A stretch of 64,000 bases of DNA from Chloroflexota bacterium (GTDB lineage Bacteria > Chloroflexota > Dehalococcoidia > DSTF01 > RBG-16-68-14). Below, piece by piece: positions 1 through 64,000 of the stretch. Positions within the stretch are counted from its first letter, which is position 1. Each line of letters starts with the position of its first letter. The notes beneath the pieces were generated by a model. That model searched no databases. It saw only the letters and a program-made list of their open reading frames with translations, and was not told where the DNA came from. The stretch is taken from positions 130,146 through 194,145 of the forward strand of contig JAJCYW010000021.1 of NCBI GenBank assembly GCA_029262675.1, written 5' to 3'. The translations under genes were made by a program, and so were the position numbers.

Positions 1-1996
1 CGACGAGCACACGGGCGCCCGCGATGTCGGCGAGGGGCGGCTCGTCTGGCGTCAAACCGGCGAAGTACGGCGGCAGGCGGACGTACGTGGAGTCGGCCTG
101 CCAATCGAAGTGCCGGCCCTCAGCGACCGGCAGGTTGCGCCATTCCTCTGTGCCATCGAATACGTGCGCGTAGCCCTCACGGAACATCTCCGCCCGGATC
201 GACTGCACAGCGGCCTGTATGTCGCTCTGGGACGGCCAAATGTCGCGCAGGTAGACCGGGCCATCGCTGCCCTCGCCGATCGGCTCCGAAGCGAGATCGA
301 TGTCGATGCGGCCGGCGAGCGCGAACGCCACGACGAGCGGCGGCGACGCCAGGTAGTTGGCGCGCACATGTGCATGCACTCGGCCCTCGAAGTTGCGGTT
401 GCCCGAAAGCACGGCCGCCGCGACCAGGTTCTCCTCGGAGACGGCCGCCGCGACGGCGTCTGGCAGCGGGCCGGAGTTGCCAATGCAGGTGGTACAGCCG
501 TAGCCGACGAGGAAGAACCCCGCCTGCTGTAGCGGCTCCAGCAGGCCCGTCTCCTCCAGGTAGTCGATGACGACCTTGGAACCGGGTGCCAGGCTGCTCT
601 TCACCCACGGCCGAGGTCTGAGGCCACGGTCCAACGCCTTCTTCGCTAGCAGGCCCGCAGCGACCATGACATCGGGGTTTGACGTGTTCGTGCAGCTCGT
701 GATCGCGGCGATAACTATTGACCCGTGGCCGAGCTCGAAGTCGCTGCCGTCCTGGGTTACGGCGACGCGCTTGTCGCGTTGGTTAGGCTCGACCGACTCC
801 TCGAGCGCGCCTTCAAACGACTGCTTTACGTGCGACAGCCCGATCCGGTCCTGCGGCCGCTTCGGGCCGGCGAGGCTCGGCTCCACAGTGCTAAGGTCAA
901 GCGACAGCGTATCCGCGAAAAGCGGCTCCGGCGAGTCGTCAGTGCGGAAGAGGCCCTGCTCCTTGCAGTAGGCCTCGACGAGCTGTACCTGCGCGTCATC
1001 ACGGCCGGTGAGCCGCAAGTACGCCAGTGTCTCTTCGTCCACGGGGAAGTAGCCGCAGGTCGCGCCGTACTCCGGCGCCATATTCGCGATAGTGGCGCGC
1101 GTGGCCAGCGGCAGGCCGCTCAGGCCTTCGCCGTAGAACTCGACGAACTTTGCCACTACGCCCTTCTCACGCAACATCTGCGTCGCCATCAGCACCAGGT
1201 CGGTCGCCGTCGTGCCTTCCGGCAGGCGACCCGTCAGCCTGAAGCCGACGACGTCAGGAATGAGCATCGAGACCGGCTGGCCGAGCATCGCCGCTTCGGC
1301 CTCGATACCGCCCACGCCCCATCCGAGCACGCCGAGGCCGTTGATCATCGTCGTGTGCGAGTCGAGGCCGACGAGCGTGTCCGGGTAGGCCTCGCGCGCG
1401 CCGTCCTCACCGCTCGCAACGATCACGCTGGCCAGGTACTCCAGGTTGACCTGGTGGACGATGCCGGCGTCCGGCGGCATCACGGTGACGTCGCTGAAGG
1501 CGCCCTGGGCCCAGCGCAGCAGGCCGTAACGCTCTTTGCTGCGAGCCATCTCCATGCGGGCGTTGATTTCAAAGGCTTCAGCAGATCCGTAGGCGTCGAC
1601 CTGGACGGAATGATCGATCACGAGGTCGGCGGGGACGAGCGGGTTGATGCGCCCCGGGTCGCCGCCAAGATCGCGCATCGCGTCGCGCATCGCGGCGAGG
1701 TCGACGACCGCGGGCACGCCCGTCAGGTCCTGGAGCAGGACGCGGGCGGGCATGAACGAGATCTCTTGCTCCCGGCTCTCGCCCGGCGTCCATGACGCGA
1801 GCGCTTCGATGTCGTCCGCGGACACGGCACTGCCATCCTCGCGCCGTAGCAGGTTCTCCAGCAGTACGCGGTGGGAATACGGCAGCTTCTCCACGTGGCC
1901 GACACTCGCCAGGGCATCCAGGCGGTGGATGCCGTACGCATTGTCGCCGACGCGAAGCGTGCCGTGGCTGTTAAACGAATCGAGGCTGTTTGGCAT
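1..1996 (-). CDS. acnA: Aconitate hydratase A (aconitase), partial: N-terminal about 665 aa, C-terminus beyond window start
   Basis: Manual minus-strand translation from the ATG at 1994-1996 gives [29 protein letters not shown]...[21 protein letters not shown]..., then the aconitase cluster-ligand region ([20 protein letters not shown]). There is no stop before position 1, so it is absent from the ORF track. Confidence 0.85.
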
Positions 1997-2131
1997 GGGG
2001 GCTCCTTTCGTCTCTATGGTAGCGAACGGCCGCCGTCCGCAGGAGGCCTTCGGCCTCCTGACAGCGGCTTCGTGTCCGCCATTGGCGGACACGGGCTCGC
2101 CCGTTTGCGTCTGTCCCGCTATCATGCGGCT

Positions 2132-3244
2132 ATGAAAATCACGGAAGTGCGCACCCGCACGTTTGAACTGCCGCACGAGGACCACGCCTTCGATCCGACG
2201 TGGCAGCCTGCGGCCAGCACCAGCCACCGGCTGACGGTCGTAGAAGTCCACACGGACGAAGGCATCACCGGCATCGGGTCAGGAGGCGTGCTGACGCGGC
2301 TGAACACGGCCGCCGGGCTGTTCGTCGGCCAAGACCCCCTCAACATCGAGCGCCACGTCGAGACGCTGAGCACGATCGCCTACTTCATGGGCCGGCCCTG
2401 GGCGCTCGAGGTCGCGCTGTGGGACATCGCGGGCAAGGCGGCGGGGCTGCCGCTCTACAAGCTGCTGGGCGGCCATCGCGACCGCCTGCGGGCCTATGCA
2501 TCAACAGGTGAGCTGCGGCCTGCGAAGGATCGCGCAGAGGACGTACTGAAGCTGCGCGACGAGGGCTTCCTGGCTACGAAGCTGCGCTTCCACAGCCCAA
2601 ACCCGCGCGACGACCTGGCAACGCTTGCGGCGGTGCGCAGAGCGGTGGACGACACGATGACGATCATGGTCGACGCCAACCAGGGCTGGCGCTACCCGGG
2701 CGACCTGACGCCGCGCTGGGACCTGAGCACGGCTATCGAGATGGCGACGGCTATGGAAGACTACGACGTTTACTGGCTGGAGGAGCCGCTCTGGTCGTAC
2801 GACTATGACGGCCTCGCCGAACTGCGCCGCCGCACGACGACGCGCATCGCCGGCGGCGAGCTGAACATGGGGCTCCACGAGTTTCGCGAGTACGACCGCC
2901 ACAATTGCCTGGACGTCTACCAGCCAGACGCAACGTTCGCCGGCGGCATCACGACGGCGCGCAAGGTCGCTGGAATGGCGCAAGCGGCCGGGCACATGTT
3001 CGCGCCGCACACCTGGTCGAACGGCATCGGGTTGATGGCCAACCTGCACCTCGCGGCCGCCGTGCCAAACGCGCCCTTCATCGAGTTCCCCCACGACCCG
3101 CCGAACTGGACGCCCGAGGTGCGCGACTTCATGCTGACCGAGCCGATCCGCATCGATGCCAACGGCGACGTCGTCCTGACAGACAAACCCGGGCTCGGCG
3201 TCGAGCTCGACGAAGAGCGCTGCAAGCAGTACGAGGTCGAATAG
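2132..3244 (+). CDS. Enolase-superfamily enzyme (mandelate racemase/muconate lactonizing enzyme family; sugar-acid dehydratase or epimerase type)
   Basis: MKITEVRTRTFELP...VVEVHTDEGITGIGSGG N-terminal capping domain and a TIM-barrel part with MVDANQGW...YWLEEP, typical of MR/MLE enzymes. The start is chosen at the internal ATG 2132 rather than the track's 1871. Confidence 0.7.
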   Translation: MKITEVRTRTFELPHEDHAFDPTWQPAASTSHRLTVVEVHTDEGITGIGSGGVLTRLNTAAGLFVGQDPLNIERHVETLSTIAYFMGRPWALEVALWDIAGKAAGLPLYKLLGGHRDRLRAYASTGELRPAKDRAEDVLKLRDEGFLATKLRFHSPNPRDDLATLAAVRRAVDDTMTIMVDANQGWRYPGDLTPRWDLSTAIEMATAMEDYDVYWLEEPLWSYDYDGLAELRRRTTTRIAGGELNMGLHEFREYDRHNCLDVYQPDATFAGGITTARKVAGMAQAAGHMFAPHTWSNGIGLMANLHLAAAVPNAPFIEFPHDPPNWTPEVRDFMLTEPIRIDANGDVVLTDKPGLGVELDEERCKQYEVE

Positions 3245-3250
3245 CAGCGC

Positions 3251-4258
3251 ATGCCGGACGAGTTCCCGACGTTCACCGCCGCCGCAGTCCAAGCCGCGCC
3301 CGAGTTCCTCGACCGCGAGGCAACGGTCGACAAGGCCTGCCACCTCACCGCGGAGGCCGCCAAGAACGGCGCCAAGCTGATCGTCTTTCCGGAGACGTGG
3401 GTCCCTGCCTACCCGTTCTGGGACATGGGCAATCCCGACGGCTGGCTCCAGATCTACCAGAATGCGATAGAGATACCGTCCCCCGCGATCGACAAGCTCG
3501 GAGAGGCCGCGCGCCGCGCCGGCGCCTACGTCGTCATCGGCGTCAACGAGCGGGACGCGGCGACGCAGGGCAGCCTCTACAACTCGCTGCTCTACTTCTC
3601 TCCAGACGGGGCGCTGATGGGCGTTCACCGCAAGCTGATGCCGTCCGTGAGCGAAAAAATGATCTGGGGCATGGGCGACGGCTCCGGCCTCCACATCTTC
3701 GATACGCCGCTGGGACGCCTGGGCGGCCTGATCTGCTGGGAGCACGAGATGACACTGGTCAAGTACGCCATGTACTCGCGCGGAGAGCAGGTCCACGCCA
3801 GCGTCTGGCCTGCCTGGACGTTCCAGCGCGACCATATTCAGTTTGGCATGCGCCAGTACGCTTACGAGGGCAAGTGCTTCGCCGTGGTGTCCTGCGGCCT
3901 GCTGACAGGCGGCATGGTGCCGGAGTCCTGGCGCGGCGGCAACTCCGGCGAGGGCCAGGTGGCCGACGGCGGCAGCGCCATCATCGGACCGGACGGCAAC
4001 TACGTCGCCGGGCCCGTCTACGGAGACGAAATCATCATCTACGGAGAACTGGACCTGCGGCGCGTCGCCCTGGCAAAACGCGAACTCGACGTGGCCGGCC
4101 ATTACGCCCGTCCAGACGTGGTGCGGCTGCTGTTCGACCGCTCACCCCATCACCCGTTAGTGGACGCCGAACTCCCCGGCCACGCGGCGGCGCTACACGA
4201 CAACGGCACGCTGGCAGGCGATACCGAGACCGAGACTGCGAGGAGCCGAGACACGTGA
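3251..4258 (+). CDS. Nitrilase/cyanide hydratase family carbon-nitrogen hydrolase
   Basis: The Glu-Lys-Cys triad contexts are present (LIVFPE, HRKLMP, GGLICWE) and the length is about 335 aa. Confidence 0.8.
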   Translation: MPDEFPTFTAAAVQAAPEFLDREATVDKACHLTAEAAKNGAKLIVFPETWVPAYPFWDMGNPDGWLQIYQNAIEIPSPAIDKLGEAARRAGAYVVIGVNERDAATQGSLYNSLLYFSPDGALMGVHRKLMPSVSEKMIWGMGDGSGLHIFDTPLGRLGGLICWEHEMTLVKYAMYSRGEQVHASVWPAWTFQRDHIQFGMRQYAYEGKCFAVVSCGLLTGGMVPESWRGGNSGEGQVADGGSAIIGPDGNYVAGPVYGDEIIIYGELDLRRVALAKRELDVAGHYARPDVVRLLFDRSPHHPLVDAELPGHAAALHDNGTLAGDTETETARSRDT

Positions 4259-4761
4259 TCCGACTACTGGGTACCCTGACGTTCGTGTGCGCCATCGCGC
4301 TGGCCGCCTGCGGCGGCGATGACGATGACGGCAATAGCAACGACGCCGCCAACGGCGGCAACTGCAAAGAGATTGGAGCGAATATCGTGACCGGAGAGAA
4401 CGCCGTGCCACCAGTGGAGGGCGAAGAACGAACGACAGAGTCGTGCCTCAAGATCATCGACGTCGTTGTCGGCGACGGCGACGAGGCGCCGGAAGGCGGG
4501 ACGGTCACCGTCCACTACACCGGCTACCTCGAAGACGGCACCGTGTTTGACAGCTCCGTCGCGCGACAGCAGCCGTTCGCCACGTCGCTCGACCGCGTGA
4601 TCCAAGGCTGGGGGGAAGGAATCCCCGGCATGCGCATCGGCGGCCAGCGGCGCCTGATAATCCCATCGGGTTTGGCGTACGGCGAGAACGGGTATCCACC
4701 TGCAATCCCGCCAAACGCCACGCTGATCTTCGATGTCGAGTTGCTCGAGATATTCCAGTAG
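4255..4761 (+). CDS. FKBP-type peptidyl-prolyl cis-trans isomerase, lipoprotein
   Basis: A GTG start overlaps the nitrilase stop (GTGA). The signal peptide ends in the lipobox LAACGG, followed by a C-terminal FKBP domain (VHYTGYLEDGTVFDSS...IQGWGEGIPGMRIGGQRRLIIPSGLAYG). The track fuses it to an out-of-frame upstream artefact (2905..4761). Confidence 0.75.
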   Translation: MIRLLGTLTFVCAIALAACGGDDDDGNSNDAANGGNCKEIGANIVTGENAVPPVEGEERTTESCLKIIDVVVGDGDEAPEGGTVTVHYTGYLEDGTVFDSSVARQQPFATSLDRVIQGWGEGIPGMRIGGQRRLIIPSGLAYGENGYPPAIPPNATLIFDVELLEIFQ

Positions 4762-4801
4762 AGGCCCGTACGCGCTTGCACGCAGACGAGGAGGCCAGCC
4801 C

Positions 4802-5314
4802 ATGATCCGCCTTATGCTCATCATCACGGCCGCGCTGGCCTTCGGTCTCGTTGCCTGCAGCGACAACGGCGACGACGCCATACCAACCGCCACGCCTGAC
4901 ACCTCCGGACCGCCACCAATTGATGTTGACAGTGTGACGACTGCGTCAGGTCTCCAGATCTTCGAGATCGACCCCGGTGAGGGCGAGGAGATCCGTCCGG
5001 GCAACGCCGCCGCCGTGCATTACGCCGGCTGGCTGGAGGACGGCACCCAGTTTGATACATCGCTCGACGGCGACGGGACGCCGTTCACGTTCGCGCTCGG
5101 CAGAGGACAGGTGATCGATGGCTGGGAGGAGGGCATAATCGGGATGCGGCCGGGTAGCCTGCGCAGGCTGATCATCCCGCCGGAGTTGGCATACGGCGAT
5201 GAGGGTTTCGGCGATAGCATCCCGCCGGGCGCCACCCTAACGTTCGACATCGAACTGATCGCCCTCGGACGCCAGACGACGCCCGACGCCGCCACGCCGC
5301 AAACGACGCCCTAG
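4802..5314 (+). CDS. FKBP-type peptidyl-prolyl cis-trans isomerase, lipoprotein (tandem paralog)
   Basis: MIRLMLIITAALAFGLVACSD lipobox, then an FKBP domain (VHYAGWLEDGTQFDTS...IDGWEEGIIGMRPGSLRRLIIPPELAYG). Confidence 0.8.
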   Translation: MIRLMLIITAALAFGLVACSDNGDDAIPTATPDTSGPPPIDVDSVTTASGLQIFEIDPGEGEEIRPGNAAAVHYAGWLEDGTQFDTSLDGDGTPFTFALGRGQVIDGWEEGIIGMRPGSLRRLIIPPELAYGDEGFGDSIPPGATLTFDIELIALGRQTTPDAATPQTTP

Positions 5315-5334
5315 GCTACAAACCGTGCGGCGAA

Positions 5335-5964
5335 CTAGGAGACGCCGGCCGCCGCCAGGCTCTCGCGCATCTGCTCCTCGACGAGGAAGCCGAGTTGGAA
5401 GCTCTGCATCACGCCGTCGCTATCGATGAAGAAGTTATTGGGCAGCCCCACCAGGCGGTACTGGGCCGATACTTCCCCAGCCGAGTCCAAGAGAATCGGG
5501 AGCGTGAGGTTCAGCTCTTCCCAGAAGTCTTCCGCCTTCGACGCCGACTCCTCCTGGTTGATCGCAAGCACGACCAGGCCCTCTTCCCCGAATTCGTTAG
5601 CTAACAGTTCGATGTCGGGGAGTTCCCGCCGGCAAGGGCCGCACCACGTGGCCCAGAAGTTGAGCCAGACGGCCTGGCCGCGGTAGTCGCTCAGCCGCAC
5701 CACGTTGCCGTCAGCGTCCGCAAGCTCGAAGTCGGGCGCCAACTCCCCAACGCGCGGGGAGCGGCCGTCCAGCGGGCCCAGCGCGGCGTCTCCACCGCTC
5801 GCGCGGTCGAGTAACAACAGCGCACCGACGATAGCGGCGAGTACCGCCAGTCCTAGCACGGTGCGTACTGGCCCGGCGGCGAGCCAGCCTCTGAGCTGGG
5901 CGCTTCGGGGTGTGGGTTCGGCCTGCTGCTCCACGTATCTTTTCCTCCGCTGCCATCGTATCAT
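5335..5964 (-). CDS. TlpA/ResA-like thiol:disulfide oxidoreductase (thioredoxin fold, membrane-anchored)
   Basis: N-terminal transmembrane segment, WCGPC active site, AhpC/TSA-like fold length. Confidence 0.75.
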   Translation of the reverse strand: MIRWQRRKRYVEQQAEPTPRSAQLRGWLAAGPVRTVLGLAVLAAIVGALLLLDRASGGDAALGPLDGRSPRVGELAPDFELADADGNVVRLSDYRGQAVWLNFWATWCGPCRRELPDIELLANEFGEEGLVVLAINQEESASKAEDFWEELNLTLPILLDSAGEVSAQYRLVGLPNNFFIDSDGVMQSFQLGFLVEEQMRESLAAAGVS

Positions 5965-6007
5965 GGGCCCGAGTCACGGCCGGGGGTGATCGGCGTCACG
6001 CACAGAC

Positions 6008-6322
6008 GTGAACAATGCTGACATGCTGGTGGCGATGACACACGCGACACGGGCCGAACTCCAGGTATTCGTCGAACCGACGTGCGAGACGTGCCGCCGC
6101 GCTATCGAGCTGGCGGAGGGCGTGGACGAAGCCTACCCCCAACTCGCCGTCCGCATCGTCGACATCCGCGAACCGGCGGTCAAGCGGGACGATGTCTTCG
6201 CCGTGCCCACGTTTGTCCTGAACGACCGTGTTCTCTCACTGGGCAATCCGCAAGAGAGCATGCTGCGCGAGGAGATCGAGGTGCTGCTGACGTCGCGCGG
6301 GTTCGGTACACTGCAGTCATGA
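6008..6322 (+). CDS. Small thioredoxin/glutaredoxin-like protein (CxxC)
   Basis: CETC motif in a roughly 100-aa thioredoxin-like layout. The start is uncertain (internal MLVAM is possible). Confidence 0.45.
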   Translation: MNNADMLVAMTHATRAELQVFVEPTCETCRRAIELAEGVDEAYPQLAVRIVDIREPAVKRDDVFAVPTFVLNDRVLSLGNPQESMLREEIEVLLTSRGFGTLQS

Positions 6323-7044
6323 GCATCCGCCAGCGATTGTTCCGCACGCCAGGGGGTCAGGCTCCGAGCCATACCAAGCTCAGCGGCAAGGCCGCCTACC
6401 TGTCCGACACGGACATCTTCCGCGACCTCGGCGCCAAAGAGTTGGAGGAACTGGACCGAATGACGGCCATGAGCACCTGTCGTAAGGGCAAGGTGTTCTA
6501 CACGCCGGGTGAAACGGGCGAAGTGCTGTTCATCCTGAAGCGCGGCCGGGTAAACCTCTACCGGATCAATGCAGAGGGCAAGAAGCTGGTTACCGCGACG
6601 ATTGGCGCCGGGACCGTGTTCGGCGAGATGACGCTTGTTGGACAGGGGATGCACGATACGTTCGCGGAGGCGTCGGAGGAATGCACGCTCTGCGTGATGA
6701 GCCGATCCGACGTGGAACACCTGCTGCTGAACAAGCCGCGGGTTGCGCTGCGCTTCATGGAGTTAATGGCCGTCCGTCTCCACGAAGTGGAGACGAGGAT
6801 GGAGACCGTCGCGTTCAAGAGCGTGCCGACGCGTATCGCCACGTTCCTGCTCCAACTCGCCGACGACGAGACACAGCAGATCGTCGGCGTGTCGCACCAG
6901 GATCTGGCCGACATGGTCGGCACCTACCGCGAGACCGTGACCCGCATCCTCAACGAGTTCCGCTCCGAGGGCTACATCGAACTCGGCCGCCTCAACGTCA
7001 CGATCTTGCAGCCCGACCCGCTTCGCGCCATCGCGGGCGAGTAA
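6319..7044 (+). CDS. Crp/Fnr family transcriptional regulator
   Basis: cNMP-binding beta-roll (GETGEVLFILKRGRVNLYR...GEMTL) plus a C-terminal HTH (VSHQDLADMVGTYRETVTRILNEF). The ATG overlaps the upstream stop (ATGA). The track's longer 6082 start is an out-of-frame-looking N-extension. Confidence 0.75.
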   Translation: MSIRQRLFRTPGGQAPSHTKLSGKAAYLSDTDIFRDLGAKELEELDRMTAMSTCRKGKVFYTPGETGEVLFILKRGRVNLYRINAEGKKLVTATIGAGTVFGEMTLVGQGMHDTFAEASEECTLCVMSRSDVEHLLLNKPRVALRFMELMAVRLHEVETRMETVAFKSVPTRIATFLLQLADDETQQIVGVSHQDLADMVGTYRETVTRILNEFRSEGYIELGRLNVTILQPDPLRAIAGE

Positions 7045-7064
7045 CTCCCCTTGGCGCACGCCGA

Positions 7065-7100
7065 TTGACATACCACGCACGCCCTGTCAATATGCGGGCA
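7065..7100 (+). promoter_or_regulatory. Putative sigma70-like promoter with embedded inverted repeat (TTGACA-N16-TGTCAA), a likely TetR autoregulatory operator
   Basis: TTGACAtaccacgcacgccctgTCAATAT lies directly upstream of the TetR gene, and its half-sites are reverse complements. Confidence 0.3.
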
Positions 7101-7127
7101 CGCCAGTTTCAGGAGGGGGGGCTAACG

Positions 7128-7748
7128 TTGGCAACTTCAGATTCCGCAGCGACCGGCAAACGCGTAGCGACGCGCGCCGCGATCCTCAACGCCACGAGCG
7201 AGCTGATCGCTGAGAAGGGACTGGACGGCTTTACCATCAGCGAGATCGCCAGACACGGCAGGGTGAACCGCGCCCTAATCTACCACTACTTCCACGACCG
7301 CGAGAACCTGATCGTCGAGACGATCGGCCACGTCCTGGATCAGTACGAGCGCGTAGAGCTATCCGGCGACGGCAAGTGGATAGAAGGCAACGTCCGCATG
7401 TACATCGAGCATCCGGAGTTGGCGCGCGTAATCTACCACATGCTGCTGGAGGGAGACCGCCTGCCAGTGCTCTGGAAGCGGCTGCAGAGTGGCATCGATT
7501 CGCTCAAGGCACTGCGCGACGAGCGCGGCGCGTCGGTCGATCCGGAGTTCAGCACGATCATCCTCGCTATGCCGCAGCTTACGTGGGCGTTCGCACGACA
7601 CGAGTTTGCACGGCTGCTGGGCATCAGTGTCGAGGAGGCCGACGAACGCTTCATCGCCACTCTCCACACTGCGGCCGTCACCGCTTTCACGACGATGTCG
7701 GAGCAGTCTCATGAAACCGCGGCGCCCTCTGGAACGTCCACGCCGTAG
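7128..7748 (+). CDS. TetR/AcrR family transcriptional regulator
   Basis: N-terminal HTH (RAAILNATSELIAEKGLDGFTISEIARHGRVNRALIYHYF). A TTG start is chosen after an AGGAGG RBS; the ATG at 7092 is an alternative. Confidence 0.7.
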   Translation: MATSDSAATGKRVATRAAILNATSELIAEKGLDGFTISEIARHGRVNRALIYHYFHDRENLIVETIGHVLDQYERVELSGDGKWIEGNVRMYIEHPELARVIYHMLLEGDRLPVLWKRLQSGIDSLKALRDERGASVDPEFSTIILAMPQLTWAFARHEFARLLGISVEEADERFIATLHTAAVTAFTTMSEQSHETAAPSGTSTP

Positions 7749-7814
7749 GCACCCGCCGGCGACGCTGGACGGCCGCCCGCGCCATGGCCTAGGATAGTCT
7801 CATGGACGGCCACC

Positions 7815-8600
7815 ATGCGTAAGAACGCGGCGAAGCAGGCCTGGCGCGACGGCGTCGTGACGCTGGGCGGCTGGCTCTCGATCCCGAGCAGCGTCTCCGC
7901 GGAGGCGATGGCCCACCAGGGCTTCGACTGGCTCTGCATCGACATGCAGCACGGCGTCATCGATTATCAGGTGGCTGTGACGATGCTGCAGGTGATCGGC
8001 ACGACTTCCACCACAGCCATCGTCCGCGTACCGTGGAACGAACCAGGCATCATCGGCAAGATGCTGGACGCTGGCGCATACGGCATCATCGTGCCGCTCG
8101 TCAACACGCGGGCGGAGGCGGAAGCGGCCCTCGCGGCCTGCCGCTACGCGCCGGACGGAAGAAGGAGCTACGGGCCGACGCGGGCGTCCTTTTACGCGGG
8201 CGACAACTACGCGGCGGAAGCGAACGGCGAGATCGCATGCATCCCAATGCTGGAAACGAAGACGGCCGTGGAGAACCTGGACGAGATCCTGAACGTGCCG
8301 GGCATCGACGCCGTTTACGTCGGTCCCGCTGACCTCAGCCTGACATTGGGCCTGGCCCCGGCGATGGACCAGGACAACGCCGCGTTCCAGGAGGCCCGCC
8401 TCGCGATCGCGGACGGCTGCCGCAGTCGCGGCATCGCTCCCGGCATCCACGCCAGCGCGGCGCTGGCGCCAAAGCACATCGAGGCTGGGTTCCAGATGAT
8501 TACCATCTCCTCGGACCTCTCGGCGATGGCCGGAGCGGCCGCGCGCGACCTACAGCAGGTGCGCGGCGGCGAGGCGTCCGGGAAGCCGGCCTACGGCTAA
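7815..8600 (+). CDS. HpcH/HpaI family 2-keto-3-deoxy-sugar-acid aldolase
   Basis: GGWLSIPSSVSAEAMAHQGFDWLCIDMQHG...IVRVPWNEP...PMLETK matches the HpcH/HpaI aldolase fold. Confidence 0.75.
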   Translation: MRKNAAKQAWRDGVVTLGGWLSIPSSVSAEAMAHQGFDWLCIDMQHGVIDYQVAVTMLQVIGTTSTTAIVRVPWNEPGIIGKMLDAGAYGIIVPLVNTRAEAEAALAACRYAPDGRRSYGPTRASFYAGDNYAAEANGEIACIPMLETKTAVENLDEILNVPGIDAVYVGPADLSLTLGLAPAMDQDNAAFQEARLAIADGCRSRGIAPGIHASAALAPKHIEAGFQMITISSDLSAMAGAAARDLQQVRGGEASGKPAYG

Positions 8601-8615
8601 CGCTCGCGCGCTCCC

Positions 8616-9602
8616 CTACCCCAGCGCTTCCGGATTGACGACGCAGGGTGGCCGTTCGCCCCGTAGCGCGGCGAGCAGGTTGTCGATAGCTAGCTCGAGC
8701 ATCGCGCGGCGGGTTTCGACGGTGCCGGAGCCGATGTGCGGCAGTGCGATCACGTTGGGGAGTTGCAGGATCGGCTCGTCCGGCGCCGGCGGCTCGCGCT
8801 CGAAAACGTCGAGCGCGGCACCCGCTAACTCCCCGCGCTGCAGCGCGGCAACGAGAGCCGCCTGATCGATCACGCCGCCGCGAGCCGTGTTGATCAGGTA
8901 GGCCGTCGGCTTCATCAGCGCCAGCGCCCGCTCCCCGATGAGGGCCGTGGTCGCTTCCGTGAGGTTGACGTGCAGGCTGACGAAGTCGGCCGCCGCCAGC
9001 AGTTCGTCCAGGTCCCTGTACGTGCAGAACGCCGCATCGCCCGGCGGGTCGCGCACCGCATCGTGATAGACCACGTCCATACCGAACGCGACGGCCCTCC
9101 GCGAAACGGCGCGGCCAATGCGGCCGAGGCCGATAATGCCAAGCGTCTTGCCCGCGACGTCCGTGCCAAGCGCCATCGATGCGCCCGGCTTCCAGCGCTG
9201 CTCGCGCAGGAAGCGCTCCGCCTCCGGCAGCCGCCTGGCGAGCGAGAGGAGCAAACCCATCGTCAGGTCCGCCACGGCGTCCGAGAGCACGCCCGGCGTG
9301 TTGCAGACGACGACGCCGCGCGCGGTCGCTGCGGCAACGTCGACGTTATCGAAGCCGACGCCGAAGTTCGAGATCACGCGCATCCTGGGTGCGGCGGCCA
9401 AGACGGCGGCGTCGATTGGGAGCTGCGCGCTGCCGATGATGCCGTCCGCGGCCGCGACTCCGGCCAGCAGTTCATCCCGGTCCGGGATACCCACACCCTC
9501 GAAACTCGTCACCTCACAGACCTCACTAATGCGCGCCAGCGCTTCTTCAGGGCCGCGCAGGCCGATGTAGACGTGGGGTCGTTCATCACTCATGGCTGGC
9601 AT
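8616..9602 (-). CDS. D-isomer-specific 2-hydroxyacid dehydrogenase (glyoxylate/hydroxypyruvate reductase-like)
   Basis: GIIGLGRIGRAV NAD-binding motif and the catalytic PHIGSGT...R region. Confidence 0.8.
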   Translation of the reverse strand: MPAMSDERPHVYIGLRGPEEALARISEVCEVTSFEGVGIPDRDELLAGVAAADGIIGSAQLPIDAAVLAAAPRMRVISNFGVGFDNVDVAAATARGVVVCNTPGVLSDAVADLTMGLLLSLARRLPEAERFLREQRWKPGASMALGTDVAGKTLGIIGLGRIGRAVSRRAVAFGMDVVYHDAVRDPPGDAAFCTYRDLDELLAAADFVSLHVNLTEATTALIGERALALMKPTAYLINTARGGVIDQAALVAALQRGELAGAALDVFEREPPAPDEPILQLPNVIALPHIGSGTVETRRAMLELAIDNLLAALRGERPPCVVNPEALG

Positions 9603-9689
9603 CGTACCTTATCCGTTGCGTGCGGAGCCTGGCCGCCGATCTGCCACCGCCAACTGGCGGTGCCATGGTAGCTTCGTTAGCATGCCAAC

Positions 9690-9962
9690 GTGACGAACGA
9701 ACAGCCAACCGCAACGCCTCCGCCCGGCGATGACGCGCCACCGCCCGGCGAGCGAGTCCCGCCGTACGTCGCGCTGATCCGCATCGGCGCGGTGATCGGC
9801 ATGTCCGTATTCCTGGCGTTTGGGCTGTTCTTCTTCATCGGCGGGCTGTGGATGGCCGGCATAATCAGCACGCTGCTCTCCACGCCGTTCTTCGCCGTGA
9901 TGCGGCTGGCGGAAAACCTCGCCACTCCTGACGACAGTCCACCTGACAGCCAGCCCCGGTAG
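9690..9962 (+). CDS. Small hypothetical membrane protein (Pro-rich N-terminus, two hydrophobic helices)
   Basis: ORF with a hydrophobic core (IGAVIGMSVFLAFGLFFFIGGLWMAGIISTLL). No family assigned. Confidence 0.3.
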   Translation: MTNEQPTATPPPGDDAPPPGERVPPYVALIRIGAVIGMSVFLAFGLFFFIGGLWMAGIISTLLSTPFFAVMRLAENLATPDDSPPDSQPR

Positions 9963-10099
9963 CCCTGGCTACCGAAAGCTGTCCTGCGCGCTACGCTTAC
10001 AGAACAGCCGGATGCTGCGCCTCCAGTGCTAGATCTTGCGCATTCGTAAACAATAACGCGGCCCCAATGAGGCCGCGTCGTTCTCCGTGCGATTGGCGG

Positions 10100-10846
10100 C
10101 TACTGGACCGCGATATCGATGCTCTGGATCTCTGTGTTGGCGACGAGCTGCGCCGCCACATCGAGGCCGGAAACCACCCTGCCGAAGGACGCGAACTCTT
10201 CGAACTGGGAGGAATCGTCCAGCGCGATAAAGAACTGGCTGCCGTTGGCCATGCCCAGGCTGCCGGTCTGGATCTCGCCGGTGGCGTCGTCCTCAAGATC
10301 GTAGCCGGGCCCGCCATCGCCGACGCAGTGCGTCGTGGCCGTCTCAGCGCTGCAGGCCGGATCGCCCGCCGTTGCTGAGAAGCCCGACGCGACGTGGTGG
10401 AACACTAAGCCGTCGTAGAAGTCCTCGTTCGCCAGGTAGACGAAGTTGTTGACAGTGTTGGGCGCTTGTCCTGCGAGGAGTTCGACTTCGATGTCGCCCA
10501 GCGCAGTGCGGATCGTTGCGACGTACGTCGCATCGGGATCGATCGAGAACACGGGCTGCGGCAGCGAGATCACGTCGAACTCACTATCGGGTTCCTCCGT
10601 GGCATTGGCGTTGTCGTCGGGCAGCACGAAGTTGTCTCCATTGTGGCTCGACGAGCGGAACACGTTACCACCGAATATTGTAGCCGCGCCGCCGACCGCG
10701 AGCGCCAGTGCCATGCCGATGAAGATGAACTTCACCATGTTCGCGCCGCTCAGGAATCCGAGCACTCCCGTCGGCTTCACGTCACCGGCGTAGGCGCTAC
10801 CGGCCTGGTACTTCTTTCGTCTGCGTTTGGATTGTTGGTTTGGCAT
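10100..10846 (-). CDS. Cyclophilin-type peptidyl-prolyl cis-trans isomerase, N-terminally membrane-anchored
   Basis: Basic N-terminus plus a transmembrane helix, then a cyclophilin domain (NTVNNFVYLANEDFYDGLVFHHV...GSLGMANGSQFFI). Confidence 0.75.
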   Translation of the reverse strand: MPNQQSKRRRKKYQAGSAYAGDVKPTGVLGFLSGANMVKFIFIGMALALAVGGAATIFGGNVFRSSSHNGDNFVLPDDNANATEEPDSEFDVISLPQPVFSIDPDATYVATIRTALGDIEVELLAGQAPNTVNNFVYLANEDFYDGLVFHHVASGFSATAGDPACSAETATTHCVGDGGPGYDLEDDATGEIQTGSLGMANGSQFFIALDDSSQFEEFASFGRVVSGLDVAAQLVANTEIQSIDIAVQ

Positions 10847-10995
10847 GGCTCTACTCGACTATAACAAACGGCGGGTTCCCCTGAAAGGAACGCCGATTAC
10901 AGAGAGCTCTCTGCAGGCCGCACAGAGAGCTGGTTCTATCGTACAAACGTCGCGGAGACGCGGCCGTTACCGGCGGACGCTTGCGAAAGCTGGCG

Positions 10996-11071
10996 TGGTA
11001 CCCCCGGCGGGACTCGAACCCACGCTTCCGGCTTCGGAGGCCGGCACTCTATCCAACTGAGCTACGGGGGC
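10996..11071 (-). tRNA. tRNA-Arg (anticodon CCG)
   Basis: The reverse complement reads GCCCCCGTAGCTCAGTTGGATAGAGTGCCGGCCTCCGAAGCCGGAAGCGTGGGTTCGAGTCCCGCCGGGGGTACCA. It has a cloverleaf with a 7-bp acceptor stem, a TTCGAGT T-loop, an encoded CCA, and anticodon loop CU-CCG-AA. Confidence 0.85.
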
Positions 11072-11268
11072 AGCCGCTGGCATGGTATCGGCCGCTGTAG
11101 TGCGGCGGCAAGCGGCTGCCCGTCCGGCTTCGCCGACCGGGCAGCTTGCGGTAGCCTGCGGCTACTCGGCGGGTATTTCAGCGGCCGCGCAGTGGCGTAT
11201 TGCGCTCACAGAACAGCTCGTGTTGGAACAGACGCTGCCGCCGGCTAGCGTCGGCTGAACGTACTCGG

Positions 11269-11297
11269 TTGACATGGACTCGAAGCGATCTTCATAC
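11269..11297 (+). promoter_or_regulatory. Candidate leuS promoter (TTGACA-N17-TCATAC)
   Basis: Consensus -35 and a weak -10 about 55 nt upstream of the leuS ATG. Confidence 0.25.
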
Positions 11298-11353
11298 TGG
11301 GACGAACTTCCAAGCGCGCAGATTGGCAACATAAGAGCAGCGGCAGGAGCGGC

Positions 11354-13777
11354 ATGGCAACGTACAATCACGCTGAGATCGAGGCGAAGTGGAGCGCGCG
11401 CTGGGCGGAGACGGGCATCTACGAAACCGATGTCCGCACCGCGACGCGCCCCTTCTATAACCTGCTGATGTTCCCCTACCCGTCTGCGGAGGGACTTCAC
11501 ATTGGCAACATGTTCGCGTTTACGGGCGTCGACATCTTCGGCCGGCTGAAGGCGATGCAGGGCGAAGACGTCTTCGAACCGATCGGCTTCGATGCGTTCG
11601 GCATGCACAGCGAGAACTTCGCGCTGAAGCAGAACGTCCACCCTAGTGAGCTGGTACCGAACAACATCCGCAATTTCCGCCAGCAGCTCAAGTCGATGGG
11701 CGGGCGCTTCGCCTGGAGCCACGAGGTCGATACAACCCACCCCACCTACTATCGCTGGACGCAGTGGATCTTCGTGCAGCTCTTCAAGCACGGCCTGGCG
11801 GAGAAGCGCCTGGCGCCCGTCACCTGGTGCCCCTCCTGCATGACCGTGCTGGCAGATGAGCAGGTGATCAACGGGGAGTGCGAGCGTTGCAGCACGGAGG
11901 TGACCCACCGCGATCTGGAGCAGTGGTTCTTCAAGATCACAGATTTCGCCGACCGGCTGCTCTCCAACTTGGACGAGATCGACTGGACGCCGCTGATCAA
12001 GACCGCCCAGCGCAACTGGATCGGCCGCAGCGAAGGCCTGGAGACGGCGTTCCCTGTCGAGAACTCCAGCGAGTCGATCACGTTCTTCACGACGCGGCCG
12101 GACACGATCTACGGCGTCACGTTCATGGTGCTGGCCCCGGAACACCCGCTGGTGGACCAGATCGCGACCAGCGAGCAGCGAGAGGTCGTCGTCCAGTACG
12201 TAGCCGAGGCAATGAAGAAGACCGCCATTGACCGCCAGTCGATGGAGCGGAGTGGCGTCTTCACGGGGGCGTTTGCGACAAACCCGCTCAACGGCGACCG
12301 CGTGCCGATCTGGGTCGGCGACTACGTGCTGAGCACTGTCGGCACCGGCGCGATCATGGCTGTCCCCGCCCACGATACGCGCGACTTCGATTTCGCAAAG
12401 CGCTTCGACCTACCGATTCGCGTCGTCGTCGCTCCGCCGGACTGGCACGGCGCAGCTCTGGAAGACGCCTATACCGAGAGCGGCACAGTCGTCAACTCCG
12501 GTGAGTTCGACGGCATGGAGAACGAAGCCGCCGCAGCGGCCGTGATCGAGAAGCTGGAGAAGGATGGCGCCGGCAGCCGCCAGGTGCGTTTCCGCCTACG
12601 CGACTGGCTGATCTCACGACAACGCTACTGGGGCACACCGATTCCCATCATCCACTGCAAAACCTGTGGCCCAATTGCCGTGCCAGAGAGCGACCTGCCG
12701 GTTGAACTGCCGTACGTCGAGGATTTCCGCCCGACAGGGACGGATCAGTCGCCGCTCGCGTCCCTGCCGGAGTTCGTCAACGTCGACTGCCCCGAATGCG
12801 GAAAGCCGGCCCGCCGCGAGACAGATGTCTGCGACAACTTCCTGGACTCCGCCTGGTACTTCTTCCGCTACCCTTCGACGGGCAACGATGAGGCGCCTTT
12901 TGAACCGGAGCTGACGAAGCGCTGGCTGCCGGTGCATAACTACATCGGCGGCAAGGAGCATGCGGTGCTCCATCTGCTCTACACGCGATTCATCACGATG
13001 GCCCTGCACGAGATGGGCTTCATCGACTTCGAAGAGCCGTTCCGCAAGTTCCGCGCCCACGGGCTGCTGATCCTAGAAGGCGCCAAGATGAGTAAGTCGC
13101 GGGGCAACGTCGTCAACCCGGATACGTACATCGCTTCCCACGGCGCGGACACGCTGCGGACCTACCTCATGTTCTCCGGCCGCTACGAGGAAGGCGGGGA
13201 CTTTTCGGACTCCGGCATCGAGGGCGTCGCGCGGTTCCTCCAGCGCGTGCGGGATGTCTGCGAACGGTTCGTTGCGCAAGCCGGCGACGGCGAGCCGATG
13301 TCGCAGGAGGCGCAGCAGACGATGCACCGCGCGATCAAGAAGGTCGGTGCCGACATCGAGGAGTTGAAGTTCAACACCGCCATCGCAGCGCTGATGGAGT
13401 ACAGTCACGAGCTCCAGAAGCGGCCGTCGTTGAACAAGGACGAGGTGTCGATCTTCCTCAAACTGTTGGCGCCATTCGCGCCGTTCGTGACGGAGGAGCT
13501 CTGGGAGCAGATCGGACAGCCGTACTCCATCCACAACAGCGCCTGGCCCATAGCGGATGAAACGCTCGCCAAGCTGCAGGAGGTCTCGATCGCCGTCCAG
13601 ATCGACGGCCGCACGCGAGATGTCATCGAGATCGAGGCCGGTAGCGGTGAAGACGCTGCAGTCGCGGCGGCGAAGGCTTCGAAGAAGGTGCAGCGCCACC
13701 TGGAAGATGGCGCGATTGTGAAGACGATCTACGTGCCTGACAGGATGGTCAACTTCGTCACGTCAGGCAAGAAGTAG
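11354..13777 (+). CDS. leuS: Leucine--tRNA ligase (bacterial type)
   Basis: FYNLLMFPYPSAEGLHIGN HIGH region, KMSKS (GAKMSKSRGNVV), 807 aa. Confidence 0.95.
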   Translation: MATYNHAEIEAKWSARWAETGIYETDVRTATRPFYNLLMFPYPSAEGLHIGNMFAFTGVDIFGRLKAMQGEDVFEPIGFDAFGMHSENFALKQNVHPSELVPNNIRNFRQQLKSMGGRFAWSHEVDTTHPTYYRWTQWIFVQLFKHGLAEKRLAPVTWCPSCMTVLADEQVINGECERCSTEVTHRDLEQWFFKITDFADRLLSNLDEIDWTPLIKTAQRNWIGRSEGLETAFPVENSSESITFFTTRPDTIYGVTFMVLAPEHPLVDQIATSEQREVVVQYVAEAMKKTAIDRQSMERSGVFTGAFATNPLNGDRVPIWVGDYVLSTVGTGAIMAVPAHDTRDFDFAKRFDLPIRVVVAPPDWHGAALEDAYTESGTVVNSGEFDGMENEAAAAAVIEKLEKDGAGSRQVRFRLRDWLISRQRYWGTPIPIIHCKTCGPIAVPESDLPVELPYVEDFRPTGTDQSPLASLPEFVNVDCPECGKPARRETDVCDNFLDSAWYFFRYPSTGNDEAPFEPELTKRWLPVHNYIGGKEHAVLHLLYTRFITMALHEMGFIDFEEPFRKFRAHGLLILEGAKMSKSRGNVVNPDTYIASHGADTLRTYLMFSGRYEEGGDFSDSGIEGVARFLQRVRDVCERFVAQAGDGEPMSQEAQQTMHRAIKKVGADIEELKFNTAIAALMEYSHELQKRPSLNKDEVSIFLKLLAPFAPFVTEELWEQIGQPYSIHNSAWPIADETLAKLQEVSIAVQIDGRTRDVIEIEAGSGEDAAVAAAKASKKVQRHLEDGAIVKTIYVPDRMVNFVTSGKK

Positions 13778-13799
13778 CCGCAAGTGCCACGCACCTGCC

Positions 13800-14237
13800 C
13801 TAGGCAACGCAGAGCGACACGGTGACGTCCTTCTCCGTGAATGAGGAGTGGCGGTTGTCGAAGTCGAATCTATAATTGCCGCGAACCGTCCCGACAACCT
13901 CAAACTCAAGCTCGTGGGCACGATCGGTCTCGAACTGGACGACGCGGTTGGTCGGCGACCAGATGCTGAAGCCGATGTCCTGGCTATCGTTACCGGAGAC
14001 GCTGAACGTACCCGAGATCGTCTTGCCCTTCGGCACGTTGTAGAGCCACTGGCCCAGCGACCGTGCCTTAACAGAGAAGCCGATGTCTCCGCACTGTTGG
14101 CCGCCAGCCGTCGCCGCCAGCTCTGGCGCTCCGCCCAAGGTGACCGTCGCCGTTCCCAACTGACGATACATCAAGTAGCCCACGGACGCGCCCGCCGCCA
14201 GGATGGCGAACAGCGTAATCACGATCAGCTTCTGCAC
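13800..14237 (-). CDS. Hypothetical secreted or membrane-anchored small protein (N-terminal hydrophobic helix, beta-rich C-terminus)
   Basis: MQKLIVITLFAILAAGASVGYLMY... It is the last gene of the co-directional archaellum block. No family assigned. Confidence 0.35.
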   Translation of the reverse strand: MQKLIVITLFAILAAGASVGYLMYRQLGTATVTLGGAPELAATAGGQQCGDIGFSVKARSLGQWLYNVPKGKTISGTFSVSGNDSQDIGFSIWSPTNRVVQFETDRAHELEFEVVGTVRGNYRFDFDNRHSSFTEKDVTVSLCVA

Positions 14238-14340
14238 AGCGCGCTCCCTTACGCGTACTCCCTACGAGTACGCAAGCTCCGTAGGTGTATCCCCTACGTA
14301 TGTTCGGCAAGGCAGCGGGCATGCTTGAGGTTACGTCATG

Positions 14341-15507
14341 TTATGGCAAGTAGTCGAGCGGGTTGCGCCGCACCCCTCCCGCGATCAACTCGAAGTGGAG
14401 GTGCGTTCCGGTGCTGTATCCCGTGGAGCCGACGACACCCAGCGGCTCACCCTGGTGGACGCTCTGGCCGCTGGAGACGGCGAGCTGGCTTAAGTGCCCG
14501 TAGAGCGTCGTCATGCCAGACGGCGCGACGAGGATTACGTAGCGCCCGTACGAGCAACACGGGTCGCCCCCGGCAAACAGGACCACACCATCGTGCGCGG
14601 CCAACACGGGCGTACCGGGAGCCATCGTTTGGTCGACATCGATGCCGAGCGGGTGTGCGGCAGAGAAGTACGACGAGATCGGCCCGACCACGGGCCAGAC
14701 CAGGTCGTTGGTGGCGCCCGCTTCGAGGTCGAGGACCGAGTTGGGGTAACCATAGGTGGCAGCAAACGAGAGCACCTGGGCTACGTACGGCCAGGAGTGA
14801 TTATACGTGTAGATTCCTTGCCGCACGTCGACGTCCGCTCCGGCGTCCAGCAGAAAGCGGCCCATGGCCGGGATCGCGTCGCGGAAGTCGTAGGGGTCGC
14901 CACCCTCGCCGAAGGTCTCCCAGCTAGACGGCAGGAACTGGCCGTAGCCGATGGCGCCCGCCCAGCTCGTCGACATGTTGCGGCCGAGGTCGCTCTCAAC
15001 CTTGGCTATCGCCGCGAAAAGCTGCCACGGCAGACCAGTCTCCTGACTGACCTGGAGCATGACAGCGAGCTGATCGACAGGAATATCGAGTCCGCCCGAA
15101 CCAAGCGCCGATACGGTGATGCTGCCCGGCCGCAGGCTGAGGACGGGCCAGACGCGCGCGTTCGTCGAGAGGTCGCCGCGACCGCTACCTCCAACAGAAG
15201 AGCCAGGCCCCACGGCCAACGCACCTTCCGGCACCGCATAGTGCAGGACCACCGTCGGTGTGGGCGGACCACCGTCGCCGTCGCCGCCGAGGACAGCGTC
15301 TGCCGCGTCGCCGTCGTCGTCCGCGCCACCGGCGTCCGTGCGCACATCGCCGGACGCGGCGTCATCGCCCTCCACTGGCGCAACCTCCGACGCCGGCGCA
15401 CCGATATAGCCCACGAAGTCCGACCTCGCGGCGTAGGCCGAGACGGCTACGGCGGCGAGTCCTATCAAGAGGGTCGCTGCGATGATGGCGCGCGTGAAAA
15501 GAGACAT
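14341..15507 (-). CDS. Bifunctional peptidoglycan hydrolase: SLT-domain lytic transglycosylase fused to an M23 (LytM) metallopeptidase
   Basis: SLT motifs (AIAKVESDLGRNMSTSWAGAIGYGQFLPSSW), then C-terminal M23 motifs (GTPVLAAHDGVV...YGRYVIL...HLS...GSTGYSTGTHLHFEL). The start is set at MSLFTRAII (ATG 15505-15507), which has a signal-like transmembrane segment. The track start at 15597 adds an Arg/Pro-rich extension. Confidence 0.75.
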   Translation of the reverse strand: MSLFTRAIIAATLLIGLAAVAVSAYAARSDFVGYIGAPASEVAPVEGDDAASGDVRTDAGGADDDGDAADAVLGGDGDGGPPTPTVVLHYAVPEGALAVGPGSSVGGSGRGDLSTNARVWPVLSLRPGSITVSALGSGGLDIPVDQLAVMLQVSQETGLPWQLFAAIAKVESDLGRNMSTSWAGAIGYGQFLPSSWETFGEGGDPYDFRDAIPAMGRFLLDAGADVDVRQGIYTYNHSWPYVAQVLSFAATYGYPNSVLDLEAGATNDLVWPVVGPISSYFSAAHPLGIDVDQTMAPGTPVLAAHDGVVLFAGGDPCCSYGRYVILVAPSGMTTLYGHLSQLAVSSGQSVHQGEPLGVVGSTGYSTGTHLHFELIAGGVRRNPLDYLP

Positions 15508-15538
15508 GAGATCGATTATCGCCTGAGCCGTTGCCGAC

Positions 15539-16045
15539 CTAGGCCGCGACGTCCTCGTCTTCCGCGGACGTGGCGGGCAGCATGGCGCGGATCTCACGCA
15601 GCTGTTCGGCGAGTTCGTTTATCGGCACGTCTTCGATGCCTTCCGTCAGGCTGGTCAGTTCTGTAGACACAACGCCTACCTCGAACGCGGAGAGCGGGTC
15701 GTCGTCAGCGGCTTCTTCGACCGGCGGCTCGTTGGCCAACTCGTCGGCCTCAGCTAGAGGACTCTCGGGCTCCGCAGCCTCGTCCGCCAGTTCCGCGTCA
15801 AGAGCGTCAGCTTCCGGTGCCAGACTCGGCTCAACTTCGCTAGATGCCGATTCCGCATCGATTGCCCGGGGCAGCGCGCTCTGCTGGGTCCGCAGGTCCG
15901 GCTTGGCGCTGGCCGTGCCTGGCTCGGCCGCAGCGCCCGTGGGCATCAGCAACCCCTCATCTTCGCTAACGTCGGCCAGCGACGCGTCTGCGCCATCCTC
16001 CGAACCCTCATCGTTGCCTTTCTTGAACCGTGATAACAGTCGCAT
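15539..16045 (-). CDS. Highly acidic low-complexity protein (Asp/Glu/Ala-rich), unknown function
   Basis: ORF immediately downstream of the FlaJ-like gene (2-nt gap). No recognisable domain. Confidence 0.35.
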   Translation of the reverse strand: MRLLSRFKKGNDEGSEDGADASLADVSEDEGLLMPTGAAAEPGTASAKPDLRTQQSALPRAIDAESASSEVEPSLAPEADALDAELADEAAEPESPLAEADELANEPPVEEAADDDPLSAFEVGVVSTELTSLTEGIEDVPINELAEQLREIRAMLPATSAEDEDVAA

Positions 16046-16046
16046 G

Positions 16047-17657
16047 CTACGGGCCTCCTGACGGGATCGTGGACGCGCCGGGCGCGACCGGATTAGTGGC
16101 GATGCTGTCGAAGATAGAGCCGACGAGTGATGGAATGATGAGGAACGCCACGCCGGAGATCATCATCATCACTGCCGCATAAAGGCAGAGCTTCATCCGA
16201 TGACCGCCGACGGCTGCGTACGGCGCGAAGCTGTTGGCGGCCGTCAGCATCAGCGCGACCGTCGCAACGAACACAGGAATGAACTCCAGCGATGAGAACT
16301 GAAATAGCAGCACATCGCCCACGCCGGCTTCGGTAGTGATGCCGCCTTCCAGGCTCTCCTGCTGGGCCTTGCCGATCTCTCCGCCAAAGACCTGCACGAC
16401 CTCCGTGATGAACAACAGGATGCCCATCAGAACGGCGTGCATCGGCACTGCCACGAAACTGAACGTCGTCGCGACCATCTTCCTGTCCGCGCGCAGAAGC
16501 CAAATCTTCATCGCAAACTCCGAGGCGAGCGTCGAGACTTTTTCGGTATCGCCGCCGACGCGGACTCCGTCCCAAAACACACGCACGCAACGAACGACGA
16601 GGTCACTGCCGGTCTCAGACGCAAGGCGCAACCAACACAAGTCTGGCGAGATGCCGTTCTTCAGCCGCACGTAGAGCCTGTGCACGTCCGGTTCCAGTGA
16701 CCCGAGCGAACGGCGATTGAGGCGGCTTAGACCGTCGGTTGCCGTAATACCCGCCGATGACATCACGCCACCCAGTCCGCGTATGAACGCGGAGATGTCA
16801 CGGTCGTAGCCATCGATTCTCCAATCGTCCATTATCGCCAGTACGCCGACCGGGGCGATGAAGACGGCTCCGGCTAGCAGCGCATACGGCATGCCCAACA
16901 TCCGGCCCGCGCCACAGCCCGCGATGACGGCGGCCGGGATCAAGAACTTCGCGGTCCGATCAATGCGGCGCTGTTCTTTCGATTTCTGCTTGAGGCTGTG
17001 AGTTTTCACTTCGACAGGCGCTACCGTGTAGATCAGCCAGCCGCCGACAAAGGTGACGCAGATCATCAGCCCCGTAAGGCCGACGATCGTAATCGGGCTA
17101 AACGGGTAGATCATCATCGACACCAGCGAGATGACGACGACGAGCGTTGCGGAGACCATCAGCGCGACGTAGGCATCCGACCACTTCTGGAGCGATTCGA
17201 TTTTGCGGCCGTACTCCTTGCCAAACATCTCGCGTTGGAGAGCCGACTCTCGCATCAGAAAGGCCTCTTCCTTCTCCCCGGAGGAGAGGGACGTGGCGAA
17301 GTGGAGGAGCAGGTTGCGCACGCTATCGACCTTGATCCGGTCTGCGACTACTTCGCAGGCGCGCGAGTAGTCGTAGTTCAGCCGCTGCGCGACGAGATGC
17401 ACTTGGCGGAAGAACTTCGAAGTGCTGTACGAAAGGCTGGACGTGCCTTCGAAGAGCGACGTCCGGCTCATGCCCGACGTCGACACCGCCGACATGTGCG
17501 TGAGCTGCGTCAGCAGGTCGTAGTCGAGCGGTTCGCGGCTGAGCAGCCGGTCGAGGTCGATCCTGCGAGAGAGCCCCGACTCGCTGGCGACCACCTGCTC
17601 TACTACGTCAGACGAGTCCTTGTCGTTGGGCTTTACTGAAGACTTGGTAGAGGTCAT
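16047..17657 (-). CDS. arlJ: Archaellum assembly polytopic membrane protein FlaJ/ArlJ-like (two fused T2SS-F/TadC-like domains)
   Basis: 536 aa, at least 7 predicted transmembrane helices, two repeated GspF/TadC-like cytoplasmic domains in one polypeptide (archaeal FlaJ architecture; bacterial TadB/TadC are separate). It follows the FlaI-like ATPase. Confidence 0.65.
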   Translation of the reverse strand: MTSTKSSVKPNDKDSSDVVEQVVASESGLSRRIDLDRLLSREPLDYDLLTQLTHMSAVSTSGMSRTSLFEGTSSLSYSTSKFFRQVHLVAQRLNYDYSRACEVVADRIKVDSVRNLLLHFATSLSSGEKEEAFLMRESALQREMFGKEYGRKIESLQKWSDAYVALMVSATLVVVISLVSMMIYPFSPITIVGLTGLMICVTFVGGWLIYTVAPVEVKTHSLKQKSKEQRRIDRTAKFLIPAAVIAGCGAGRMLGMPYALLAGAVFIAPVGVLAIMDDWRIDGYDRDISAFIRGLGGVMSSAGITATDGLSRLNRRSLGSLEPDVHRLYVRLKNGISPDLCWLRLASETGSDLVVRCVRVFWDGVRVGGDTEKVSTLASEFAMKIWLLRADRKMVATTFSFVAVPMHAVLMGILLFITEVVQVFGGEIGKAQQESLEGGITTEAGVGDVLLFQFSSLEFIPVFVATVALMLTAANSFAPYAAVGGHRMKLCLYAAVMMMISGVAFLIIPSLVGSIFDSIATNPVAPGASTIPSGGP

Positions 17658-19347
17658 AGAAGTTCGTGACGTCCTGTTCCTTCAGGCGTTCAAACAACGC
17701 CGCTCTGCGCTCCAGTTCCTGGTAGATCATGCGCTTGTTCTCGGGCGAAAGGCCACGCTTCGGGGCCAATTGGTTCTCCAGCAGGTAGCTGTTCATGTTT
17801 CCCGTGAACTCGTGGACGTCCGTCGCGGAGTTCCAGCGGAACGACTCGACGAACGCAAAGGAATCGCTCGCCTTGTCGTACGCGACGAGCTCGTTGACGC
17901 TGATGATGCGGCGGCCGGGCTTGCCATTGGGCAGGCGCACGGCGCTGCAGATGATTGCCAGGTTGAGGTTATCGACGTAGACTTTCGGCACGTTGATCGG
18001 GCTACCGGTGAGACGCTGGATCAGTTTCTCCACAGTCGATGCGTGGAACGTCGCCATCACAGGGTGGCCCGTCTGCATCGCCTGGAACGCGATCGCCCCC
18101 TCCTCACCACGGATCTCACCGATAACGATTAGGTTGGGACGCTGACGAAGAGCGGCCTTCAGCAACCCGAACATCGTGACCCCGCCGTCTCCTTCCGACA
18201 ACGACCCGCGGACGACCTCCCGAATCCAGTTCGGGTGGGGCACCTGGAACTCCGGCGTGTCCTCGATACTGACGATCTTGGCGTCCGGCGGCACAAAAGC
18301 GGCCAGGGCGTTCAGCAGCGTCGTCTTGCCGGACGCGGTTTCGCCGGAGACAAAGGCGTTCATGCCCGCGCCGATCATCATCGTCAGATAGGCCGCCATC
18401 GTGTAGTCCATAGCGCCGAAATTGATCAGCTCTATCAGGCTGATGGGCGTCTCCTGAAACTTTCGAATGGTGAAGTTGCTGCCGGATCTTGAGACGTCCG
18501 ACCCAAAGACGATGTTGATTCGAGAGCCGTCCAGCAGCGTCGCGTCGACGATCGGGTTGCGGTACGTCACCGGCTTACCGATCCGTTCCGCCAGGCGGAG
18601 GACGAATTCGTCCAGCTCGTCGTGCGTCTCCCACGTGATGTTGCTCTTGAGGCCATCGAAGATCTTGTGCTCGATGAAAACCGAACCGAGGCCGCTACAG
18701 CTAATGTCCTCAATGTTGGGGTCACGCAGAAGGGGCTCCAGCGCGCCCATGTGGAGCTTGTCGCGGATCAACACGTACTTCAGGGCCGCCATCTCTGCAC
18801 TGGTGACCTTGATTGGGCCGGCCGAGTCTGCCCCGGAGCCCTTCTTCATGAATCCGAGCAGGCCCCCGCCACCGTCCCGCTTCTTGCCGTCACCGTCTGT
18901 GACGGCGCAGTTCTCATCAACGGCGCGCAACAGGACCTCCGCTTTCTGCTCGTCCGTCTCCGCCGCCGAGAGCTCTTCGACGTAATCGAGGAGGCGCTGA
19001 TCCATCGCCTCGAGGATCGCGTGTAGGTTCTCGAGCATCGCCGGCTCGATCGAGATGTAGAAGTCGCGGGAGTCTTCGGGATCCGGGCAGATGTGGACGA
19101 AGAGTTCTTCGTTGACGCGGTAGATTAGGTTCTTGTTCTCTAAGTCTGCCAGTTTGCGGCTCGCCTCTGGAAAGTACTCGGGAACTCCCACGTCCTTGAT
19201 CGGCACCTGGTGCAGGTAGTGCATCAGGTGCGGGGCGTTCTCCGCCTGTTGCTGAAGCTCGTCCGGAAGCAGGCTCTTAACCGAGCAGTTGGACCCGCCA
19301 CAGTCCTCGGTGCCGGATTCCGGATCGACGGCAAACGGTAGCGCCAT
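17608..19347 (-). CDS. arlI: Archaellum/type IV filament secretion ATPase FlaI/ArlI-like (VirB11/GspE superfamily)
   Basis: Walker A GETASGKTTLLNAL, SIEDTPE Asp box, Walker B LIVIGEIRGEE, His box TFHAS, and a long FlaI-like N-terminal domain. 579 aa. Confidence 0.8.
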   Translation of the reverse strand: MALPFAVDPESGTEDCGGSNCSVKSLLPDELQQQAENAPHLMHYLHQVPIKDVGVPEYFPEASRKLADLENKNLIYRVNEELFVHICPDPEDSRDFYISIEPAMLENLHAILEAMDQRLLDYVEELSAAETDEQKAEVLLRAVDENCAVTDGDGKKRDGGGGLLGFMKKGSGADSAGPIKVTSAEMAALKYVLIRDKLHMGALEPLLRDPNIEDISCSGLGSVFIEHKIFDGLKSNITWETHDELDEFVLRLAERIGKPVTYRNPIVDATLLDGSRINIVFGSDVSRSGSNFTIRKFQETPISLIELINFGAMDYTMAAYLTMMIGAGMNAFVSGETASGKTTLLNALAAFVPPDAKIVSIEDTPEFQVPHPNWIREVVRGSLSEGDGGVTMFGLLKAALRQRPNLIVIGEIRGEEGAIAFQAMQTGHPVMATFHASTVEKLIQRLTGSPINVPKVYVDNLNLAIICSAVRLPNGKPGRRIISVNELVAYDKASDSFAFVESFRWNSATDVHEFTGNMNSYLLENQLAPKRGLSPENKRMIYQELERRAALFERLKEQDVTNFYDLYQVFSKAQRQGLV

Positions 19348-19364
19348 GACGCCCTAACGCTCCC

Positions 19365-20090
19365 CTACGCCTTGGCCCGCGTAATCGGCACGATGCGCAT
19401 ACCCAGGTTGGGCTCCACGTCAAAGCTGATCACGTTACCCGTGCTCTTCACGGCGCCGCGGATCTTAGAGACCTCCAGCGCCTTCACCAACTGGTCTCCC
19501 ACCTCCTCGACCCGCAGCCGCATGTGAGCGTCACAGATGGAGCGCAGGCGTATGAACATCTGCTCGCTGAAGACGTGGGAGTGCATGGTGAATATCAGCG
19601 TCTTGCCGAGATCGCAGAACTCCTTACAGAGCGTAAAGAACGTCAGCGTGTCCTGGTCCTGAACGTGCGACACGAATGTCGTCAGCGAATCGACGATGAC
19701 GATGTCGAAGCGATCGGCATGCTGCGCGATGTGCGCGCGCAGCGTCTGGAACACCTGCTGCGAATGTATTTCGTCGAAGGCCTGCGGCACCGGGTAGATG
19801 CTCATCTTGCCCAGCAGGAAGTAGTCCTCGACGCCGAGGCCGAGGTCCTCCATCTGGTTGAGCAGGCTGCGCGTCGTGTTCTCCGTTGTATAGAAGAGCA
19901 CGCGCAGGCCGTCGCGCAGTCCGCCCCACGTCAACTGCTGGACGAGCACGCTCTTGCCGGCATCCGACTGGCCCTCGATCAGGCTGAGGGACCCTTCAGG
20001 GATTCCGCCCGCCATCTTCTTGTCCAGCTCGATGTTACCCGTGCTGATGAGCCGCTTTGCCTTGCGGTCCGGCGCGAAACTTGCAGCCAT
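19365..20090 (-). CDS. arlH: KaiC/RecA-like ATPase FlaH/ArlH-like
   Basis: 241 aa with Walker A LIEGQSDAGKS and a single-domain KaiC-like fold, sitting between FlaG-like and FlaI-like genes as in archaeal fla operons. Confidence 0.7.
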   Translation of the reverse strand: MAASFAPDRKAKRLISTGNIELDKKMAGGIPEGSLSLIEGQSDAGKSVLVQQLTWGGLRDGLRVLFYTTENTTRSLLNQMEDLGLGVEDYFLLGKMSIYPVPQAFDEIHSQQVFQTLRAHIAQHADRFDIVIVDSLTTFVSHVQDQDTLTFFTLCKEFCDLGKTLIFTMHSHVFSEQMFIRLRSICDAHMRLRVEEVGDQLVKALEVSKIRGAVKSTGNVISFDVEPNLGMRIVPITRAKA

Positions 20091-20100
20091 ATTTGCCTCT

Positions 20101-20601
20101 CTAGATGCTGAAGAACGATGCCGCTGAGATGCCGAGCTCGGTCGTGACCTGCAGCCAGTGACTGCCGGCTCCGGCCGCGGGGCCGAGCTTGGCGCGGATG
20201 GTCATGCTTTCGCCGGCGTTGAGCACACGTGGATCGATCACGTCGTTGTCGATCGAGAGGACGCGCCAGCTGTTATCCGGCTGCGGCGATGTCACGGTAG
20301 TGAAGTCCAGGTACGTGTTGTAGGTGGTGCTGGCAGCCGTGTACTGAATCAGCATGTCTACCTTCGAAAAGTCGACGACAGCGGTCGCTCCGTCGTTGCG
20401 AACGACGACATCGATATCGGCGCCGCTGACGTTTATCGACGTGATCGAAATATCGCTGCGCACGCGCTCGACGCTCAGCTCCTCGGCGTCCTGCCAGGAG
20501 TCGCTCAGCGTGCGGAACGAGCTGAACCCGCTGCGCCCCAGCATCAGCGAGGCGATGACGAGGATGGTTACAGCCAGGAGCGCGGGCAGGACGCTATCCA
20601 C
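20101..20601 (-). CDS. arlG: FlaG/ArlG-like archaellum protein (N-terminal transmembrane helix plus beta-sandwich)
   Basis: GTG start after GGAGGGGA. MDSVLPALLAVTILVIASLML transmembrane helix then a beta-rich domain. The position after the FlaF-like gene matches the archaeal flaF-flaG-flaH order. Confidence 0.5.
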   Translation of the reverse strand: MDSVLPALLAVTILVIASLMLGRSGFSSFRTLSDSWQDAEELSVERVRSDISITSINVSGADIDVVVRNDGATAVVDFSKVDMLIQYTAASTTYNTYLDFTTVTSPQPDNSWRVLSIDNDVIDPRVLNAGESMTIRAKLGPAAGAGSHWLQVTTELGISAASFFSI

Positions 20602-20613
20602 AGATCCCCTCCA

Positions 20614-21057
20614 TCACAGCGTGAAGAACTTGGAGTCCTCGACGCCGTTGGCGGCGACGACCTTCAGGTAGTAGGTATTGCCCGTCGCAAGCGCCGTCGT
20701 AACGTAAATGGTGATATGCAACGTGGCGGTGGGGTTCCACTCGGTATCGTTCTCCAGCGTGTACTCCCAACACGGCGCCGTGCAGCTCGCGCCGCCGTAC
20801 GGGATACGCTGGAAGTCCGTCTCCGGCCCGAAGAAGACGTCCGACTGCGTGATGGCGCTGATGCGCGTGGCGCCCGTGTTCTTCACCCAGGCATCGGCCT
20901 GCGTCGCGGTATCCTGGCCGATGGCATGAATGATCTCCACGCGGCTGCTGAGCCGATCGTCCGCGACCTCTGCCGACGACACGAGCGCCGTGCCGGCTCG
21001 GCTGATGGCCGGCATCAGCGCCGTAATCACGGAACCGATGGCAACGATGGCTGCCAC
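20614..21057 (-). CDS. arlF: FlaF/ArlF-like archaellum protein (N-terminal transmembrane helix plus beta-sandwich). The true start may be an upstream non-AUG codon, extending to about 21090.
   Basis: Transmembrane helix AAIVAIGSVITALMPAI, then a beta-rich domain with a CTAPCW motif. The in-frame upstream sequence IEKSIATILLTV directly follows AAGGAGAG and has no ATG/GTG/TTG. Confidence 0.5.
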   Translation of the reverse strand: MAAIVAIGSVITALMPAISRAGTALVSSAEVADDRLSSRVEIIHAIGQDTATQADAWVKNTGATRISAITQSDVFFGPETDFQRIPYGGASCTAPCWEYTLENDTEWNPTATLHITIYVTTALATGNTYYLKVVAANGVEDSKFFTL

Positions 21058-21119
21058 GGTGAGCAGGATGGTGGCGATGGACTTCTCGATGTCAGTCTCT
21101 CCTTAGGGCCGGGACCGGG

Positions 21120-22091
21120 CTACCGCACGCGGCGCAGGCGGGCTCCCCGCCTGCGTGGCAGCCTGATCACGCGCTCTCCATGCACGATTGCGTCCAACTG
21201 ACGCAGTACGACAAGACACTCATTTACGCTCACCGGCACGTCGTCGCCGGGATCGTCGTCGCCGGAGTTGTCCAGTTCGGCCAGGAACTCCCGGGCCTCA
21301 TCGGGTAGCAGCTCCGCGAACGCTGCCAGCTTGAGAACGAAGCGGTACCTGCGGGGGCCGAGGGTCGCCAGCGCCTCCTCCGCCCAAACGGCCAGTCCAG
21401 CGACAGACGCAAGCGTCCACGTCTGCTGATCATTACGTTCCGGCTGTCGCGCGCGTGCCGGCTGTCGTTGTCCGGCCGGACGTTCCGTCGTAGCGGGCGC
21501 GTCCTCGTACTCGTCTACTGCGGCGTCTTCGCCGATTTCAGCAGCCAGTTCCGCTGTCTCGTCTGCATCCAGCTCCTGCGACGCGACGGGCCGTGAGGCG
21601 CCGGCCGGCGATGACTGCTGGCCGGGAGCCCCCGGGTAGCGGATGATGTTGGTCACGGCCGGCGCTGGTGGCTGCATGGGCGCGGCCGTCGACGGCATCG
21701 GCGCTGGCGGCTGTACCGGTGCGGCCGGCGGCGGCATCAGCGTTGGCTGCTGGACCGGCGGGCCCTGCGGCGCTGGCGCGAGCGACGGCATCGCGGGCGC
21801 GACGCCGCCCGCCTGCGCGGCCATGGGCTGTGCGGCGGGCGCCCCGCCAAACGTAGGTATTGCAATAGACTCGACGCTCGGTATTTCTAGAACGCGCTTG
21901 GGCCTGGCCGGTTCTTCGTCTGGCTCTGCGAACTGCGTGGGCCGGGAAGACGTTGGAATGGTGGTATCGGCGGAGAAGGGGTTGTCCTGGGACAACACGG
22001 CGGTACGGATCTCCTTCAGGACAGCCTTAATCTCGCCCTTAAGGAGCTTAACCTCATCCTGGAGCGTCGCTACCTGACTGTTCAGTTCCAT
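21120..22091 (-). CDS. Coiled-coil and proline-rich protein at the FlaCDE/FlaX position of the cluster (function unknown)
   Basis: N-terminal heptad-like MELNSQVATLQDEVKLLKGEIKAVLKEIRTAVL, a long Pro/Ala/Gln-rich linker, and an acidic C-terminal domain. It lies between the archaellins and the FlaF-like gene. Confidence 0.35.
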   Translation of the reverse strand: MELNSQVATLQDEVKLLKGEIKAVLKEIRTAVLSQDNPFSADTTIPTSSRPTQFAEPDEEPARPKRVLEIPSVESIAIPTFGGAPAAQPMAAQAGGVAPAMPSLAPAPQGPPVQQPTLMPPPAAPVQPPAPMPSTAAPMQPPAPAVTNIIRYPGAPGQQSSPAGASRPVASQELDADETAELAAEIGEDAAVDEYEDAPATTERPAGQRQPARARQPERNDQQTWTLASVAGLAVWAEEALATLGPRRYRFVLKLAAFAELLPDEAREFLAELDNSGDDDPGDDVPVSVNECLVVLRQLDAIVHGERVIRLPRRRGARLRRVR

Positions 22092-22161
22092 GACATCCGT
22101 GCCTTTCTCCGCGAGACGCTTGTACCATGTTGCGCATCCCGCGCCGGTTCAGCGTTGCGCG

Positions 22162-22758
22162 CTAGTGAAGCTGCATGACGGCCCTTAGCTCCGTCGGTAG
22201 CTGGCGCGTGATATCTAACGTGGCTCCCACAGGCGTCTGAATCTCGAACGTGAACCGTTCGTTCGGGTCCAACGTCGGCACCGGTGTAATCGCCCCGCCG
22301 TCAACATCAACGGTTATCAGCATTAGCTCGCCCGGTTCCAGCAGCGTGTCGGTATCGCCTACGATCGTCGTCACGGCATAGGTGACATCGTTGTCCACGA
22401 CGTTGTCGTCGCGATAGGCCACTACGGTACGGTTGTTGACGCCCGCCGGGTTCAGCGGTACGGACTCACCTCCCGCGGTGGTCGCCACGGTGAGCTGGAT
22501 ATCATCCACCACAAGCGTGGCTCCCGTAGCGGTGACGACGACGCCACCGCGTATCTCCATCGTGCCTCGTGCTTTCTCCAGGCCTGCGAACACGGTTTCC
22601 TTCCCTCGTTCCGCGCTAAAGACTCCGGTGGTCAACACCACGAAGGCGAAGATCGTGGCGACTACAACGAACGCGATAAGGATGATCGCTGTTTCCAGTC
22701 CCGTGATTCCTCGTTCCCCGTTCGTCGCTCGTGTCAGTAGCTTGCTTACTCTGTTCAT
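22162..22758 (-). CDS. arlB: Archaellin (archaeal flagellin FlaB/ArlB family), copy 2
   Basis: A 17-aa basic class III signal MNRVSKLLTRATNGERG, then ITGLETAIILIAFVVVATIFAFVVLTTG (archaellin N-terminal hydrophobic domain, cleavage after Gly). 198 aa, with an NRT sequon. Confidence 0.8.
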   Translation of the reverse strand: MNRVSKLLTRATNGERGITGLETAIILIAFVVVATIFAFVVLTTGVFSAERGKETVFAGLEKARGTMEIRGGVVVTATGATLVVDDIQLTVATTAGGESVPLNPAGVNNRTVVAYRDDNVVDNDVTYAVTTIVGDTDTLLEPGELMLITVDVDGGAITPVPTLDPNERFTFEIQTPVGATLDITRQLPTELRAVMQLH

Positions 22759-22895
22759 ATTCCGACCTTCCGTCTACGGGTATTCCCCTAGGGGAAGTGT
22801 CGGCAGCTACTAGGGACTTCAAGAGGGTGTAGCCATTTTCGCGTTTGTCAACCGGCACCCTCGCTCGCTTCATTTGGTTCCAACCCATTCTCTTG

Positions 22896-22923
22896 CTGCG
22901 GTTGTGGGCGGGCGCCTGTTTCG
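22896..22923 (-). terminator. GC-rich hairpin between the two archaellin genes (candidate intrinsic terminator for arlB1)
   Basis: GGGCGGGCGCCtgtttcGGCGCCCGCCC, an 11-bp perfect stem 45 nt downstream of the arlB1 stop. No clean U-tract on the minus-strand sense. Confidence 0.35.
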
Positions 22924-22967
22924 GCGCCCGCCCATCCTGGTTTCGATTCTTGTGCACTTGCTCTGCG

Positions 22968-23561
22968 CTAGTGCAACTGCATCACAGTCCGCAGCTCCGC
23001 CGGAAGCGTACGGGTGATGTCCATGGTTGCGCCGACTGGCGTCTGGATCTCGACCGTGAACTTCTCGTTCGGGTCCAGCGTCGGGGCCGGCGAAACTCCC
23101 GTGGCGACGTCGATGGCGATCACCTTGAGCTCACCTGGCTCCAGGAGCGTGTCGGTGTCACCGACGACGGTTGTCACCGTGTAGGTCACGTCGTTGTCCA
23201 CGATGTTGTCGTCGCGGTAGGCGATGACCGTCCGATTGTTGGTGCCCGACGGGTTAATCGGCACCGGCTCACCACCGGCGCTGTTGGCGACGGCGAACTG
23301 AATGTCATCGACTGCCAGCGTGGTGCCGACGGCCGTGACGACCACGCCACCGCGAAGCTCCATGCTGCCTCGCGCCTTCTCCAGGCCCGCGAACACCGTC
23401 TCCTTACCTCGCTCTGCGCTGAAGACACCAGTCGTCAGCACGACGAAGGCGAAGATGGTCGCTACGACCACGAAGGCGATGAGGATGATGGCCGTTTCCA
23501 GGCCGGTGATGCCCTGCTCACTGCGAGCGGAGCGGTCAAGAAGCATCTTCATCTTCTTCAC
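22968..23561 (-). CDS. arlB: Archaellin (FlaB/ArlB family), copy 1
   Basis: GTG start after AGAGGAGG+6 nt gives a 17-aa signal (M)KKMKMLLDRSARSEQG. The mature N-terminus is identical to copy 2 over about 50 aa. 198 aa. The track start 23615 is a likely over-extension. Confidence 0.8.
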   Translation of the reverse strand: MKKMKMLLDRSARSEQGITGLETAIILIAFVVVATIFAFVVLTTGVFSAERGKETVFAGLEKARGSMELRGGVVVTAVGTTLAVDDIQFAVANSAGGEPVPINPSGTNNRTVIAYRDDNIVDNDVTYTVTTVVGDTDTLLEPGELKVIAIDVATGVSPAPTLDPNEKFTVEIQTPVGATMDITRTLPAELRTVMQLH

Positions 23562-23828
23562 TACAAACCTCCTCTGTTGGCCGTAGTAGACGCTAGCGAG
23601 GAGCATTCTGCTCACTGCCCAACGCCTTTCTGGCCGTTGCTACCTTTCTTGCCCTCATCGGCATCTGTGCCGTTAGAGCGTGTCCACCGCGCGGTGCTTC
23701 CCGATCCCCTGGGGCGTCCTGCCCTGGGTGTAGGGTCTGCATCAGCATCGCCTACGGGCTGCAAGGAGAAGAGTAGGGATTCCCAAGAACATCGGCTGCA
23801 GGGTCACCTAATGCCGTTCCCTACGCCG

Positions 23829-25724
23829 TTACTCGTCTTTGCTCGGGGCGGCTTCGGAAACAGAGATCAACTGTGTGACGAAAAGGTCTAGCGTGATGAC
23901 AGAACCTTCGTCTGCTGGAGAAACGTCCAAGATGCCCCAGTGCGTCATGAACCCAAACGATGTGAAGCGGCCCAGCCGTATGCCATAGGAATCGCCTTCG
24001 GACTCGGCAAGCATCAATTCCCAGGGTTCAGTCGTCAGGAGCTCCTCGTAGAGCGGCGAAATCGCCGCGACAGGCTCCGTGCTCGTCCATTCGATGTGGT
24101 ACGGCAGCGGATCGCCTTCGCCAGCGTCTCGTAGCCTGCTGCCTTGCGGCAACGGGAAGTCGTCCGGAACCACCTTTAGCACCTCTGAGGGCCCGAACGG
24201 ATCGTAGGTCTGCGTGAAGGGTGGCGCGTGACCGAGATAGGCCGACGTGAAGAATGAAGCTGAAATGACTACGGCGGCCAGTGCGAACGCGGCCAGCGGT
24301 CGCAAGCGGACGGGCGTCGCCGAACGTTCTGCATTGGCGTCAGCGGACAGCGTAGGTCCACCGACTGCCGGCGCCTCAAGCGCTGCTGCCGCCTCGGGCG
24401 CGGCCGCACCTTCTTCACGCCCATTCCGGTTGACAGCCAGCGCCAGCAGGCCCACGACGGCCAGCACCAACGGCGTTATCCAGTAGATGCCGTTCGTGGG
24501 CGAGATGAAGCTGGCAGGCAGCACGGAGATGCTGCCGTCCGCCTCGACGACGCCAACCTGGACATCGACCGCAGGGAACGGCGTGGCGTGCTGGCTGGCA
24601 AGCATTGCAGCGTAGAAACCGATGAGGATGACGGGGATCAGGATGCTCCACTTTAGGTCGGTGCGCAGCAGCAACACCGCTGCGACGGCCAGTATCCCCC
24701 AGTCGTAGAAGTTCGCGTACGGCGTGACGATCAGCATGCCGAGAGCTGCGGCCGCCATCGCGACCGACCGCACGCCCTGCGCCCAGGCGACGACGACGAC
24801 GCCGAGGCTGAGGAACGAGAGAACCAAGGCCAGCATCGGGATCGGCTCGATGCCGCTGCTAATCAGAAAGCCCTGCCAGGCGTACTGCCACGACTGTTGG
24901 TACGGGAGGAGGTTGTCTCTCGCGTCGGCGCTGAGGTCGAAGAAGCTGGATATGTACGGGCCGACGTTGCTAAAGCCGACGGCGGCAAACCCGGCGACTT
25001 CCAACACGAGCGTTCCGGCCACCATCGCGGCGAGCGCTCGGCCGTTGCGGGTCCAGAGTAGGTAGAGCCCCGGAACGGCCGCATACTGCGGCTTCAGCAC
25101 CAATACAGCGAAGCAGAGTCCGGCCAGAATCGGATGCCGCTTCAGCAGCAAGAACCCGCCAAGCGCGGACAATGCCAGCATTGATGTCATATGACCTAAC
25201 CGAAGCGCCCAATGCATCTGCGGCAGGCTGATGATACCCAGCGCCACCGCCAGCTTCCCTTCAATTGAATTCACATTGCGCTGGGCGATGAATGCAATCG
25301 CCAAGACAGCTAACATCCCGAGGCCGACGTAGACGCGATAAGCGTTGTGAACATGCATCCACGACAGTGGATGCATGACGAGCGAGAGGCCCGGACTGTA
25401 GAGTCCGTTGATGTTCAGGTTAGCCGCATCATCATAGAAGTTGGCGAAATCGCCCATTCGGTCGGCCGTCCACCACATCTCGAGCGTCTCCGGAAGGACG
25501 GCGGCCAGTACCGCAAGTTCGACTCCGACGATGACGAGCAGGGACAGTGATGCGAGAGCGGCCAGCCGTGCGGGCCGGATCGCGCCCGGTCGCCAGCGCA
25601 CGACGGTATCCAGAGCGAGCGTTGTCACTGGTCGAACCTCCTCGGTGGCGTCGGGCCGGCCGCGGCCGTCGACTAGTTCATTGTTGCCGGATGCACGCAA
25701 GCGTGGCAGTAGGGCCGCCCCCAA
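23829..25724 (-). CDS. Large polytopic membrane protein, putative GT-C-fold/DUF2029-like glycosyltransferase with a C-terminal extracytoplasmic domain
   Basis: About 13 predicted transmembrane helices, a first extracytoplasmic loop with acidic DRMGDFANFYDD, and a roughly 170-aa soluble C-terminal domain. It is co-directional with and immediately upstream of the archaellin genes. The family assignment comes from architecture only. Confidence 0.35.
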   Translation of the reverse strand: MGAALLPRLRASGNNELVDGRGRPDATEEVRPVTTLALDTVVRWRPGAIRPARLAALASLSLLVIVGVELAVLAAVLPETLEMWWTADRMGDFANFYDDAANLNINGLYSPGLSLVMHPLSWMHVHNAYRVYVGLGMLAVLAIAFIAQRNVNSIEGKLAVALGIISLPQMHWALRLGHMTSMLALSALGGFLLLKRHPILAGLCFAVLVLKPQYAAVPGLYLLWTRNGRALAAMVAGTLVLEVAGFAAVGFSNVGPYISSFFDLSADARDNLLPYQQSWQYAWQGFLISSGIEPIPMLALVLSFLSLGVVVVAWAQGVRSVAMAAAALGMLIVTPYANFYDWGILAVAAVLLLRTDLKWSILIPVILIGFYAAMLASQHATPFPAVDVQVGVVEADGSISVLPASFISPTNGIYWITPLVLAVVGLLALAVNRNGREEGAAAPEAAAALEAPAVGGPTLSADANAERSATPVRLRPLAAFALAAVVISASFFTSAYLGHAPPFTQTYDPFGPSEVLKVVPDDFPLPQGSRLRDAGEGDPLPYHIEWTSTEPVAAISPLYEELLTTEPWELMLAESEGDSYGIRLGRFTSFGFMTHWGILDVSPADEGSVITLDLFVTQLISVSEAAPSKDE

Positions 25725-25847
25725 TCTGTATCCAACGCGTCCCTGAGTCCGTGGCTCCGTAACCGGCTCATCTGGCAGCGCTCAATAGCCGATACTCGAC
25801 CAGCAGGTGATCCGCGTCTCAGTTATCAAAGAAGGGTTAGGACTATA

Positions 25848-27104
25848 ATGGTGAGCACGGCGCAGAAACCAACCATGAGCTACGACGAAGCAATCCAGCT
25901 CTTCGAGCTGGCCGCGGACGACCTCGAACTGGAAGAGGAACTGCGGCTGCTGCTCCGCATGCCGCACCGCGAGCTGCACGTTGAAGTCCCGATCCGCATG
26001 GACGATGGATCCGTCAACGTCTACCCGGGATATCGCGTCCAGCACAACGGCGCGCGCGGCCCGTACAAGGGCGGCGTGCGCTTTCACCCGGAGGCCGACC
26101 TGGACGAGGTGCGGACGCTGGCATCGCTGATGACGTGGAAGTGCGCGCTGATGGACTTGCCATTCGGCGGGGCCAAGGGCGGCGTGCAGTGCGACCCAAC
26201 GACGATGAGCACGAATGAGTTGAAGAACGTCACGCGGCGCTACACCCAGAACATCGCGCACATCATCGGCATCAACCGCGACATTCCCGCGCCAGACATG
26301 GGCACCAACGCGCACACCATGGCCTGGATGATGGACGCCTACGGCCAGATAGAGGGGCACACGCCTGGGATCGTCACTGGCAAGCCGGTGGCGCTGGGCG
26401 GATCGGTTGGCCGCGAATCGGCGACGGGGCGCGGCGTCGTCTTCGTCCTGCAGGCGCTCTGCCGCGACCTTGGCCGCGAACCGGAGGAAGTCAGCATCGC
26501 GGTCCAGGGCTACGGCAACGTCGGCTCGTGGACGGCAACGCTGGCGGCGGAGGCCGGCTTCAAGGTCGTCGGCATTACGGACGTGACGTGCGGCGTGTAC
26601 GCGGAGAACGGACTGGACATCCACTCCCTGCGGGACCACCTGGACCAGGGCGGCATGCTTTCCGACTTCCAGGAAGGCGTGGAGTTGACCAACGCCGATC
26701 TGCTGACCTTGGATTGCGATGTCCTGATCCCCGCCGCCATAGGCGGCGTGATCACCGACGACAACTGCGACGCCGTGCGCGCCGACATCATCCTCGAAGC
26801 GGCCAACCGCCCGATTACGGGGCAAGCCGACGAAAGTCTGCGCGAGCGCGGCACGATCATCGTTCCAGACATCCTTGCCAACGCTGGAGGCGTGATCGTC
26901 TCCTACTTCGAGTGGACGCAGAACATCCAGCAGTTCCGCTGGGATGAGAAGCGCGTCACTCACGAACTGGCCCGCATCATCGAAGGCGCCTACGAAGCCG
27001 TCAGCGCCCTGGCAAGAGAGAAGCGCTGCCCCATGCGGCGCTCGGCGTACCTGATAGCGGTAGAGAAGGTGGCGGAAGCCATCCGCCTGAGGGGATTCGT
27101 CTAG
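25848..27104 (+). CDS. gdhA: NAD(P)-dependent glutamate dehydrogenase (Glu/Leu/Phe/Val dehydrogenase family)
   Basis: GGVRFHPEADLDEVRTLASLMTWKCALMDLPFGGAKGG and the nucleotide-binding motif GYGNVG. Confidence 0.9.
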   Translation: MVSTAQKPTMSYDEAIQLFELAADDLELEEELRLLLRMPHRELHVEVPIRMDDGSVNVYPGYRVQHNGARGPYKGGVRFHPEADLDEVRTLASLMTWKCALMDLPFGGAKGGVQCDPTTMSTNELKNVTRRYTQNIAHIIGINRDIPAPDMGTNAHTMAWMMDAYGQIEGHTPGIVTGKPVALGGSVGRESATGRGVVFVLQALCRDLGREPEEVSIAVQGYGNVGSWTATLAAEAGFKVVGITDVTCGVYAENGLDIHSLRDHLDQGGMLSDFQEGVELTNADLLTLDCDVLIPAAIGGVITDDNCDAVRADIILEAANRPITGQADESLRERGTIIVPDILANAGGVIVSYFEWTQNIQQFRWDEKRVTHELARIIEGAYEAVSALAREKRCPMRRSAYLIAVEKVAEAIRLRGFV

Positions 27105-27183
27105 AGGCAGGGATCAGGCCGCGGGCCTATTCCGAGCGGGCGCCACAACGCCGCCGGTCTAAGGCCTCGGATGGTGGCCGCGA

Positions 27184-27268
27184 ATACGCCGTAGGCGTAT
27201 GCCAAGCCATCGCCGAAGGCATGCGCCCAGCATACGCCTACGGCGTATGCCAAGCCATCGCCGAAGGC
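27184..27268. repeat. Two copies of a roughly 37-bp unit at 48-bp period, each beginning with a small hairpin (TACGCC-gta-GGCGTA and TACGCC-tac-GGCGTA), in a convergent intergenic region
   Basis: atacgccgtaggcgtatgccaagccatcgccgaaggc occurs at 27184-27220 and atacgcctacggcgtatgccaagccatcgccgaaggc at 27232-27268. Confidence 0.5.
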
Positions 27269-27275
27269 GATGGCC

Positions 27276-27929
27276 CTAGGCCTGCGGTTTGAGCGAACGC
27301 AACCGGCGTTCGACGTCGACGACGAGGTCATCGATGTCACGTTGTGGTCCTTCCGCCTCTGGATACCAGACCGTTACCACAGCCAGCACTGACCCGACTG
27401 TGAATGTGGTGCTATCGGAGTAGAGCAGCACCTCGCCGTCGAACGAACGCACGAGCCGTGAGCGGATCGCTCCCGGCAGGGGATCGTCGCTCGACGAGAA
27501 GTAGGTGCCGGAGTCGCCGGCCAGCGGATCCGGTATCAGCAGCGCGTCCTCCCTCACCAGCAGCCTGCTGAGGGGCGTCAGCGCGGCGTCGTCCTGAATA
27601 GCCTGAGGAATCGCGGCGGGGTCCTCTGTCTCGATGAACATTGTCGCTGCGCCGTGCAGGCCGGATTCCGTCTCAAAGACGCGCAGTATCAGGCGTGCGT
27701 CAGAATTGGCTGTCAGCAGGGCCGGCAGTGTATCCCAGAGCGCATCCCCCTGCGACTCCTCGATATCGGCGGGCTGCCAGTCGCGCGGCACGTCGCGAGA
27801 CGAGAGCGCCGCGCTCTCCAGCGTCGGCTGGCCGTCACTCGAGCAAGCGACGGCGAACAGCGCGATGACCGCGAGGAACGCTGCCGTCGTGACCGTGAGC
27901 CTGAGACCGCGAGTTCGTTTCACCAACAC
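27276..27929 (-). CDS. Hypothetical lipoprotein
   Basis: Signal peptide with lipobox LFAVACSS. No domain recognised. Confidence 0.4.
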   Translation of the reverse strand: MLVKRTRGLRLTVTTAAFLAVIALFAVACSSDGQPTLESAALSSRDVPRDWQPADIEESQGDALWDTLPALLTANSDARLILRVFETESGLHGAATMFIETEDPAAIPQAIQDDAALTPLSRLLVREDALLIPDPLAGDSGTYFSSSDDPLPGAIRSRLVRSFDGEVLLYSDSTTFTVGSVLAVVTVWYPEAEGPQRDIDDLVVDVERRLRSLKPQA

Positions 27930-28096
27930 TCTCCACCATTCCCAACGGCCCCCGCCACTTGGGCGTTACGCGGCGCGCGGACGTCATGCGGCGCGGCCGG
28001 CGCGACCGCCCCGCTCGGCCCGCAGCGCGCAGAGCGCACCGCGTGCTTGACTAGTCGACACGAAAGCGGATAGCCTTGGCCAACGAGGTACGATAA

Positions 28097-28426
28097 ATGC
28101 GCGAACTGGCCCAGCTTCTCAAGGGAAACACAGACGTCCTCATCCTCTCGCTGCTCGAGTCGGAGCCGATGTACGGCTACCAAGTCATCAAAGAGTTGGA
28201 GCAGCGGAGCGACGGGTTCTTTCAGCTCGGCGAGGGTACGCTCTACCCTGCCCTCCACAGGCTGGAGCGCGCGAAGCTTGTACGGGGGCGTTGGCGGAAG
28301 CTGGACGGCGGTCAGGAGCGCCGCTACTACTCGCTGACGCAGGAGGGCGAGAACCGGTTGCAGGAACAGACGAACGCCTGGGCGCGCTTCGCTTCAGCCG
28401 TGAACCTGATTATCAAGCCTGCATAG
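28097..28426 (+). CDS. PadR family transcriptional regulator
   Basis: LILSLLESEPMYGYQVIKELEQRSDGFFQLGEGTLYPALHRLERAKLV winged helix. Confidence 0.8.
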   Translation: MRELAQLLKGNTDVLILSLLESEPMYGYQVIKELEQRSDGFFQLGEGTLYPALHRLERAKLVRGRWRKLDGGQERRYYSLTQEGENRLQEQTNAWARFASAVNLIIKPA

Positions 28427-28442
28427 CGGCGGATGTTGCCCC

Positions 28443-29405
28443 GTGGCCGCTGACCTCAAGAGCTACATCCAACGTTTGCGCGCGCGCCTCGACCTCGACG
28501 CGGCCGTGGCGGACGACATCGTCCGCGAGATGGAGACGCACATCGAAGACCGGCTGGCGGAACTGCAGCGCGGCGGCATCGACAGCGACCATGCGCAGCG
28601 CTCGCTCAGCGAACGCCTGGGCAGGCCGACGGCGCTGGCACGAGAGTTCCAGCAGGCCTACGCCTCCGCCACGTGGAACGATGCGCTGACAGCGGCAGCG
28701 GCGTTTCTCTTCGTCGCCGCGCTCTATGCGACGCACCTCTGGAACCATCCCGCCGCCGTCTCCGGCGTCGCCGTCGTCGTCGTCGCCGCTACGCTCTACG
28801 GCCTGTGGCGAAGGCGGCCGCCGTGGTTCTACGCCTGGGCGGGGCTGGCGTTCACTCTGCTCTCATTTTGCGGCTACTTTGCGTTTGCACTGCTGCAACG
28901 CGCCTCGCAACCGATTGCCGACGGACAATTCGAGCCGCTGGCGATGCTGGGCGTCGGCGGAACACTGCTCTACGTGCCTCTGGCGCTCATCATCGCCGCG
29001 TCCTGCGTCCGCGCCGGCAGCCGCCGCGACTGGCTGGATGCATCCGTAATGCTCTCGCCTTCGGCGCCTGTGATCGTCTGGCTGGCCGCGCTCCACGAAC
29101 ACGGCGGCATCTTCGACGGCGCTGCGGAGATGGCGGTAGCCGACATGGCGCTTGCCTCGACGTTTATGCTGATGGCGGCGGCGGCGGGCCTGTTCGTCCG
29201 CCTGCGCAGCCGCCCCCAGAAGCTGGCCACGCTGATCGGCGCGGCGACGGTCACGCTGGCGACGATCACGGCGGTCTACGATCCCGGTGTTTCCCTGAAC
29301 GCGCTGACGGCGCGTACCGTGCTGCTATTCGGGTTCCTGCTGAGCCCGGCGCTGCTGGACGCGCTACCACTGCGTCCGTTCGGACCGACCGCACACCAGG
29401 ACTAA
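28443..29405 (+). CDS. PadR-associated polytopic membrane protein (putative sensor/anti-regulator partner)
   Basis: GTG start, N-terminal soluble helical region then about 6 transmembrane helices. This is the common gene pairing with PadR. Confidence 0.45.
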   Translation: MAADLKSYIQRLRARLDLDAAVADDIVREMETHIEDRLAELQRGGIDSDHAQRSLSERLGRPTALAREFQQAYASATWNDALTAAAAFLFVAALYATHLWNHPAAVSGVAVVVVAATLYGLWRRRPPWFYAWAGLAFTLLSFCGYFAFALLQRASQPIADGQFEPLAMLGVGGTLLYVPLALIIAASCVRAGSRRDWLDASVMLSPSAPVIVWLAALHEHGGIFDGAAEMAVADMALASTFMLMAAAAGLFVRLRSRPQKLATLIGAATVTLATITAVYDPGVSLNALTARTVLLFGFLLSPALLDALPLRPFGPTAHQD

Positions 29406-29537
29406 CTACCGAGCACGTCTCAGTCCTGACGACCACGTTCCCCGCAGTTCGTCTTGCCTTCCACGCTGGCTGGCACGCGGCGGCGGAGCGGTCAGCGGAG
29501 CAGCCAACGACGAGTGGTATAGTGCGTTCGTCGTACC

Positions 29538-30833
29538 ATGGCGCTCTTCTCCACGATCCGCACCCGAATCATCGACCCCCTGCGGGACAACGCGGCGCTG
29601 CTGATGGTCTGCGTCGCCACAGGCGTGATCATGCTCGGCCAGGGCGTGATCGCCCCGGTGCTGCCCCTCTACGCCAAGGACTTCGACGTCAGCACGACAA
29701 TGGTCGGTGCATCGATCAGCGTGTTCGGGCTAGCCCGCATCCTCTTCAACCTGCCCGCCGGTATGCTCTCCGACCGGCTGGGCCGTCGCCTCTTGCTGGT
29801 GGGCGGCCCGCTGATCACGGCTGCCGGCTCGTTCCTCTCAGCAGCAGCGGGCGATATCTGGTCGCTCCTCGCCTTTCGCTTCATCGCCGGCGCCGGATCG
29901 GCGCTCTTCATGACGGCCGGCATCACGCTTGTCACCGACATCTCAACGCCGGAGAACCGTGGCCGGATGCTCAGTCTGCATTTGGGCAGTCTCTTAATTG
30001 GAGTGAGCATCGGGCCCGCAGTCGGCGGTCTGACGGCCGAACTCGTCGGGCTGCGGGCGCCCTTCGTCCTCGTCGGTGCGCTATCGGCGGCCTGCGGGCT
30101 GTGGGCGCTGCGCGTCATGCCGGAAACGCACCATCGCGAGGCGCGTGATACCGCAGCCGAATCGGCGCGAGCGCACACCGAAGGCGGCGGCGTGCGGCCC
30201 GGGCTCCCGCCGCCGGTGTGCATGCGATCGCTGATTGGCAACGTTCCCCTGCTGCTCGTCAGCATGGTGACGTTCAGTATCTTCTTCACGCGAACAGGCG
30301 CGCGCCAGACCGTGCTGCCGCTTCAAGGCAACGAAGAGTTTGGAATCGGTGCGGGCGCCCTCGGCGCGATCTTCGCGATGATGGCCCTAATCAACTTGGC
30401 GGCGATCATACCGGCCGGTGCCTGGGCCGATCGCTTTGGCCGCAAGCGCGTGATCGTTCCCAGCGCGCTGCTGGCGGCAGGGGCGCTCGTGCTCTTCGCC
30501 GTGACGGACAACATCGGCCTGTTTCTCGTCGCGGCGGTGCTCCTGGCGTTCGGCACCGGCATCAGCGGACCCGCGCCGGCGGCCTACGCAGCGGACGTGA
30601 TACCAGACGAGTCGCGCGGACTGGGGATGGGGCTCTTCCGCACCTACAGCGACATCGGCTTCGTCGTCGGGCCGCTGCTGCTCGGCTGGATTGCCGACGC
30701 CAGCGGCGACTTCGCCTGGTCGCTCGCGTTCAACGCGGCGCTGATGGCGACAGCGGCACTGGCGTTTGGATTCTTCGCTCGCGAGACGGTTTCGTTTGCC
30801 AGCGGCGAAGAAGCGGCGGCCGAACCGCTGTAG
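29538..30833 (+). CDS. MFS transporter
   Basis: 12-TM layout with the MFS signature LSDRLGRR and a mid loop. Confidence 0.8.
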   Translation: MALFSTIRTRIIDPLRDNAALLMVCVATGVIMLGQGVIAPVLPLYAKDFDVSTTMVGASISVFGLARILFNLPAGMLSDRLGRRLLLVGGPLITAAGSFLSAAAGDIWSLLAFRFIAGAGSALFMTAGITLVTDISTPENRGRMLSLHLGSLLIGVSIGPAVGGLTAELVGLRAPFVLVGALSAACGLWALRVMPETHHREARDTAAESARAHTEGGGVRPGLPPPVCMRSLIGNVPLLLVSMVTFSIFFTRTGARQTVLPLQGNEEFGIGAGALGAIFAMMALINLAAIIPAGAWADRFGRKRVIVPSALLAAGALVLFAVTDNIGLFLVAAVLLAFGTGISGPAPAAYAADVIPDESRGLGMGLFRTYSDIGFVVGPLLLGWIADASGDFAWSLAFNAALMATAALAFGFFARETVSFASGEEAAAEPL

Positions 30834-31048
30834 CCGCCCAGTCAGATGTTCTGAAGGGAGAAAGAGAAGCACCCCGGCGACGGCCTATTTTCCCCGAGGG
30901 TTGCCCCTCCAGTATCGTTAGCGCTGAGACGTTTCACTTCCGTGTTCGGGATGGGAACGGGTGGTTCCGCCTCGCTCTAGTCACCGAGGTACTATCGCGT
31001 GAAAGGTAGCAGACGCGGCGGCGACGGACAAGGCGGCCCGCTAGATAG

Positions 31049-32878
31049 CTAGCCGGCCTGCCAGACGACTGCGCATTCCGCGGGCAGCTGGATACGCCCG
31101 GGTGGCTGTATCGCGAGAGCGGCCAAATCGGAACCAGGCCCGGCGAAGCGTTCCTCGGCCGTAGCGAGCAACGGTGTCCAGGCGCGCTGCGCGATCTCGG
31201 CCGGCCAGTCGCCCGCCGCGAGGTCAACCTCAGCGGCCGCGCCGAAGTTCGCGGCGAGGAGCCTCTGCCCGTCGCCCTCGCCTCGCACCATCGCAACCAC
31301 ATCCCGCCCGAGCGCGATGGCTTGCAGCCGCTCGCGCGTCCTGCTGGCGAACGCGGGCTCCTCGCGGCGGATGCGCAGCAACTCCTGATACAGCAGCCGC
31401 ACGCCGCTTCCAGGCGCTTCCCGTTCTTCTCCGACGACGAGCTTCGAACGCTCGAACGTCGTCTCTGACTGCGGGTCGGGCATCTCGACGGCGTCTGGCC
31501 AGAGCCAGTCGAACTCTCTGCGCCGGCCCTCCACGACCTGGTCGGCCAGCTCCGGCTTGTGGTCCGTGAAGAAGAGAAACGGCGACGACGCCGCGAACTC
31601 GTCGCCCATGAAGATCAGCGGTGTGTAGGGCGACAGCAACAGCAGCGCGACCGCTGCCTTGTACCGTTCTAGGCCGGCGAGCTGATGCAGGCGCTCGCCA
31701 TGGAGGCGATTGCCGACTTGGTCGTGATTCTGAAGACAGTGGACGAAAGCGGAAGGCGGGATCGTCAGCGCGTCATCATACTGAAAGAGCGTGCCGCTGC
31801 GCAGCACGGCCGCAACCTCCTCGGCAGTGCCTCTATACACCTCGAAATACCCCTCGCGTTCGCCCGTAAGCAGGACGTGGACGGCATGATGAAAATCGTC
31901 GAGCCAGAGCGCGTCCAGCCCGTAGCCGCCCGCCTCACCAGCCGCCCTCACCGTCCGCAGGTCGCTGAGATCGTGTTCGGCGATTAGGAGTGGGCGGCGC
32001 CCGGGAAGCGCACGCTCGCGCACGGTTTCGGCCAGCTCGGCGAGGATGTGCGGATTGCCGTCGTCATGGAGCTCCTGGGTGGCGTCCAGGCGAAAGCCAT
32101 CGATGTGGTACTCCCGCAGCCACATCACGGCGTTGTCCAGCACGAAGTCGCGGACGCCGCGGCTGTTCGCGCCGTCGAAGTTGACGGCGTCACCCCACGG
32201 CGTCTGGTGGCGGTCGGTGAAGTAGTCGGGGGAGTACCGAGGCAGGTAGTTGCCGTCCGAGCCCACGTGGTTGTAGACGACGTCCAGGATCACGCCGAGG
32301 CCGTGGGTGTGTGCGGCATCGACGAGGCGCCGTAAGCCTTCTGAACCGCCGTAGGCGCCGCTGGGCGCGAAGAGCGACGCGCCGTCGTAGCCCCAGTTGC
32401 GTTGGCCGGGAAACTCAGCGACGGGCATCAGCTCGAGCGCGGTGATGCCCAACTCCCGTAGGTCGCCTAGGCGATCGACTAGGGCGTCGAACGTCCCCGT
32501 CTCCGTGTACGTACCAACGTGGCACTCGTAGATCACAAGCGTGTTCGGGTCCAGGCCGCTCCAGGCATCGTCCGTCCAGGCGAAGGCGGCGGGATCGATC
32601 ACTTGCGAAGGGCCGTGTACGCCCTCCGGCTGGCTGCGCGAGTACGGATCGGGATAGCCCCAGTCGTTGTTCAACCGGTAGCGGTAGAACATGCCGGCCA
32701 CGCCAGCCATCTCCGCGCTCCAGACATCGCCGTCCATTCGCTCCATCGCGAGACGTTCGACGTTTTCTTCTCGCGGGTAGACTTCGACTTCCACGCTGGT
32801 GGCCGCGGGCGCCCAGACGCGGAACTGGACGCGGCCGCCGGCGATTACCGACGCGCCGAGCGGGAGCTGGTCTGTCAT
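31049..32878 (-). CDS. treZ: Malto-oligosyltrehalose trehalohydrolase (GH13)
   Basis: GH13 catalytic regions (DVVYNHVG, GFRLDA, EHDL, FHHAVH-like, QNHDQVGNR) and an N-terminal CBM48-like domain. Confidence 0.85.
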   Translation of the reverse strand: MTDQLPLGASVIAGGRVQFRVWAPAATSVEVEVYPREENVERLAMERMDGDVWSAEMAGVAGMFYRYRLNNDWGYPDPYSRSQPEGVHGPSQVIDPAAFAWTDDAWSGLDPNTLVIYECHVGTYTETGTFDALVDRLGDLRELGITALELMPVAEFPGQRNWGYDGASLFAPSGAYGGSEGLRRLVDAAHTHGLGVILDVVYNHVGSDGNYLPRYSPDYFTDRHQTPWGDAVNFDGANSRGVRDFVLDNAVMWLREYHIDGFRLDATQELHDDGNPHILAELAETVRERALPGRRPLLIAEHDLSDLRTVRAAGEAGGYGLDALWLDDFHHAVHVLLTGEREGYFEVYRGTAEEVAAVLRSGTLFQYDDALTIPPSAFVHCLQNHDQVGNRLHGERLHQLAGLERYKAAVALLLLSPYTPLIFMGDEFAASSPFLFFTDHKPELADQVVEGRRREFDWLWPDAVEMPDPQSETTFERSKLVVGEEREAPGSGVRLLYQELLRIRREEPAFASRTRERLQAIALGRDVVAMVRGEGDGQRLLAANFGAAAEVDLAAGDWPAEIAQRAWTPLLATAEERFAGPGSDLAALAIQPPGRIQLPAECAVVWQAG

Positions 32879-33019
32879 TGCGGCCTAGTGTAACGCACGA
32901 CCGCTGCGCCGGCGCGATGCGGCTACGATCGTCGCGTGAGCACCATGAACGCGCGCGGTGCGGCGACGGCGGATTATGGGCTGCTTGCCGATCACAGCCA
33001 CACCGGCAGGGCCGGACGT

Positions 33020-33364
33020 CTACTGCGGGGTATCGACAGGCTCTCCGGCTTTGATCCAGGCCTCGGTGCCGCCTTCCAGGTTGTACAGCACATCCGGTTG
33101 GAGTCCGGCCGCGGCCGCCATCTCGCAACCGAGCGCGCTGCGCTGGCCGAAAGCGCAGACGAAGATGATCTTGCCGTCCTTGGGCAATTCCTCGCGGCGG
33201 TCGAAGACGTTGCCTACGGGGATAATCGCAGCGCCCGGCACGTGACCGGTGGCGTACTCGTGCGGTTCGCGGACGTCGATCACGCGCGCGCCATTGCTCA
33301 GCATCTGCTTCGCCTCTTCGACGGTGATGCGATGGAACGGTTCCTGTGGGTTCTTGGTCGGCAT
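33020..33364 (-). CDS. Rhodanese-domain sulfurtransferase (single domain)
   Basis: RVIDVREPHEY...CAFGQRS active-site Cys loop. The start is chosen at MPTKN after GAAAGG. Confidence 0.7.
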   Translation of the reverse strand: MPTKNPQEPFHRITVEEAKQMLSNGARVIDVREPHEYATGHVPGAAIIPVGNVFDRREELPKDGKIIFVCAFGQRSALGCEMAAAAGLQPDVLYNLEGGTEAWIKAGEPVDTPQ

Positions 33365-33529
33365 CGAGTTACCTTTCGCCTCAATTGAGTGTGTATATAA
33401 CAAGCCTACCAGATGACGTAAATGACCCGCTACGCGCCCGTTCCCGCGCGATTGACGGCTTCCCTTCAGCTAGGCTAAGCTCCCTAACGCGAACCTCCCT
33501 ACGCGAAGGACCCGGCCGAGGAGCCTGCC

Positions 33530-35267
<1,738 letters not shown>

Positions 35268-35275
<8 letters not shown>

Positions 35276-35741
35276 GAGGCGCAAGGTGGCGGACACTAAC
35301 AAATCACGAGCCGACATCCTCGTGCTACAAAACACGTGGAAAGCGCTACTACAGAATGGAAAGTACGCGGACGCAATTGATACTGCAATCGAGATTACTC
35401 ACATCGCGAGTGCAACAGATACGACCAATTTCGTGAGAGCCTATCGCCCCTTAGTCATGACGCTTGTGTCCATGGCCGAGCACCTACCCGATCGATCAGT
35501 CCAAGCATTGGCGGCGGCCGAGGAGTGCTGCGTTCAAATGCTAGATGCTTTGCCCGGCGACCCCTGGGCCCAGGACCACTTGCGAGAAATCAGAAGGAAA
35601 ACGCATAAGGAGAAAGTCTACGAGAACCGATGCTGGAAGTGCCAGCAGACCATCACATCTCTCCTGTCCCCACGCTGCCCCAAATGCCGATTCTTCCAGT
35701 GCCTGGACTGCGCTGCCTGTTTGTGCGGATTTGCTCGATAG
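35268..35741 (+). CDS. Hypothetical protein with a C-terminal Cys-rich (zinc-ribbon-like) tail
   Basis: CWKCQQ...[17 protein letters not shown]. Visibly lower GC than its neighbours. It overlaps the acyl-CoA synthetase stop by 8 nt. Confidence 0.3.
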
Positions 35742-35788
35742 ACACTTGAATAACGAATCTTCGACTGATCGATAGAAGGGTCAGAGAG

Positions 35789-36964
35789 TTGACGACCTCG
35801 CCACGCAAGACCTCTCGCCGCTCGTTCCTGCGCGGAGCGGCCCTCACCAGCGCTGGCCTCGCCGGCGCATATGCGCTCGGCTGCAGCAGCGGCGACAATG
35901 ATGCGGGCCCCGGCGACGGCGGCACTCCCGCCGACGGCCCGCTACCTACTGTCACGCCCATACCTGAAGCGCCTTCGCTGCGCTGGCAGGAGCTGTCGCC
36001 GCCGGGCGCGCTGCCGCCGCCGCGCCGCGACCATTCGCTCGTGCTGTCGCCGGCGGACGGGCTGCTCTACGTCTACGGCGGTCATGACAGTGACGGCGAG
36101 CTGGGCGACCTCTGGCAGTTCGATGTCGGCGCAGAGGAGTGGACGGAGCTATCGCCAGAGGGCCCGGCGGCGCGTTTCGGCCACAACGCCTTCTTCGACG
36201 AGCCGACAGGTCGCATGTACGTCTTCGGCGGCCAAGCCGGCAGCGACTTCTTCAACGACCTTTGGAGCTACGACCCGGCCGCCGAAAGCTGGACCGAACT
36301 CTCGCCGGAAGGCCCGCTGCCGGAAGCCCGCTACGGCGCGGCTGGCGCGCGGCGACCCAGCCCCGCGAATCTGTCCACGTCCGAAACGCCGGGGCCGGAG
36401 TCTGCCGTGGCCGACCCGCTCCCCGGCCAGATCCTGGTCTCGCACGGCTTCACGCACAGCGGCCGCTTCGCCGACACGTGGCAGTTCGACATCGAGAGTG
36501 GCGTCTGGAGCGAGGTGACGCCGGAAGACGAGCCGCCTGAGGCCCGCTGCCTGCTGCGCGGCGTCTGGGACACCGTGCGCAGGCGGATGGTGATCTACGG
36601 CGGCCAGGCCGTGAGCTCCCCGTTCCTCGACGACCTCTGGACGCTGTCGGACAAAGGTTGGACTCCGCTGACGCGCGTGCCAAACGGCGGCCCGCGCAAC
36701 CTCTATGCCATGGCCTTCGCCCATCAGCGGCTGCAACTCCTCATTTTCGGCGGCAATACGCCGGCGGGCCCGGCGAACGATGTCTGGCAGTTCGATGCCG
36801 TCGACGAGTTTTGGCGGCAAGATCAGATCGTCAACGAACCGCCGTCGCCGCGCTTCTCGCACGACGGCGTCTGGATCGAAGAATCGGAAATGTTCCTGTT
36901 CTTCGGCGGCTTCGATGGCGCCGCCGACCTAAACGACCTCTGGACGCTGGCGGCGACCTCCTAG
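35789..36964 (+). CDS. Kelch-repeat (beta-propeller) lipoprotein with a TAT-like signal
   Basis: RRSFLRGAAL twin-arginine motif, lipobox LGCSSG, and repeated Kelch blades (LYVYGG..., MYVFGG..., MVIYGG..., LLIFGG..., MFLFFGG). Confidence 0.7.
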   Translation: MTTSPRKTSRRSFLRGAALTSAGLAGAYALGCSSGDNDAGPGDGGTPADGPLPTVTPIPEAPSLRWQELSPPGALPPPRRDHSLVLSPADGLLYVYGGHDSDGELGDLWQFDVGAEEWTELSPEGPAARFGHNAFFDEPTGRMYVFGGQAGSDFFNDLWSYDPAAESWTELSPEGPLPEARYGAAGARRPSPANLSTSETPGPESAVADPLPGQILVSHGFTHSGRFADTWQFDIESGVWSEVTPEDEPPEARCLLRGVWDTVRRRMVIYGGQAVSSPFLDDLWTLSDKGWTPLTRVPNGGPRNLYAMAFAHQRLQLLIFGGNTPAGPANDVWQFDAVDEFWRQDQIVNEPPSPRFSHDGVWIEESEMFLFFGGFDGAADLNDLWTLAATS

Positions 36965-37110
36965 ACCCGATTCGACCCGTGTCGCGGCGCTCTGCGACCA
37001 CAGCAGTGTGGTATTCTATGTGGGGCCAGTAACGCCCACACCAACCACCCTCGACACCAGCAACGCCAGCCACGACAAGGCCTGCGAGAGGAAGAGAAGG
37101 AGACGCCCGC

Positions 37111-38472
37111 ATGATAACCGCCACGTCGATCAACGCCGAGCGTGTCTACTACAACTTCGACGGCAAGCTGCCCCCGATTCCGATGGAAGACGAGCCGGTG
37201 CTGCCACCCGCGACGGACGACGGGCCGAGGCTGATCACCGACACTACCCTCCGCGACGGCGCGCAGGACAGCCGCGTCGCGCTGTTCCCGCACGAAACGC
37301 GCATACGCTACTACGACCTGCTGCACCGGCTGGACAACGGCACCGGCACGATCTACGCCGTCGAGGCCTTCATCTACCAGAAGCGCGACGCCTGGACGAT
37401 TGAACAGCTCCTGGATCGCGGATACGAGTGGCCGAAGGTCACGACGTGGACGCGGGCGACGCCTAAAGATATCAAGCTGCTGGTGGACCTGTCGCAGGGG
37501 CGGATCAAGGAGACCGGCATGCTGGCCTCCGCGTCCGACCACCACATCTTCGATAAGCTCGGCTTCCGCAGCAAGGAAGAGGCGATCGAGAAGTACCTGC
37601 AGCCTGTCGAGACGGCGCTGGAGAACGACATCGTTCCCCGCATCCACCTGGAGGACTGCACCCGCGCCGACATCTTCGGCTGGGTGATTCCCTTCATGCA
37701 GCGGGCGCTGGAGCTAAGCGAAGGCATCGCCAAGTTCCGCATCTGCGACACCATTGGCTGGGGCGTACCCGACCCATTCGCCGCGCTGCCGTGGGGCATC
37801 CCGCGGCTCTTCTCGACGATCAAGGCGGAGACGGGCGCGGAGCTGGAGTTCCACGGGCACAACGACTTCGGCCTGGCGACCGCCAACTCGATCGCAGCGT
37901 GGCGCTACGGCGGTACCAAGGTCAACGTCGCGTTTGGCGGCCTCGGCGAGCGCACGGGCAACTGCGCGCTGGAGCAAATGGTCGCCGCCAAGATTCGCCT
38001 CGACGGCGACCCCGGCTTCGACCTGACGGCGCTGGAGGAGATGAAGACGCTGATCCACGGCGAGGTCACTCCCCTGCCCGACCGCGCGCCAATTATCGGC
38101 GAAGTCTTTACAACGTCGGCCGGCATCCACCAGGCCGGCGTCGCGGCGCAGGCCGACGCGCCCGGCGGACTGATCTACCTGCCGTTCGAGGCCTCGCTCT
38201 TCGGCCGCGACACGGTCGAGCTGAGCCGCCTCGGTTCGCTCTCCGGTGCGGAAGGCATCGTCTCGCTCCTTAACAGGTCGATGCAGGACCGCGGCAGCGA
38301 GCAGCGTTTCTCCGCCACCAGCCGCGTGGTCAAGAAGATCTACGACCGCATCCAGGAAGAGTACGACGGCGCGCTGGACGAATCGGCCAACACCTACTCA
38401 GACTACCGCCGCGACTTCTACACCTCGGACGAGGTCGTCGCCATGGCGGAGGGCTTCGGGGCAATAGAGTAG
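37111..38472 (+). CDS. HMGL-like/DRE-TIM metallolyase family protein (isopropylmalate/homocitrate/citramalate synthase-like)
   Basis: LITDTTLRDGAQ and HGHNDFGLATANS motifs. Confidence 0.7.
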   Translation: MITATSINAERVYYNFDGKLPPIPMEDEPVLPPATDDGPRLITDTTLRDGAQDSRVALFPHETRIRYYDLLHRLDNGTGTIYAVEAFIYQKRDAWTIEQLLDRGYEWPKVTTWTRATPKDIKLLVDLSQGRIKETGMLASASDHHIFDKLGFRSKEEAIEKYLQPVETALENDIVPRIHLEDCTRADIFGWVIPFMQRALELSEGIAKFRICDTIGWGVPDPFAALPWGIPRLFSTIKAETGAELEFHGHNDFGLATANSIAAWRYGGTKVNVAFGGLGERTGNCALEQMVAAKIRLDGDPGFDLTALEEMKTLIHGEVTPLPDRAPIIGEVFTTSAGIHQAGVAAQADAPGGLIYLPFEASLFGRDTVELSRLGSLSGAEGIVSLLNRSMQDRGSEQRFSATSRVVKKIYDRIQEEYDGALDESANTYSDYRRDFYTSDEVVAMAEGFGAIE

Positions 38473-38494
38473 GCGGGCCGCTGGCGCGGCCCGG

Positions 38495-39628
38495 GTGAGA
38501 AGCGCAGCGGTCTGCTGCGCCTCTTGTATACTGCGCGAGTCCGCTGGAGTCGACCATCGGATAATCGAAAGGGTAGGAACTATAGCGACTGCACTAAGAG
38601 CCTGGCGAATCAATGATGAGGCCGGCCTAGAGGAGATCCCCGAGGCACCCCCTCAGGAATCAGGACTGCTAGAGCAACAACTGGAGGACTGGCTTGTCTC
38701 CAATCCTGACGTCATTCAGGACGATTTGTTGGTGATTGGCCGCCAAGTTCGGACACCATCTGGCCCGTTGGACATTCTGTGTGTTGACGCCGACGGGAAG
38801 GCGGTTGTCGTAGAGCTGAAGCGCGACTTGACGCCTCGGCAGACGGTTGCTCAGGCAATCGACTATGCTTCTTGGATCGCTATGCAGTCTCCGGAGAGCA
38901 TCGAAGTTCTAGCCAACGAATATTTGAAACGCCCGCTGGATGCGACATTCCGAGAGAGATTCGGTACCGAACTTTCAGAGCTCCAAATTACTCAACCTAC
39001 GATCCTAGTCGTGGCCGCGCGCCTTGATTCCGCAACGGAACGCATGATTGAGTTTCTCTCAGATCAGTATGGTGTGGACATCAACGGGTTGACGTTCAGA
39101 TTCATCAAGCTTCCAAGTACAAGTAGTGATAAGGAGCTTCTTGTTAGAGCATCGGTCCTGTCTGAAGACCGAGACACACCACGTCGGACAGACAAGAGGA
39201 TGAATCCCGATCAGCTAATCACAATGGCCCAAGAGAGAAACGTCCTTCCGCTGGTAGCTAGGCTGCGCGAACTCGCTAACGTACTGCAAGAGCAGCCGCG
39301 TAAGACGTACGGTGGTTCATTCCGGTATTTTCAGAATGGACGCATGGTATGCGGCGTTAACGTCGCGGGACGCTGGAATGCCCCGCACGGAAGTCTCGAT
39401 GTCTGGTTCGTACGAGCAAACATGGGCCAAGCCGCCGGTATGACGCAAGAGTCGCTGGTTGAGCAGCTCGGGTCACAGTTCGATTTCGTGCCGGAATTCA
39501 ACTCAGTGTATCAGGCCGCGATAAGATTGAATTCAGAACCTGAAGCGGATTCATGCGTTTCTCTGATTCGCCGGTGGCTCGAAGTCGGGGCCCAATTACC
39601 GCCGGAGGGCGACGGCGACGGCGCATAG
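38495..39628 (+). CDS. NucS/DUF91-like PD-(D/E)XK nuclease-domain protein with a C-terminal domain of unknown function, in a visibly low-GC segment
   Basis: LDILCVDADGKAVVVELKRD matches the NucS/DUF91 nuclease core. GC drops sharply at about 38540. GTG 38495 is the only canonical in-frame start. Confidence 0.5.
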   Translation: MRSAAVCCASCILRESAGVDHRIIERVGTIATALRAWRINDEAGLEEIPEAPPQESGLLEQQLEDWLVSNPDVIQDDLLVIGRQVRTPSGPLDILCVDADGKAVVVELKRDLTPRQTVAQAIDYASWIAMQSPESIEVLANEYLKRPLDATFRERFGTELSELQITQPTILVVAARLDSATERMIEFLSDQYGVDINGLTFRFIKLPSTSSDKELLVRASVLSEDRDTPRRTDKRMNPDQLITMAQERNVLPLVARLRELANVLQEQPRKTYGGSFRYFQNGRMVCGVNVAGRWNAPHGSLDVWFVRANMGQAAGMTQESLVEQLGSQFDFVPEFNSVYQAAIRLNSEPEADSCVSLIRRWLEVGAQLPPEGDGDGA

Positions 39629-39691
39629 ACAGCCTGTCGTATACTAGTGGCGTTGGCTTAATCCTGAGGAGACACACAAGGAGGTGTGATC

Positions 39692-39913
39692 ATGGCTGAA
39701 ACAGTGAAGGACCTGGTCTGCGATATGGACATCGACCCGGAGACGGCGGCCGGGAAGTCCGAGTACAAGGGCGAGACGTACCACTTCTGCTCCGGGGGCT
39801 GTAAGGTCGACTTCGACGGCGACCCGGAGAAGTACATCGGCGGCCACCGCGACCCGATGCCGGAGGCAGAAGGCGGCGAGCCGGCGAAGCCTTGGTGGCA
39901 GTTCTGGAAGTAA
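39692..39913 (+). CDS. YHS/TRASH-domain metal-binding protein
   Basis: CDMDIDPE...YHFCSGGC YHS motif, with an AAGGAGG RBS 7 nt upstream of the ATG. Confidence 0.6.
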   Translation: MAETVKDLVCDMDIDPETAAGKSEYKGETYHFCSGGCKVDFDGDPEKYIGGHRDPMPEAEGGEPAKPWWQFWK

Positions 39914-40041
39914 CATCGGCCGCACTTGCGGCCGGTGTTACCCTGAGCTGCCCGCCACAGGCGGGCTTGTCGAAGGGTCTGGCTCCGAGGACGTTGTAGG
40001 GGCGCATCGCGACGCGCCCGCGCCCTGGCAAACAAGACAAT

Positions 40042-40584
40042 ATGGCTGACAAGCAGGACATCCGAGCACTCATCGAGAAGATGGCCGAGGAGCGCGGCAA
40101 GCTGCTGGCGCTCGTCGAAGCGCTGAACGAGTCGGAGGCCGAGCAAGCACCCGCGGACGCCGAGGGCGAGGCCCAGTGGTCGGCCAAGCAGCAATGCGCG
40201 CACCTGACGGAGATGGAGTCGGCCTACCGCGCCTGGGTCGAGCGCGCGCTGGCAGAGGACAGCCCGGACGTCACCGGCGTCCGCGGCGAACAGGTCGCGA
40301 TTCCTCTCGAAGAGGCCCATCAGCATCCCGTCTCGGACCTGGTGGCGGAGATGCGTCGCCAGCGCGAGCTGACGCAGTCGCTGATCGACGGCCTGACGCC
40401 GGAGCAGTACGACCGCACAGCGACGCAGCCCATCTTCGGCACGCTAACCGTGATGCAGTGGCTGCGCTCGTACTACCGCCACGACAGGATGCACCAGGCC
40501 CAGATCGCGGGCCGCGAGGCCAACTACGTGCCGCGGTTCAGCGGCGGCAGCGAGCCGGACCAGCGTCGCACGCGACTGCAATGA
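40042..40584 (+). CDS. DinB/YfiT-like (DinB_2) four-helix-bundle metal-dependent protein
   Basis: Conserved His positions (HLTEMESAY, HQHP, YYRHDRMHQAQI). Confidence 0.5.
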   Translation: MADKQDIRALIEKMAEERGKLLALVEALNESEAEQAPADAEGEAQWSAKQQCAHLTEMESAYRAWVERALAEDSPDVTGVRGEQVAIPLEEAHQHPVSDLVAEMRRQRELTQSLIDGLTPEQYDRTATQPIFGTLTVMQWLRSYYRHDRMHQAQIAGREANYVPRFSGGSEPDQRRTRLQ

Positions 40585-40609
40585 ACCCGCATCCATCCCG
40601 CGCGGCCTG

Positions 40610-41611
40610 ATGCTGGCCCGCATCATGGGCAAATCGCGTCCGCGCGTGTACGTCACGCGCACGCTTCCCGGCGCTGCGCTCGAAACGCTGCGAGCGCGCG
40701 CCGATGCCGACGTGTGGCAAGGCGAAGAGCCGCCGCCGCGCGCCGAACTCGCCTCGGCACTGCAAACCGCAGACGGCCTCGTCTGCCTGCTGACGGACGT
40801 GATAGACGCCGAACTGCTGGCGGACGCGCCGCGGCTGCGCGTCGTCAGCACGATGGCCGTCGGCTACGACAACATCGACGTCGACGCGGCGACGCGGCTG
40901 GGCGTCGCCGTCGCGAACACGCCCGGCGTCCTGACAGAGACCACGGCCGACTTCGCGTTCGCGCTGCTGTTATCGGCGGCGCGGCGCCTGCCGGAGGGCG
41001 AACGCACCGTACGGGAGGGGCTCTGGACGACGTGGAGCCCGGCGTTCCTGCTGGGCCGCGATATCCACGGCGCGACGCTCGGCATCGTCGGCCTCGGCGC
41101 TATCGGCCGGGCGGTGGCCCGCCGCGCGCGCGGATTCGGCATGGACGTGCTCTACCATAGCCGCGGCCGGAACGCAGAGGCCGAAGAGGAGTTAGGGTGC
41201 CGCCCGGCCGACTTCGACGCGCTGCTTTCCTCGTCGGACTTCGTCAGCGTCCACCTGCCGCTGACGCCGGAGACGCGCCACATGTTCGACGACGACGCGT
41301 TCGCTCGGATGAAACCGACGGCCATCTTCGTCAACACCGCCCGGGGCCCCGTCGTCGACGAGGCGGCGCTGCTGCGCGCGCTCGCGACGAAGCGCATCGC
41401 CGGGGCCGCGATCGACGTCGCGGAAGTGGAGCCGATGGCCAAGTTCGACCCCCTGCTCCGCTTGCCGAACCTGCTGGTGACGCCCCACATCGCCTCCGCC
41501 AGCGTGGCGACGCGGTCGCGGATGGCGGAGATGGCAGTGGAGCACGCGCTGCAGGCGATGGCCGGTGAACGTCCTTCTCACTGCGTAAATACACAGGTTT
41601 TCGACGCCTGA
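40610..41611 (+). CDS. D-isomer-specific 2-hydroxyacid dehydrogenase (second paralog in window)
   Basis: GIVGLGAIGRAV and PHIASAS...R motifs. Confidence 0.8.
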   Translation: MLARIMGKSRPRVYVTRTLPGAALETLRARADADVWQGEEPPPRAELASALQTADGLVCLLTDVIDAELLADAPRLRVVSTMAVGYDNIDVDAATRLGVAVANTPGVLTETTADFAFALLLSAARRLPEGERTVREGLWTTWSPAFLLGRDIHGATLGIVGLGAIGRAVARRARGFGMDVLYHSRGRNAEAEEELGCRPADFDALLSSSDFVSVHLPLTPETRHMFDDDAFARMKPTAIFVNTARGPVVDEAALLRALATKRIAGAAIDVAEVEPMAKFDPLLRLPNLLVTPHIASASVATRSRMAEMAVEHALQAMAGERPSHCVNTQVFDA

Positions 41612-41646
41612 CCGAAGCTAACAGCAGACGCGGAGCGAAACACGTA

Positions 41647-41675
41647 TTGACAATTCCTCGTCACAGGAGTATTGT
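41647..41675 (+). promoter_or_regulatory. Near-consensus sigma70-type promoter (TTGACA-N17-TATTGT) about 300 nt upstream of pyrE
   Basis: ttgacaattcctcgtcacaggagTATTGT. Confidence 0.35.
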
Positions 41676-41973
41676 CTCCGTAGAGACACCCGTCAGTACG
41701 TGGGGCAGTCCGAAAGGAGGCTCACATTGAAGGTTTGCACTCGGGTTCTCTGGGGAGTGTGGCAAGTCGATGGGTAACGCCCTGCCGGATGACGGCAGGG
41801 CTCGCGGACCCGCCGGGCACCACACTTGTGCTGTAAACGGAACGTGCACGTGATGCGCTTCCAGGCCTGTGGGACTTTCCCACCAGTGGGGCCGGCGATC
41901 GAATAGTCCAGAAACTCTAGGGCTTTCCCATGGATGGGAAAGCCCTTCACTCATGCGAGGCAGGACGCCGCCC

Positions 41974-42639
41974 ATGGTCGAAGGCGACGAGATCCAGGAC
42001 AGCAGCAACCTCTGGCTGGCGGATACCCTTTGGGAGTTGGGCGCCGTCCAGTTCGGCAGCTTTACGCTGGGCCGCACGACCGTCGACTCCCCCGTCTACG
42101 TCAACCTTCGGCTGCTGATCGGCCACCCGCTGGCGCTGACGCGCGTCGCCGATGTGATCCACGCCGAGATCCGCGCGCTCCTGCGGATGCTCCACCCCCA
42201 GGTCGAACCGTTTTCGCTCGTCGCCGGAGTCCCGTTCGGCGGTCTCCACATCGCGACCGCCTTCTCGCTCTGTGCGCAACTTCCCATGATCTACCTGCAC
42301 CCGCGGCCGGACGATTTGGGCAGCGACATCGAAGGACTCTATCACCCCAATCAGCGGGCGCTGATTATGGACGACCTATTGGCCGGCGGCGGCAGCATCC
42401 TGGAGACCGCGCTCCAACTGGGCGAATCCGGGCTGATGGTGCGCGACGCGGTGGTGCTGCTGGACCGCCAGCAAGGCGGCCGCGAGCGGCTGGAGCGCCA
42501 GGGCGTGCATCTTGTATCGCTGCTGACGCTTGAGGTGCTCATGAACCGCCTCCGCTTCACCAAGAAGATCCGGGACGAGGACTACCAAAAGACGATGGAG
42601 TTCCTGCGCACACACGGCCACCTGGACAGCGACACCTAA
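41974..42639 (+). CDS. pyrE: Orotate phosphoribosyltransferase
   Basis: PRPP-binding loop IMDDLLAGGGS and GAVQFGSFTLGRTTVDSPVYVN. The start is at MVEGDE; the track's 41869 start adds translated repeat sequence. Confidence 0.85.
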   Translation: MVEGDEIQDSSNLWLADTLWELGAVQFGSFTLGRTTVDSPVYVNLRLLIGHPLALTRVADVIHAEIRALLRMLHPQVEPFSLVAGVPFGGLHIATAFSLCAQLPMIYLHPRPDDLGSDIEGLYHPNQRALIMDDLLAGGGSILETALQLGESGLMVRDAVVLLDRQQGGRERLERQGVHLVSLLTLEVLMNRLRFTKKIRDEDYQKTMEFLRTHGHLDSDT

Positions 42640-42736
42640 CCCCCCTACTCCCATCGCATCTAATGACCGCTTGACCGAGCCAGATGCTGCTGGTACGTTG
42701 CGACCAATAAGGCTTAGTGTTAAGGGAGGTAACCAA

Positions 42737-43561
42737 ATGACCCGATTCATGCGACTGCTATTGGTAACCGCAGCGCTCCTGGCAGCGTCGCTCGTGGTCG
42801 CCTGCAGCAGCGACAGTGACGACAATGGCGATAACGGCGGCTCTGACGGCCAGCCCGATGCTACCGAGCCGGCGGACGGCGACAACGGCGACAACGGTGA
42901 CGGTGGTGACGACGGCAATGGCAGCTCGGACGGCGATGGGGGCGACATCACCGGCGAGCTTCGCGACCTTGCCGACCGGTTCGGCGACCAGGAATTCAAG
43001 ATCGAATTCAACTACTCGAGCTCGACGGGTGGCGTCGTCGACGACGAAGGCACGATGACGCTGTACTGGAAGCCTCCGGACGGATGGCGAATGGACATCG
43101 GTAGCGACAGTGGCGATGCCACTATGATTACGCAGGGCGGGACATCGTATATCTGCAGCGCTGATGGCGGCGAGGCCCAATGCTTCGAGTCGCCTGTCGC
43201 GTCCGATTCCGGGGTCCCGTTCCTGAGCCTATTCACGGACCCCAACGCGCTCACCGCGCAGATCGACAGCACGATCTCCGGCGGCGACGTCGACGTTAAC
43301 CGGTCCAGCCGCAACATCGCCGGAGTGGACGCGACGTGCTACGAATATTCCGGCACCATCGACGGTGAGGCCGGTGAGGCCGAGTACTGCTTCGGAGACA
43401 ACGGCATGCTGCTGGCCTTAGTCGGCGCGGAGTCGGACGCTGGTTCCACCAGCGCATTCTCTCTGGAGGCAACAAACGTCTCGACGTCAGTTTCGTCGAG
43501 CGACCTGGAACCCCCCTACCCGATTCTGGATCTAGGCGACCTGGGCGACCTGATTCCGTAA
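42737..43561 (+). CDS. Hypothetical acidic lipoprotein (Gly/Asp-rich linker)
   Basis: AAGGGAGGT RBS, signal plus lipobox LVVACSS. Confidence 0.45.
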   Translation: MTRFMRLLLVTAALLAASLVVACSSDSDDNGDNGGSDGQPDATEPADGDNGDNGDGGDDGNGSSDGDGGDITGELRDLADRFGDQEFKIEFNYSSSTGGVVDDEGTMTLYWKPPDGWRMDIGSDSGDATMITQGGTSYICSADGGEAQCFESPVASDSGVPFLSLFTDPNALTAQIDSTISGGDVDVNRSSRNIAGVDATCYEYSGTIDGEAGEAEYCFGDNGMLLALVGAESDAGSTSAFSLEATNVSTSVSSSDLEPPYPILDLGDLGDLIP

Positions 43562-43641
43562 GTCGGCTACAAACGCGGATCTACGAAGAGAGGCCGGGTG
43601 ATATCACCCGGCCTCTCTGTATCTCCTATGTCAGGTTTCGA

Positions 43642-43857
43642 CTAGAGCAGCCTGCGGATCGGCTTGCGGCCAGGACGAGGGTCGTAGTTGGCCTGGAACA
43701 TCTCCAGCTTGTCGCGTTCGATCAGGTACTTACCGGCGAAGAGGATGGCCGGCACCTTCTTCTGCTTGATCAGCCGGCGAAGACTCTGTGGGTGGATTCG
43801 CAAGATACGGGCCGCCTCCACGAGATCCAAATAGTTATCGAACGGAGTCGCGGACAT
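43642..43857 (-). CDS. Excisionase-family/MerR-like helix-turn-helix DNA-binding protein (BldC-like small regulator)
   Basis: LDLVEAARILRIHPQSLRRLIKQKKVPAILFAGKYLIERDKLEMF. The start is chosen at MSATPF; an AT-rich stretch lies upstream. Confidence 0.5.
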   Translation of the reverse strand: MSATPFDNYLDLVEAARILRIHPQSLRRLIKQKKVPAILFAGKYLIERDKLEMFQANYDPRPGRKPIRRLL

Positions 43858-44032
43858 ACCTTCCCCCTGCCTTATAGTTGATAACATGTGTACATGAATA
43901 TACCACACCGGCCCGCCAATAACCAAGCGATTCAGCCGTTACGTTCAGCGGGTGGCTCGTAGCAGCTTCGGTTAGCACCGCCGCGAAGCTGCGTACAACG
44001 TTTCGTCAAGTTGAAGGGCGCCGACGGCGTCC

Positions 44033-44821
44033 TTACTGCGAAGCGGGCGGATCCTCCCATAACCCACGCTCGCGTAGCAGCGGCCGGCTGTAGAAGTGCT
44101 GGCCGGCGAGCGGTTTCGCCTCGTCGCTGCAGAGGTAGATGACTGCCTTGCCCATCGCATCCGGGTGCTCGACGTAGGGCCCGGCCGGCACCTGCTCCGG
44201 CAGCCGGTGGTACATCGTTCCCGGCGTGACCACGAGTCCTTCGGGTGACAGCGCGAAGACGCGGATATCGTGCTCCTTCACCTCCTCGGCCAGGCCTTCG
44301 CTGAGTTGCCGGAGCGCGTGCTTGGTGACCTTGTAGGAGATGTTTCCGCCGCCGCCCTGGTCCGCCGCTATCGATGAGATGTTGATGACCACACCGCCCT
44401 CGCCGCGTTCGATCATGTGCGGCAGCACGGCCCGGCAGCAGGCAACGGCGCCGCGCACGTTAACGCGGTTCACCAAGTCCCAACGCTTGAGCGGCGTCTC
44501 CCAGAGCTTGCCCGGGCCCATGACCCCGGCGTTGTTGATCAGGATGTCGATCCGGCCGAACTCGCCGATGGTCGTCTGCACCGCGGCGTCGATACTCGCT
44601 TCGTCCGTCACGTCCGTGCGAATGGCCAACGCCCGCACACCCAGCGCCTCGATCTCTCCGACGGTGGCGTGAATCGTGCCTGGCAGTTTGGGATCGGCAT
44701 CGGCCTCTGTCCGCGCCGCGACGACGATGTGACAGCCCTCAGCCGCCAGCGCGAGCGCCATGTTCTTGCCCAGACCGCGACTGGCGCCGGTGATGAACGC
44801 GACCTTGTCCCTGAGCTCCAT
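44033..44821 (-). CDS. SDR family oxidoreductase
   Basis: TGASRGLG, NNAG, and a YxxxK (YKVTK) region. The start is at MELRDK. Confidence 0.8.
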   Translation of the reverse strand: MELRDKVAFITGASRGLGKNMALALAAEGCHIVVAARTEADADPKLPGTIHATVGEIEALGVRALAIRTDVTDEASIDAAVQTTIGEFGRIDILINNAGVMGPGKLWETPLKRWDLVNRVNVRGAVACCRAVLPHMIERGEGGVVINISSIAADQGGGGNISYKVTKHALRQLSEGLAEEVKEHDIRVFALSPEGLVVTPGTMYHRLPEQVPAGPYVEHPDAMGKAVIYLCSDEAKPLAGQHFYSRPLLRERGLWEDPPASQ

Positions 44822-45218
44822 CTCGTCCCCCTTTTGGCTCTGCCCCTGCGGCGTATGTTCAGCGTTTAACGCCCACTGGTCTCCGGCCGAACACCCTGCG
44901 TATCGTGCCGCCTGAAGCCCGCATCTGTCAAATCTGGATGCGCCGCCACACTGTTTTCTAGATCGCGCCACACTCTCGTCGAGCGTGACGCACGTGACTA
45001 GCTGCGCGGTGTAGTGGAATACACCGGTAAGAATCGGCGTACCGAAACAACGGCCCACGCTGACGCCGCGTTGATCGCGCCGTGAGGCCGGTGCTAGACT
45101 GCCGATAGATACAAAGATCGAGACTCCGCAATTCGGGTTTCCGCCCGACCTCGTGGGTGCGGCGGCTGCAGTACCGGACTGCTAACGGCCGGACGGCGAC
45201 GAACAAGAAAGGCATCAT

Positions 45219-46193
45219 ATGAAAGCCACAGTAGTAGGCAGCTATCCGAAGATTCCCAATCGGCCGCGGCCGGCGCGGCTACGCAACGCGATCAGCAAAC
45301 TGGACCGCGGCGAGATCGCAAAAGCCGAGCTGGCGCAGGTAGCCGACGAAGTCACAATCGAAGTCCTGGAGGAACAGGCGCAGGCCGGACTAGACCTGGT
45401 TACGGACGGTCATATCCGATGGGAGGACGAGCAGACGTATCTTGCCCGCCAGCTGACGGGCATCAGCATCAACGGCCTGATCCGCTGGTTCGACACCAAC
45501 ATGTACTTTCGCCAGCCCGTCATTGAGGGCGACGTGACCTGGCAGCGCCCGATTACAGTGCGCGACTATGCATTCGCTGTGGAGCACAGCGCGAAGCCCG
45601 TGAAGCCGGTGCTGACAGGCCCCTACACGCTCGCCCGCCTGTCGATCGACAACCACTACAACAACAACGAGGCGCTCGCGCTGGCGTTCGCCGAGGCGCT
45701 GAACCGCGAGGCGAAAGCCCTGCAAGAGGCCGGCGCGACGCTGATCCAGTTCAACGAGCCGGCGATCCTCAAGCAGAAAGACGACATCGCCAGCTTCGCC
45801 AAGATCTGCGAGCGGCTGGTCGACGGGCTGACGGCCGAGACGTCGCTCTACCTCTACTTCGGCGATGTCGAGGGCATCTACGCCGAGATCCAGCAGTTGC
45901 CGTTCGACTTGATCGGTCTCGATCTCGTGATGGGCGCTGCCAACGCGGAGTTGCTCGCTGGCGCCACGTTCAAGAAGAAGCTCGGCCTCGGTATCATCGA
46001 CGCGCGTAATACACGGCTGGAAACGCCCGATCAGATCGCGAAGCAGATTCGCAGACTAAGCGACGGCATCGACCCCGACAGCGTCCACGTCAGCCCCAGC
46101 GCCGGCCTGGAGTTCCTCCCGCGCGAGGTGGCGCAGGAGAAGCTGCGGCTGCTGGCAGAGGGCGTCCGCAAGGCAGAGGGAGTACTGGTATGA
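45219..46193 (+). CDS. MetE-like (cobalamin-independent methionine synthase/UroD-like barrel) protein lacking zinc ligands, N-domain-like
   Basis: MKATVVGSYPKIP layout is homologous to the next gene, but His/Cys/Glu/Cys zinc sites are replaced (YLYFGD, SPSAGL). Confidence 0.55.
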   Translation: MKATVVGSYPKIPNRPRPARLRNAISKLDRGEIAKAELAQVADEVTIEVLEEQAQAGLDLVTDGHIRWEDEQTYLARQLTGISINGLIRWFDTNMYFRQPVIEGDVTWQRPITVRDYAFAVEHSAKPVKPVLTGPYTLARLSIDNHYNNNEALALAFAEALNREAKALQEAGATLIQFNEPAILKQKDDIASFAKICERLVDGLTAETSLYLYFGDVEGIYAEIQQLPFDLIGLDLVMGAANAELLAGATFKKKLGLGIIDARNTRLETPDQIAKQIRRLSDGIDPDSVHVSPSAGLEFLPREVAQEKLRLLAEGVRKAEGVLV

Positions 46194-47170
46194 CCAAGGG
46201 CCTGATCACCACCACCGTCGGCAGCTTCCCAAAGCCGCCGTACCTACAGCAGGCGCGCAATCGTTTCGCCGCGGGCAAGCTGCCACGCGAGGAGCTAGAC
46301 GAGCTAGAGCTGCAAGCGACGCGTGAAGTAATCGCGTTGCAGGAAGAGATCGGCATCGACATCCTCGTCGACGGTGAGATGGCGCGCGGCGACATGGTCG
46401 TTTTCTTCGCCGAGCACCTGGAAGGCATGGAGGTCGGCGGGCTGGTGCGTTCCTACGGCAACCGCTACTACCACAAGCCGGTCGTAAAGGGCCCCGTCCG
46501 CTGGACGGAGCCGATGACGGTCGAGATGTGGAAGTACGCTCAGAGCCTGACCGACAAGCCCGTGAAGGGCATGCTGACCGGCCCCTACACCATGGTCGAG
46601 TGGTCGTTCCTGGAAGGCTACGACGACTTCCGCACCGCCGTGCTGGAGATGGCGCGCGCCGTCAACTACGAGGCGCTGGAGCTCAACCGCGCGGGCGCGA
46701 CCTTCATCCAGATCGACGAGCCGGCGCTCTCGACGCGCATGGAGGACATCGAGCTCGCGATCGAAGCGATGGCCATCGCGACGGAGGGGCTGACGGCCAC
46801 GACGGCGACCCACGTCTGCTACGGCGACTTCGTCTCCGCCTACCCACGCTTCTTCGACATGCCTGTGAAGCAGTTCGACATGGAGATGGCCAACAGCAGC
46901 CACGAGCTCGTCGACCTGTTGAAGACAAAGGGTTTCCCTGAGGACAAAGAGATCGCCTGGGGCGTCGTCGACGTCCACAGCCACAAGATCGAGTCCGTCG
47001 ACGACGTCGTTGCGGAGATCAAGCGCGGCCTGGAAGTGCTGCCACCGGAGCGACTTTACATCGACCCTGACTGCGGACTCAAGACGCGCACGTGGGACGA
47101 ATCGGCGGACAAGCTGCGCGTCATCGTCCGGGGTGTCGCGCAGGTCAAGAGCGAGCTCGGCATCGAGTAG
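46190..47170 (+). CDS. MetE-like short methionine synthase catalytic protein (zinc ligands present)
   Basis: TTVGSFPKPPYL, HVCYGDF, DPDCGLK. Overlaps the upstream gene (ATGA). Confidence 0.65.
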   Translation: MTKGLITTTVGSFPKPPYLQQARNRFAAGKLPREELDELELQATREVIALQEEIGIDILVDGEMARGDMVVFFAEHLEGMEVGGLVRSYGNRYYHKPVVKGPVRWTEPMTVEMWKYAQSLTDKPVKGMLTGPYTMVEWSFLEGYDDFRTAVLEMARAVNYEALELNRAGATFIQIDEPALSTRMEDIELAIEAMAIATEGLTATTATHVCYGDFVSAYPRFFDMPVKQFDMEMANSSHELVDLLKTKGFPEDKEIAWGVVDVHSHKIESVDDVVAEIKRGLEVLPPERLYIDPDCGLKTRTWDESADKLRVIVRGVAQVKSELGIE

Positions 47171-47182
47171 GGAGACCTCTGC

Positions 47183-47872
47183 ATGGACGTGGCCGGCGTA
47201 GATGGTTGCAAGGGCAGTTGGCTGTTGGTGCGCGCCGACGCGACTGACCGGCTGCGCGTCACGGACATCTCGATCATCCCCACCTTTCGAGAGCTAGTCG
47301 ACGCCACGGCCGACTGCGCCGCGGTCGCCATCGACATCCCTATCGGCCTGGCCGCGCACGAGCCGCGCGCAGCCGACGGCGAGGCGCGTAAGGCTATCGG
47401 CCCGCGAAGAAACAGCGTCTTTCCCGCGCCAATGCGGGCCGTTCTTGCCGCCCGCACGTACGAGGACGCCTGCGCGTTCTCGCTGGAAGCGTACGGCAAG
47501 AAGCTGTCGCAACAGGCGTTTGCCATCCTGCCCAAGATTCGGGAGGCCGACGAGGCGATGACACCCGCGCTGCAGGAGCGCATCCGCGAAGTACACCCTG
47601 AAGTCTGCTTCTGGGCGCTAAACGACTATCGAGCGTTGGACTACGCGAAACTGAAGGCCGATGGAGCTGCGGAACGCGCGGACATCCTAAAGCCAGCGTA
47701 CGCCGATGCTATTTCGTCCGTGAATCCGCCGCGCGGCGCAAAGCGCGACGACCTCTACGACGCCTGCGTAGCGGCCTGGACCGCAGGTCGCGTCGCGTAC
47801 GGCGCCGAGCAGACGCTGCCGGCAGGCCCGCCGCTGGACGAACGCGGACTGCGCATGGAGATCGTGTACTAA
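47183..47872 (+). CDS. DUF429 family protein (predicted RNase H-like fold)
   Basis: N-terminal MDVAGVDGCKGSW and overall length fit DUF429. Confidence 0.5.
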   Translation: MDVAGVDGCKGSWLLVRADATDRLRVTDISIIPTFRELVDATADCAAVAIDIPIGLAAHEPRAADGEARKAIGPRRNSVFPAPMRAVLAARTYEDACAFSLEAYGKKLSQQAFAILPKIREADEAMTPALQERIREVHPEVCFWALNDYRALDYAKLKADGAAERADILKPAYADAISSVNPPRGAKRDDLYDACVAAWTAGRVAYGAEQTLPAGPPLDERGLRMEIVY

Positions 47873-47989
47873 GCGGCAGTTTGCGATAGCCTTCTTCCGT
47901 ACCCTGGACACGGACGACCGACACGGCATCGGACGCTCCGGCCTGCGAGCGACCTGCGCCTCGGCGCGCGTTCCGGCGAGCCATAGGAG

Positions 47990-49447
47990 TTGTTACTAGC
48001 GCAGATGACAGCGAACGACCACCCGCTCGACTTCCTCTTCCGCCCGCGGAGCATCGCCGTCGTCGGCGCTAGCACCGGCCAAGGTCCCGGCAGCGGTTTC
48101 CTGATGGCAATCAAGGAGATGGGCTTTTCGGGCACCCTCTACCCCGTCAATCCCAAGGCTTTCGAGCTCCAGGGCCTGACGTGCTACCCCAGCCTGGCCG
48201 ACGTCCCAGGCACCGTTGACTACGTGATCTCGTGCATTCCGGTCGCCCTAGTGCCACAGATGGTCGAGGAGGCGGCCGGCAAGGGCGTGCGGGCGATCCA
48301 GTTCTTCACCGCGGGCTTCGGCGAGACCGGCGACGCCGAACGAGCCGAGCAGGAGTCGCAGGTCTTGGCGCGAACGCGGGAGCTGGGCATCCGCATCGTC
48401 GGGCCGAACTGCCTCGGCCTCTGCTGCCCGGAAACGGGCCTCTCGTTCATGCCGGGGCTGCCGCCCGAGCCGGGGCCCGTCGGCATGGTCTCACAGAGCG
48501 GCGCCAACGCCGGCGACATCTGCCGCACGGGCGGCGCGCGCGGACTTCGCTACAGCAAGGTGATCAGCTACGGCAACGCCACGGACCTCACCGAGAGCGA
48601 TTTCCTCGACTACCTGGCGGACGATCCGGCGACCGAAATCATCACCTCCTACATCGAGGGGATCAAAGACGGCCCGCGCTTCTTCGCGACACTGAAGAAG
48701 GCCGCCGCCGCCAAGCCCGTGATCGTCCTCAAGGGCGGGCGTACGGAGGCCGGCGGCCGCGCGACCGTGTCGCACACGGGCAGCCTGGCCGGCGAGCTAC
48801 AGGTCTTCGATGCCGTCTGCCGCCAGACGGGCGCGATGCGCGTCGAGAGCATCGACGAGCTCGTCGACCTGGCAACGGCCTTCCGCTACGTCCCGGTCGT
48901 GGCCGGTCCCGGCATCGGCATCGTCGGCGTCGGCGGCGGCAACAGCGTGCTGGCGGCGGACGACATCGCGGCGGCCGGCCTCGAGGTGCCGGTGCTGCCT
49001 GATGACACGCAACGACAGCTGGCCGAGTTCACGCCCGTGGCCGGGACGAGCGTGCGCAATCCGGTCGACACCAACGTCGGATTCGGGCCAGACGGCCCGC
49101 GGCTGATGCGCGAGACGCTGCGCCTGGTGGCCGAGGCGCCGAACATCGACGTGATCATCTACCAAGCGCCTATTGGCTGGGGGCCGTCGCGACGCACTAG
49201 TGACGAAGACGGCCCGAGTGTGGTCGAACAGGCCAAGCTGATGGCGGTGGCGACGGGAGAGGCCGTCCGCGACTTCGGAAAGCCGATCGTCACGCTCGTC
49301 CGGCCGCCGCTCACCGCGGAGGTGATGGAGGCCAGCATCGCATTCAAAGAGGAAGCGGCCGCCCAGAACCTGGCGATCTTCGCCGCCGTCTCCAGCGCCG
49401 CCCGCGCGCTGCGCCGCGTGTTGGACCGGCGAGCGCGCTTCGACTAA
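47990..49447 (+). CDS. CoA-binding acyl-CoA synthetase (NDP-forming) alpha-type protein
   Basis: CoA-binding Rossmann region (IAVVGAS...YPVNP), a succinyl-CoA-synthetase-like domain with phosphohistidine loop SHTGSLAG. Confidence 0.7.
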   Translation: MLLAQMTANDHPLDFLFRPRSIAVVGASTGQGPGSGFLMAIKEMGFSGTLYPVNPKAFELQGLTCYPSLADVPGTVDYVISCIPVALVPQMVEEAAGKGVRAIQFFTAGFGETGDAERAEQESQVLARTRELGIRIVGPNCLGLCCPETGLSFMPGLPPEPGPVGMVSQSGANAGDICRTGGARGLRYSKVISYGNATDLTESDFLDYLADDPATEIITSYIEGIKDGPRFFATLKKAAAAKPVIVLKGGRTEAGGRATVSHTGSLAGELQVFDAVCRQTGAMRVESIDELVDLATAFRYVPVVAGPGIGIVGVGGGNSVLAADDIAAAGLEVPVLPDDTQRQLAEFTPVAGTSVRNPVDTNVGFGPDGPRLMRETLRLVAEAPNIDVIIYQAPIGWGPSRRTSDEDGPSVVEQAKLMAVATGEAVRDFGKPIVTLVRPPLTAEVMEASIAFKEEAAAQNLAIFAAVSSAARALRRVLDRRARFD

Positions 49448-49950
49448 ACGTCGTCTTCCAGGAAGTCGTCCTCTAGCGGCTCGAATATCGTACGTGGGTG
49501 GTAGAGGTCCTTGAGCCACGGCAGCAGCAACTGCCGGATGGCCGCGAGGCTGACGATACTTGCGACGATCAGCAGCACCAGACCCCAACTGTTACCCGCC
49601 GCGACAATGCCAAGCGCGGCGCCCGCGGCCGGCGCGTGTTCTGTATTCATCGCCGCCATCAGGAAGATAGCCAGGCCTACGGCAAGCGACCCTCCGAGCG
49701 CGACCTGCAGCGCAACGGTTGGGTCGAATATCGAACCGAGCGTGCCTGTAGCCAGGGCGATGCCATACCCACCCAGCGTGTGACGGGGCTCGGCCATTTC
49801 GCTGTACGGCATGATGAAGAGGACGAACGCCGTAGAGCCGATGGCCGAGACGACGACCGCGTTCGATAGCGCGCCGCGCTCGAAGAAGAGCACGCCGAGC
49901 AGCACCAGCGTCGCCAGCGAGCATTTGGAATACGTAGCTCGGCAGGTCAC
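49444..49950 (-). CDS. HPP-family integral membrane protein
   Basis: 4-5 transmembrane helices and a glycine-rich pattern consistent with the HPP family. Confidence 0.45.
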   Translation of the reverse strand: MTCRATYSKCSLATLVLLGVLFFERGALSNAVVVSAIGSTAFVLFIMPYSEMAEPRHTLGGYGIALATGTLGSIFDPTVALQVALGGSLAVGLAIFLMAAMNTEHAPAAGAALGIVAAGNSWGLVLLIVASIVSLAAIRQLLLPWLKDLYHPRTIFEPLEDDFLEDDV

Positions 49951-50006
49951 GCCGCAGCTTTGGATCGAGGACGTGTGACAGAAGCTGCAAACTCTGCGAC
50001 TTACCG

Positions 50007-51785
50007 CTAACGCCGACGGAACTGGCGCGCGAGCACGCTAGCGCTCATGTGGACGGTCGTCGGGCGGCCGTGGGGACAGGTGCGCGGGTGCTCGGCGGCC
50101 TCAAGCAGGCTCAGCAACTCGCGCTGTTCGTCCTCCGTCATCGTCTGCCCCGCGCGCACGGAGCCGTGGCATGCCAGCGACGCCGCGAGCCGGTGAACGG
50201 GGTCGTCTTGAGGGCCGTCCTCCCGCGCCAACAGATCGAGCAGCTCGCCGACCGACCGCGTCACATCGCCGCCCTCCGCGATCGCCGGGGGCACCGCGCG
50301 GATCAGGAAGGCGCCGTCGCCGAACGGTTCGATCTCGAACCCGCTGGCCGTGAGTTGTTCTGAGAACGTGCCCAGCAGCGCCTGCTGGCGCGCCGTCAGC
50401 TCCACTGTCGCTGGCTGGAGCAGCGGCTGCAGCTCGCGGACACCCTCCGCGAGCCGGCGGAGGTGGCGCTCGTAGAGCACGCGCTCGTGCGCGGCGTGTT
50501 GGTCGACGAGGTACATACCTTCAGGGCCCTCGGCGATTACATACGTGTTGCTCACTTGGCCGACAGGCCGAAGCACGGGCAAGTCCCCGGACGCCGGAAG
50601 CTGCGGACGGGCGACCGCCTCCGCGCCGGCCTGCGGCGTGTTGCTGAGGAAATCTGGCACGTCCGACCGCGGGGCCGCCTGCGCAGTGCCGAAGCCTGGG
50701 CCGGCGGCGAAACCGCCGGTAGGCGGCGACGCGTTGGCGAACCTGGCCGCAAACGCCGGATTCGCCGAGGTATCGATCGCGGGCACGGGCGTCCGGGCTG
50801 AGAGCGTGGTCCGCACGGCGCGCTGGACCGCGGCGAAGACGGCGCGCTCGTTGCGGAAACGCACCTCGGCCTTCGCCGGGTGGACGTTGACGTCGACCTC
50901 GTCCGGCGGCAGCGTGATCTCGATAATGGCGATGGGATGGCGGCCCGCGGGCAGCATGCCTTGGTACGCCTCCGCAACCGCGAACGTCAGCGCCCGGTGG
51001 CGGATCCAGCGCCGGTTTGCGAAGAGCGAGATGTAGGTTCGGTTGGCGCGGGAAACGGCCGGCGAGCCCGCCAGCCCCGCGATCTTCAGCGACCCCTGCG
51101 CGCGCGCTTCTGTCTCCAGAGGAAGCAGCTCCGACGCGACCTCGACGCCGTAGACCGCGGCGGCGGCATCTCGCACGTCACCGTTGCCCGGCGTGGACAG
51201 CGCCGTCCGCTTGTCGGTGCGCAGCGTGAACCGCACTTCCGCGTAGGCCAACGCATAGTGCGTGAGCACCGTCGCGATCTGCCCGCCCTCCGAGGCCGCC
51301 GACCGCATGAACTTGAGCCGCGCAGGTTGGCGGTGAAAGAGCCCCTGAACGGTTACGGACGTTCCCGGCGGCGCGCCCGCGCTGCCCTGATGCTCAACAG
51401 CGCCGTCCTTGAGAACGATGCGGCCCGCGACGAGCGCGCCCGGCGTACGGGACTGCAGCTCGACATCGGCGGCGGCGGCGATACTTGGCAGCGCCTCGCC
51501 GCGGAAGCCGAGCGTCTCGATGCGCCACAGCTCGTCCTCCGTCGACAGTTTGCTGGTCGCATGGCGCTCGAACGCGACGAGCAGCTCTTCAGGTTCGATG
51601 CCGCAGCCATCGTCCGTGACGCGGAGGAAGGCGATGCCGCCCTGCCTCGTCTCGACCGTGATCTGGCGCGCGCCTGCGTCGAGCGAGTTCTCGATCAGCT
51701 CTTTGACGATGGACGCGGGACGCTCGATGACTTCGCCGGCGGCGATGCGGGCAGCTTCGTGCGGGGTGAGCACGCGGATAGGCAC
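50007..51785 (-). CDS. mutL: DNA mismatch repair protein MutL
   Basis: GHKL ATPase motifs (ELIENSLDAGA, VTDDGCGI, GFRGEALPSIA) and a C-terminal dimerisation domain. GTG start after GGAGGT; the track start 52064 would overlap the thiolase. Confidence 0.85.
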   Translation of the reverse strand: MPIRVLTPHEAARIAAGEVIERPASIVKELIENSLDAGARQITVETRQGGIAFLRVTDDGCGIEPEELLVAFERHATSKLSTEDELWRIETLGFRGEALPSIAAAADVELQSRTPGALVAGRIVLKDGAVEHQGSAGAPPGTSVTVQGLFHRQPARLKFMRSAASEGGQIATVLTHYALAYAEVRFTLRTDKRTALSTPGNGDVRDAAAAVYGVEVASELLPLETEARAQGSLKIAGLAGSPAVSRANRTYISLFANRRWIRHRALTFAVAEAYQGMLPAGRHPIAIIEITLPPDEVDVNVHPAKAEVRFRNERAVFAAVQRAVRTTLSARTPVPAIDTSANPAFAARFANASPPTGGFAAGPGFGTAQAAPRSDVPDFLSNTPQAGAEAVARPQLPASGDLPVLRPVGQVSNTYVIAEGPEGMYLVDQHAAHERVLYERHLRRLAEGVRELQPLLQPATVELTARQQALLGTFSEQLTASGFEIEPFGDGAFLIRAVPPAIAEGGDVTRSVGELLDLLAREDGPQDDPVHRLAASLACHGSVRAGQTMTEDEQRELLSLLEAAEHPRTCPHGRPTTVHMSASVLARQFRRR

Positions 51786-51897
51786 GTAAGGCGACCTCCG
51801 CGGCCATGGTACCACCGAGGGAAGCAGCGAACCACGACACATAACAACGGAGCGCGGCTGTCGCCGCGCCCCGCGTTGTCTCTTCCCTTGAGAGCGT

Positions 51898-53205
51898 CTA
51901 GACCGCTTCGACGATGGTCGAGATGCCCATCCCCGCGCCGATGCACTGTGTGGCCAGGCCGTAGCGCTTGCCGGAGCGCTGCAGCTCACGCGAGACGGTG
52001 CCGACGAGGCGCGCACCCGTGGCGCCAAGCGGGTGTCCGATCGCGAGCGATCCGCCGTTGACATTCACCTTGTCAAGCGAAATGCCGAGCTCCTGGCACG
52101 ACGGTATCACCTGCGCCGCAAACGCCTCGTTGAACTCAACGCGGTCGATCTGGTCGGACGTGATGCCGGCGTGGCGGAGCGCCCTGTTTGTGGAGGGCAC
52201 CGGGCCCAGGCCCATTAGCTGCGGCTTGACGCCGCCGACGCCGAAGCCGACGATGCGGGCCATCGGCTCAATGCCCAGCTCTCGCGCCTTCTCTTCACTC
52301 ATCAGCAGCGCCACGGAGATGCCATCGTTGGTCGGGCAGGAGTTACCCGCCGTGACGCGGATCTCCTGACCGCCGTAGCTCTGGATGCCGCCGATCGCCT
52401 TCAGTCCGCCCAGACCCTCCATGTTCGTTCCGCGGCGGAGACCCTCGTCCTGCGCGAACGTGACCATCTCGCCGCGCTCGTCCGGCACCCACTTGCCTTC
52501 GTCATCCATTACGGGCGTCTCGACCTCTAGCGGAATGATCTCGTCGTTGTAGATGCCGTTGTCGTACGCGACAGCGGTTCGGCGCTGGCTCTCGACAGCA
52601 AATTCATCGATCGCCTCGCGGCTAAGGTCGTAGACCTCAGCAACGTTCTGCGCCGTCTGCGTCATCGACATCAGCGGCGGCGCGTCCAGAATGTAGTCCG
52701 GGAACTTCACGGAGAAATCGTCGTCGTGGTTGGGCGCCATGTCACGCTGCTCGGGCGTTTGGTCCTGCCGCTTGCTATTGAATTCCGTCACGCGGGTCTT
52801 CTCGAAGCCGGGGCCGCCGGCCAGCGTTCGGCCCATCCGCTCGACGCCGAGGGCGATGCCGACCTCGGTCGCGCCGACCATGATCGACTGGGCGATGCGG
52901 TGGAGCGTCTCCATGCTGGAGCCGCACTGGCGGTCCGAGTCGAACGAGCAGACCTCCGACGGCATGCCAGCCATTCGGGCGATAACGTTCGCGCCGATGC
53001 CGCCGGCGAACTCGCCGACACCCAATACGTTGCCCATGCCAACGTCTTCCACCATCGACGGCTTGACCTTGGGGTTACGTTCCATGACAGCGCGCAACAC
53101 GTGCGCTCCGGCCTCGTCCAGCCGAGTCGCGACCATCATGCCGCGGCCGCCGCGCGCGAACGCCGAGCGGGCGGCGTCAACGATCACTACGTTCTTCAGT
53201 TCCAT
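51898..53205 (-). CDS. Thiolase (acetyl-CoA C-acyltransferase family)
   Basis: Active-site Cys context (CGSSMETL) and C-terminal NVNGGSLAIGHPLGATG and CIGAGMG. Confidence 0.85.
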   Translation of the reverse strand: MELKNVVIVDAARSAFARGGRGMMVATRLDEAGAHVLRAVMERNPKVKPSMVEDVGMGNVLGVGEFAGGIGANVIARMAGMPSEVCSFDSDRQCGSSMETLHRIAQSIMVGATEVGIALGVERMGRTLAGGPGFEKTRVTEFNSKRQDQTPEQRDMAPNHDDDFSVKFPDYILDAPPLMSMTQTAQNVAEVYDLSREAIDEFAVESQRRTAVAYDNGIYNDEIIPLEVETPVMDDEGKWVPDERGEMVTFAQDEGLRRGTNMEGLGGLKAIGGIQSYGGQEIRVTAGNSCPTNDGISVALLMSEEKARELGIEPMARIVGFGVGGVKPQLMGLGPVPSTNRALRHAGITSDQIDRVEFNEAFAAQVIPSCQELGISLDKVNVNGGSLAIGHPLGATGARLVGTVSRELQRSGKRYGLATQCIGAGMGISTIVEAV

Positions 53206-53336
53206 CGTGTCCTCCTCAATTCTGATTCGTATCTCTCAGCTTCGTATCTCGCGAACGCACGGTACTATTGAGTCCGCGCGACTGTCAAGCTGCGCGGCCT
53301 GATCTGGCAAGCGACGCGCGGGTATACTGCGAAACG

Positions 53337-54482
53337 ATGGCAAGCGAAAAACAACCACCGCGCCCGACTGTCGATATCGGGGCCGACCTGCTCGTCCAAA
53401 ACTGGCGTGGCGAGCTGGAAGCGGTCGAACTCTACCAAGTGCTGGCCAAGCACGAACGGTCCGAGCAGCGCACCCAGATCCTGCTGGAGATGGTCAAGGA
53501 CGAGGAGCGCCACGCGGACATTATGGCGCAGCGTCTGGCTGAGATGGGCGTGGCCCTTCCCGAATACAAAACCACGCTGCGCGTTCGCGTGATGGGGCTG
53601 CTGGCGCGGCTCTTTGGTACGAGCGCCGTCCTCCCCATCGTCGCCAGCATCGAGGCCGACGACGTGACGGCCTACCTTGAGCCGGAGCAGGATGTCGCAG
53701 TGCAGGGCCTGGCCGGCGACGAGCAGCGCCACTACAAGGCGCTGGGCAGCCTCTCCGGCACCGCCGACCCCGGTAGCATCGCCCGCCACGAGCGCTGGCA
53801 TCCAAAAGGTGGCGGCGGCACGCTGCGGGCGGCGATCTTCGGCGTAAGCGACGGACTGGTATCCAACCTGGCCCTGGTGATGGGCTTCGCCGGCGCCCAG
53901 GCCGATGCCGAGTTCGTGATGCTGGCCGGCGTCGCCGGGCTGCTGGCGGGCGCCTGCTCGATGGCCGCCGGTGAGTACACGTCGATGCGGGCCCAGCGCG
54001 AACTCTACGAACGACAGATCCAACTTGAGGAGACTGAGCTGCATCTGATGCCGGAAGAAGAAGAGGCTGAACTGCGGCTGATCTATCGCGCGAAGGGCAT
54101 CCCTGCGGAAGAGGCGAGGCGGCTGGCGAGCACGATCATGGCGAACAAGGACATCGCGCTCGACACGCTAGTCCGCGAAGAACTCGGCCTCGATCCCGCA
54201 GAGCTCGGCTCGCCGTGGGGCGCCGCCATCAGCTCCTTCCTGGCGTTCACCGCTGGCGCGATAGTTCCCGTGCTGGCCTATTTCAGCGGCGCGGGCTGGC
54301 TGCAGTTCGCCATCAGCGCGACGCTGAGCGGCCTGGCGCTCTTCGCCGTCGGCGCGGGCGTCTCGCTCTTCACGGGCCGCAGCGGGCTTTACAGCGGCGC
54401 GCGACAGCTCGCTATCGGCGCGGCGGCCGCGGCGATCACGTTCGGCATCGGCTCCGCGATAGGCGTGGGGGCGGGGATCTAG
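53337..54482 (+). CDS. Ferritin/rubrerythrin-like domain fused to a VIT1/CCC1 family iron/manganese transporter
   Basis: N-terminal four-helix ExxH pairs (ELYQVLAKHE..., DEERHAD...), then a VIT1 membrane domain (GVSDGLVSNLALVMG...). TATACT lies 9 nt before the ATG. Confidence 0.65.
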   Translation: MASEKQPPRPTVDIGADLLVQNWRGELEAVELYQVLAKHERSEQRTQILLEMVKDEERHADIMAQRLAEMGVALPEYKTTLRVRVMGLLARLFGTSAVLPIVASIEADDVTAYLEPEQDVAVQGLAGDEQRHYKALGSLSGTADPGSIARHERWHPKGGGGTLRAAIFGVSDGLVSNLALVMGFAGAQADAEFVMLAGVAGLLAGACSMAAGEYTSMRAQRELYERQIQLEETELHLMPEEEEAELRLIYRAKGIPAEEARRLASTIMANKDIALDTLVREELGLDPAELGSPWGAAISSFLAFTAGAIVPVLAYFSGAGWLQFAISATLSGLALFAVGAGVSLFTGRSGLYSGARQLAIGAAAAAITFGIGSAIGVGAGI

Positions 54483-54486
54483 AAAC

Positions 54487-56658
54487 GTGAGCGACATCTA
54501 CAATCCCGACGTTCCTCTCGACGACCCAGACCTCGACAAGTTTGGCCGCCGGCCATTCGCTGAACGAATTGCACAGACGATTGCGGCTAGAAGCGACTCA
54601 TCCAGCCTGGTCATAAGCGTCTTCGGCGCTTGGGGTGAAGGAAAGACGACCGTCCTCCGATTCATGGAGCGGGCGCTTCGCGAAACAGACGGCCCCGAAT
54701 GTGTCTGGTTCAACCCATGGCTTTTCGGCAGTCAAGAGCAGCTAGTCATTTCTTTTTTCAACGCGATAGCCGTGGGACTAGACAAGACGCTTGCCACTAA
54801 GGCCGAAAAGGTAGGCGACCTGTTAAGGCAGTACGGGGCTCTCCTTGCACCTCTCTCCTTCACGCTCGGTGGTGTAGTTCAAATATCTCCTGGAAAGGGC
54901 GTTGAGGAGGCCGGTAAGGCACTCGCAGCCGTTGATCTGAACGAGTTGCGCGAGCGAATTGAGACCATTCTCGCGAAAGAAGGGAATCGCATCGTCGTAA
55001 TAATGGACGACATTGACCGCCTCGATCGGTCCGAGATCCAAACGATATTCAGGCTCGTGAAGCTGTCCGCCGATTTTCAGCACATGACATATGTCCTAGC
55101 ATTCGATCCAAATGTCGTGGCGGGAGCTCTATCAGAGATGTATGGGACGGGCAGCGCCAAAGCAGGCGCCGATTTCCTGGAGAAGATTGTTCAGGTTCCG
55201 CTGCAGTTGCCAGCAACGCCCAAGGCCGCGTTACGCCGACTCAGTTTTGACAGCGTTAGCGAGGCGCTTAACGACATGAAGATTGACCTCTCCGCGGATC
55301 AGACCCAACGGTTCGGCAGACACTTCGTGGATGGGCTCGAACCGCGAATGGAGACACCTCGAATGGCCAAGAGGTTCACGAATGCTTTGAACTTTGCCCT
55401 CCCCCTACTAAAAGACGAGGTTGACGTCGTCGACCTGATGCTCATCGAGGGGATCCGCGTCTTCTATCCGCGCCTTTACGCGGAACTCAGGCGCAGCGGA
55501 CATTTGTTCTTGGAGTCACTCACAGGCGCGACTGGACCACAAGAGAAACAAAGACGCGCCGAACTCGTAAATCAGGCCCTGGCCGACGTCTCGGAGGAGC
55601 ACGCCAACTGTGCGCGCGGTCTACTCCGGGTCCTGTTTCCGCGAATTGGTGATGTCGAATACGGGCCGCATTGGGATCAGTCATGGGCAAAGGAACGGCG
55701 AGTAGCATCAAGAGAGTACTTCCACCGCTATTTCTCTTGCGCAGTCCTAGAGGATGACGTTTCGGACCAGAAACTTGCATCCGTCTTGGGGAAGTTAGAG
55801 CACGAATCTGTCGATGACCTGGCTTCGCAGTTACGAACGCTGGCAGGAGACAAAGGAGCTTCTGCATTGATTACCAAATTGAGAAGCGAAGGCAGCCAGT
55901 TAACCTCTGCTTCTTCCCGTGCGTTGGCATTGGCAATCGCCGAAATTGGCGATACGTTGCCTCACCCCGATGAGCTCTTCTCATTCCTCACGCCCTTTTC
56001 GCAAGCAGGGATACTTGTGAGTTATCTCGTAGAGAATCTGCCACGCGGAACTGCCCGCTTTGAACTCGCGAAGCAGGTCGTACTCGACGCACAGCCACTC
56101 TCATTTGCTGTCGAATGCTTCAGATGGATTCGATCGGGAACCGATAAAGAAGACGACGACCGGACCATACCAGAAGACAAAGAGGACGAATTGGGTGCCC
56201 TGCTTGCGGAAAGAATAAGATCATGGTGTGAATCTGGGGCGGCGTTACATACAGTCTTTCCTCAACACGTCCCCTGGATTCTCTTCATTTGGATGCATTG
56301 GCGCTCTCGCGAGGAAACATCTCAATACCTTGCAGCGCTGTTTGACGATGAACCGGCGACCGCGATTGAATTTGTAATGACGTATGTCCCTACGGCCTGG
56401 GCTGGCGACTCAGCCACCGGAAGAAAGTCAGACTTGGAACGCAGAGCATTCGATTCGATCGCGGAAGTCGTGGACCCGAAAACTGTCTATGATGCTCTAT
56501 GTCTAGTCATAGGGGAGCAATTGAATCCCGGGACGTACGTTGAGGACGAAGCACTCGATCCTAACCACCGCATAGCGTTGCAGTTCGCGTACATCTACCA
56601 CCATCCGCCAGCTCAGGAACCTGCGGATGGAAACGAGCAGACAAGCGAACCTGCTTGA
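54487..56658 (+). CDS. KAP-family P-loop NTPase (soluble form, no inserted transmembrane helices)
   Basis: Walker A VFGAWGEGKTT and Walker B VVIMDDIDRLD in KAP-typical spacing, 723 aa. Visibly lower GC than flanking genes. GTG start 4 nt after the VIT1 stop. Confidence 0.6.
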   Translation: MSDIYNPDVPLDDPDLDKFGRRPFAERIAQTIAARSDSSSLVISVFGAWGEGKTTVLRFMERALRETDGPECVWFNPWLFGSQEQLVISFFNAIAVGLDKTLATKAEKVGDLLRQYGALLAPLSFTLGGVVQISPGKGVEEAGKALAAVDLNELRERIETILAKEGNRIVVIMDDIDRLDRSEIQTIFRLVKLSADFQHMTYVLAFDPNVVAGALSEMYGTGSAKAGADFLEKIVQVPLQLPATPKAALRRLSFDSVSEALNDMKIDLSADQTQRFGRHFVDGLEPRMETPRMAKRFTNALNFALPLLKDEVDVVDLMLIEGIRVFYPRLYAELRRSGHLFLESLTGATGPQEKQRRAELVNQALADVSEEHANCARGLLRVLFPRIGDVEYGPHWDQSWAKERRVASREYFHRYFSCAVLEDDVSDQKLASVLGKLEHESVDDLASQLRTLAGDKGASALITKLRSEGSQLTSASSRALALAIAEIGDTLPHPDELFSFLTPFSQAGILVSYLVENLPRGTARFELAKQVVLDAQPLSFAVECFRWIRSGTDKEDDDRTIPEDKEDELGALLAERIRSWCESGAALHTVFPQHVPWILFIWMHWRSREETSQYLAALFDDEPATAIEFVMTYVPTAWAGDSATGRKSDLERRAFDSIAEVVDPKTVYDALCLVIGEQLNPGTYVEDEALDPNHRIALQFAYIYHHPPAQEPADGNEQTSEPA

Positions 56659-56665
56659 GGGTCTC

Positions 56666-59416
56666 CTACTCCTCCCGCGCCTGCTCCCGCAGCTCGTAGA
56701 GCTTCTCCAGCGCCTCCAGGGGCGTGAGGCCGTCCAGGTCTAGCGCCGCCAGTTCTTCCAATAGCTGCGGACGCGGCGACAAGCCCTGCGCTGAGCCTGC
56801 CGAAGGGAGCGGCATCTGGGTTGCCGTTCCGCCAACCCCGGCCGCCGGCGATGCCACGGGCGCAGCGACAGGTGCTCCAACGTCGGCTTCCAACGCGGCC
56901 AGCACCTGCCTGGCGCGCTCAACGACGGACGGCGGCAGGCCGGCCAGCTCCGCGACGTGGATGCCGTAGCTGCGGTCGGCGCCGCCGGGGACGATCTTGT
57001 GCAGGAAGACCACCCTGCCCTGCTCCTCGGCCACGGCCACGTTCTCGTTGCGGACGCGCGGCAGCGCCTCCTCCAGCGCCACCAGCTCGTGGTAGTGGGT
57101 AGCGAAGAGCGTCATTGCCGCCGACTCCGAGTGCTCGTGCAGGTATTCGACGACGGCGCGGGCGATCGCCATGCCGTCGTAGGTGCTGGTGCCGCGGCCG
57201 ATTTCGTCGAGGATGACCAGCGAACGCGGCGTGGCGTTGTGAAGGATGTTGGCGGTCTCCAGCATCTCGACCATGAACGTCGACTGGCCGGAAGCGAGGT
57301 CGTCCTGCGCTCCGACGCGGGTGAAGATGCGGTCGACGAGTCCGATTTTCGCCGAAGCCGCTGGCACGTAGCTGCCGGCCTGTGCCATCAGCACGATCAG
57401 GGCCACCTGCCGCAGGTAGGTCGACTTGCCCGCCATGTTGGGGCCGGTGAGGATCACGATCTGCGCGCCGTCGTTCGACAACGACGTGTCGTTGGGCACG
57501 AACGCGGACGGCGATCCGGCGGCCGGCGTCGCCTCCGCCAGCGTCCGTTCGACGACCGGGTGGCGGCCTTCGCGAATCTCGATGCGGTCGCCGCCGTCCA
57601 GCTCCGGCCGCACGTAGCCGTGCCGGCCGGCGGCCTCCGCCAGCGCGGCGGCGACGTCGAGTTCCGCTATCGCGGCGGCGAGCGCGAGCACCGGCCCGGC
57701 GGCGGCCGCCACCTGGTCGCAGACGCCGCGGAAGATCTCCTTCTCCAGCTCCGCGATACGCTCGCCGGCGGAAAGAATGCGCGACTCGTACTCCTTGAGT
57801 TGCTCCGTGACGTACCGTTCGCCGCCGACGAGCGTCTGCCGGCGGACGTAGTCTTCCGGCACCAGCTCCAGGTTCGGCTTGCTGACTTCGATGTAGTAGC
57901 CGAACACTCTGTTGTAGCCAATGCGGAGCGAACGGATGCCCGTCCGTTCCCGCTCCGCCGCTTCGAGGTCGGCAAGAAAACGCTTCGTATCGGTCGCGAT
58001 GACGCGCAGGCCGTCCAGCTCCTCGGAGAAGCCCGGCCGCACGACGCCGCCCTGGCCGAGACCTGCCGCCGGGTCGTCGTCGATCGCGGCTGCAATCGCC
58101 GCGACGACATCGTCGCACGGCTCCAGCCTGCCTGCCAGTTCGATGACGGCAGCCGCCGCGCCATCGTTGGCGAGCTCCGCCGGCGGCGACCCCGGTTGCG
58201 GCAGGAACGCGCGCAGGCCGGGTGCCGTCTCCAGGCCCCGCAGCAGGCCGGCGAGGTCGCGCGGGGCTGCCAGCCCGGCGACAATGCGACCGCAGAGCCG
58301 CTCGATGTCCGGGCAGTCCGCCAGCAGGTCGCGCGCCTGCGTCCGGCGGATCGCGCTCTCGTGGAAGTAGGCGACCTGGTCGAGCCTGGCCTCGAGCGCG
58401 GCGCGTTCGGCCAGCGGCTGGCCGAGCCGTCGCGCTAGCAGCCGCGCGCCCATCGCGGTCTTCGTCAGATCGAGCACGCCCAGCAGCGAATGACCGCCGC
58501 CTACGTGGCGGCTGCGTCCGCTGTCCCGGCTTCGGCCGTCATCTCGGCTAGACGAGAACAACTCCAGATTTCGCCGGGTGGTGGCGTCAAGCGTCAGGAA
58601 GCCCTCCGCGCGAAGGGCCGTCAGCCGCGTAATCTGCGGCAGCGGCCCTCCCGCCGCCTGGTTCTCTCGCAGGTAGTGGAGCAACGCCCCGGCCGCGGCG
58701 ACGGCCGCAGGCTGTCCGGCCAGCCCAAACGCATCCGTCGAGGCGACGGCGAAGTGGTCGCGCAGCGCGGCCTCCGCCACTTCGACAACGTAAGCGTCCG
58801 GGGTAACGGCCGTGACCACGGTCTGCGTCTGGTCCTTCATCTGGTCGAGCGGCGGCACATCTTCCGGTAACAGCAACTCGGCTGGCTGGAGACGCTGCAG
58901 CTCCCCGGGCAGCGCCGCGACGTCCACCTCACCCGCCACGAACTCGCCGGTCGATACGTCGGCGTACGCGATACCGGCCGCCGCGCCTGGCGCGGCCCAG
59001 GGATCGGCGTCTTTGCGCCCAGTACGCGGCGGCGCCAGCGCGACGAGGTAGTTGTTGGCGCGCTCGTCGAGCAGCTCACCTTCGACGACCGTTCCGGGCG
59101 TGACAACGCGCACTACTTCGCGCTCGACGAGGCCCTTCGCGCTGGCGGCGTCGCTCATCTGCTCGCAGATCGCCACCTTGTAGCCCTTGCCGATCAGCCG
59201 CGCGATGTGGCCGTCGATCGAGTGGTACGGCACGCCCGCCAGCGGCACGCGCAGCCCCTTGCCCATCGGCTTGCTGGTCAACGTGATGTCGAGCTCTGCG
59301 GCGACGAGCTTCGCGTCGTCGTCGAACGTCTCGTAGAAGTCGCCGAGCCGGAAGAAAACGATAGCGTGGGGGTAGCGGCGCTTGATATCGAGGTACTGGC
59401 GGCGAATGGGGGTCAC
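56666..59416 (-). CDS. mutS: DNA mismatch repair protein MutS
   Basis: N-terminal mismatch-binding domain (FYETFDDDA; MutS1 typically has FYELFxxDA), Walker A GPNMAGKSTYLRQ, DEIGRGTSTYDG. GTG start. Confidence 0.9.
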   Translation of the reverse strand: MTPIRRQYLDIKRRYPHAIVFFRLGDFYETFDDDAKLVAAELDITLTSKPMGKGLRVPLAGVPYHSIDGHIARLIGKGYKVAICEQMSDAASAKGLVEREVVRVVTPGTVVEGELLDERANNYLVALAPPRTGRKDADPWAAPGAAAGIAYADVSTGEFVAGEVDVAALPGELQRLQPAELLLPEDVPPLDQMKDQTQTVVTAVTPDAYVVEVAEAALRDHFAVASTDAFGLAGQPAAVAAAGALLHYLRENQAAGGPLPQITRLTALRAEGFLTLDATTRRNLELFSSSRDDGRSRDSGRSRHVGGGHSLLGVLDLTKTAMGARLLARRLGQPLAERAALEARLDQVAYFHESAIRRTQARDLLADCPDIERLCGRIVAGLAAPRDLAGLLRGLETAPGLRAFLPQPGSPPAELANDGAAAAVIELAGRLEPCDDVVAAIAAAIDDDPAAGLGQGGVVRPGFSEELDGLRVIATDTKRFLADLEAAERERTGIRSLRIGYNRVFGYYIEVSKPNLELVPEDYVRRQTLVGGERYVTEQLKEYESRILSAGERIAELEKEIFRGVCDQVAAAAGPVLALAAAIAELDVAAALAEAAGRHGYVRPELDGGDRIEIREGRHPVVERTLAEATPAAGSPSAFVPNDTSLSNDGAQIVILTGPNMAGKSTYLRQVALIVLMAQAGSYVPAASAKIGLVDRIFTRVGAQDDLASGQSTFMVEMLETANILHNATPRSLVILDEIGRGTSTYDGMAIARAVVEYLHEHSESAAMTLFATHYHELVALEEALPRVRNENVAVAEEQGRVVFLHKIVPGGADRSYGIHVAELAGLPPSVVERARQVLAALEADVGAPVAAPVASPAAGVGGTATQMPLPSAGSAQGLSPRPQLLEELAALDLDGLTPLEALEKLYELREQAREE

Positions 59417-59592
59417 GTGCGGGCGTCCTGCTCCAGAATGTTTGCCCGAGTGTACAGAAACGCTATCGCCACAACAAGGAGCGCAGCAGGCCGGCGGCCT
59501 CCAGAACCAGGATGCTGTTGCGGATTAGAGAACCGAGCTGCTACGGCAGGCCACCATGCCGAGCTGCTATGGCAGGCCACTAGGCCGAGCTG

Positions 59593-60522
59593 CTATGGCA
59601 GCTCGATTCGCGACGTGTACGTGGAAGTGTCGTAGGCGAACCACATGTCGGCGCCCGAACTGCTGTCGACGATCAGCTTGAGCTCGAGCATGTCCGTCGC
59701 CGGCACGGTGTAATCAACTGCCGGTATGCTCAGCGTCTTCACCACCCAGGTCCCGGAGCCGGCCTGCCAATCGCTCTCCGTCAGCGACCCGCTGGCGATC
59801 TCTGTGTACGAAGCGCCGTCGTAATGCCGAAGGTAGACAGTGATGCTGCCGGCGACGCTCAGGCTGAAGTTCTGGATGGCGCTGGCGAGCACAACAGTCA
59901 CGTTGCCGTCGATCACCTGGTCAGCGGCGAAGGCCGACGTCCGCCATGACTGGTGCAGCGTCGTGCCGGTCTCCGCTGGGCCTGAGCCGCCAGCGGCGAT
60001 CAGCAGACCGGCGTCCGCGTCTCGATCGCTGTCGTAGTTGTAAAGCGTCGTTGCGGTGGAGAGCGTCTTGTCGAACGGCAGCAGCGTTTGCGACGCCGTG
60101 TCGCCCACGGGCGGCGAGGGGTTGTTGTGCAGATAGTAGCGCTCGACGCCCGGCATCGGCAGCAGGCCGGACGCCACCGCGCCATTCGAGGCGACGAACG
60201 TAAGCGTGTAGTGCGTGCCCATCGCCAGCGGCGAGGCGAGCTGCAACGTGACGTGGAGCGTGGCCCGTGGGTTCCACTCGACATCGTTCTCGAACTCGTA
60301 GCTCCAGCACGGCGCCGTGCAGCCGGAGCCGCCGTAAGGCAACCCTTGGAGCGCGCCGCTGGGGCCGAAAAAGACATCGCTGCGTTCCACCGAAATGATG
60401 CGGCTGCCACCAACGTTCTTGACCCAAGCCTCCACCTGCGTGCCGCCCGGTTCGCCCCAGACCTCGACGACATCCAGCAGCGTGCTCTGGCGGTAGCTAG
60501 CGCGGTCGAAGCCGGCGACCAT
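59593..60522 (-). CDS. FlaF/ArlF-like paralog with a roughly 170-aa C-terminal extension. An in-frame upstream transmembrane helix suggests a non-AUG start near 60627.
   Basis: EAWVKNVGGSRIISVERSDVFFGPSGALQGLPYGGSGCTAPCWSYEFENDVEWNPRATLHVTL aligns closely with the cluster FlaF-like protein (DAWVKNTGATRISAITQSDVFFGPETDFQRIPYGGASCTAPCWEYTLENDTEWNPTATLHITI). Upstream in-frame: IDKSITTVLLVVAIVIGIGL after AAGGAGG. Confidence 0.5.
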   Translation of the reverse strand: MVAGFDRASYRQSTLLDVVEVWGEPGGTQVEAWVKNVGGSRIISVERSDVFFGPSGALQGLPYGGSGCTAPCWSYEFENDVEWNPRATLHVTLQLASPLAMGTHYTLTFVASNGAVASGLLPMPGVERYYLHNNPSPPVGDTASQTLLPFDKTLSTATTLYNYDSDRDADAGLLIAAGGSGPAETGTTLHQSWRTSAFAADQVIDGNVTVVLASAIQNFSLSVAGSITVYLRHYDGASYTEIASGSLTESDWQAGSGTWVVKTLSIPAVDYTVPATDMLELKLIVDSSSGADMWFAYDTSTYTSRIELP

Positions 60523-60740
60523 GACGCTGCCCGAGCGGCCGAACGCGGGCGTGATGAGGTTCGCCGTCAGGCCGATGCCGATGACAATGGCGACGACCAG
60601 CAGTACAGTAGTGATGGACTTGTCGATGGCGCGGCCTCCTTGCCCCGACGCGGCCAGCGTCGGAAGCTACTACTAGCATGAACGCTCGTAGCGTGGCGGC
60701 AGCGCAGTCCGAAAACGCCGATTAGGCTGGGGAAAGTCCC

Positions 60741-62633
60741 TTAGGGAGTTGCGGCTGCGGGAACGACGACGCCGGCAGCGATGTCCACGATCTGCACGTC
60801 GTCCGGCGCGACGTCCTTACAGGCGTTGCACTTGATGCAGCGCGCCTGATCGATCGACCAAGCCTCTTCCTCCTGGACAAACGCTTCCACCGGGCAGATG
60901 GCTGCGGCCTCCGCGAGCGCGTCGCTCGCGCCGGTGATCTCGTAGCGGATCAGGTCCCGGCAGACCTGCGCCGGACAGCGGCGGTTGTTGATGTGCTCGT
61001 CGAGCTCCTCGCGAAAGAACTCGGCGCTGCGCGACATGATCGTCGGAGAGGCCGAGCCGTGGACGCAGTTGGAGTACTGCAACGTCTGCGCGAGAATGTC
61101 CATCTTCCCGTAGTCGTCTTGGCGGCCCTCGCCGCGGGCGATACGCCGGAAGATCTCCGACATGCGCTGCGTGCCGCCGTGGCAACTCGTGCAGCGCCCG
61201 CACGATTCGTCTTCGAGAAACCACGAGAACATGACGTTGAGGTCGACGATGCAGGCCGTGTCATCGATGAAAACGATGCCGCCTCCGCCGAGAATCACGC
61301 CGTGCTCCCGGAATGCTTCGGGTTCCAGCGGCAGCTTCAGCGCGATGTGCGCGGGCAGGATACCAGCTAGCGCCGCGCCGGACTGCACGGCCTTCAGCGT
61401 CCGCCGCTCCCCCCACGGCGCGGGATCGATTGCATGGTAGAGATCGCGCAGGGCGAAACCGAACGGCAACTCCACCACGCCGACGCGCTGGATATGACCG
61501 GAGAAGCTGAAGATCTTGGTGCCGCTGTTAGCCGCCGTGCCGACCGACTGGTAGAACTCGATGCCCTTCTGGAGCATCAGCGTCACGTCGGCGTAGCTCT
61601 CCACGTTGTTGACGTTGGTCGGCTGGCCGAAGACTCCCGAGTCGGCCGGGAAGGGCGGCCGGATGCGCGGCATCCCGCGCGCATCGTCGAGCGAGGCGAG
61701 CAGGCCCGACTCCTCGCCGCAGACGTACGACCCGGCCCCTTTCCAGACGGTCAGTTCCAGCGTTACGCCGCTGCCGAGCACGTTCTCGCCCAGTAGGCCG
61801 CGTTCGCGCGCCTGCTCCACCGCGCGCTCCATGCGTTCGATGGCGAGCGGATACTCTTCGCGCAGGTAGATGAACCCAAAAGTCGCGCCGGTCGCGTGGG
61901 CCGCGATCAACATCCCTTCGAGGATGGCGTGGGGGTCGCACTCCATCATGATGCGGTTGACGAACGCGCCGGGGTCGCCTTCGTCCGCGTTGCAGATCAG
62001 GTACTTCGGTTCGCGCTCCTTGCCGCGCAGGAAGTTCCACTTCGTGCCTGTCGGGAAGTTCGAGCCGCTGCGGCCGCGCAGCGTCGACTCCTCGACCATC
62101 TTAATCAGCGCTTCGGGGTCCATCTCAGCCGCGTTGACGAAGCCGCCGTAGCCGCCGCTGGCGATGTAGTGGTCGATGTTTTCCGGGTCGATGACGCCGC
62201 AGCGCGCGATCAGCCTGCGCTCCTGCATCGCCCAGAAGTCGAAGTCCTCGAGGCGCTGCACGGCGTCCACGTCCGGGCCGGCGGCGACCGCAAACGCCAG
62301 GTCGTTGCAGACGCCTCCGCCGATGACGTCGCCGAGCAGTTTGTCGACCTTGTCCGCAGTAACGTTCTCGTAGAGGATGACCGACCCGTCTGGCTGCCGC
62401 ACTTCGACAACCGGCTCCAGCCAGCAGAGGCCGGTCTCGCCCGTGATGCCGACATCGGCGTCGAGGCCGCGCTCGTCTACGGCAGCCCGAAGGGCAGCCA
62501 GCGTCTCGTCCGCGCCGGCGGCCAGTGTGCAGGTCGCCATCGGCACGCGGATCAGCGTCCGCGGCGGCTTCTCGACCTGCTGCCAGGCCTCTGCGGCCTG
62601 GTTGCGCAGCGCTTCGTAGGCCTCGTTCGCCAC
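60741..62633 (-). CDS. NuoF-family NADH dehydrogenase flavoprotein-like subunit with an N-terminal thioredoxin-like extension and a C-terminal ferredoxin domain
   Basis: FMN/NADH-binding motifs (GRGGAGFPTG-like RGRSGSNFPTGTKW, YICNADEGDPGAF), a 4Fe-4S SLBB/CxxCxxC region (ESCGRCTSC), and C-terminal CIKCNACKDVAP. Confidence 0.8.
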   Translation of the reverse strand: MANEAYEALRNQAAEAWQQVEKPPRTLIRVPMATCTLAAGADETLAALRAAVDERGLDADVGITGETGLCWLEPVVEVRQPDGSVILYENVTADKVDKLLGDVIGGGVCNDLAFAVAAGPDVDAVQRLEDFDFWAMQERRLIARCGVIDPENIDHYIASGGYGGFVNAAEMDPEALIKMVEESTLRGRSGSNFPTGTKWNFLRGKEREPKYLICNADEGDPGAFVNRIMMECDPHAILEGMLIAAHATGATFGFIYLREEYPLAIERMERAVEQARERGLLGENVLGSGVTLELTVWKGAGSYVCGEESGLLASLDDARGMPRIRPPFPADSGVFGQPTNVNNVESYADVTLMLQKGIEFYQSVGTAANSGTKIFSFSGHIQRVGVVELPFGFALRDLYHAIDPAPWGERRTLKAVQSGAALAGILPAHIALKLPLEPEAFREHGVILGGGGIVFIDDTACIVDLNVMFSWFLEDESCGRCTSCHGGTQRMSEIFRRIARGEGRQDDYGKMDILAQTLQYSNCVHGSASPTIMSRSAEFFREELDEHINNRRCPAQVCRDLIRYEITGASDALAEAAAICPVEAFVQEEEAWSIDQARCIKCNACKDVAPDDVQIVDIAAGVVVPAAATP

Positions 62634-63109
62634 TACTTCGCCTCGTCCTTTAGCTCGCGGGCGAGCTTCACGGTGTCGGCGGCCGTCAGCGGCCCGACGA
62701 CCTTACCATCGACCCAAATCTGGGGCGCGAAGTCGCAGGTTCCGTTGCACTGGGCAAGGTGGAGGCCGAGCTTGTCGTTCTCGGTGTTCTCCTCCATGCC
62801 GATGCCAAGCACCGATTCCAGCACCTTGCGGACGTGGGTGCTGCCTTTCAGCCGGCAGGCCGGGCCGCTACACCAGTCGACGCGCTTCTCCGGCGGCGGC
62901 GTCAGCCGCAGCTCCGAGTAGAACGTGGCGGTGCCGTAGACGTGCGCCTCGCCCAGGCGGAGCTGCCGCGCGATAACGCCCATGGCTTCTTTGGGCACGT
63001 AGCCGTAGCGATGCTGGACCTTGTGGAGCGCGCGCAGCAGGTCGGCGTTGCCTGGCCTAAACTCGGCGACGAGCTGCTGGATTTCTAGCGTGGCTTCAGT
63101 TTCGAGCAC
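62633..63109 (-). CDS. NuoE-family 2Fe-2S thioredoxin-like ferredoxin subunit
   Basis: Cys pattern CSGPAC...C...C (CSGPACRLKG...AQCNGTCDFAP). A 1-nt overlap with the NuoF-like gene indicates an operon. Confidence 0.75.
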   Translation of the reverse strand: MLETEATLEIQQLVAEFRPGNADLLRALHKVQHRYGYVPKEAMGVIARQLRLGEAHVYGTATFYSELRLTPPPEKRVDWCSGPACRLKGSTHVRKVLESVLGIGMEENTENDKLGLHLAQCNGTCDFAPQIWVDGKVVGPLTAADTVKLARELKDEAK

Positions 63110-63471
63110 GGCGTTCCCTTCTATTTGTGCGCTGCGTCACTATAGCAGGTGGGGTGGGCAGCGGGACAAGCGACAGGAGTCAGGGCAGATGCTCCATCAC
63201 TACACGAAGGCCACGGGGTCAGAGCGAGCCACCCTGGCCCGCAGACGGGTGAGTCCTAGCGATAGGCTGCGGCTGTGGTAGGCGACGCCCAAACGCCGAG
63301 TTCTACGATGGTAGCCGAGGTCTACATAGAATCATTAACTTACTCCGGTACGGCCCTGTACCTCCCTAAGGGGCCGCGCTCTTGGAGGGAGGCCTAGCGT
63401 CCTTGTTATCTTGGTTTGGCAGGCGTACACTTGCCAAATCTAGCCGGGCCAATCTTGAGGGAGGCAGACAC

Positions 63472-64000
63472 ATGAGGCTCGCACTAATAGCCATCGTAAT
63501 GGGTGGCGCTGCGTTGGCACTCGGCTGCAGGGATAGCGCGGACACGCTCACACTCGAAGAGTACTTTGCGGAGCTCGAAGCAATCGATAATGACCTGTCT
63601 GCGCAGTTCGAGGAAGTATTCGCAAGGTTGCCAGAGGACATGCCCGTAGAGGAGTTCCTGGCAGACGAAGCCAACCTCCTGCTAGTTAAGGATTACTTTG
63701 CCACGTTACCACCCATCATCGGTGATACCGTCGACCGCCTGAAGGCACTCGACGCGCCTTCCGAGGTCGAGAAGGAACATGACGCTCTCGTCGATGCTGG
63801 CGAGAACTTCGTGGTTGCACTGGAGAACGATAACGAGTTTGTAAATGAAGCCGAAACGATGGCTGAATTTGATGCCCTCACCGACCAACTGAATACCATC
63901 TTCGGACTATCCGCGGACCGTTTTGAGGAAGCCTGCCTCGACCTCCTTGCAGTCGGAGAGGCGCACGGCATCATCGTCGACAGTGCCACCTGTGAAGACG
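63472..64000 (+). CDS. Hypothetical lipoprotein, partial (runs off window end)
   Basis: GAGGGAGG RBS, MRLALIAIVMGGAALALGC lipobox, and an open frame with no stop to 64000 (verified by manual translation). Absent from the track because it has no stop. Confidence 0.45.
   Translation, partial: MRLALIAIVMGGAALALGCRDSADTLTLEEYFAELEAIDNDLSAQFEEVFARLPEDMPVEEFLADEANLLLVKDYFATLPPIIGDTVDRLKALDAPSEVEKEHDALVDAGENFVVALENDNEFVNEAETMAEFDALTDQLNTIFGLSADRFEEACLDLLAVGEAHGIIVDSATCED

Follow-up and report, generated by a model that had tools for sequence, protein, structure and literature searches.

A probable arl2-type archaellum operon in a Chloroflexota chromosome and its candidate bacterial accessory genes

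Does the block of archaeal-like genes on this contig encode the parts of a genuine archaellum, and how did it come to lie in a bacterial chromosome? The window, that is, the whole 64-kb stretch of DNA that we analyzed, carries the block on its minus strand at positions 13800–25724, where a first-pass annotation had placed a complete archaeal-type archaellum cluster in a bacterium. That annotation regarded bacterial archaella as sparsely documented, which is no longer so (PMC10444878, PMC12488501, PMC13319060). In Chloroflexota they were reported for SAR202 isolates (Lim et al., Nat Commun 2023, PMC10444878), and arl genes have been reported in 243 of 3,780 genomes (243–244 Chloroflexota loci; Sivabalasarma et al., Nat Microbiol 2025, PMC12488501). 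For Litorilinea aerophila, a 2.7 Å filament structure (9i5h) is available and swimming was shown (PMC12488501). An archaellum in this phylum is supported by our analysis but is already known and not new. We established the identities, order, intactness, conservation and linkage of the genes in the block, and we read it, with a probability of about 0.88, as an arl2-type archaellum operon whose nearest relatives are in Dehalococcoidia MAGs and which descends from an old archaeal transfer with later accessory extension.

Every gene listed in the first-pass annotation was found, intact and on the minus strand (Table 1). The core set comprises arlB1, arlB2, an ArlC/D/E-like gene, arlG, arlF, arlH, arlI and arlJ. 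Four further genes inside the block, none of them an archaeal arl gene, encode a GT87 glycosyltransferase, an acidic 168-aa protein, an SLT+M23 hydrolase and a GOLD-domain protein. Three related genomes (L112–L114) share the block and its flanks in synteny, and in them ArlI (79–81% identical) and ArlH (79–84%) are better conserved than LeuS (70–71%). Both this conservation and the integrity of the eight core genes and the accessory genes argue against a silent or decaying relic that makes no filament, or a use in adhesion or biofilm formation only, which we consider unlikely. What speaks for such a relic is that microscopy of cultivated SAR202 cells with arl clusters revealed no archaella (PMC10444878) and that neither a class III signal peptidase (prepilin peptidase) nor a che gene was found in the 64-kb window. 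The window also contains no PilN/PilO gene. The absence of peptidase and chemotaxis genes had already been noted, and the suggestion that they are encoded elsewhere is supported. However, unseen filaments elsewhere are weak evidence, because the L. aerophila cluster is expressed only under particular conditions, under which the cells then swim.

Table 1. Features of the archaellum block and the unlinked ArlG paralogue in the window.
Feature	Position	Strand	Evidence or description
GT87-family (GT-C type) membrane glycosyltransferase, first gene of block	23829..25724	-	Pfam PF09594 83 bits (cut-off 25)
arlB1, archaellin 1	22968..23561	-	PF01917 85.9 bits; TIGR02537
GC-only 11-bp hairpin	22906..22933	-	GGGCGGGCGCC-GAAACA-GGCGCCCGCCC, directly 3′ of arlB1 stop
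arlB2, archaellin 2	22162..22758	-	PF01917 86.4 bits; predicted signal peptide MNRVSKLLTRATNGERG, mature start ITGLETAIILIAF
ArlC/D/E-like protein, 323 aa	21120..22091	-	Family A3 vs archaeal arl2 family A4, hhalign
arlG, stator protein	20614..21057	-	N-terminal membrane helix and Ig-like domain; profile A1 vs FlaG
arlF, stator protein, envelope-binding in archaea	20101..20601	-	Profile A2 vs FlaF
arlH, KaiC-like ATP-binding motor regulator	19365..20090	-	NF004723 285.9 bits
arlI, hexameric assembly and rotation ATPase	17608..19347	-	NF058587 651.5 bits
arlJ, polytopic membrane platform, two T2SS-F-like halves	16047..17657	-	Top three NCBIfam matches all ArlJ/FlaJ
Small acidic protein, 168 aa	15539..16045	-	Between arlJ and hydrolase; no known family
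Membrane-anchored bifunctional peptidoglycan hydrolase, SLT_2 + M23	14341..15507	-	Pfam
Membrane-anchored GOLD/EMP24-like beta-sandwich protein, last gene of block	13800..14237	-	PF01105 41.4 bits (cut-off 25.9)
ArlG2, unlinked ArlG paralogue	59593..60627	-	N-terminal membrane helix, ArlG-type Ig domain, 190-aa C-terminal jelly-roll domain

The two archaellins, 77% identical to each other, both match the class III N-terminal domain TIGR02537 and bear out the first-pass assignment, with about 86 bits against a PF01917 cut-off of 29.5 bits. The best solved relative of ArlB2 is the L. aerophila bacterial archaellum (9i5h, E 9.4e-36), and the alignment begins at I18, equivalent to residue 1 of the processed protein. 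ArlB1 has the predicted class III signal peptide MKKMKMLLDRSARSEQG, after which the mature protein begins ITGLETAIILIAF; its probable start, from our reading of the DNA, is the GTG at 23561 behind GGAGG, and the longest open reading frame reaches 23615. The hairpin that follows arlB1 lacks a U tract. The 91-nt segment that holds it has a folding energy of -41.7 kcal/mol (z = -5.7), which none of 200 shuffled sequences reached. The element could act as a terminator, an attenuator or an mRNA-stabilizing structure that sets the ratio of archaellin to machinery.

The 323-aa coiled-coil protein has no Pfam match of its own. An N-terminal coiled coil, which closes in a conserved NPF motif, is followed by a long linker that is acidic and rich in Pro and Ala and includes a 39-nt tandem repeat, and then by an ArlD/E-like helical domain at the C terminus. 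Its family aligned with the archaeal arl2 family encoded between arlB and arlG, the ArlD/E position, in Archaeoglobus, Methanosarcina and Methanoxibalbensis (hhalign probability 99.7%, E 6e-26). These archaeal proteins themselves have sub-threshold matches to Arch_fla_DE and FlaC_arch. FlaC/D/E had been recorded as absent from the window, but this protein is itself the ArlC/D/E homologue. The two small genes that follow were rightly recognized as FlaF- and FlaG-like, since their family profiles match the crystal structures of both proteins, but they run arlG and then arlF, the arl2 type, and not in the order first given. The arlG profile finds the soluble domain of FlaG (5tug/6pbk) at E 1.8e-16, with weak NCBIfam ArlF/ArlG matches. 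The arlF profile matches FlaF (4p94) at E 4.7e-12, with FlaG behind at 5.7e-6, and arlF scores 31.3 bits with Pfam FlaF_Ig-like (cut-off 28.4).

The motor genes complete the set. ArlH contains the Walker A motif GQSDAGKS already cited for its FlaH assignment and a probable Walker B, DIVIVDS. It exceeds the NF004723 cut-off of 194 bits, falls slightly below the ArlH equivalog cut-off (207.9 versus 215 bits), and has FlaH 4yds as its top PDB match (E 2e-33). ArlI carries the Walker A motif GETASGKTT, and its gene shares 50 nt at the 3′ end with the start of arlJ. ArlJ, described from the start as a polytopic protein of two fused halves, shows Pfam T2SSF in two stretches and six hydrophobic segments; its best NCBIfam match (412 bits, E 2e-123) spans model positions 30–522 of 525 yet stays under the equivalog cut-off of 570. 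These matches are very unlikely to stem from a bacterial Tad/Flp pilus or from some other type IV filament that resembles an archaellum but does not rotate (for example an adhesion pilus of archaea, a Ups pilus or a bindosome). All of these systems belong to one superfamily; BasE, TadA and VirB11 models also match ArlI, and the generic T2SSF model matches ArlJ. However, ArlI exceeds the 550-bit cut-off of the FlaI equivalog NF058587 by about 100 bits and reaches only 177 bits with BasE (cut-off 1000) and 173.5 bits with TadA (cut-off 373), and it matches the FlaI structure 4ii7 at 437 bits versus 161 bits for CpaF. The outcome named beforehand as refuting the archaellum reading, with the ATPase and membrane protein falling among bacterial Tad/Flp proteins and the archaellins scoring better as Flp or type IV pilins, did not occur. 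Moreover, the archaellum-specific ArlH, ArlF, ArlG and ArlC/D/E are all there in arl2 order, and the filament proteins have their matches among archaellins, one of them the filament of L. aerophila, a Chloroflexota bacterium shown to swim by its archaellum (PMC12488501). On curated models and solved structures, the genes are identified as archaellum parts rather than Tad/Flp pilus parts.

The surroundings are bacterial, as originally described: LeuS beside the block scores 931 bits with leuS_bact versus 199 bits with leuS_arch, and MutS1 and MutL are also present. A misjoin of archaeal DNA to a bacterial contig, through contamination or chimeric metagenome assembly, is effectively refuted, for although the closest relatives are all MAGs, the junctions, with GDH/GT87 upstream and with the hydrolase, the GOLD protein and LeuS downstream, repeat in L112, L113 and L114 from different samples, a Logan read assembly (L081) independently links ArlH, ArlI and ArlJ to the acidic gene and the first part of the gene behind it, GC3 is homogeneous along the block, a peptidoglycan hydrolase lies inside the operon, and the arl proteins are 20–30 points nearer to Chloroflexota than to any archaeon. 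In independent assemblies the block is bordered by the same set of bacterial genes, GDH/GT87 at one end and LeuS, PPIase, 2-hydroxyacid dehydrogenase and HpcH aldolase at the opposite end. Because the whole block recurs with these flanks in independent Chloroflexota assemblies, it is neither contamination nor a recent insertion. The cluster genes have a GC3 of 0.71–0.87, inside the span covered by nearly all of the window's other genes; the impression that the cluster is not compositionally foreign was correct, and its reading as an old acquisition is supported. In a species-representative genome collection, the nearest ArlI relatives are from Dehalococcoidia/Chloroflexota MAGs (up to 73% identity; archaeal proteins, 51–53%). 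A neighbor-joining tree placed the window within one Dehalococcoidia clade and the archaeal sequences in a separate clade, which, because the tree has no outgroup, is not in itself proof that the bacterial sequences branch from within Archaea. Synteny, the higher conservation of ArlI and ArlH than of LeuS, and GC3 support vertical inheritance under purifying selection.

Like other Chloroflexota loci, including that of L. aerophila, the window has one locus with arlB copies, an ArlCDE-like gene, arlG-arlF, arlH, arlI and arlJ. The L. aerophila system likewise has arl2 order, lacks CheF and encodes its signal peptidase away from the locus, and its archaellin is processed at Ile29 (PMC12488501); the mature archaellins of the window also open with Ile after Gly. 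In contrast to the Chloroflexota loci of that study, the window lacks pilN/pilO-LysM genes, has GT87 before arlB and the three accessory genes after arlJ, and encodes a second ArlG with a jelly-roll domain 39 kb from the cluster. The SAR202 member ‘Ca. Lucifugimonas marina’ (PMC10444878) shares the class Dehalococcoidia and the order flaB, flaGFHIJ. However, SAR202 has six tandem and six scattered flaB copies versus two in the window locus, and its ArlI is only about 55–57% identical. Seven SAR202-like loci (L015, L017, L019, L021, L025, L026 and L070) have no recognizable ArlCDE-like or standard ArlF gene, and L017 and L070 encode ArlF/G-like proteins with two jelly-roll domains. Euryarchaeal arl2 operons (Archaeoglobus, Methanosarcina, ‘Ca. 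Methanoxibalbensis’) share the order arlB, arlD/E-like, arlG, arlF, arlH, arlI, arlJ, with ArlI 51–53% identical and ArlCDE-like proteins homologous end to end. Unlike the window, these archaeal loci lack the hydrolase, acidic, GOLD and GT87 genes; the window's host is a peptidoglycan-walled bacterium, and its ArlCDE-like linker is Pro/Ala-rich.

The accessory genes set the window apart. The GT87 protein has eight hydrophobic segments, and its gene is kept immediately 5′ of arlB in L112–L114 (58–62% identity) and missing from L116/L117 and from 80 species-representative loci; its association with the archaellum is putative. The acidic protein has no Pfam or NCBIfam match and no membrane helix, and is probably disordered. 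Conserved in it are a basic tip at the N terminus, the motif EEGLxM and, at the C terminus, a helix reading DDxLSxF...DLEDVP..ELLAEAREIR. A small Pfam-less gene likewise occupies the gap between arlJ and the hydrolase gene in L112–L117 and L004, and a related gene stands before an M23 gene in L007 and L010. The hydrolase, probably starting at the ATG at 15507 (the longest open reading frame reaches 15597), scores 90 bits with Peptidase_M23 (cut-off 28.7) and 31.3 bits with SLT_2 (cut-off 24.3). ES...GYGQF...YNHS and HLH are taken to be the putative catalytic motifs of its SLT and M23 domains; the sequence reads HPLGID, in which the first zinc-ligand motif of M23 (HxxxD) cannot be clearly made out. 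About 80 near-full-length orthologues exist. All eight full-length orthologues examined on long contigs lie directly downstream of arlJ, in at least three different genomic neighborhoods, and a small gene intervenes in 7/7 such loci with gene calls. L004, L007, L010 and L030 also have M23-domain genes next to their arl clusters, arranged differently in the last three, and none of 30 generic M23 loci had arl genes nearby. This linkage could in part reflect common ancestry within one clade instead of function. The GOLD-protein gene is convergent with leuS, kept after the hydrolase in L003 and L112–L115, and absent at L116/L117. The probable start of ArlG2 is an ATC codon located 7 nt past an AAGGAGG Shine-Dalgarno sequence. 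Neither PMC12488501 nor its 2026 follow-up mentions M23, transglycosylase or hydrolase, and PMC12488501 does not mention endopeptidase, glycosyltransferase or GT87. The continuation of the operon past arlJ in a Dehalococcoidia sub-lineage, and the jelly-roll domain on the unlinked ArlG paralogue, may be new.

We infer that the genes are expressed and that a filament is assembled and rotates, and likewise infer what each accessory gene does. By homology with the archaeal systems and the experimentally tested L. aerophila system, a class III signal peptidase whose gene lies beyond the window would cleave both pre-archaellins after Gly17. ArlI docked on ArlJ would use ATP to assemble the archaellin filament and then to rotate it, modulated by ArlH, with ArlG and ArlF as an envelope-anchored stator and the ArlC/D/E-like protein as a cytoplasmic ring or switch complex. 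Dedicated peptidoglycan hydrolases serve other envelope-spanning machines, such as FlgJ/SltF in the flagellum, VirB1 in type IV secretion and PrgK of pCF10 (LytM, SLT and CHAP domains). As in the window, these murein-cleaving enzymes are encoded within the machine's operon, and PrgK joins SLT and M23/LytM domains on a membrane-anchored protein; the window enzyme, unlike them, is encoded with an archaeal-type motor. The hydrolase may open a local gap in the murein for motor and filament, and the acidic protein, the GOLD protein and ArlG2 may help to control this opening step or to anchor the stator in the bacterial wall. The cluster probably stems from the already described ancient transfer from Methanotecta-like Euryarchaeota, vertically inherited since, and this sub-lineage has probably extended its operon by adding bacterial genes.

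The co-directional ORFs lying between leuS and the glutamate dehydrogenase (GDH) gene (Table) were identified by family models and by comparison with known structures. Both archaellins (197-198 aa, 77% identical to each other) scored 86 bits on PF01917 (cut-off 29.5) and exceeded the cut-off of TIGR02537, the class III N-terminal domain. Their closest PDB structures are archaellum filaments, the top match being 9i5h (E 9.4e-36 for ArlB2), the bacterial archaellum of L. aerophila. Since the alignment of ArlB2 with 9i5h starts at I18, the equivalent of the first residue (residue 1) in the mature chain, cleavage of ArlB2 is predicted after G17 (MNRVSKLLTRATNGERG / ITGLETAIILIAF). For ArlB1, the most likely start is the GTG at 23561, 3′ of a GGAGG, and its signal peptide then has the same length as that of ArlB2. 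ArlH, an archaellum-specific KaiC-like protein with the Walker A motif GQSDAGKS, reached 285.9 bits on NF004723 (cut-off 194) and 207.9 bits on the ArlH equivalog, slightly under its cut-off of 215; the best-matching structure is FlaH (4yds). ArlI scored 651.5 bits on the FlaI equivalog NF058587 (cut-off 550), with the runner-up model at 177. For ArlJ, the top three model matches are all ArlJ/FlaJ (E 2e-123, near full length) at 412 bits, under the cut-off of 570, and the assignment is supported by the position of the gene beside arlI and by the two T2SSF halves of its product. The genes arlI and arlJ overlap by 50 nt, and a Logan read assembly (L081) gave identical gene calls. The archaellum gene cluster is thus a real observation, well beyond chance. 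The first-pass annotation had placed it in a bacterial chromosome, which the surrounding genes bear out: LeuS scored 931 bits on the bacterial model vs 199 on the archaeal one, bacterial MutS1 and MutL also lie in the window, and the remaining neighbors of the block are ordinary metabolic genes and regulators.

Features of the window discussed in the text, with window coordinates
Feature	Coordinates	Strand	Description
leuS	11354-13777	+	convergent neighbor of arl block
arl block	13800-25724	-	12 co-directional ORFs
GOLD/EMP24-like protein	13800-14237	-	145 aa, membrane-anchored
SLT+M23 hydrolase	14341-15507	-	388 aa; N-terminal membrane helix, SLT_2, M23
Acidic protein	15539-16045	-	168 aa, no family; directly past arlJ
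ArlC/D/E-like gene	21120-22091	-	323 aa, coiled coil
Tandem repeats in ArlC/D/E-like gene	21660-21737		two 39-nt copies, 82% identical
Hairpin	22906-22933	-	directly after arlB1 stop
GDH gene	25848-27104	+	divergent neighbor of arl block
5S rRNA gene	30872-30988	-	92.8 bits
NucS_C-like gene	38495-39628	+	377 aa
Half-size MetE-type gene	45219-46193	+	324 aa
Half-size MetE-type gene	46190-47170	+	326 aa
KAP-family P-loop NTPase gene	54487-56658	+	723 aa
ArlG2 gene	59593-60627	-	between NuoF-like gene and MutS gene

Two other types of filament were considered and rejected. A Tad/Flp pilus would be recognized by a CpaF/TadA ATPase, separate TadB and TadC proteins, and a small Flp pilin, and such a relationship had been named in advance as the outcome that would speak against an archaellum. 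It did not emerge. ArlI scored 437 bits against FlaI of S. acidocaldarius (4ii7) vs 161 bits against CpaF, and its 173.5 bits on the TadA-family model (cut-off 373) fall far under its FlaI score; the platform is a single fused ArlJ, and the filament proteins are archaellins of 197-198 aa whose best structure is an archaellum. A non-motility archaeal type IV pilus (Aap, Ups, or bindosome), defined by a pilus ATPase and a platform protein without ArlH, ArlF, ArlG or ArlCDE, was rejected because all of these are present and ArlI reached 177 bits on the BasE model against a cut-off of 1000. L. aerophila is the only organism in which an ATP-driven rotating filament has been demonstrated to power swimming (PMC12488501).

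For the weakly annotated genes, we aligned homologues from related loci and then compared the resulting profiles. For ArlF and ArlG, the archaellum-specific stator pair, single-sequence NCBIfam scores were far under the cut-offs. As profiles, the 147-aa family matched the crystal structure of FlaG (5tug, E 1.8e-16), while the 166-aa family matched FlaF (4p94, E 4.7e-12) and also passed the Pfam model FlaF_Ig-like. The gene order is therefore arlG followed by arlF, the reverse of the FlaF-like and then FlaG-like order first proposed, and it is the arl2 arrangement given for Chloroflexota by Sivabalasarma et al. (PMC12488501). In the nearest relatives, L112 (4431-5483), L113 (4428-5480), and L114 (4423-5475), ArlF has 350 aa, with ∼180 additional residues that separate the N-terminal helix from the Ig-like domain; this stretch, which gives a weak or faint match to Pfam AF_1625_C, is absent from ArlF of the window.

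Neither the 323-aa coiled-coil protein nor the acidic protein matched any Pfam or NCBIfam model, even at E = 5. The 323-aa family aligned end to end with the gene found between arlB and arlG in archaeal arl2 loci of Archaeoglobus, Methanosarcina, and ‘Ca. Methanoxibalbensis’ (hhalign probability 99.7%, E 6e-26). These archaeal genes carry Arch_fla_DE and FlaC_arch signals, all of them sub-threshold, and no such signal was found in the window protein. The ArlC/D/E assignment is therefore one of orthology, drawn from gene position and profile, and on this basis we consider ArlC/D/E, the cytoplasmic component in Euryarchaeota (ArlX in Thermoproteota), to be present in the window. In the family and in its archaeal counterparts alike, the N-terminus forms a coiled coil that ends in NPF, and the C-terminal domain is helical. 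The linker between them is variable; in the window protein it is Pro/Ala-rich and contains the 39-nt tandem repeat, which fits the very unequal linker lengths among relatives (proteins of 193 to 337 aa).

Pfam and NCBIfam scans covering 53 of the 57 ORFs called in the 64-kb window revealed neither an A24 prepilin peptidase nor a che gene, PilN or PilO. Polytopic membrane proteins in the window are limited to ArlJ, GT87, a HAAS-domain membrane protein, an MFS transporter, an HPP protein, and a VIT1 protein. [quoted passage not shown] The first-pass list of missing parts was right for the peptidase and the chemotaxis genes but not for ArlC/D/E, whose gene it had noted as a coiled-coil protein. 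With regard to expression, the arlB1 stop codon is directly followed by a hairpin with a perfect 11-bp all-GC stem and a GAAACA loop (z = -5.7 vs shuffles). No U tract follows the hairpin, which may balance archaellin against machinery transcripts. Scans of the window for consensus promoters (1 promoter-like site vs 2.4 expected) and terminators (8 terminator-like sites vs 6.4 expected) did not rise above chance.

In a species-representative genome collection, the nearest relatives of ArlI come from Dehalococcoidia and other Chloroflexota MAGs at ≤73% identity, and ArlI is 51-53% identical to its homologues in Archaeoglobus, Methanosarcina, and related archaea. A midpoint-rooted neighbor-joining tree placed the window with loci L003, L001, L002, and L004 inside one Dehalococcoidia clade and the archaea in a clade of their own; as this tree has no outgroup, nesting within Methanotecta is taken from the published analysis (PMC12488501). 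The arl block is the same in three independent assemblies, L112-L114. The GDH gene lies upstream of it in L112 and L113 and LeuS downstream in L112 and L114, and L114 also keeps the genes for a PPIase, a 2-hydroxyacid dehydrogenase, and an HpcH aldolase that flank leuS in the window. Identities between the window and these assemblies are 79-81% for ArlI, 79-84% for ArlH, and 70-71% for LeuS. GC3 of the arl genes (0.71-0.87) lies inside the range of nearly all other window genes, in keeping with the first impression of an old cluster that is not compositionally foreign. Taken together, the bacterial context, the relatives, the synteny, the identities, and GC3 exclude a recent insertion as well as archaeal contamination, which had been doubted from the outset. 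These comparisons indicate that the cluster is old in its Chloroflexota host and has been inherited vertically under purifying selection.

The premise that archaella in bacteria are sparsely documented no longer holds, given publications from 2023 to 2026 (PMC10444878, PMC12488501, PMC13319060). Lim et al. (2023) described flaB-flaGFHIJ clusters in cultivated SAR202 and found bacterial flaB genes mostly in Dehalococcoidia (PMC10444878). In a survey by Sivabalasarma et al. (2025), 243 of 3,780 Chloroflexota genomes carried archaellum loci; the same study determined the L. aerophila filament structure at 2.7 Å, demonstrated swimming, and inferred that the genes came from Methanotecta carrying arl2 clusters (PMC12488501). 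An archaeal motility motor in bacteria is thus already published, and the locus studied here is another intact example, from a high-GC Dehalococcoidia lineage.

In one Dehalococcoidia sub-lineage, the arl operon extends past arlJ into three accessory genes, which encode the acidic protein, the SLT+M23 peptidoglycan hydrolase, and the GOLD/EMP24-like protein. The hydrolase, which probably starts at the ATG at 15507, scored 90 bits for the M23 endopeptidase domain and 31 bits for the SLT_2 lytic transglycosylase domain, both above the cut-offs. ES, GYGQF, and YNHS (SLT) and HLH (M23) are visible as putative catalytic motifs, but HPLGID, at the place of the first M23 motif, is an atypical form of HxxxD. 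A database search yielded about 80 near full-length orthologues (46-72% identity). In all eight full-length orthologues examined on long contigs (loci L002, L003, and L112-L117), the hydrolase gene lies just downstream of arlJ, and a small gene without a Pfam match lies between the two in 7/7 loci with gene calls. The acidic protein itself is conserved in its basic N-terminal tip, an EEGLxM motif, and a C-terminal DDxLSxF...DLEDVP..ELLAEAREIR helix. More distant loci also have an M23 gene beside the arl cluster, downstream in L004, upstream of arlB in L007 and L010, and fused with the upstream gene in L030. No such M23 hydrolase gene was found in archaeal arl loci. As a negative control we used 30 M23 loci from metagenomes, where the hydrolase matches are generic and cover the M23 domain only (residues ∼240-388); none of the 30 had arl genes nearby. 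GT87 was also weighed as a core archaellum part and set aside as an adjacent gene, since its place beside arlB is kept only in L112-L114, the nearest relatives, and is not shared by L116, L117, L002 or L003.

Part of the linkage between hydrolase and arl genes could be explained by shared ancestry at the level of the clade. The outer neighborhoods of the linked genes are of at least three kinds, namely GDH/GT87 to LeuS (L112-L114), an arginase gene and others (L115), and an upstream patatin gene (L116/L117). We infer that the hydrolase would be a dedicated murein-opening enzyme for the archaellum. Hydrolases dedicated to other machines, to which we liken it, include FlgJ/SltF, VirB1, and PrgK. 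The words M23, transglycosylase, and hydrolase are absent from both Chloroflexota archaellum papers (PMC12488501, PMC13319060), and a literature search returned no paper joining archaellum, Chloroflexota, and M23.

A further stator-like gene encodes ArlG2, an unlinked paralogue with 46% identity to ArlG (E 1e-41). In the matching public record (P0124, 309 aa) the start is placed at an internal ATG, which leaves out the membrane helix encoded in frame upstream of that ATG. An ATC codon 7 nt past an AAGGAGG would, as a start, restore the helix and give a protein of 344 aa; orthologues of 325-331 aa span 94-96% of this long form, and one orthologue (P0128) occupies the same NuoF-MutS position. 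The C-terminal domain had no sequence match in Pfam or PDB. Its AlphaFold model (ArlG2 mean pLDDT 83.6) provides a lead, suggesting a jelly-roll of the carbohydrate-binding type. Tandem copies of the domain are found on ArlF/G-like proteins within the arl clusters of L017 and L070, and the domain is widespread in Chloroflexota proteins of about 230-560 aa, one of them with a prepilin-type N-terminus. Kinship with the ∼180-aa insertion of the L112 ArlF was considered, and the two proved unrelated. ArlG2 may plausibly be a wall- or glycan-binding stator extension.

Several further features of the window lie apart from the archaellum. The 5S rRNA gene stands alone and, with no 16S or 23S rRNA gene in the 64-kb window, appears unlinked from the other rRNA genes. 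The KAP-family NTPase has weak similarity to the anti-phage ATPase QatA, and the region at about 54000-57000 has a GC content of 0.57-0.58 vs about 0.65 elsewhere, with GC3 of 0.59; the gene may be a recently acquired defense gene. The sole match of the 377-aa protein is a NucS_C endonuclease-like domain, and its gene (GC3 0.57), at a local GC dip to 0.594, is possibly foreign DNA. The two adjacent half-size genes of the MetE (cobalamin-independent methionine synthase) type overlap by 4 nt, and no single full-length metE is present.

For the archaellum, a bolder reading, to which we give about an even chance (roughly 0.5), is that in one Dehalococcoidia sub-lineage the horizontally acquired arl operon recruited a bacterial wall-handling module consisting of the membrane-anchored bifunctional hydrolase, the acidic, probably disordered partner protein, the GOLD protein, and ArlG2. 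Within this reading, a weaker suggestion is that the acidic protein would serve as a stand-in for the missing CheF-type adaptor. For L. aerophila, a PilN/PilO-LysM scaffold has been proposed to cross the wall, and how the archaellum is anchored in Chloroflexota without PilN/PilO is stated to be unknown (PMC13319060). The window has the SLT+M23 hydrolase past arlJ, and no PilN or PilO was found among the ORFs scanned. Recruitment of the module, if borne out, would offer a different solution from that suggested for L. aerophila (PMC13319060), and it would bear on anchoring in peptidoglycan-making Chloroflexota that lack PilN/PilO and, by extension, on how the filament crosses the wall. The hydrolase module and the jelly-roll ArlG2 are testable candidates for how a motor from archaea without a murein wall was fitted into a murein sacculus.

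Follow-up and report, generated by a model that had tools for sequence, protein, structure and literature searches.

Archaellum locus and its terminal hydrolase gene

The window analysed here (the whole stretch of 64,000 nucleotides from a Chloroflexota genome of the class Dehalococcoidia) carries an archaellum (arl) gene cluster, read on one strand in the order arlB-arlB-arlD/E-like-arlG/F-arlH-arlI-arlJ, which continues into a small acidic ORF and then into the gene of interest, encoding a predicted peptidoglycan (PG) hydrolase (Table 1). The Pro-rich ORF between the archaellin and stator genes matches no Pfam or NCBIfam family. On the other side of the hydrolase gene, a co-oriented GOLD/emp24-like gene is the final one ahead of the convergent leuS and may belong to the arl unit; among related arl loci it follows the hydrolase in L001, L003, L006, L009, L087 and L089-L091 and is missing in L004 and L005. 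No PG synthesis gene lies within the 64-kb window.

Table 1. Features of the arl locus, with positions in the window and the evidence for each assignment
Feature	Position	Strand	Evidence
GOLD/emp24-like exported protein, 145 aa	13800..14237	-	Pfam EMP24_GP25L 2e-10
PG hydrolase gene, 388 aa	14341..15507, stop included	-	ORF and translation, Pfam, orthologs, AF2
M23 (LytM-type) metallo-endopeptidase domain, residues ~270-388	14344..14700	-	Pfam, PDB profiles, Foldseek
Compact SLT_2/MltB-type catalytic core, residues ~140-255	14743..15090	-	Pfam, invariant motifs, AF2
Predicted catalytic Glu171 codon	14995-14997	-	Alignment motif
Disordered acidic/Gly/Pro-rich linker, residues 36-138	15094..15402	-	pLDDT <50, conserved motifs
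Hydrophobic helix (signal peptide or signal-anchor), residues 1-27, ending AYA-A	15427..15507	-	39-sequence alignment, AF2
Acidic ORF, 168 aa, partner gene of the hydrolase	15539..16045	-	Position, C-terminal motif, pairing
arlJ, platform protein	16047..17657	-	NCBIfam ArlJ/FlaJ 2e-123, 412 bits, under cut-off 570; Pfam T2SSF
arlI, motor ATPase	17608..19347	-	NCBIfam archaellum ATPase FlaI 1e-195, 651 bits against cut-off 550
arlH, KaiC-like	19365..20090	-	NCBIfam FlaH 2e-85, above cut-off
Two arlF/arlG-like stator genes	20101-20601, 20614-21057	-	Pfam FlaF_Ig-like, Arch_flagellin; NCBIfam ArlF/ArlG weak
Pro-rich ORF, 323 aa, arlC/D/E position	21120..22091	-	Positional homologs in related loci
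Archaellin arlB, first	22162-22758	-	Pfam Arch_flagellin 3e-24
Archaellin arlB, second, start uncertain	22968-23615	-	Close paralog of the first in translation

The sequence-only reading had described the hydrolase gene as co-oriented with arlI-arlJ and separated from them only by a small acidic ORF. Orientation and position were confirmed, with gaps of 1 nt between arlJ and the acidic ORF and 31 nt between the acidic ORF and the hydrolase gene, and the strong AGGAGG Shine-Dalgarno of the acidic ORF lies inside the 3′ end of arlJ. The acidic ORF is not a spacer, however, but a conserved arl-associated gene paired with the hydrolase. It has no match in Pfam or NCBIfam; a homolog in the equivalent position, sharing its C-terminal motif, is found after arlJ in archaeal as well as bacterial loci, which draws attention to an unnamed acidic gene common to both domains of life. 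A promoter and terminator scan of the 13.5-24.5 kb region gave counts no higher than those in shuffled controls and therefore provided no operon information, and the hairpins in the 103-nt spacer 3′ of the hydrolase gene do not support the call of a terminator (z-score of only -2.1, no U-tract and a second hairpin that is missing in orthologs).

The hydrolase gene runs from an ATG at 15507 to a TAA at 14341-14343. A mechanical ORF call allows an alternative upstream start at a GTG (15597), but an alignment of 39 homologs favours the ATG, judging by their N-termini. Because around 80 full-length orthologs were found (46-72% identity), AF2 models both the SLT and M23 domains with a pLDDT of ~90 and Foldseek retrieves M23 structures, this is a real gene and not a chance ORF of GC-rich DNA. 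Comparable ortholog, AF2 or Foldseek support was not found for a 390-aa antisense ORF (14494-15666). A literature search returned no published description of the protein.

Domain architecture and ancestry of the hydrolase

The encoded protein comprises four segments, in order from the N-terminus a TM helix or signal, ~100 residues of disordered linker, a compact SLT_2-type core and an M23 endopeptidase domain. The fusion of SLT and M23 domains that had been proposed from the translation was borne out by Pfam matches to both families, by the catalytic motifs and by the AF2 model. Pfam Peptidase_M23 (PF01551) matches residues 291-383 with E = 1e-25 (90.2 bits against a cut-off of 28.7; model positions 6-96 of 96), and PDB profiles of StM23, Csd, DipM, ShyA and LytM match the same domain. 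When the entire AF2 model was used as the Foldseek query, M23 structures dominated the result (DipM, StM23, Csd1/2, ShyA and LytM; E-values down to 5e-12, TM-scores of 0.73-0.81 on the target). The Pfam score above the gathering threshold, together with the beta-fold, places the domain in the M23 family.

Conservation of the catalytic residues in both domains, including the SLT Glu and the M23 His ligands, argues against the possibility that either domain is dead. In the M23 domain, all aligned sequences have D290 and H338, and H285, H369 and H371 occur in at least 90% of them. The first Zn motif is mostly HPLGID (Hx4D) instead of the canonical HxxxD, with some members canonically spaced (HQ-AID). 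This Hx4D variant also occurs in housekeeping LysM-M23 enzymes of the same class, which suggests that it is probably functional.

The Pfam SLT_2 match (31.6 bits against a cut-off of 24.3) spans residues 177-206 and just 30 of the 292 model positions (147-176). The surrounding core is all-alpha in the AF2 model (pLDDT 90-98) and contains the invariant motifs AKVE171S (E171-S172), AGAIGYGQFLP and YNHSxxY (here YNHSWPY), which align with 'GVETRWG', 'GAMGYGQFMP' and 'YNHS' of Slt35 and, for the first, with 'SIES' of phiKZ gp144. The Glu at the end of a helix, GxxGxxQF and YNxSxxY that characterise SLT_2/family 3 lytic transglycosylases are thus all present. The likeness to MltB/Slt35 extends to the core motifs (E-S/T after a helix, GxxGYGQFxP and YNHSxxY), whereas the protein described here has a core of only ~115 residues: the flanking alpha and gamma domains are missing, as are the ~30 residues that MltB inserts behind its catalytic Glu. 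The complete alpha-beta-gamma architecture of MltB (~290 model positions) is absent, and NCBIfam MltB models score 22-24 bits against cut-offs of 248-449. By these motifs and scores, the domain is a compact SLT core and not an MltB ortholog.

The N-terminal region is unusually well conserved. Residues 1-27 (MSLFTRAIIAATLLIGLAAVAVSAYAA) form a predicted hydrophobic helix with a conserved AYA-A at its end, R6, T12, L15, M20, V22, S23, Y25, A26 and A27 vary little or not at all across 39 sequences, and the AF2 helix spans residues 3-35 (pLDDT >90). These features make secretion, as originally proposed, plausible. A class III (prepilin/archaellin-type) signal peptide was rejected, as many orthologs have no G, A or S at position -1 after the conserved R6. 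The linker retains conserved residues in the 39-sequence alignment (P93, S114, W120, V122 and S124) and ends with the motifs 'PTP..(R)YA(A/V)PxxA' and 'RVWxVxSxRP'.

Different ancestries are indicated for the two catalytic domains. PG hydrolases inside monoderm conjugative T4SS clusters share 64-70% identity with the SLT domain and lie in the order TrbL_4 - SLT hydrolase - PrgI - VirB4-like ATPase. This arrangement was seen in at least 33 metagenomic loci, and four of them (L092-L095) independently carry an SLT-M23 fusion. In an NJ tree (114 columns, 200 bootstraps), arl-linked and T4SS-linked SLT domains formed one clade against the outgroup in 200/200 bootstraps; monophyly of the arl SLT domains was recovered in 17/200, and the branching order was likewise without support. 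These relationships place the ancestry of the SLT module with T4SS hydrolases. The M23 domain has its closest relatives in LysM-M23 enzymes of the housekeeping Dehalococcoidia type (61-69% identity), one of which could be placed on a contig and adjoins obg and ruvB in a housekeeping context, and it is only 44-49% identical to the M23 domain of the T4SS SLT-M23 proteins. Its origin lies in the Dehalococcoidia M23 lineage of the chromosome. Because the SLT domain is closest to T4SS hydrolases and the M23 domain to housekeeping LysM-M23 enzymes, the protein is best described as a chimera of the two modules.

The T4SS kinship of the SLT module could also mean that the gene is left over from a conjugative element, or encodes a secreted antibacterial lysin, and came to lie beside the arl cluster by chance. 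We consider this highly improbable. TrbL, PrgI and VirB4 genes are absent from the window proteins scanned and the arl loci examined: no T4SS family was found among the former, and in the metagenome arl loci L087-L091 neither TrbL_4 nor PrgI nor the VirB4-like ATPase has a homolog. The gene is flanked by chromosomal genes (leuS, gdh, mutS and mutL), it persists in orthologs with identities as low as 46%, and its arl-specific N-terminal module is missing in the T4SS versions. The protein therefore shares a homologous SLT domain with T4SS hydrolases but is not located inside a T4SS gene cluster.

Conservation and variation across arl loci

The operon-like linkage of the window recurs in every locus in which an ortholog could be placed (L001-L006, L008, L009 and L087-L091), where the gene lies directly after arlJ and the acidic ORF. 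These represent ten distinct orthologs, comprising SLT-M23 proteins (L001, L003, L004 = L008, L005, L006 = L091, L009, L089 and L090) and SLT-only proteins (L087 and L088). The expectation of co-conservation with arl genes across relatives was thus upheld in 10/10 distinct placed orthologs, and none of the orthologs placed on contigs was found outside an arl locus. The gap between hydrolase and acidic ORF ranges from -4 to 31 nt, with ATGA-type 4-nt overlaps in L004, L009 and L087. L004 and L005 have other genes on their outer flanks (patatin upstream; neither GOLD nor leuS downstream), yet the arlJ-acidic ORF-hydrolase unit is retained. The gene is therefore part of the machine's own cluster and is co-conserved with it, which is one hallmark of machine-dedicated PG hydrolases (FlgJ, VirB1 and PrgK class).

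A broader survey used a species-representative collection in which the ArlI of relatives is at most 73% identical to that of the window. A PG hydrolase lies in or beside the arl cluster in 6/6 informative loci with an ArlI at least 60% identical, and the gene described here is found in ~10% of species-level Chloroflexota arl loci. Around 50 more distant Chloroflexota loci have no SLT, M23 or Amidase_3 gene within 10 kb; in these, TIG/Ig-like proteins, LysM proteins or two-component genes occupy the position (hereafter the slot) after arlJ and the acidic ORF. A dedicated hydrolase is therefore not generally required, which rules out a general adaptation of all bacterial archaella: the hydrolase is a lineage-specific solution. 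As a negative control, 0/11 archaeal ArlI loci contained an SLT, M23, Amidase_3 or LysM gene.

The rarity of such genes in Chloroflexota arl loci, together with the close relationship of the M23 domain to the LysM-M23 enzymes, would fit an ordinary housekeeping hydrolase for growth, septum splitting or daughter release that merely sits beside the arl operon, or one that is co-regulated with motility to free single swimming cells. This is improbable in our view, given that the linkage survives the change of flanks, the hydrolase gene overlaps the acidic arl gene or starts just beyond it and all placed orthologs are in arl loci. In addition, the acidic ORF and the hydrolase relocate as a pair: in L013 and L016 the acidic ORF and an M23 gene have moved away from arlJ together with their 4-nt overlap retained.

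Further evidence against a housekeeping role is that differing hydrolase types occupy the slot behind a common N-terminal module. Sister lineages carry an SLT-only protein (L087 and L088), a TM helix with a catalytically dead Amidase_3 and an M23 domain (L010, L013 and L016) or an intact Amidase_3 (L011, E = 1e-36). An N-terminal TM helix and 'YAAPxxALPA' motif are common to the SLT, Amidase_3 and dead-Amidase_3 variants, and the linker motif also recurs in the latter two. L036 encodes an acidic-ORF::TM::2xLysM::M23 fusion, which lacks this N-terminal module and was apparently acquired independently, while L020 has a LysM-only protein with the acidic-ORF motif at its N-terminus. These natural domain swaps amount to a built-in comparative experiment, and the dead Amidase_3 and LysM variants hint that PG binding, and not cutting alone, may be the property under selection.

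Such binding-heavy variants (L020, L010, L013 and L016) raise the alternative that the protein is a PG anchor instead of a cutter, tying the motor or stator to the sacculus with the acidic ORF so that torque can be borne. The protein would then replace the archaeal S-layer anchor of ArlF/G, with cleavage secondary or limited to insertion. The L036 protein, in which LysM-M23 is joined through a TM helix to a cytoplasmic acidic motif, is consistent with this, as are LysM proteins encoded 3-7 kb downstream of arlJ in around nine other loci, several of them in Anaerolineae. Stator anchoring is also seen in the field as a key problem, for which PilO-LysM has been proposed in Litorilinea aerophila (PMC13319060). 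We nevertheless regard anchoring as the primary role as unlikely, since both catalytic centres are conserved over ~80 orthologs, the SLT domain is most closely related to wall-opening enzymes of T4SSs and a disordered tether of ~100 residues is a poor torque-bearing link. The degenerate LytM factors EnvC and NlpD, unlike the protein described here, lose their catalytic residues.

A candidate wall-opening enzyme for a transferred archaellum

We favour the explanation, with a probability of roughly 0.6, that a Dehalococcoidia lineage attached a bifunctional PG hydrolase to a horizontally acquired archaellum operon as an archaellum-dedicated means of wall opening. This supports the sequence-only reading of a bacterial accessory that opens the sacculus for the filament, with the opening of a hole suggested by genomic context. 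In the mechanism that we infer, the hydrolase would be co-transcribed with arlJ and the acidic ORF, exported and held at the membrane near the motor by its conserved N-terminal helix. Contact with a component of the machine is hinted at indirectly by the joining of the acidic motif to TM-LysM(-M23) in L036 and L020 and by the strong conservation of that helix. The flexible linker would allow both catalytic domains to reach the sacculus. Glycan strands would be cut by the lytic transglycosylase, with E171 as the catalytic acid, and peptide cross-links by the M23 domain, with H285, D290 and H371 as Zn ligands and H338 and H369 as catalytic residues. Together, these enzymatic activities could open and maintain a local gap for the filament, and perhaps for the ArlF/G stator, that would be required for archaellation.

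On this basis, the protein is best read as a functional analogue of FlgJ, VirB1 or PrgK. Monoderm conjugative T4SSs have PG hydrolases such as PrgK (pCF10), TraG (pIP501), TcpG (pCW3) and CwlT (ICEBs1). The resemblance to these four, with the sequence identities given above being to metagenomic T4SS hydrolases, lies in a predicted N-terminal membrane anchor, the pairing of a glycan cutter with a peptide cutter and a location within the cluster of a trans-envelope machine. The protein differs from them in belonging to an archaellum operon with no T4SS genes nearby, and from the T4SS versions in its arl-specific N-terminal module and long disordered linker.

VirB1, EtgA and SltF are SLT-fold lytic transglycosylases, and FlgJ combines an N-terminal rod-capping domain with a C-terminal GH73 glucosaminidase. 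Like FlgJ/SltF/PleA and VirB1/EtgA, the protein is a predicted muralytic enzyme genetically coupled to a machine and suited to making a local PG gap, but those enzymes have a single catalytic domain to which an M23 endopeptidase is added here, and the machine that would be served is a rotary motor for a type-IV filament of archaeal origin. Membership of the FlgJ family itself was rejected, as the Pfam and NCBIfam matches include no FlgJ or glucosaminidase family and there is no rod-cap or GH73 homology. The same two-domain logic for Gram-positive-type walls is seen in the phi29 tail enzyme gp13 (lysozyme-like plus M23), which Foldseek aligned over 286 columns (3csq) alongside a match to a pre-ejectosome protein of cyanophage A4 (9k2v). 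However, these phage enzymes are 14-15% identical to the protein and are virion components without a membrane anchor or a tie to a motility operon.

A working archaellum transfer into PG-walled bacteria was reported in 2025. In L. aerophila, PilO-LysM and PilN adjoin the arl locus and have been proposed as an envelope adaptation of the transferred archaellum (PMC12488501, PMC13319060), whereas for Chloroflexota that lack PilN/PilO, how the archaellum crosses or is anchored in PG is stated to be unknown (PMC13319060). PilO-LysM/PilN and the SLT-M23 protein are alike in being proteins of bacterial origin that interact with PG and were recruited to an archaellum locus in Chloroflexota. The former are PG-binding, non-catalytic alignment-complex homologs encoded upstream; the latter is of a catalytic type, encoded at the 3′ end of the operon and found in Dehalococcoidia, a class other than that of L. 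aerophila. No LysM gene was found in loci of the type described here in a scan whose models did not include PilN or PilO.

A more speculative proposal, which we put forward tentatively, is that the bacterial archaellum has a new trans-membrane coupling module made up of the acidic ORF and the hydrolase. The cytoplasmic acidic protein, inherited from the archaeal donor, would dock on the motor and recruit the envelope enzyme, with the L036 and L020 proteins representing covalent fusions of this pair through a TM helix. The enzyme would open the sacculus and then remain attached to it, serving as a PG bushing or anchor in place of the S-layer anchor that archaea need for torque. Such an adaptor would be modular, exchanging SLT, Amidase_3, M23 and LysM domains behind a single N-terminal targeting module. 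If true, this would explain how a rotary machine was made workable across domains of life.

The proposed wall opening by a dedicated SLT-M23 protein makes this locus a concrete and testable candidate, and the best so far, for how an archaellum passes through a bacterial cell wall of murein. It may illustrate how a foreign nanomachine is domesticated, by combining a conjugation-type wall-opening module and a host endopeptidase behind an arl-specific targeting segment.

Domain architecture and catalytic residues of the SLT-M23 hydrolase

The hydrolase gene is a minus-strand ORF of 388 aa, running from an ATG at 15507 to a TAA at 14341. A longer version from a GTG at 15597 would overlap the upstream gene and is unsupported, because 39 aligned homologs begin at the ATG. 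Pfam matched Peptidase_M23 to residues 291–383 (E=1e-25) and SLT_2, in a short but above-threshold match, to residues 177–206; NCBIfam returned sub-threshold matches only (MepM, ShyA, DipM and MltB). AlphaFold2, run on the family alignment, predicted a confident N-terminal helix (residues 3–35), a disordered stretch (36–138), an all-alpha domain (about 140–255, pLDDT 90–98) and a beta-rich domain (about 270–388, pLDDT about 90). Foldseek searches with this model grouped the C-terminal domain with DipM, StM23, Csd1/2, ShyA and LytM, and aligned 286 columns to gp13, the tail enzyme of phage phi29, in which a lysozyme-like domain is combined with M23. The fusion of a lytic transglycosylase (SLT) and an M23 endopeptidase that the sequence-only reading had proposed is confirmed.

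When residue conservation was scored over 39 orthologs, the SLT glutamate and the M23 histidine ligands proved to be conserved rather than lost. E171-S172, 'AGAIGYGQF' and Y235-N236 are invariant in the SLT domain, as are D290 and H338 in M23, while SLT residues H237 and S238 and M23 residues H285, H369 and H371 are kept in at least 90% of orthologs. Aligned as a profile, the SLT region matches Slt35 at 'GVETRWG', which holds the Slt35 catalytic Glu, as well as at 'GAMGYGQFMP' and 'YNHS'; in phiKZ gp144 it matches 'SIES'. In most family members HPLGID (Hx4D) stands in place of HxxxD, and a vicinal Cys317-Cys318 pair ('GGDPCCSYG', nt about 14554–14559) is invariant. Both features are also found in Dehalococcoidia LysM-M23 enzymes (comparison proteins P0092–P0120), one of which (P0092) has a housekeeping gene context on its contig. 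This argues that the two features belong to that M23 lineage and do not reflect decay. They mark a Dehalococcoidia-wide M23 subfamily and are unusual for M23.

Linkage to the archaellum operon and the acidic ORF

The archaellum genes, the acidic ORF, the hydrolase and a GOLD-like ORF are all encoded on the minus strand, which agrees with the co-orientation with arlI-arlJ described earlier. Outside this locus the window is normal bacterial chromosome, with genes such as gdh, mutS, mutL and thiolase, and related contigs are labelled Dehalococcoidia. No T4SS (conjugative type IV secretion system) families were found among the proteins scanned in the 64 kb window. The chromosomal flanks and the lack of neighbouring T4SS genes argue against an origin of the hydrolase as a mobile-element remnant.

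Features of the archaellum locus and other parts of the window
Feature	Position	Strand	Remark
GT87-family polytopic glycosyltransferase	23829-25724	-	directly upstream of arlB
arlB, first copy	22968-23615	-	
arlB, second copy	22162-22758	-	
Pro-rich 323-aa ORF	21120-22091	-	arlC/D/E position; no family match; homologs in the same place in related loci
two arlF/G-like genes	20101-21057	-	
arlH	19365-20090	-	
arlI	17608-19347	-	
arlJ	16047-17657	-	
acidic ORF (168 aa)	15539-16045	-	
SLT-M23 hydrolase	14341-15507	-	
GOLD-like exported ORF (145 aa)	13800-14237	-	
leuS	11354-13777	+	convergent, beyond GOLD-like ORF
lowest-GC stretch (0.58)	54000-56700		
KAP-family P-loop NTPase	54487-56658		beside mutS

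Several neighbouring features were also observed. The protein of the Pro-rich ORF begins with a coiled coil, continues through a long Pro/Ala-rich region and ends in a conserved domain. The GT87 gene, conserved in loci L001, L003 and L006, is a candidate for archaellin O-glycosylation, a modification reported for bacterial archaellins (PMC12488501). The GOLD/emp24-like beta-sandwich ORF follows the hydrolase in most orthologous loci (not in L004/L005) and may act as an inhibitor or as an accessory factor, or may be unrelated. The spacer before it shows motif conservation (TGCCGAACAT...GTAGGGG.AACCCGTA); the window alone has an additional perfect 8-bp hairpin there. The lowest-GC stretch is possibly a small island.

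A large protein collection contained about 80 full-length orthologs (46–72% identity), all from metagenomes or MAGs. Co-conservation with arl genes held wherever it could be assessed: every ortholog on a usable contig (loci L001–L006, L008, L009 and L089–L091) lies directly behind arlJ and the acidic ORF. The orthologs of L004/L005 are only 49–51% identical to the target and have different outer flanks, with patatin upstream and no GOLD or leuS downstream; despite this, the arlB-to-hydrolase unit is intact. Acidic ORF and hydrolase are never more than 31 nt apart, and in L004, L009 and L087 they overlap by 4 nt (a gap of -4). This spacing fits co-transcription and translational coupling without proving either.

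The sequence-only reading placed the small acidic ORF correctly between arlJ and the hydrolase, but it is a conserved partner of the hydrolase, not a mere spacer. Behind arlJ, both bacterial and archaeal loci encode a small, highly acidic protein; it comes directly after arlJ in archaeal L042, L056, L058, L060, L070 and L086 and in most Chloroflexota loci. At their C-termini these proteins share a conserved motif about 40 aa long (approximately 'D.LL..F....L.D(V/I)(P/S)..ELL.E.R.I...L'), and an N-terminal TM helix is present in some. The protein matched no Pfam or NCBIfam family and may be an undescribed conserved archaellum component. In L013/L016, the acidic ORF and an M23 gene have been relocated together, between or upstream of arlB genes, with the 4-nt overlap kept. 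Two further loci encode fusions: a single 590-aa protein (L036:13048-14820) comprising acidic ORF, TM, 2xLysM and M23, and a protein with acidic motif, TM and 2xLysM but no M23 (L020:7947-9296). As Rosetta-stone fusions, these would imply a physical link from the motor side, where the acidic motif is cytoplasmic, to peptidoglycan. Of all the evidence, the pairing of acidic ORF and hydrolase points most strongly to a hydrolase acting together with the arl machinery.

Contents of the slot behind arlJ

An ArlI scan of species-representative genomes identified 80 loci (11 in archaea and 69 in bacteria, the latter almost all with a Chloroflexota label), which were searched with the family HMMs plus Amidase_3 and LysM profiles. 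SLT and M23 detection elsewhere used family-derived HMMs and Pfam spot checks, which very divergent hydrolases may escape. Among these loci, only the closest clade, whose ArlI is at least 72% identical, has the SLT-M23 fusion. In L087 and L088, where leuS synteny is kept, an SLT-only protein fills the slot. A TM helix, an Amidase_3-like domain and M23 are combined in L010:13798-15021, L013:4660-5889 and L016:4257-5450, where the L010 amidase has Zn-ligand histidines replaced by N and R (GHG to GNG, SLHSN to TIRGA). L011:13685-14671 encodes an intact Amidase_3 (1e-36) without M23, 435 nt after arlJ. In all four versions the catalytic modules are preceded by a '(Y)A(A/V)PxxALPA' motif and, at the N-terminus, a TM helix, which suggests one gene lineage with swapped catalytic heads. 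The L011 acidic ORF appears frameshifted. The fusion proteins described above also occupy this slot, the L036 one with LysM and M23 and the L020 one as a related LysM-only protein. In L013 and L016, an exported HExxH protein (HEAGH at L013:3116-3874, HEDGH at L016:2582-3271), likely a Zn-protease, is encoded upstream of the relocated pair.

Each of the six informative loci whose ArlI is at least 60% identical has a peptidoglycan hydrolase within the arl cluster or next to it. In about 50 more distant Chloroflexota loci, the slot holds TIG/Ig-like envelope proteins or two-component system genes, with LysM proteins 3–7 kb downstream in some, and SLT, M23, Amidase_3 and LysM genes were found in none of the 11 archaeal loci. 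The hydrolase is therefore a lineage-specific solution rather than a universal part of bacterial archaella.

The LysM genes lie on the same strand as arlJ in L030, L035, L045, L046, L047, L051, L052, L066 and L068, some of these loci labelled Anaerolineae and others only Chloroflexota. Three cases of PilO-LysM at arl loci have been described (PMC13319060); counting LysM proteins whether or not they are PilO homologs, the association seen here extends to more loci. In L085, a Peptidase_A24 (PilD-type) gene (14256-14882) sits right behind the post-arlJ ORF.

Proposed origin and function

Scanning metagenomes with the SLT motifs as seed recovered three further arl-linked orthologs and, in at least 33 loci, an SLT protein within a conserved cluster ordered TrbL_4 (VirB6-like), SLT hydrolase, small ORF, PrgI, ORF and VirB4-like ATPase. 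This cluster is a conjugative T4SS, probably of monoderm type. In L092–L134 (e.g. L093:3035-10727), a ParM-like actin precedes TrbL_4 and the hydrolase is SLT, SLT-M23 or SLT-NlpC/P60; precomputed Pfam annotation assigns NlpC/P60 to several T4SS-linked SLT hydrolases. The window SLT domain is 63–87% identical to its arl-linked orthologs and 64–70% identical to T4SS-linked SLT hydrolases; the window M23 domain is 61–69% identical to Dehalococcoidia LysM-M23 enzymes versus 44–49% to M23 of four T4SS-linked SLT-M23 proteins (L092–L095). On these identities, the protein seems to be chimeric, pairing a wall-opening module of T4SS type with an endopeptidase from the host. Arl-linked and T4SS-linked SLT domains group against the outgroup in 200/200 bootstraps, the sole supported grouping. 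The SLT-M23 combination arose at least twice beside trans-envelope machines.

Functional inferences here draw on sequence, structure prediction and gene context, for which a machine-dedicated peptidoglycan hydrolase is the most economical reading. Anchored or exported at the motor, the protein would use its long linker to let the transglycosylase and endopeptidase reach out and open a local gap for the filament. FlgJ, SltF and VirB1 are proposed functional analogues, the closest being the bifunctional, membrane-anchored enzymes that serve conjugation in Gram-positive bacteria. The conserved pairing with the acidic ORF, head-swapping inside one slot and the lack of orthologs outside arl loci among those placed speak against a purely housekeeping role. 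Peptidoglycan anchoring is a serious alternative, given the LysM and dead-amidase slot variants and the field's emphasis on stator anchoring (PMC13319060); cutting and anchoring could also be combined in this protein.

Chloroflexota archaella have already been published (PMC12488501), and a 2026 envelope paper left open how Chloroflexota without PilN/PilO cope with peptidoglycan (PMC13319060). No link between an archaellum and a lytic transglycosylase, M23 peptidase or other peptidoglycan hydrolase was found in the two L. aerophila papers and their supplements, the F1-chemosensory preprint or a full-text literature search. The enzyme classes and the principle of machine-dedicated hydrolases are known; new here are the modular slot, the apparent T4SS ancestry and the coupling of such a hydrolase with an archaellum.

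Follow-up and report, generated by a model that had tools for sequence, protein, structure and literature searches.

The stator of the bacterial flagellum is fixed by MotB, whose C-terminal OmpA-like domain binds peptidoglycan. In the archaellum of S. acidocaldarius, the periplasmic stator filament is formed by ArlG (FlaG), in which an N-terminal hydrophobic helix is followed by an Ig-like beta-sandwich (PDB 5tuh, 5tug, 6pbk). How a horizontally acquired archaellum is fastened to the envelope of a bacterium is a gap that the literature states openly. About 244 genomes of arl-positive Chloroflexota have been published. In the accessible part of a 2026 study of L. aerophila, PilN/PilO-LysM were proposed as the anchor, with PilO-LysM encoded next to the arl cluster, while for Chloroflexota that have neither, the mode of anchoring 'is unknown' (PMC13319060). 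For S-layer-less Thermoplasmatales, the consulted portion of a second study reports no special motif in ArlF (PMC12448462). Chloroflexota arl clusters show the gene order arlG-arlF according to the available sections of a third study, which also notes a 'duplication of arlF' in some members of the phylum (PMC12488501). This remark is the only related statement in the sections of the literature on Chloroflexota arl genes covered here, which give no account of the C-terminal domain described below. The 64,000-nt stretch of Chloroflexota DNA analyzed here (the window) carries an arl cluster and, apart from it, a second arlG-like gene, termed arlG2, with a long C-terminal extension (Table 1).

Table 1. 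Positions of arlG2, its parts and the related cluster genes in the window
Feature	Position	Strand	Remarks
arlG paralog (arlG2)	59593..60627	minus	344 codons + TAG stop; first codon ATC 60627-60625
Shine-Dalgarno AGGAGG	60635..60640	minus	7 nt upstream of the ATC; read from sequence
N-terminal hydrophobic (transmembrane) helix, residues 2-22	60562..60624	minus	predicted in AF2 model; aligns with arlG ortholog N-termini
ArlG/FlaG-type Ig-like beta-sandwich, residues ~47-160	60148..60489	minus	phmmer, Foldseek and VIA matches to FlaG
CTAPCW Cys pair, residues 103-108	60304-60321	minus	inside the Ig-like domain
PepX_C-like jelly-roll, residues 164-344	59596..60138	minus	opens with YYLHNNPSPPVGDT; NYDSDRD loop
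26-nt repeat, three copies in tandem, each forming a GC-rich hairpin	59533..59602	minus	first one overlaps the arlG2 stop codon
Cluster arlG, 158 aa, parent-type copy	20614..21090	minus	ATC start 21090-21088
Cluster arlF, 166 aa, predicted docking partner	20101..20601	minus	Pfam FlaF_Ig-like; PDB FlaF; complex model

ArlG assignment and start codon of the paralog

The first-pass annotation had presented arlG2 as a second FlaF-like protein, a duplicate encoded 38 kb from the cluster. The homology and the location were verified: BLASTP against the cluster ArlG aligned 63 of 147 identical residues (43%) without gaps (E 5e-47), tblastn with both genes read from ATC gave 45% identity over residues 1-158, and the two genes are 38.5 kb apart. 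A nearly position-for-position alignment of 95 residues, CTAPCW included, had been described; its quality was confirmed, while its extent was too short, as the match spans the whole cluster protein and approximately the first 160 residues of the paralog. Low complexity, which had been raised as a possible source of the similarity, is excluded by the gap-free alignment and by 27 invariant columns across 21 paralog and ortholog sequences.

The name FlaF did not hold. FlaG was the sole family matched by the paralog in a PDB sequence search (phmmer; S. acidocaldarius 5tug_A, E 3.7e-9), and its modelled Ig domain was matched to FlaG by Foldseek (5tuh; E 4e-9, TMt 0.89, rmsd 2.1) and VIA (Z 15.9, rmsd 2.3, 104 aligned residues, 29% identity), compared with Z 14.6 and 18% identity for FlaF. 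Neither the paralog sequence P0001 nor the cluster gene read as 20614..21057 matched Pfam PF22201 (FlaF_Ig-like), and BLASTP of the paralog against the cluster ArlF gave E 1.6. The FlaF matches belong to the adjacent cluster gene, which scored 31.3 bits with FlaF_Ig-like (cut-off 28.4) and matched PDB FlaF 4p94 at E 5e-7. By these comparisons, the paralog and the cluster copy are assigned to the ArlG/FlaG type and the adjacent gene is the true ArlF. An NCBIfam search with P0001 returned nothing at E<=1, and the ArlG equivalog model NF052591 (cut-off 110 bits) was not matched. As the cluster ArlG itself reached only 22.2 bits with this model, NF052591 falls short of this bacterial lineage. In the 3.42-Mb assembly only these two ArlG copies were found. 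The order of hydrophobic helix and Ig-like beta-sandwich is shared with S. acidocaldarius FlaG, whereas the Cys pair CTAPCW is lineage-specific and stands where FlaG has SSPYW; arlG2 further differs in its extra 181-aa C-terminal jelly-roll, its location off the arl operon and its bacterial host.

In the list of open reading frames the paralog was counted from an ATG (59593..60522, 309 aa). Upstream of this ATG the frame is open as far as a triple stop. It codes there for a hydrophobic helix, modelled at residues 2-22, which aligns with the N-termini of arlG orthologs. The transmembrane helix that the first-pass annotation had seen in the upstream frame was thus recovered, and its start at 60627 stands with regard to frame and helix but requires a correction: the codon is ATC, and no canonical start (ATG, GTG or TTG) is found 5' of Met36. 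Both ArlG genes begin with ATC behind a Shine-Dalgarno sequence 7-8 nt upstream, and 16 relatives are arranged likewise, with ATC (9), ATA (5), GTG (1) or ATG (1) as the homologous codon; in three distant arlG genes this codon is ATG or GTG. Because ATC or ATA occupies this position in 14 of the 16 relatives and ATC follows a Shine-Dalgarno sequence in both ArlG genes, the N-terminal helix most probably belongs to arlG2 and is translated from ATC. In the order of this bacterium, arlG appears to start at ATC or ATA and therefore to be shortened by automatic annotation; gene callers give truncated paralog forms for P0002 (309 aa) and for P0004-P0006. These comparisons allow the gene starts of arlG to be corrected in this order. 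The paralog DNA, start region included, showed no differences in contigs of three runs of one study, one of which may itself be the source of the window. A scan for promoters and terminators at the paralog gave a single promoter-like site, on the opposite strand, and no terminator. By eye, arlG2 seems to lack a cleavage motif for class III signal peptides.

Origin and genomic setting of arlG2

The paralog sequences (P0001 and P0003-P0006) form a clade with 100/100 support, which is nested in the ArlG clade of the order (99/99) and has a long stem (0.7 changes per column). The tree indicates that arlG2 is a duplicate of an arlG native to the order. It resembles the cluster ArlG in its 43-45% identity over the full ArlG length and in the ATC codon with the same Shine-Dalgarno spacing; it is unlike it in its long stem, its C-terminal domain (C-domain) and its setting. 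The duplicate has kept the ATC start and the conserved Ig-like core and has gained a C-terminal jelly-roll. It sits outside the arl operon, away from arlF, and forms a single-gene insertion of approximately 1.2 kb between a nuoF-like gene and mutS, which are adjacent in a genome of the same genus (G411, 207-nt gap) and in one of the same family (G418, 85-nt gap). Recent foreign acquisition was considered and rejected, the GC content being 0.651 (0.645 in the window) and the GC3 of 0.86 being like that of host genes (0.82-0.88 for neighbouring and arl genes). Orthologs of the paralog with 64-85% identity retain both domains without breaks. Scans with P0001 yielded no full-length ortholog among 8 loci on metagenome contigs and one broken fragment (L032) on genome contigs.

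The C-terminal jelly-roll and its fusions to stator proteins

A Ser/Thr-rich, beta-rich extra domain of roughly 170 residues, absent from the cluster copy, had been noted at the first pass, and was found to comprise 181 residues (approximately 164-344) with 23.8% Ser+Thr. It is not of low complexity, and the AF2 model (pLDDT >90) shows it to be rich in beta-strands. Its DxDRD loop suggests that it may bind Ca2+. VIA aligned it (model residues 158-344) with 8yzn at Z 17.2 (rmsd 2.6, 160 aligned residues), followed by the PepX structure 6nff (Z 14.2), 4pf1 (Z 14.1) and the CocE structure 3i2f (Z 12.6); CBM15 (Z 8.8) and CBM6 and CBM4 (Z 7.3-7.5) were all in the background range. The model identifies the C-domain as a predicted PepX_C-like jelly-roll of the galactose-binding type, the superfamily to which carbohydrate-binding modules belong. 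Pfam PF08530 (PepX_C) did not match P0001 at E<=1 and matched 2 of the 44 members of the family alignment A1 weakly, while some relatives exceed its cut-off of 22.5 (P0106 with 39.1 bits, an ORF of L012 with 29.7 and P0109 with 25.6). The fold is thus shared with PepX_C of X-Pro dipeptidyl peptidases and CocE/NonD hydrolases, but arlG2 has no hydrolase domain, and its C-domain family has a signature of its own (HNNPxPP / YNYDxDRD) and occurs on surface proteins. The hydrolase domains that it matches best in structure have no catalytic role and are not known to bind a ligand. In the ESM Atlas, the matches (0.94) were all to clusters without a name.

The C-domain was found in 702 representative protein clusters at E<=1e-3. 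Its N-terminal companions are SipW-type leaders, pilin leaders and ArlF/ArlG-like domains, and FN3 domains and Ser/Thr/Pro-rich linkers also accompany it. Most C-domain proteins are unrelated to arl genes, carry SipW-type or pilin leaders and adjoin camelysin/TasA-like genes. Among 235 collected C-domain proteins, 47 have an ArlF-like and 6 an ArlG-like N-domain. Carriers of the HNNPxPP jelly-roll include ArlF-like proteins, in which it is often doubled and which are sometimes encoded in the arl cluster, and ArlG, which appears to have acquired it at least twice. The ArlG fusions P0031 and P0034 fall in a different ArlG clade from the paralog, from which at least two independent origins of ArlG fusions are inferred, and the C-domain has apparently been joined independently to ArlG-like and to ArlF-like proteins.

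The fusion set comprised 10 genome-contig loci encoding an ArlF/G-like N-domain together with the C-domain. Two of these, from two other Dehalococcoidia, lie inside arl clusters and encode ArlF-like proteins with a doubled C-domain: in L026, arlB is followed by a 216-aa gene, arlG and, 7 nt on, a 571-aa long form (P0032), and in L020 arlF and arlH flank the long form. As in arlG2, a stator-type Ig domain is followed in both by C-domains of this family (40-50% identity), whereas arlG2 is ArlG-like, has one C-domain and is dispersed. The typing of P0032 as ArlF or ArlG gained nothing useful from the PDB sequence search, and its hhalign comparison with alignments A2 and A3 is confounded by C-domain rows in both. 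ArlJ is present in 7 of the 10 fusion genomes, compared with 7 of the 401 genomes sampled from the phylum. The C-domain is absent from all 6 other ArlJ-positive genomes of this sample, so it is not needed for archaella generally. Of 61 relatives, 41 gave an ArlG-like match and only 4, with G000 included, contain the C-domain; G417 is one of these four and gave no ArlG match.

Predicted docking on ArlF and possible roles of ArlG2

A complex of the cluster ArlF (residues 35-166) with the paralog (residues 45-160) was modelled with an ipSAE of 0.76 in three runs, compared with 0.19 for the best of 3 controls; contact agreement was at least 91% and partner pLDDT at least 89. Of 157 solved complexes, 116 attain the mark applied, as do 2 of 215 mismatched pairs, counts that are approximate here, as own alignments were used; the FlaF-FlaG complex is already solved (5tug, 6pbk), and the pass may reflect likeness or memory only. 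The modelled interface includes the invariant W68, K70, G73, E113 and T123, and a contact with ArlF like that of S. acidocaldarius FlaG is predicted.

In our preferred reading, to which we give an even chance, ArlG2 serves the stator as an accessory subunit, docking on ArlF/ArlG and linking the motor to a polymer of the envelope. The gene encodes a membrane-anchored paralog of the stator protein ArlG, whose ArlG domain could enter the periplasmic stator via the face with which ArlG contacts ArlF, or join ArlG filaments. The jelly-roll might then grip a rigid envelope component, for instance peptidoglycan, a polysaccharide of the wall or a proteinaceous outer layer, and once bound would provide the fixed point that the S-layer provides in archaea. 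In S-layer mutants of S. islandicus, archaella are assembled but do not propel the cells. The MurG match of this genome is near full length (235.8 bits, slightly below the cut-off of 250.25). The proposed logic, and only this, is that of MotB and PilO-LysM, in which a stator or alignment protein is lengthened by a candidate wall-binding domain; the OmpA-like domain of MotB, PilO-LysM and the arlG2 C-domain are of unrelated folds and families. The alternative envelope anchor put forward in the first-pass annotation gains indirect support: the same C-domain occurs on ArlG-like and ArlF-like proteins, at L020 and L026 within arl clusters, and its predicted fold is like that of carbohydrate-binding modules. 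Against an accessory stator subunit speaks the position of the gene, far from the cluster, flanked by housekeeping genes and with no promoter-like site found on its own strand. Further points against it are the absence of the C-domain from the other ArlJ-positive genomes of the phylum sample, its scarcity among the relatives with an ArlG-like match, the fusion genomes without ArlJ match and the large share of C-domain proteins that have no tie to arl genes. More broadly, it is tentatively proposed, with somewhat less confidence, that archaellated Chloroflexota have repeatedly joined the HNNPxPP jelly-roll to their stator proteins as a module for envelope anchoring, and that ArlG2-type proteins let an archaeal motor push on a bacterial wall. 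Stator proteins with an added wall-binding-type domain, some of them in arl operons, are concrete candidates for the anchor. If the proposal is true, ArlG2 and its relatives would constitute a new class of stator adaptors and exemplify the adaptation of a machine after cross-domain transfer.

ArlG2 could instead be a stand-alone surface protein outside motility, in which helix and Ig domain serve solely as a membrane anchor or a short stalk and the jelly-roll is displayed as an adhesin or binds external polymers or neighbouring biofilm cells. The missing linkage of arlG2 to the arl cluster would fit such a role, as would the predominance of the C-domain on non-arl surface proteins (SipW-type or pilin leaders, FN3, Ser/Thr/Pro-rich linkers), the lack of an ArlJ match in 3 of the 10 fusion genomes, the C-domain of G417, a genome without ArlG match, and the origin of the runs containing the paralog DNA, which are biofilm metagenomes. 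However, the invariant ArlG core and the residues predicted to contact ArlF were kept despite the long branch, homologous fusions occur within arl clusters, and ArlJ is commoner in fusion genomes (7 of 10) than in the phylum sample (7 of 401); we consider a non-motility surface protein less likely, though not remote.

In another scenario, the C-domain is a module of a fibre or of its accessory proteins, and ArlG2 nucleates or anchors the fibre in a role like that of TapA. Single C-domain genes adjoin Peptidase_M73 (camelysin/TasA-like) genes in L063, L070 and L031 and an N_methyl + Laminin_G_3 pseudopilin in L017, and archaeal ArlG itself forms filaments according to the accessible part of the L. 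aerophila study (PMC13319060). Such a fibre is nevertheless improbable here: arlG2 encodes the sole C-domain protein of this genome, leaving no second one to build the fibre from, and neither a camelysin-like nor a SipW-type gene is seen beside the paralog. A decaying or silent duplicate, from which no full-length protein is made, is more doubtful still; the missing canonical start before the helix and the truncated forms reported by gene callers would agree with it, but ATC or ATA behind a Shine-Dalgarno sequence is the rule for functional cluster arlG (14 of 16 relatives and the cluster copy of the window), the frame is intact over its whole length, the orthologs are unbroken in both domains and the codon usage fits the host.

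Downstream of arlG2, the array of 26-nt repeats was considered as a genome-wide REP-like element and rejected, as only the 3 local copies occur in the genome at <=1 mismatch. The array folds with -39.2 kcal/mol (z -2.35).

ArlG identity and start codon of the paralog

The paralog and its cluster partner had both been called FlaF-like in the first-pass annotation, but sequence and fold comparisons place both with ArlG/FlaG, ArlF being encoded by the next cluster gene. A search of PDB sequences with the paralog returned only S. acidocaldarius FlaG (5tug/5tuh/6pbk, E 3.7e-9), whereas cluster arlF matched FlaF (4p94, E 5e-7) and exceeded the Pfam FlaF_Ig-like cut-off (31.3 against 28.4 bits). The AlphaFold2 model of the paralog (44-sequence alignment, mean pLDDT 85.4, pTM 0.66) was closer to FlaG 5tuh (Foldseek E 4e-9, TMt 0.89, rmsd 2.1, 28% identity) than to FlaF 4p94 (E 4e-6, 16-18% identity), and VIA gave Z 15.9 for FlaG (29% identity) versus 14.6 for FlaF (18%). 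The pairwise alignment proposed earlier, made with the extended paralog, gave 63/147 identical residues in the cluster arlG (43%, ungapped, BLASTP E 5e-47) and no significant similarity to cluster arlF (E 1.6). The match, CTAPCW motif included (residues 103-108), was thus correctly recognized, but it is not limited to the N-terminal 95 aa and spans the whole cluster protein (45% over residues 1-158, both read from ATC starts). Only two ArlG-type copies are present in the assembly (3.42 Mb, 21 contigs, 92% complete). The curated NCBIfam ArlG/ArlF models score even the cluster copy at 22-23 bits (cut-off 110) and are therefore uninformative for this lineage.

The cluster order is arlB-arlB-(323 aa)-arlG-arlF-arlH-arlI-arlJ, and the arlG-arlF succession matches the arl2-type order reported in Chloroflexota (PMC12488501). 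The 323-aa gene, without a Pfam or NCBIfam match, may encode an ArlX/ArlCDE-position protein. Its N-terminus has a coiled-coil-like stretch in common with a 265-aa gene in the same arlB/arlG interval of L020, an arl locus of another genome. An emp24/GOLD-domain protein is encoded at the far end of the arl region.

Coordinates of the features discussed (L-numbers are loci in other genomes)
Feature	Position	Strand	Description
ArlG2 gene (paralog)	59593..60627	-	344 aa; ATC start at 60625-60627
ATG-initiated ORF of the paralog	60522 to 59593	-	309 aa
Region compared with L112 (G411) and L116 (G418)	59417-60740		paralog with its flanks
26-nt repeats	59533-59602	-	three in tandem; each a GC-rich 7-8-bp hairpin with CAUA loop
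Cluster arlG	20614..21090	-	ATC start at 21088-21090; 20614..21057 used in BLASTP
Cluster arlF	20101..20601	-
323-aa gene	21120-22091	-	between arlB and arlG
emp24/GOLD protein gene	13800-14237	-	145 aa; N-terminal helix; Pfam E 2.1e-10
265-aa gene	L020:6761-7558
Opposite-strand ORF pair	L020:8547-9719		214 + 172 aa; between arlF and long ArlF-like gene
C-domain and ArlG-like genes	L025:7038-11587
C-domain and camelysin/TasA-like genes	L063:8519-10606
C-domain and camelysin/TasA-like genes	L070:5211-10681
C-domain and camelysin/TasA-like genes	L031:8716-10549

Upstream of the paralog's ATG (Met36), the frame stays open for 35 more codons, up to three consecutive stops, and encodes the hydrophobic helix that had been anticipated there; no ATG, GTG or TTG lies in this interval. 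The ATC stands 7 nt downstream of AGGAGG, and cluster arlG has TAAGGAG, a spacer and ATC, followed by the conserved IEKSIATILL. Among the arlG genes of 16 same-order relatives (L096-L111), the residue-1 codon is ATC in nine, ATA in five, and GTG and ATG in one each; most carry a Shine-Dalgarno-like GGAGG/GGGGG just 5' of it, and an in-frame stop often lies just five codons 5' of the start codon. At the homologous position, three distant arlG genes from Dehalococcoidia have ATG or GTG. For the adjacent arlF, 14 rows were usable: 13 relatives matched from residue 1 and start with ATG, while in L105 the match began at residue 18 and the projected codon is GTG. The conserved ATC/ATA position and the Shine-Dalgarno-like motif thus argue for an AUH start codon in the arlG of this order and for its inheritance by the paralog, so that the helix of the paralog is probably translated. 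Automatic calls truncate arlG because of the non-canonical start, and the database proteins P0002 (309 aa) and P0004-P0006 are such truncated calls. The paralog DNA, start region included, is identical in contigs of three metagenome runs, which belong to a single study and may include the source of the window.

The jelly-roll domain and its fusions

The C-terminal beta-rich domain proposed earlier is borne out by the model, in which residues ~164-344 form a beta-sandwich (pLDDT >90). In the VIA comparison (48,161 chains) the best matches were 8yzn (Z 17.2, rmsd 2.6, 160 aligned), 6nff (14.2), 4pf1 (14.1) and 3i2f (12.6); this places the predicted fold alongside the non-catalytic jelly-roll found at the C-terminus of hydrolases of the CocE/NonD/PepX type. 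Carbohydrate-binding modules scored lower, inside the background (Z 7-9). Pfam found no match in this domain of the paralog; three relatives passed the PF08530 PepX_C cut-off. HMMER, run with the 185-residue C-domain over all 1.84 billion representatives, detected it in 702 clusters at E<=1e-3, of which 426 reached E<=1e-10 and 123 reached E<=1e-30; the matches listed are proteins of 127 to 1418 aa with up to four copies each. Nearly invariant are L-H-N-N-P-x-P-P, a Y-x-Y-D acidic loop, W228, L-R, E-x-K and Y-D-T. The N-terminal partners vary (SipW-type leaders, N-methyl pilin leaders, FN3, Ser/Thr/Pro-rich linkers, ArlF/ArlG-like domains), short ALFTD-like SipW-type leaders being the majority in Chloroflexia, Limnocylindria and Actinomycetota. 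In L063, L070 and L031, single C-domain genes with SipW-type leaders share their orientation with neighbouring camelysin/TasA-like (Peptidase_M73) genes, an arrangement suggestive of a fibre locus in Chloroflexia and Limnocylindria; in L017 such a single gene adjoins a pseudopilin with a Laminin_G_3 domain. Overall, the C-domain belongs to surface-fibre systems as an extracellular module. In pseudopilin-like proteins (loci L042 and L048; proteins P0085, P0086, P0088 and P0093) the end of the domain precedes its start (BLAST q303-344, then q156-283), suggesting circular permutation or partial tandem duplication.

N-domains were typed with HMMs made from the ArlG and ArlF of the window's order. 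Among 235 collected C-domain proteins, 47 carry an ArlF-like and six an ArlG-like N-domain, which are lower bounds from a collection biased to query relatives. Such fusions occur at 10 of 64 genomic loci (L010, L011, L012, L014, L015, L019, L020, L023, L026, L067), two of them inside arl clusters. In L026, arlG comes after genes for a response regulator and a kinase, arlB and a 216-aa gene, and is followed after 7 nt by the gene for a 571-aa ArlF-like protein with two C-domains; this locus has no short arlF. The order in L020 is arlB, the 265-aa gene, arlG, arlF, an opposite-strand ORF pair that by eye looks like an insertion-sequence transposase, the long ArlF-like form, arlH, arlI and arlJ; the long gene has one in-frame stop near its 5' end, and this copy may therefore be decaying. 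In L025, a C-domain protein has lost its 5' part to two ORFs resembling, by eye, insertion elements or transposases; it is followed after 45 nt by a lone ArlG-like gene (164 aa, Pfam Arch_flagellin 41.5 bits), with no arlH, arlI or arlJ inside 10 kb.

An archaellum in Chloroflexota and duplicated arlF in some members have been published (PMC12488501; preprint 10.1101/2025.02.02.636118). In the available text of the archaellum literature, including PMC13705601 and PMC12448462, no description was found of a jelly-roll domain on ArlF/ArlG or of a dispersed ArlG paralog, and supplementary tables may list such genes. The terms ArlF, ArlG, stator and anchor are absent from PMC13747009.

Possible role of ArlG2

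The alternative envelope anchor proposed earlier can be rephrased as an accessory stator subunit, the best-supported reading, to which we give about an even chance. The helix of ArlG2 would sit in the membrane, its ArlG domain would join the ArlG/ArlF assembly and its jelly-roll would grip a rigid envelope layer, with a conceivable effect on torque. Cluster ArlF (residues 35-166, 16-row alignment) was modelled with the paralog's Ig domain (45-160, 21-row alignment), yielding ipSAE 0.76 in all three runs against 0.19 for the best of three controls; contacts were shared to at least 91%, and the partner pLDDT was 89 or higher. Of 157 solved complexes 116 passed this docking mark, as did 2 of 215 mismatched pairs, counts that are only a rough guide with our own alignments. 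The modelled interface includes the invariant paralog residues W68, K70, G73, E113 and T123. As a structure of the FlaF-FlaG complex is available, and near relatives of true partners pass such a test as well, the model indicates a retained ArlG-like ArlF-contact surface rather than binding. A near-full-length MurG match in the genome (235.8 bits, below the cut-off of 250.25) makes peptidoglycan a plausible target of the jelly-roll. A 2026 envelope paper proposed PilN/PilO-LysM and, in its available text, called anchoring elsewhere in the phylum unknown (PMC13319060).

In support of a link to the archaellum, an ArlJ homolog was found in 7/10 fusion genomes versus 7/401 of the phylum sample, although the fusion genomes are interrelated and the figures do not amount to a statistical test; the remaining three, which may be incomplete, had no match. 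The C-domain is sparse, occurring in 7/401 genomes; against a general role, it was found in none of the six other ArlJ-positive genomes of that sample, and ArlJ in none of its six other C-domain genomes. Among 61 relatives, 41 had an ArlG-like match and four the C-domain (the window's own genome, G451, G430 and G417), G417 without an ArlG match. The module is therefore at most an optional accessory. A motility-independent adhesin built on the ArlG scaffold is a less likely reading. That ArlG2 anchors or nucleates another fibre, the C-domain being shared with pilin-type and camelysin/TasA-like loci, is improbable, and a silent duplicate, in a gene with an intact frame, is the least probable reading.

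Origin and insertion site

A maximum-likelihood tree was calculated from 27 N-domains of ArlG type: both copies in the window, those of 16 relatives and of three distant arlG genes, and six database proteins trimmed accordingly. Together with its orthologs P0003-P0006 from the database (64-85% identity across both domains), the paralog forms one clade (100/100) on a long stem (0.7). This clade is nested among the ArlG proteins from the window's order (99/99; midpoint root), its placement inside having moderate support only (90/65, 89/86). Two further fusions of ArlG with the C-domain, P0031 and P0034, fall into the ArlG clade of L020 and L026 and not with the paralog; ArlG therefore appears to have gained the C-domain at least twice, besides the ArlF fusions, unless it was ancestral and repeatedly lost.

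In GC (0.651) and GC3 (0.86) the paralog matches the host genes. The flanking nuoF-like gene and mutS are adjacent in G411 (same genus, L112; gap 207 nt), where neither arlG nor the paralog was found, and in G418 (same family, L116; gap 85 nt). As the G411 spacer also aligns with both flanks of the paralog, ArlG2 is a single-gene insertion of ~1.2 kb in a housekeeping intergenic region. In G421 (L113) unrelated ORFs of 215 and 94 aa occupy the same gap. Three tandem 26-nt repeats begin inside the paralog's final codons and stop; they lack a T-tract behind them, and no further copy was detected elsewhere in the genome at up to one mismatch. These repeats may stabilise the 3' end of the mRNA or be left over from the insertion.
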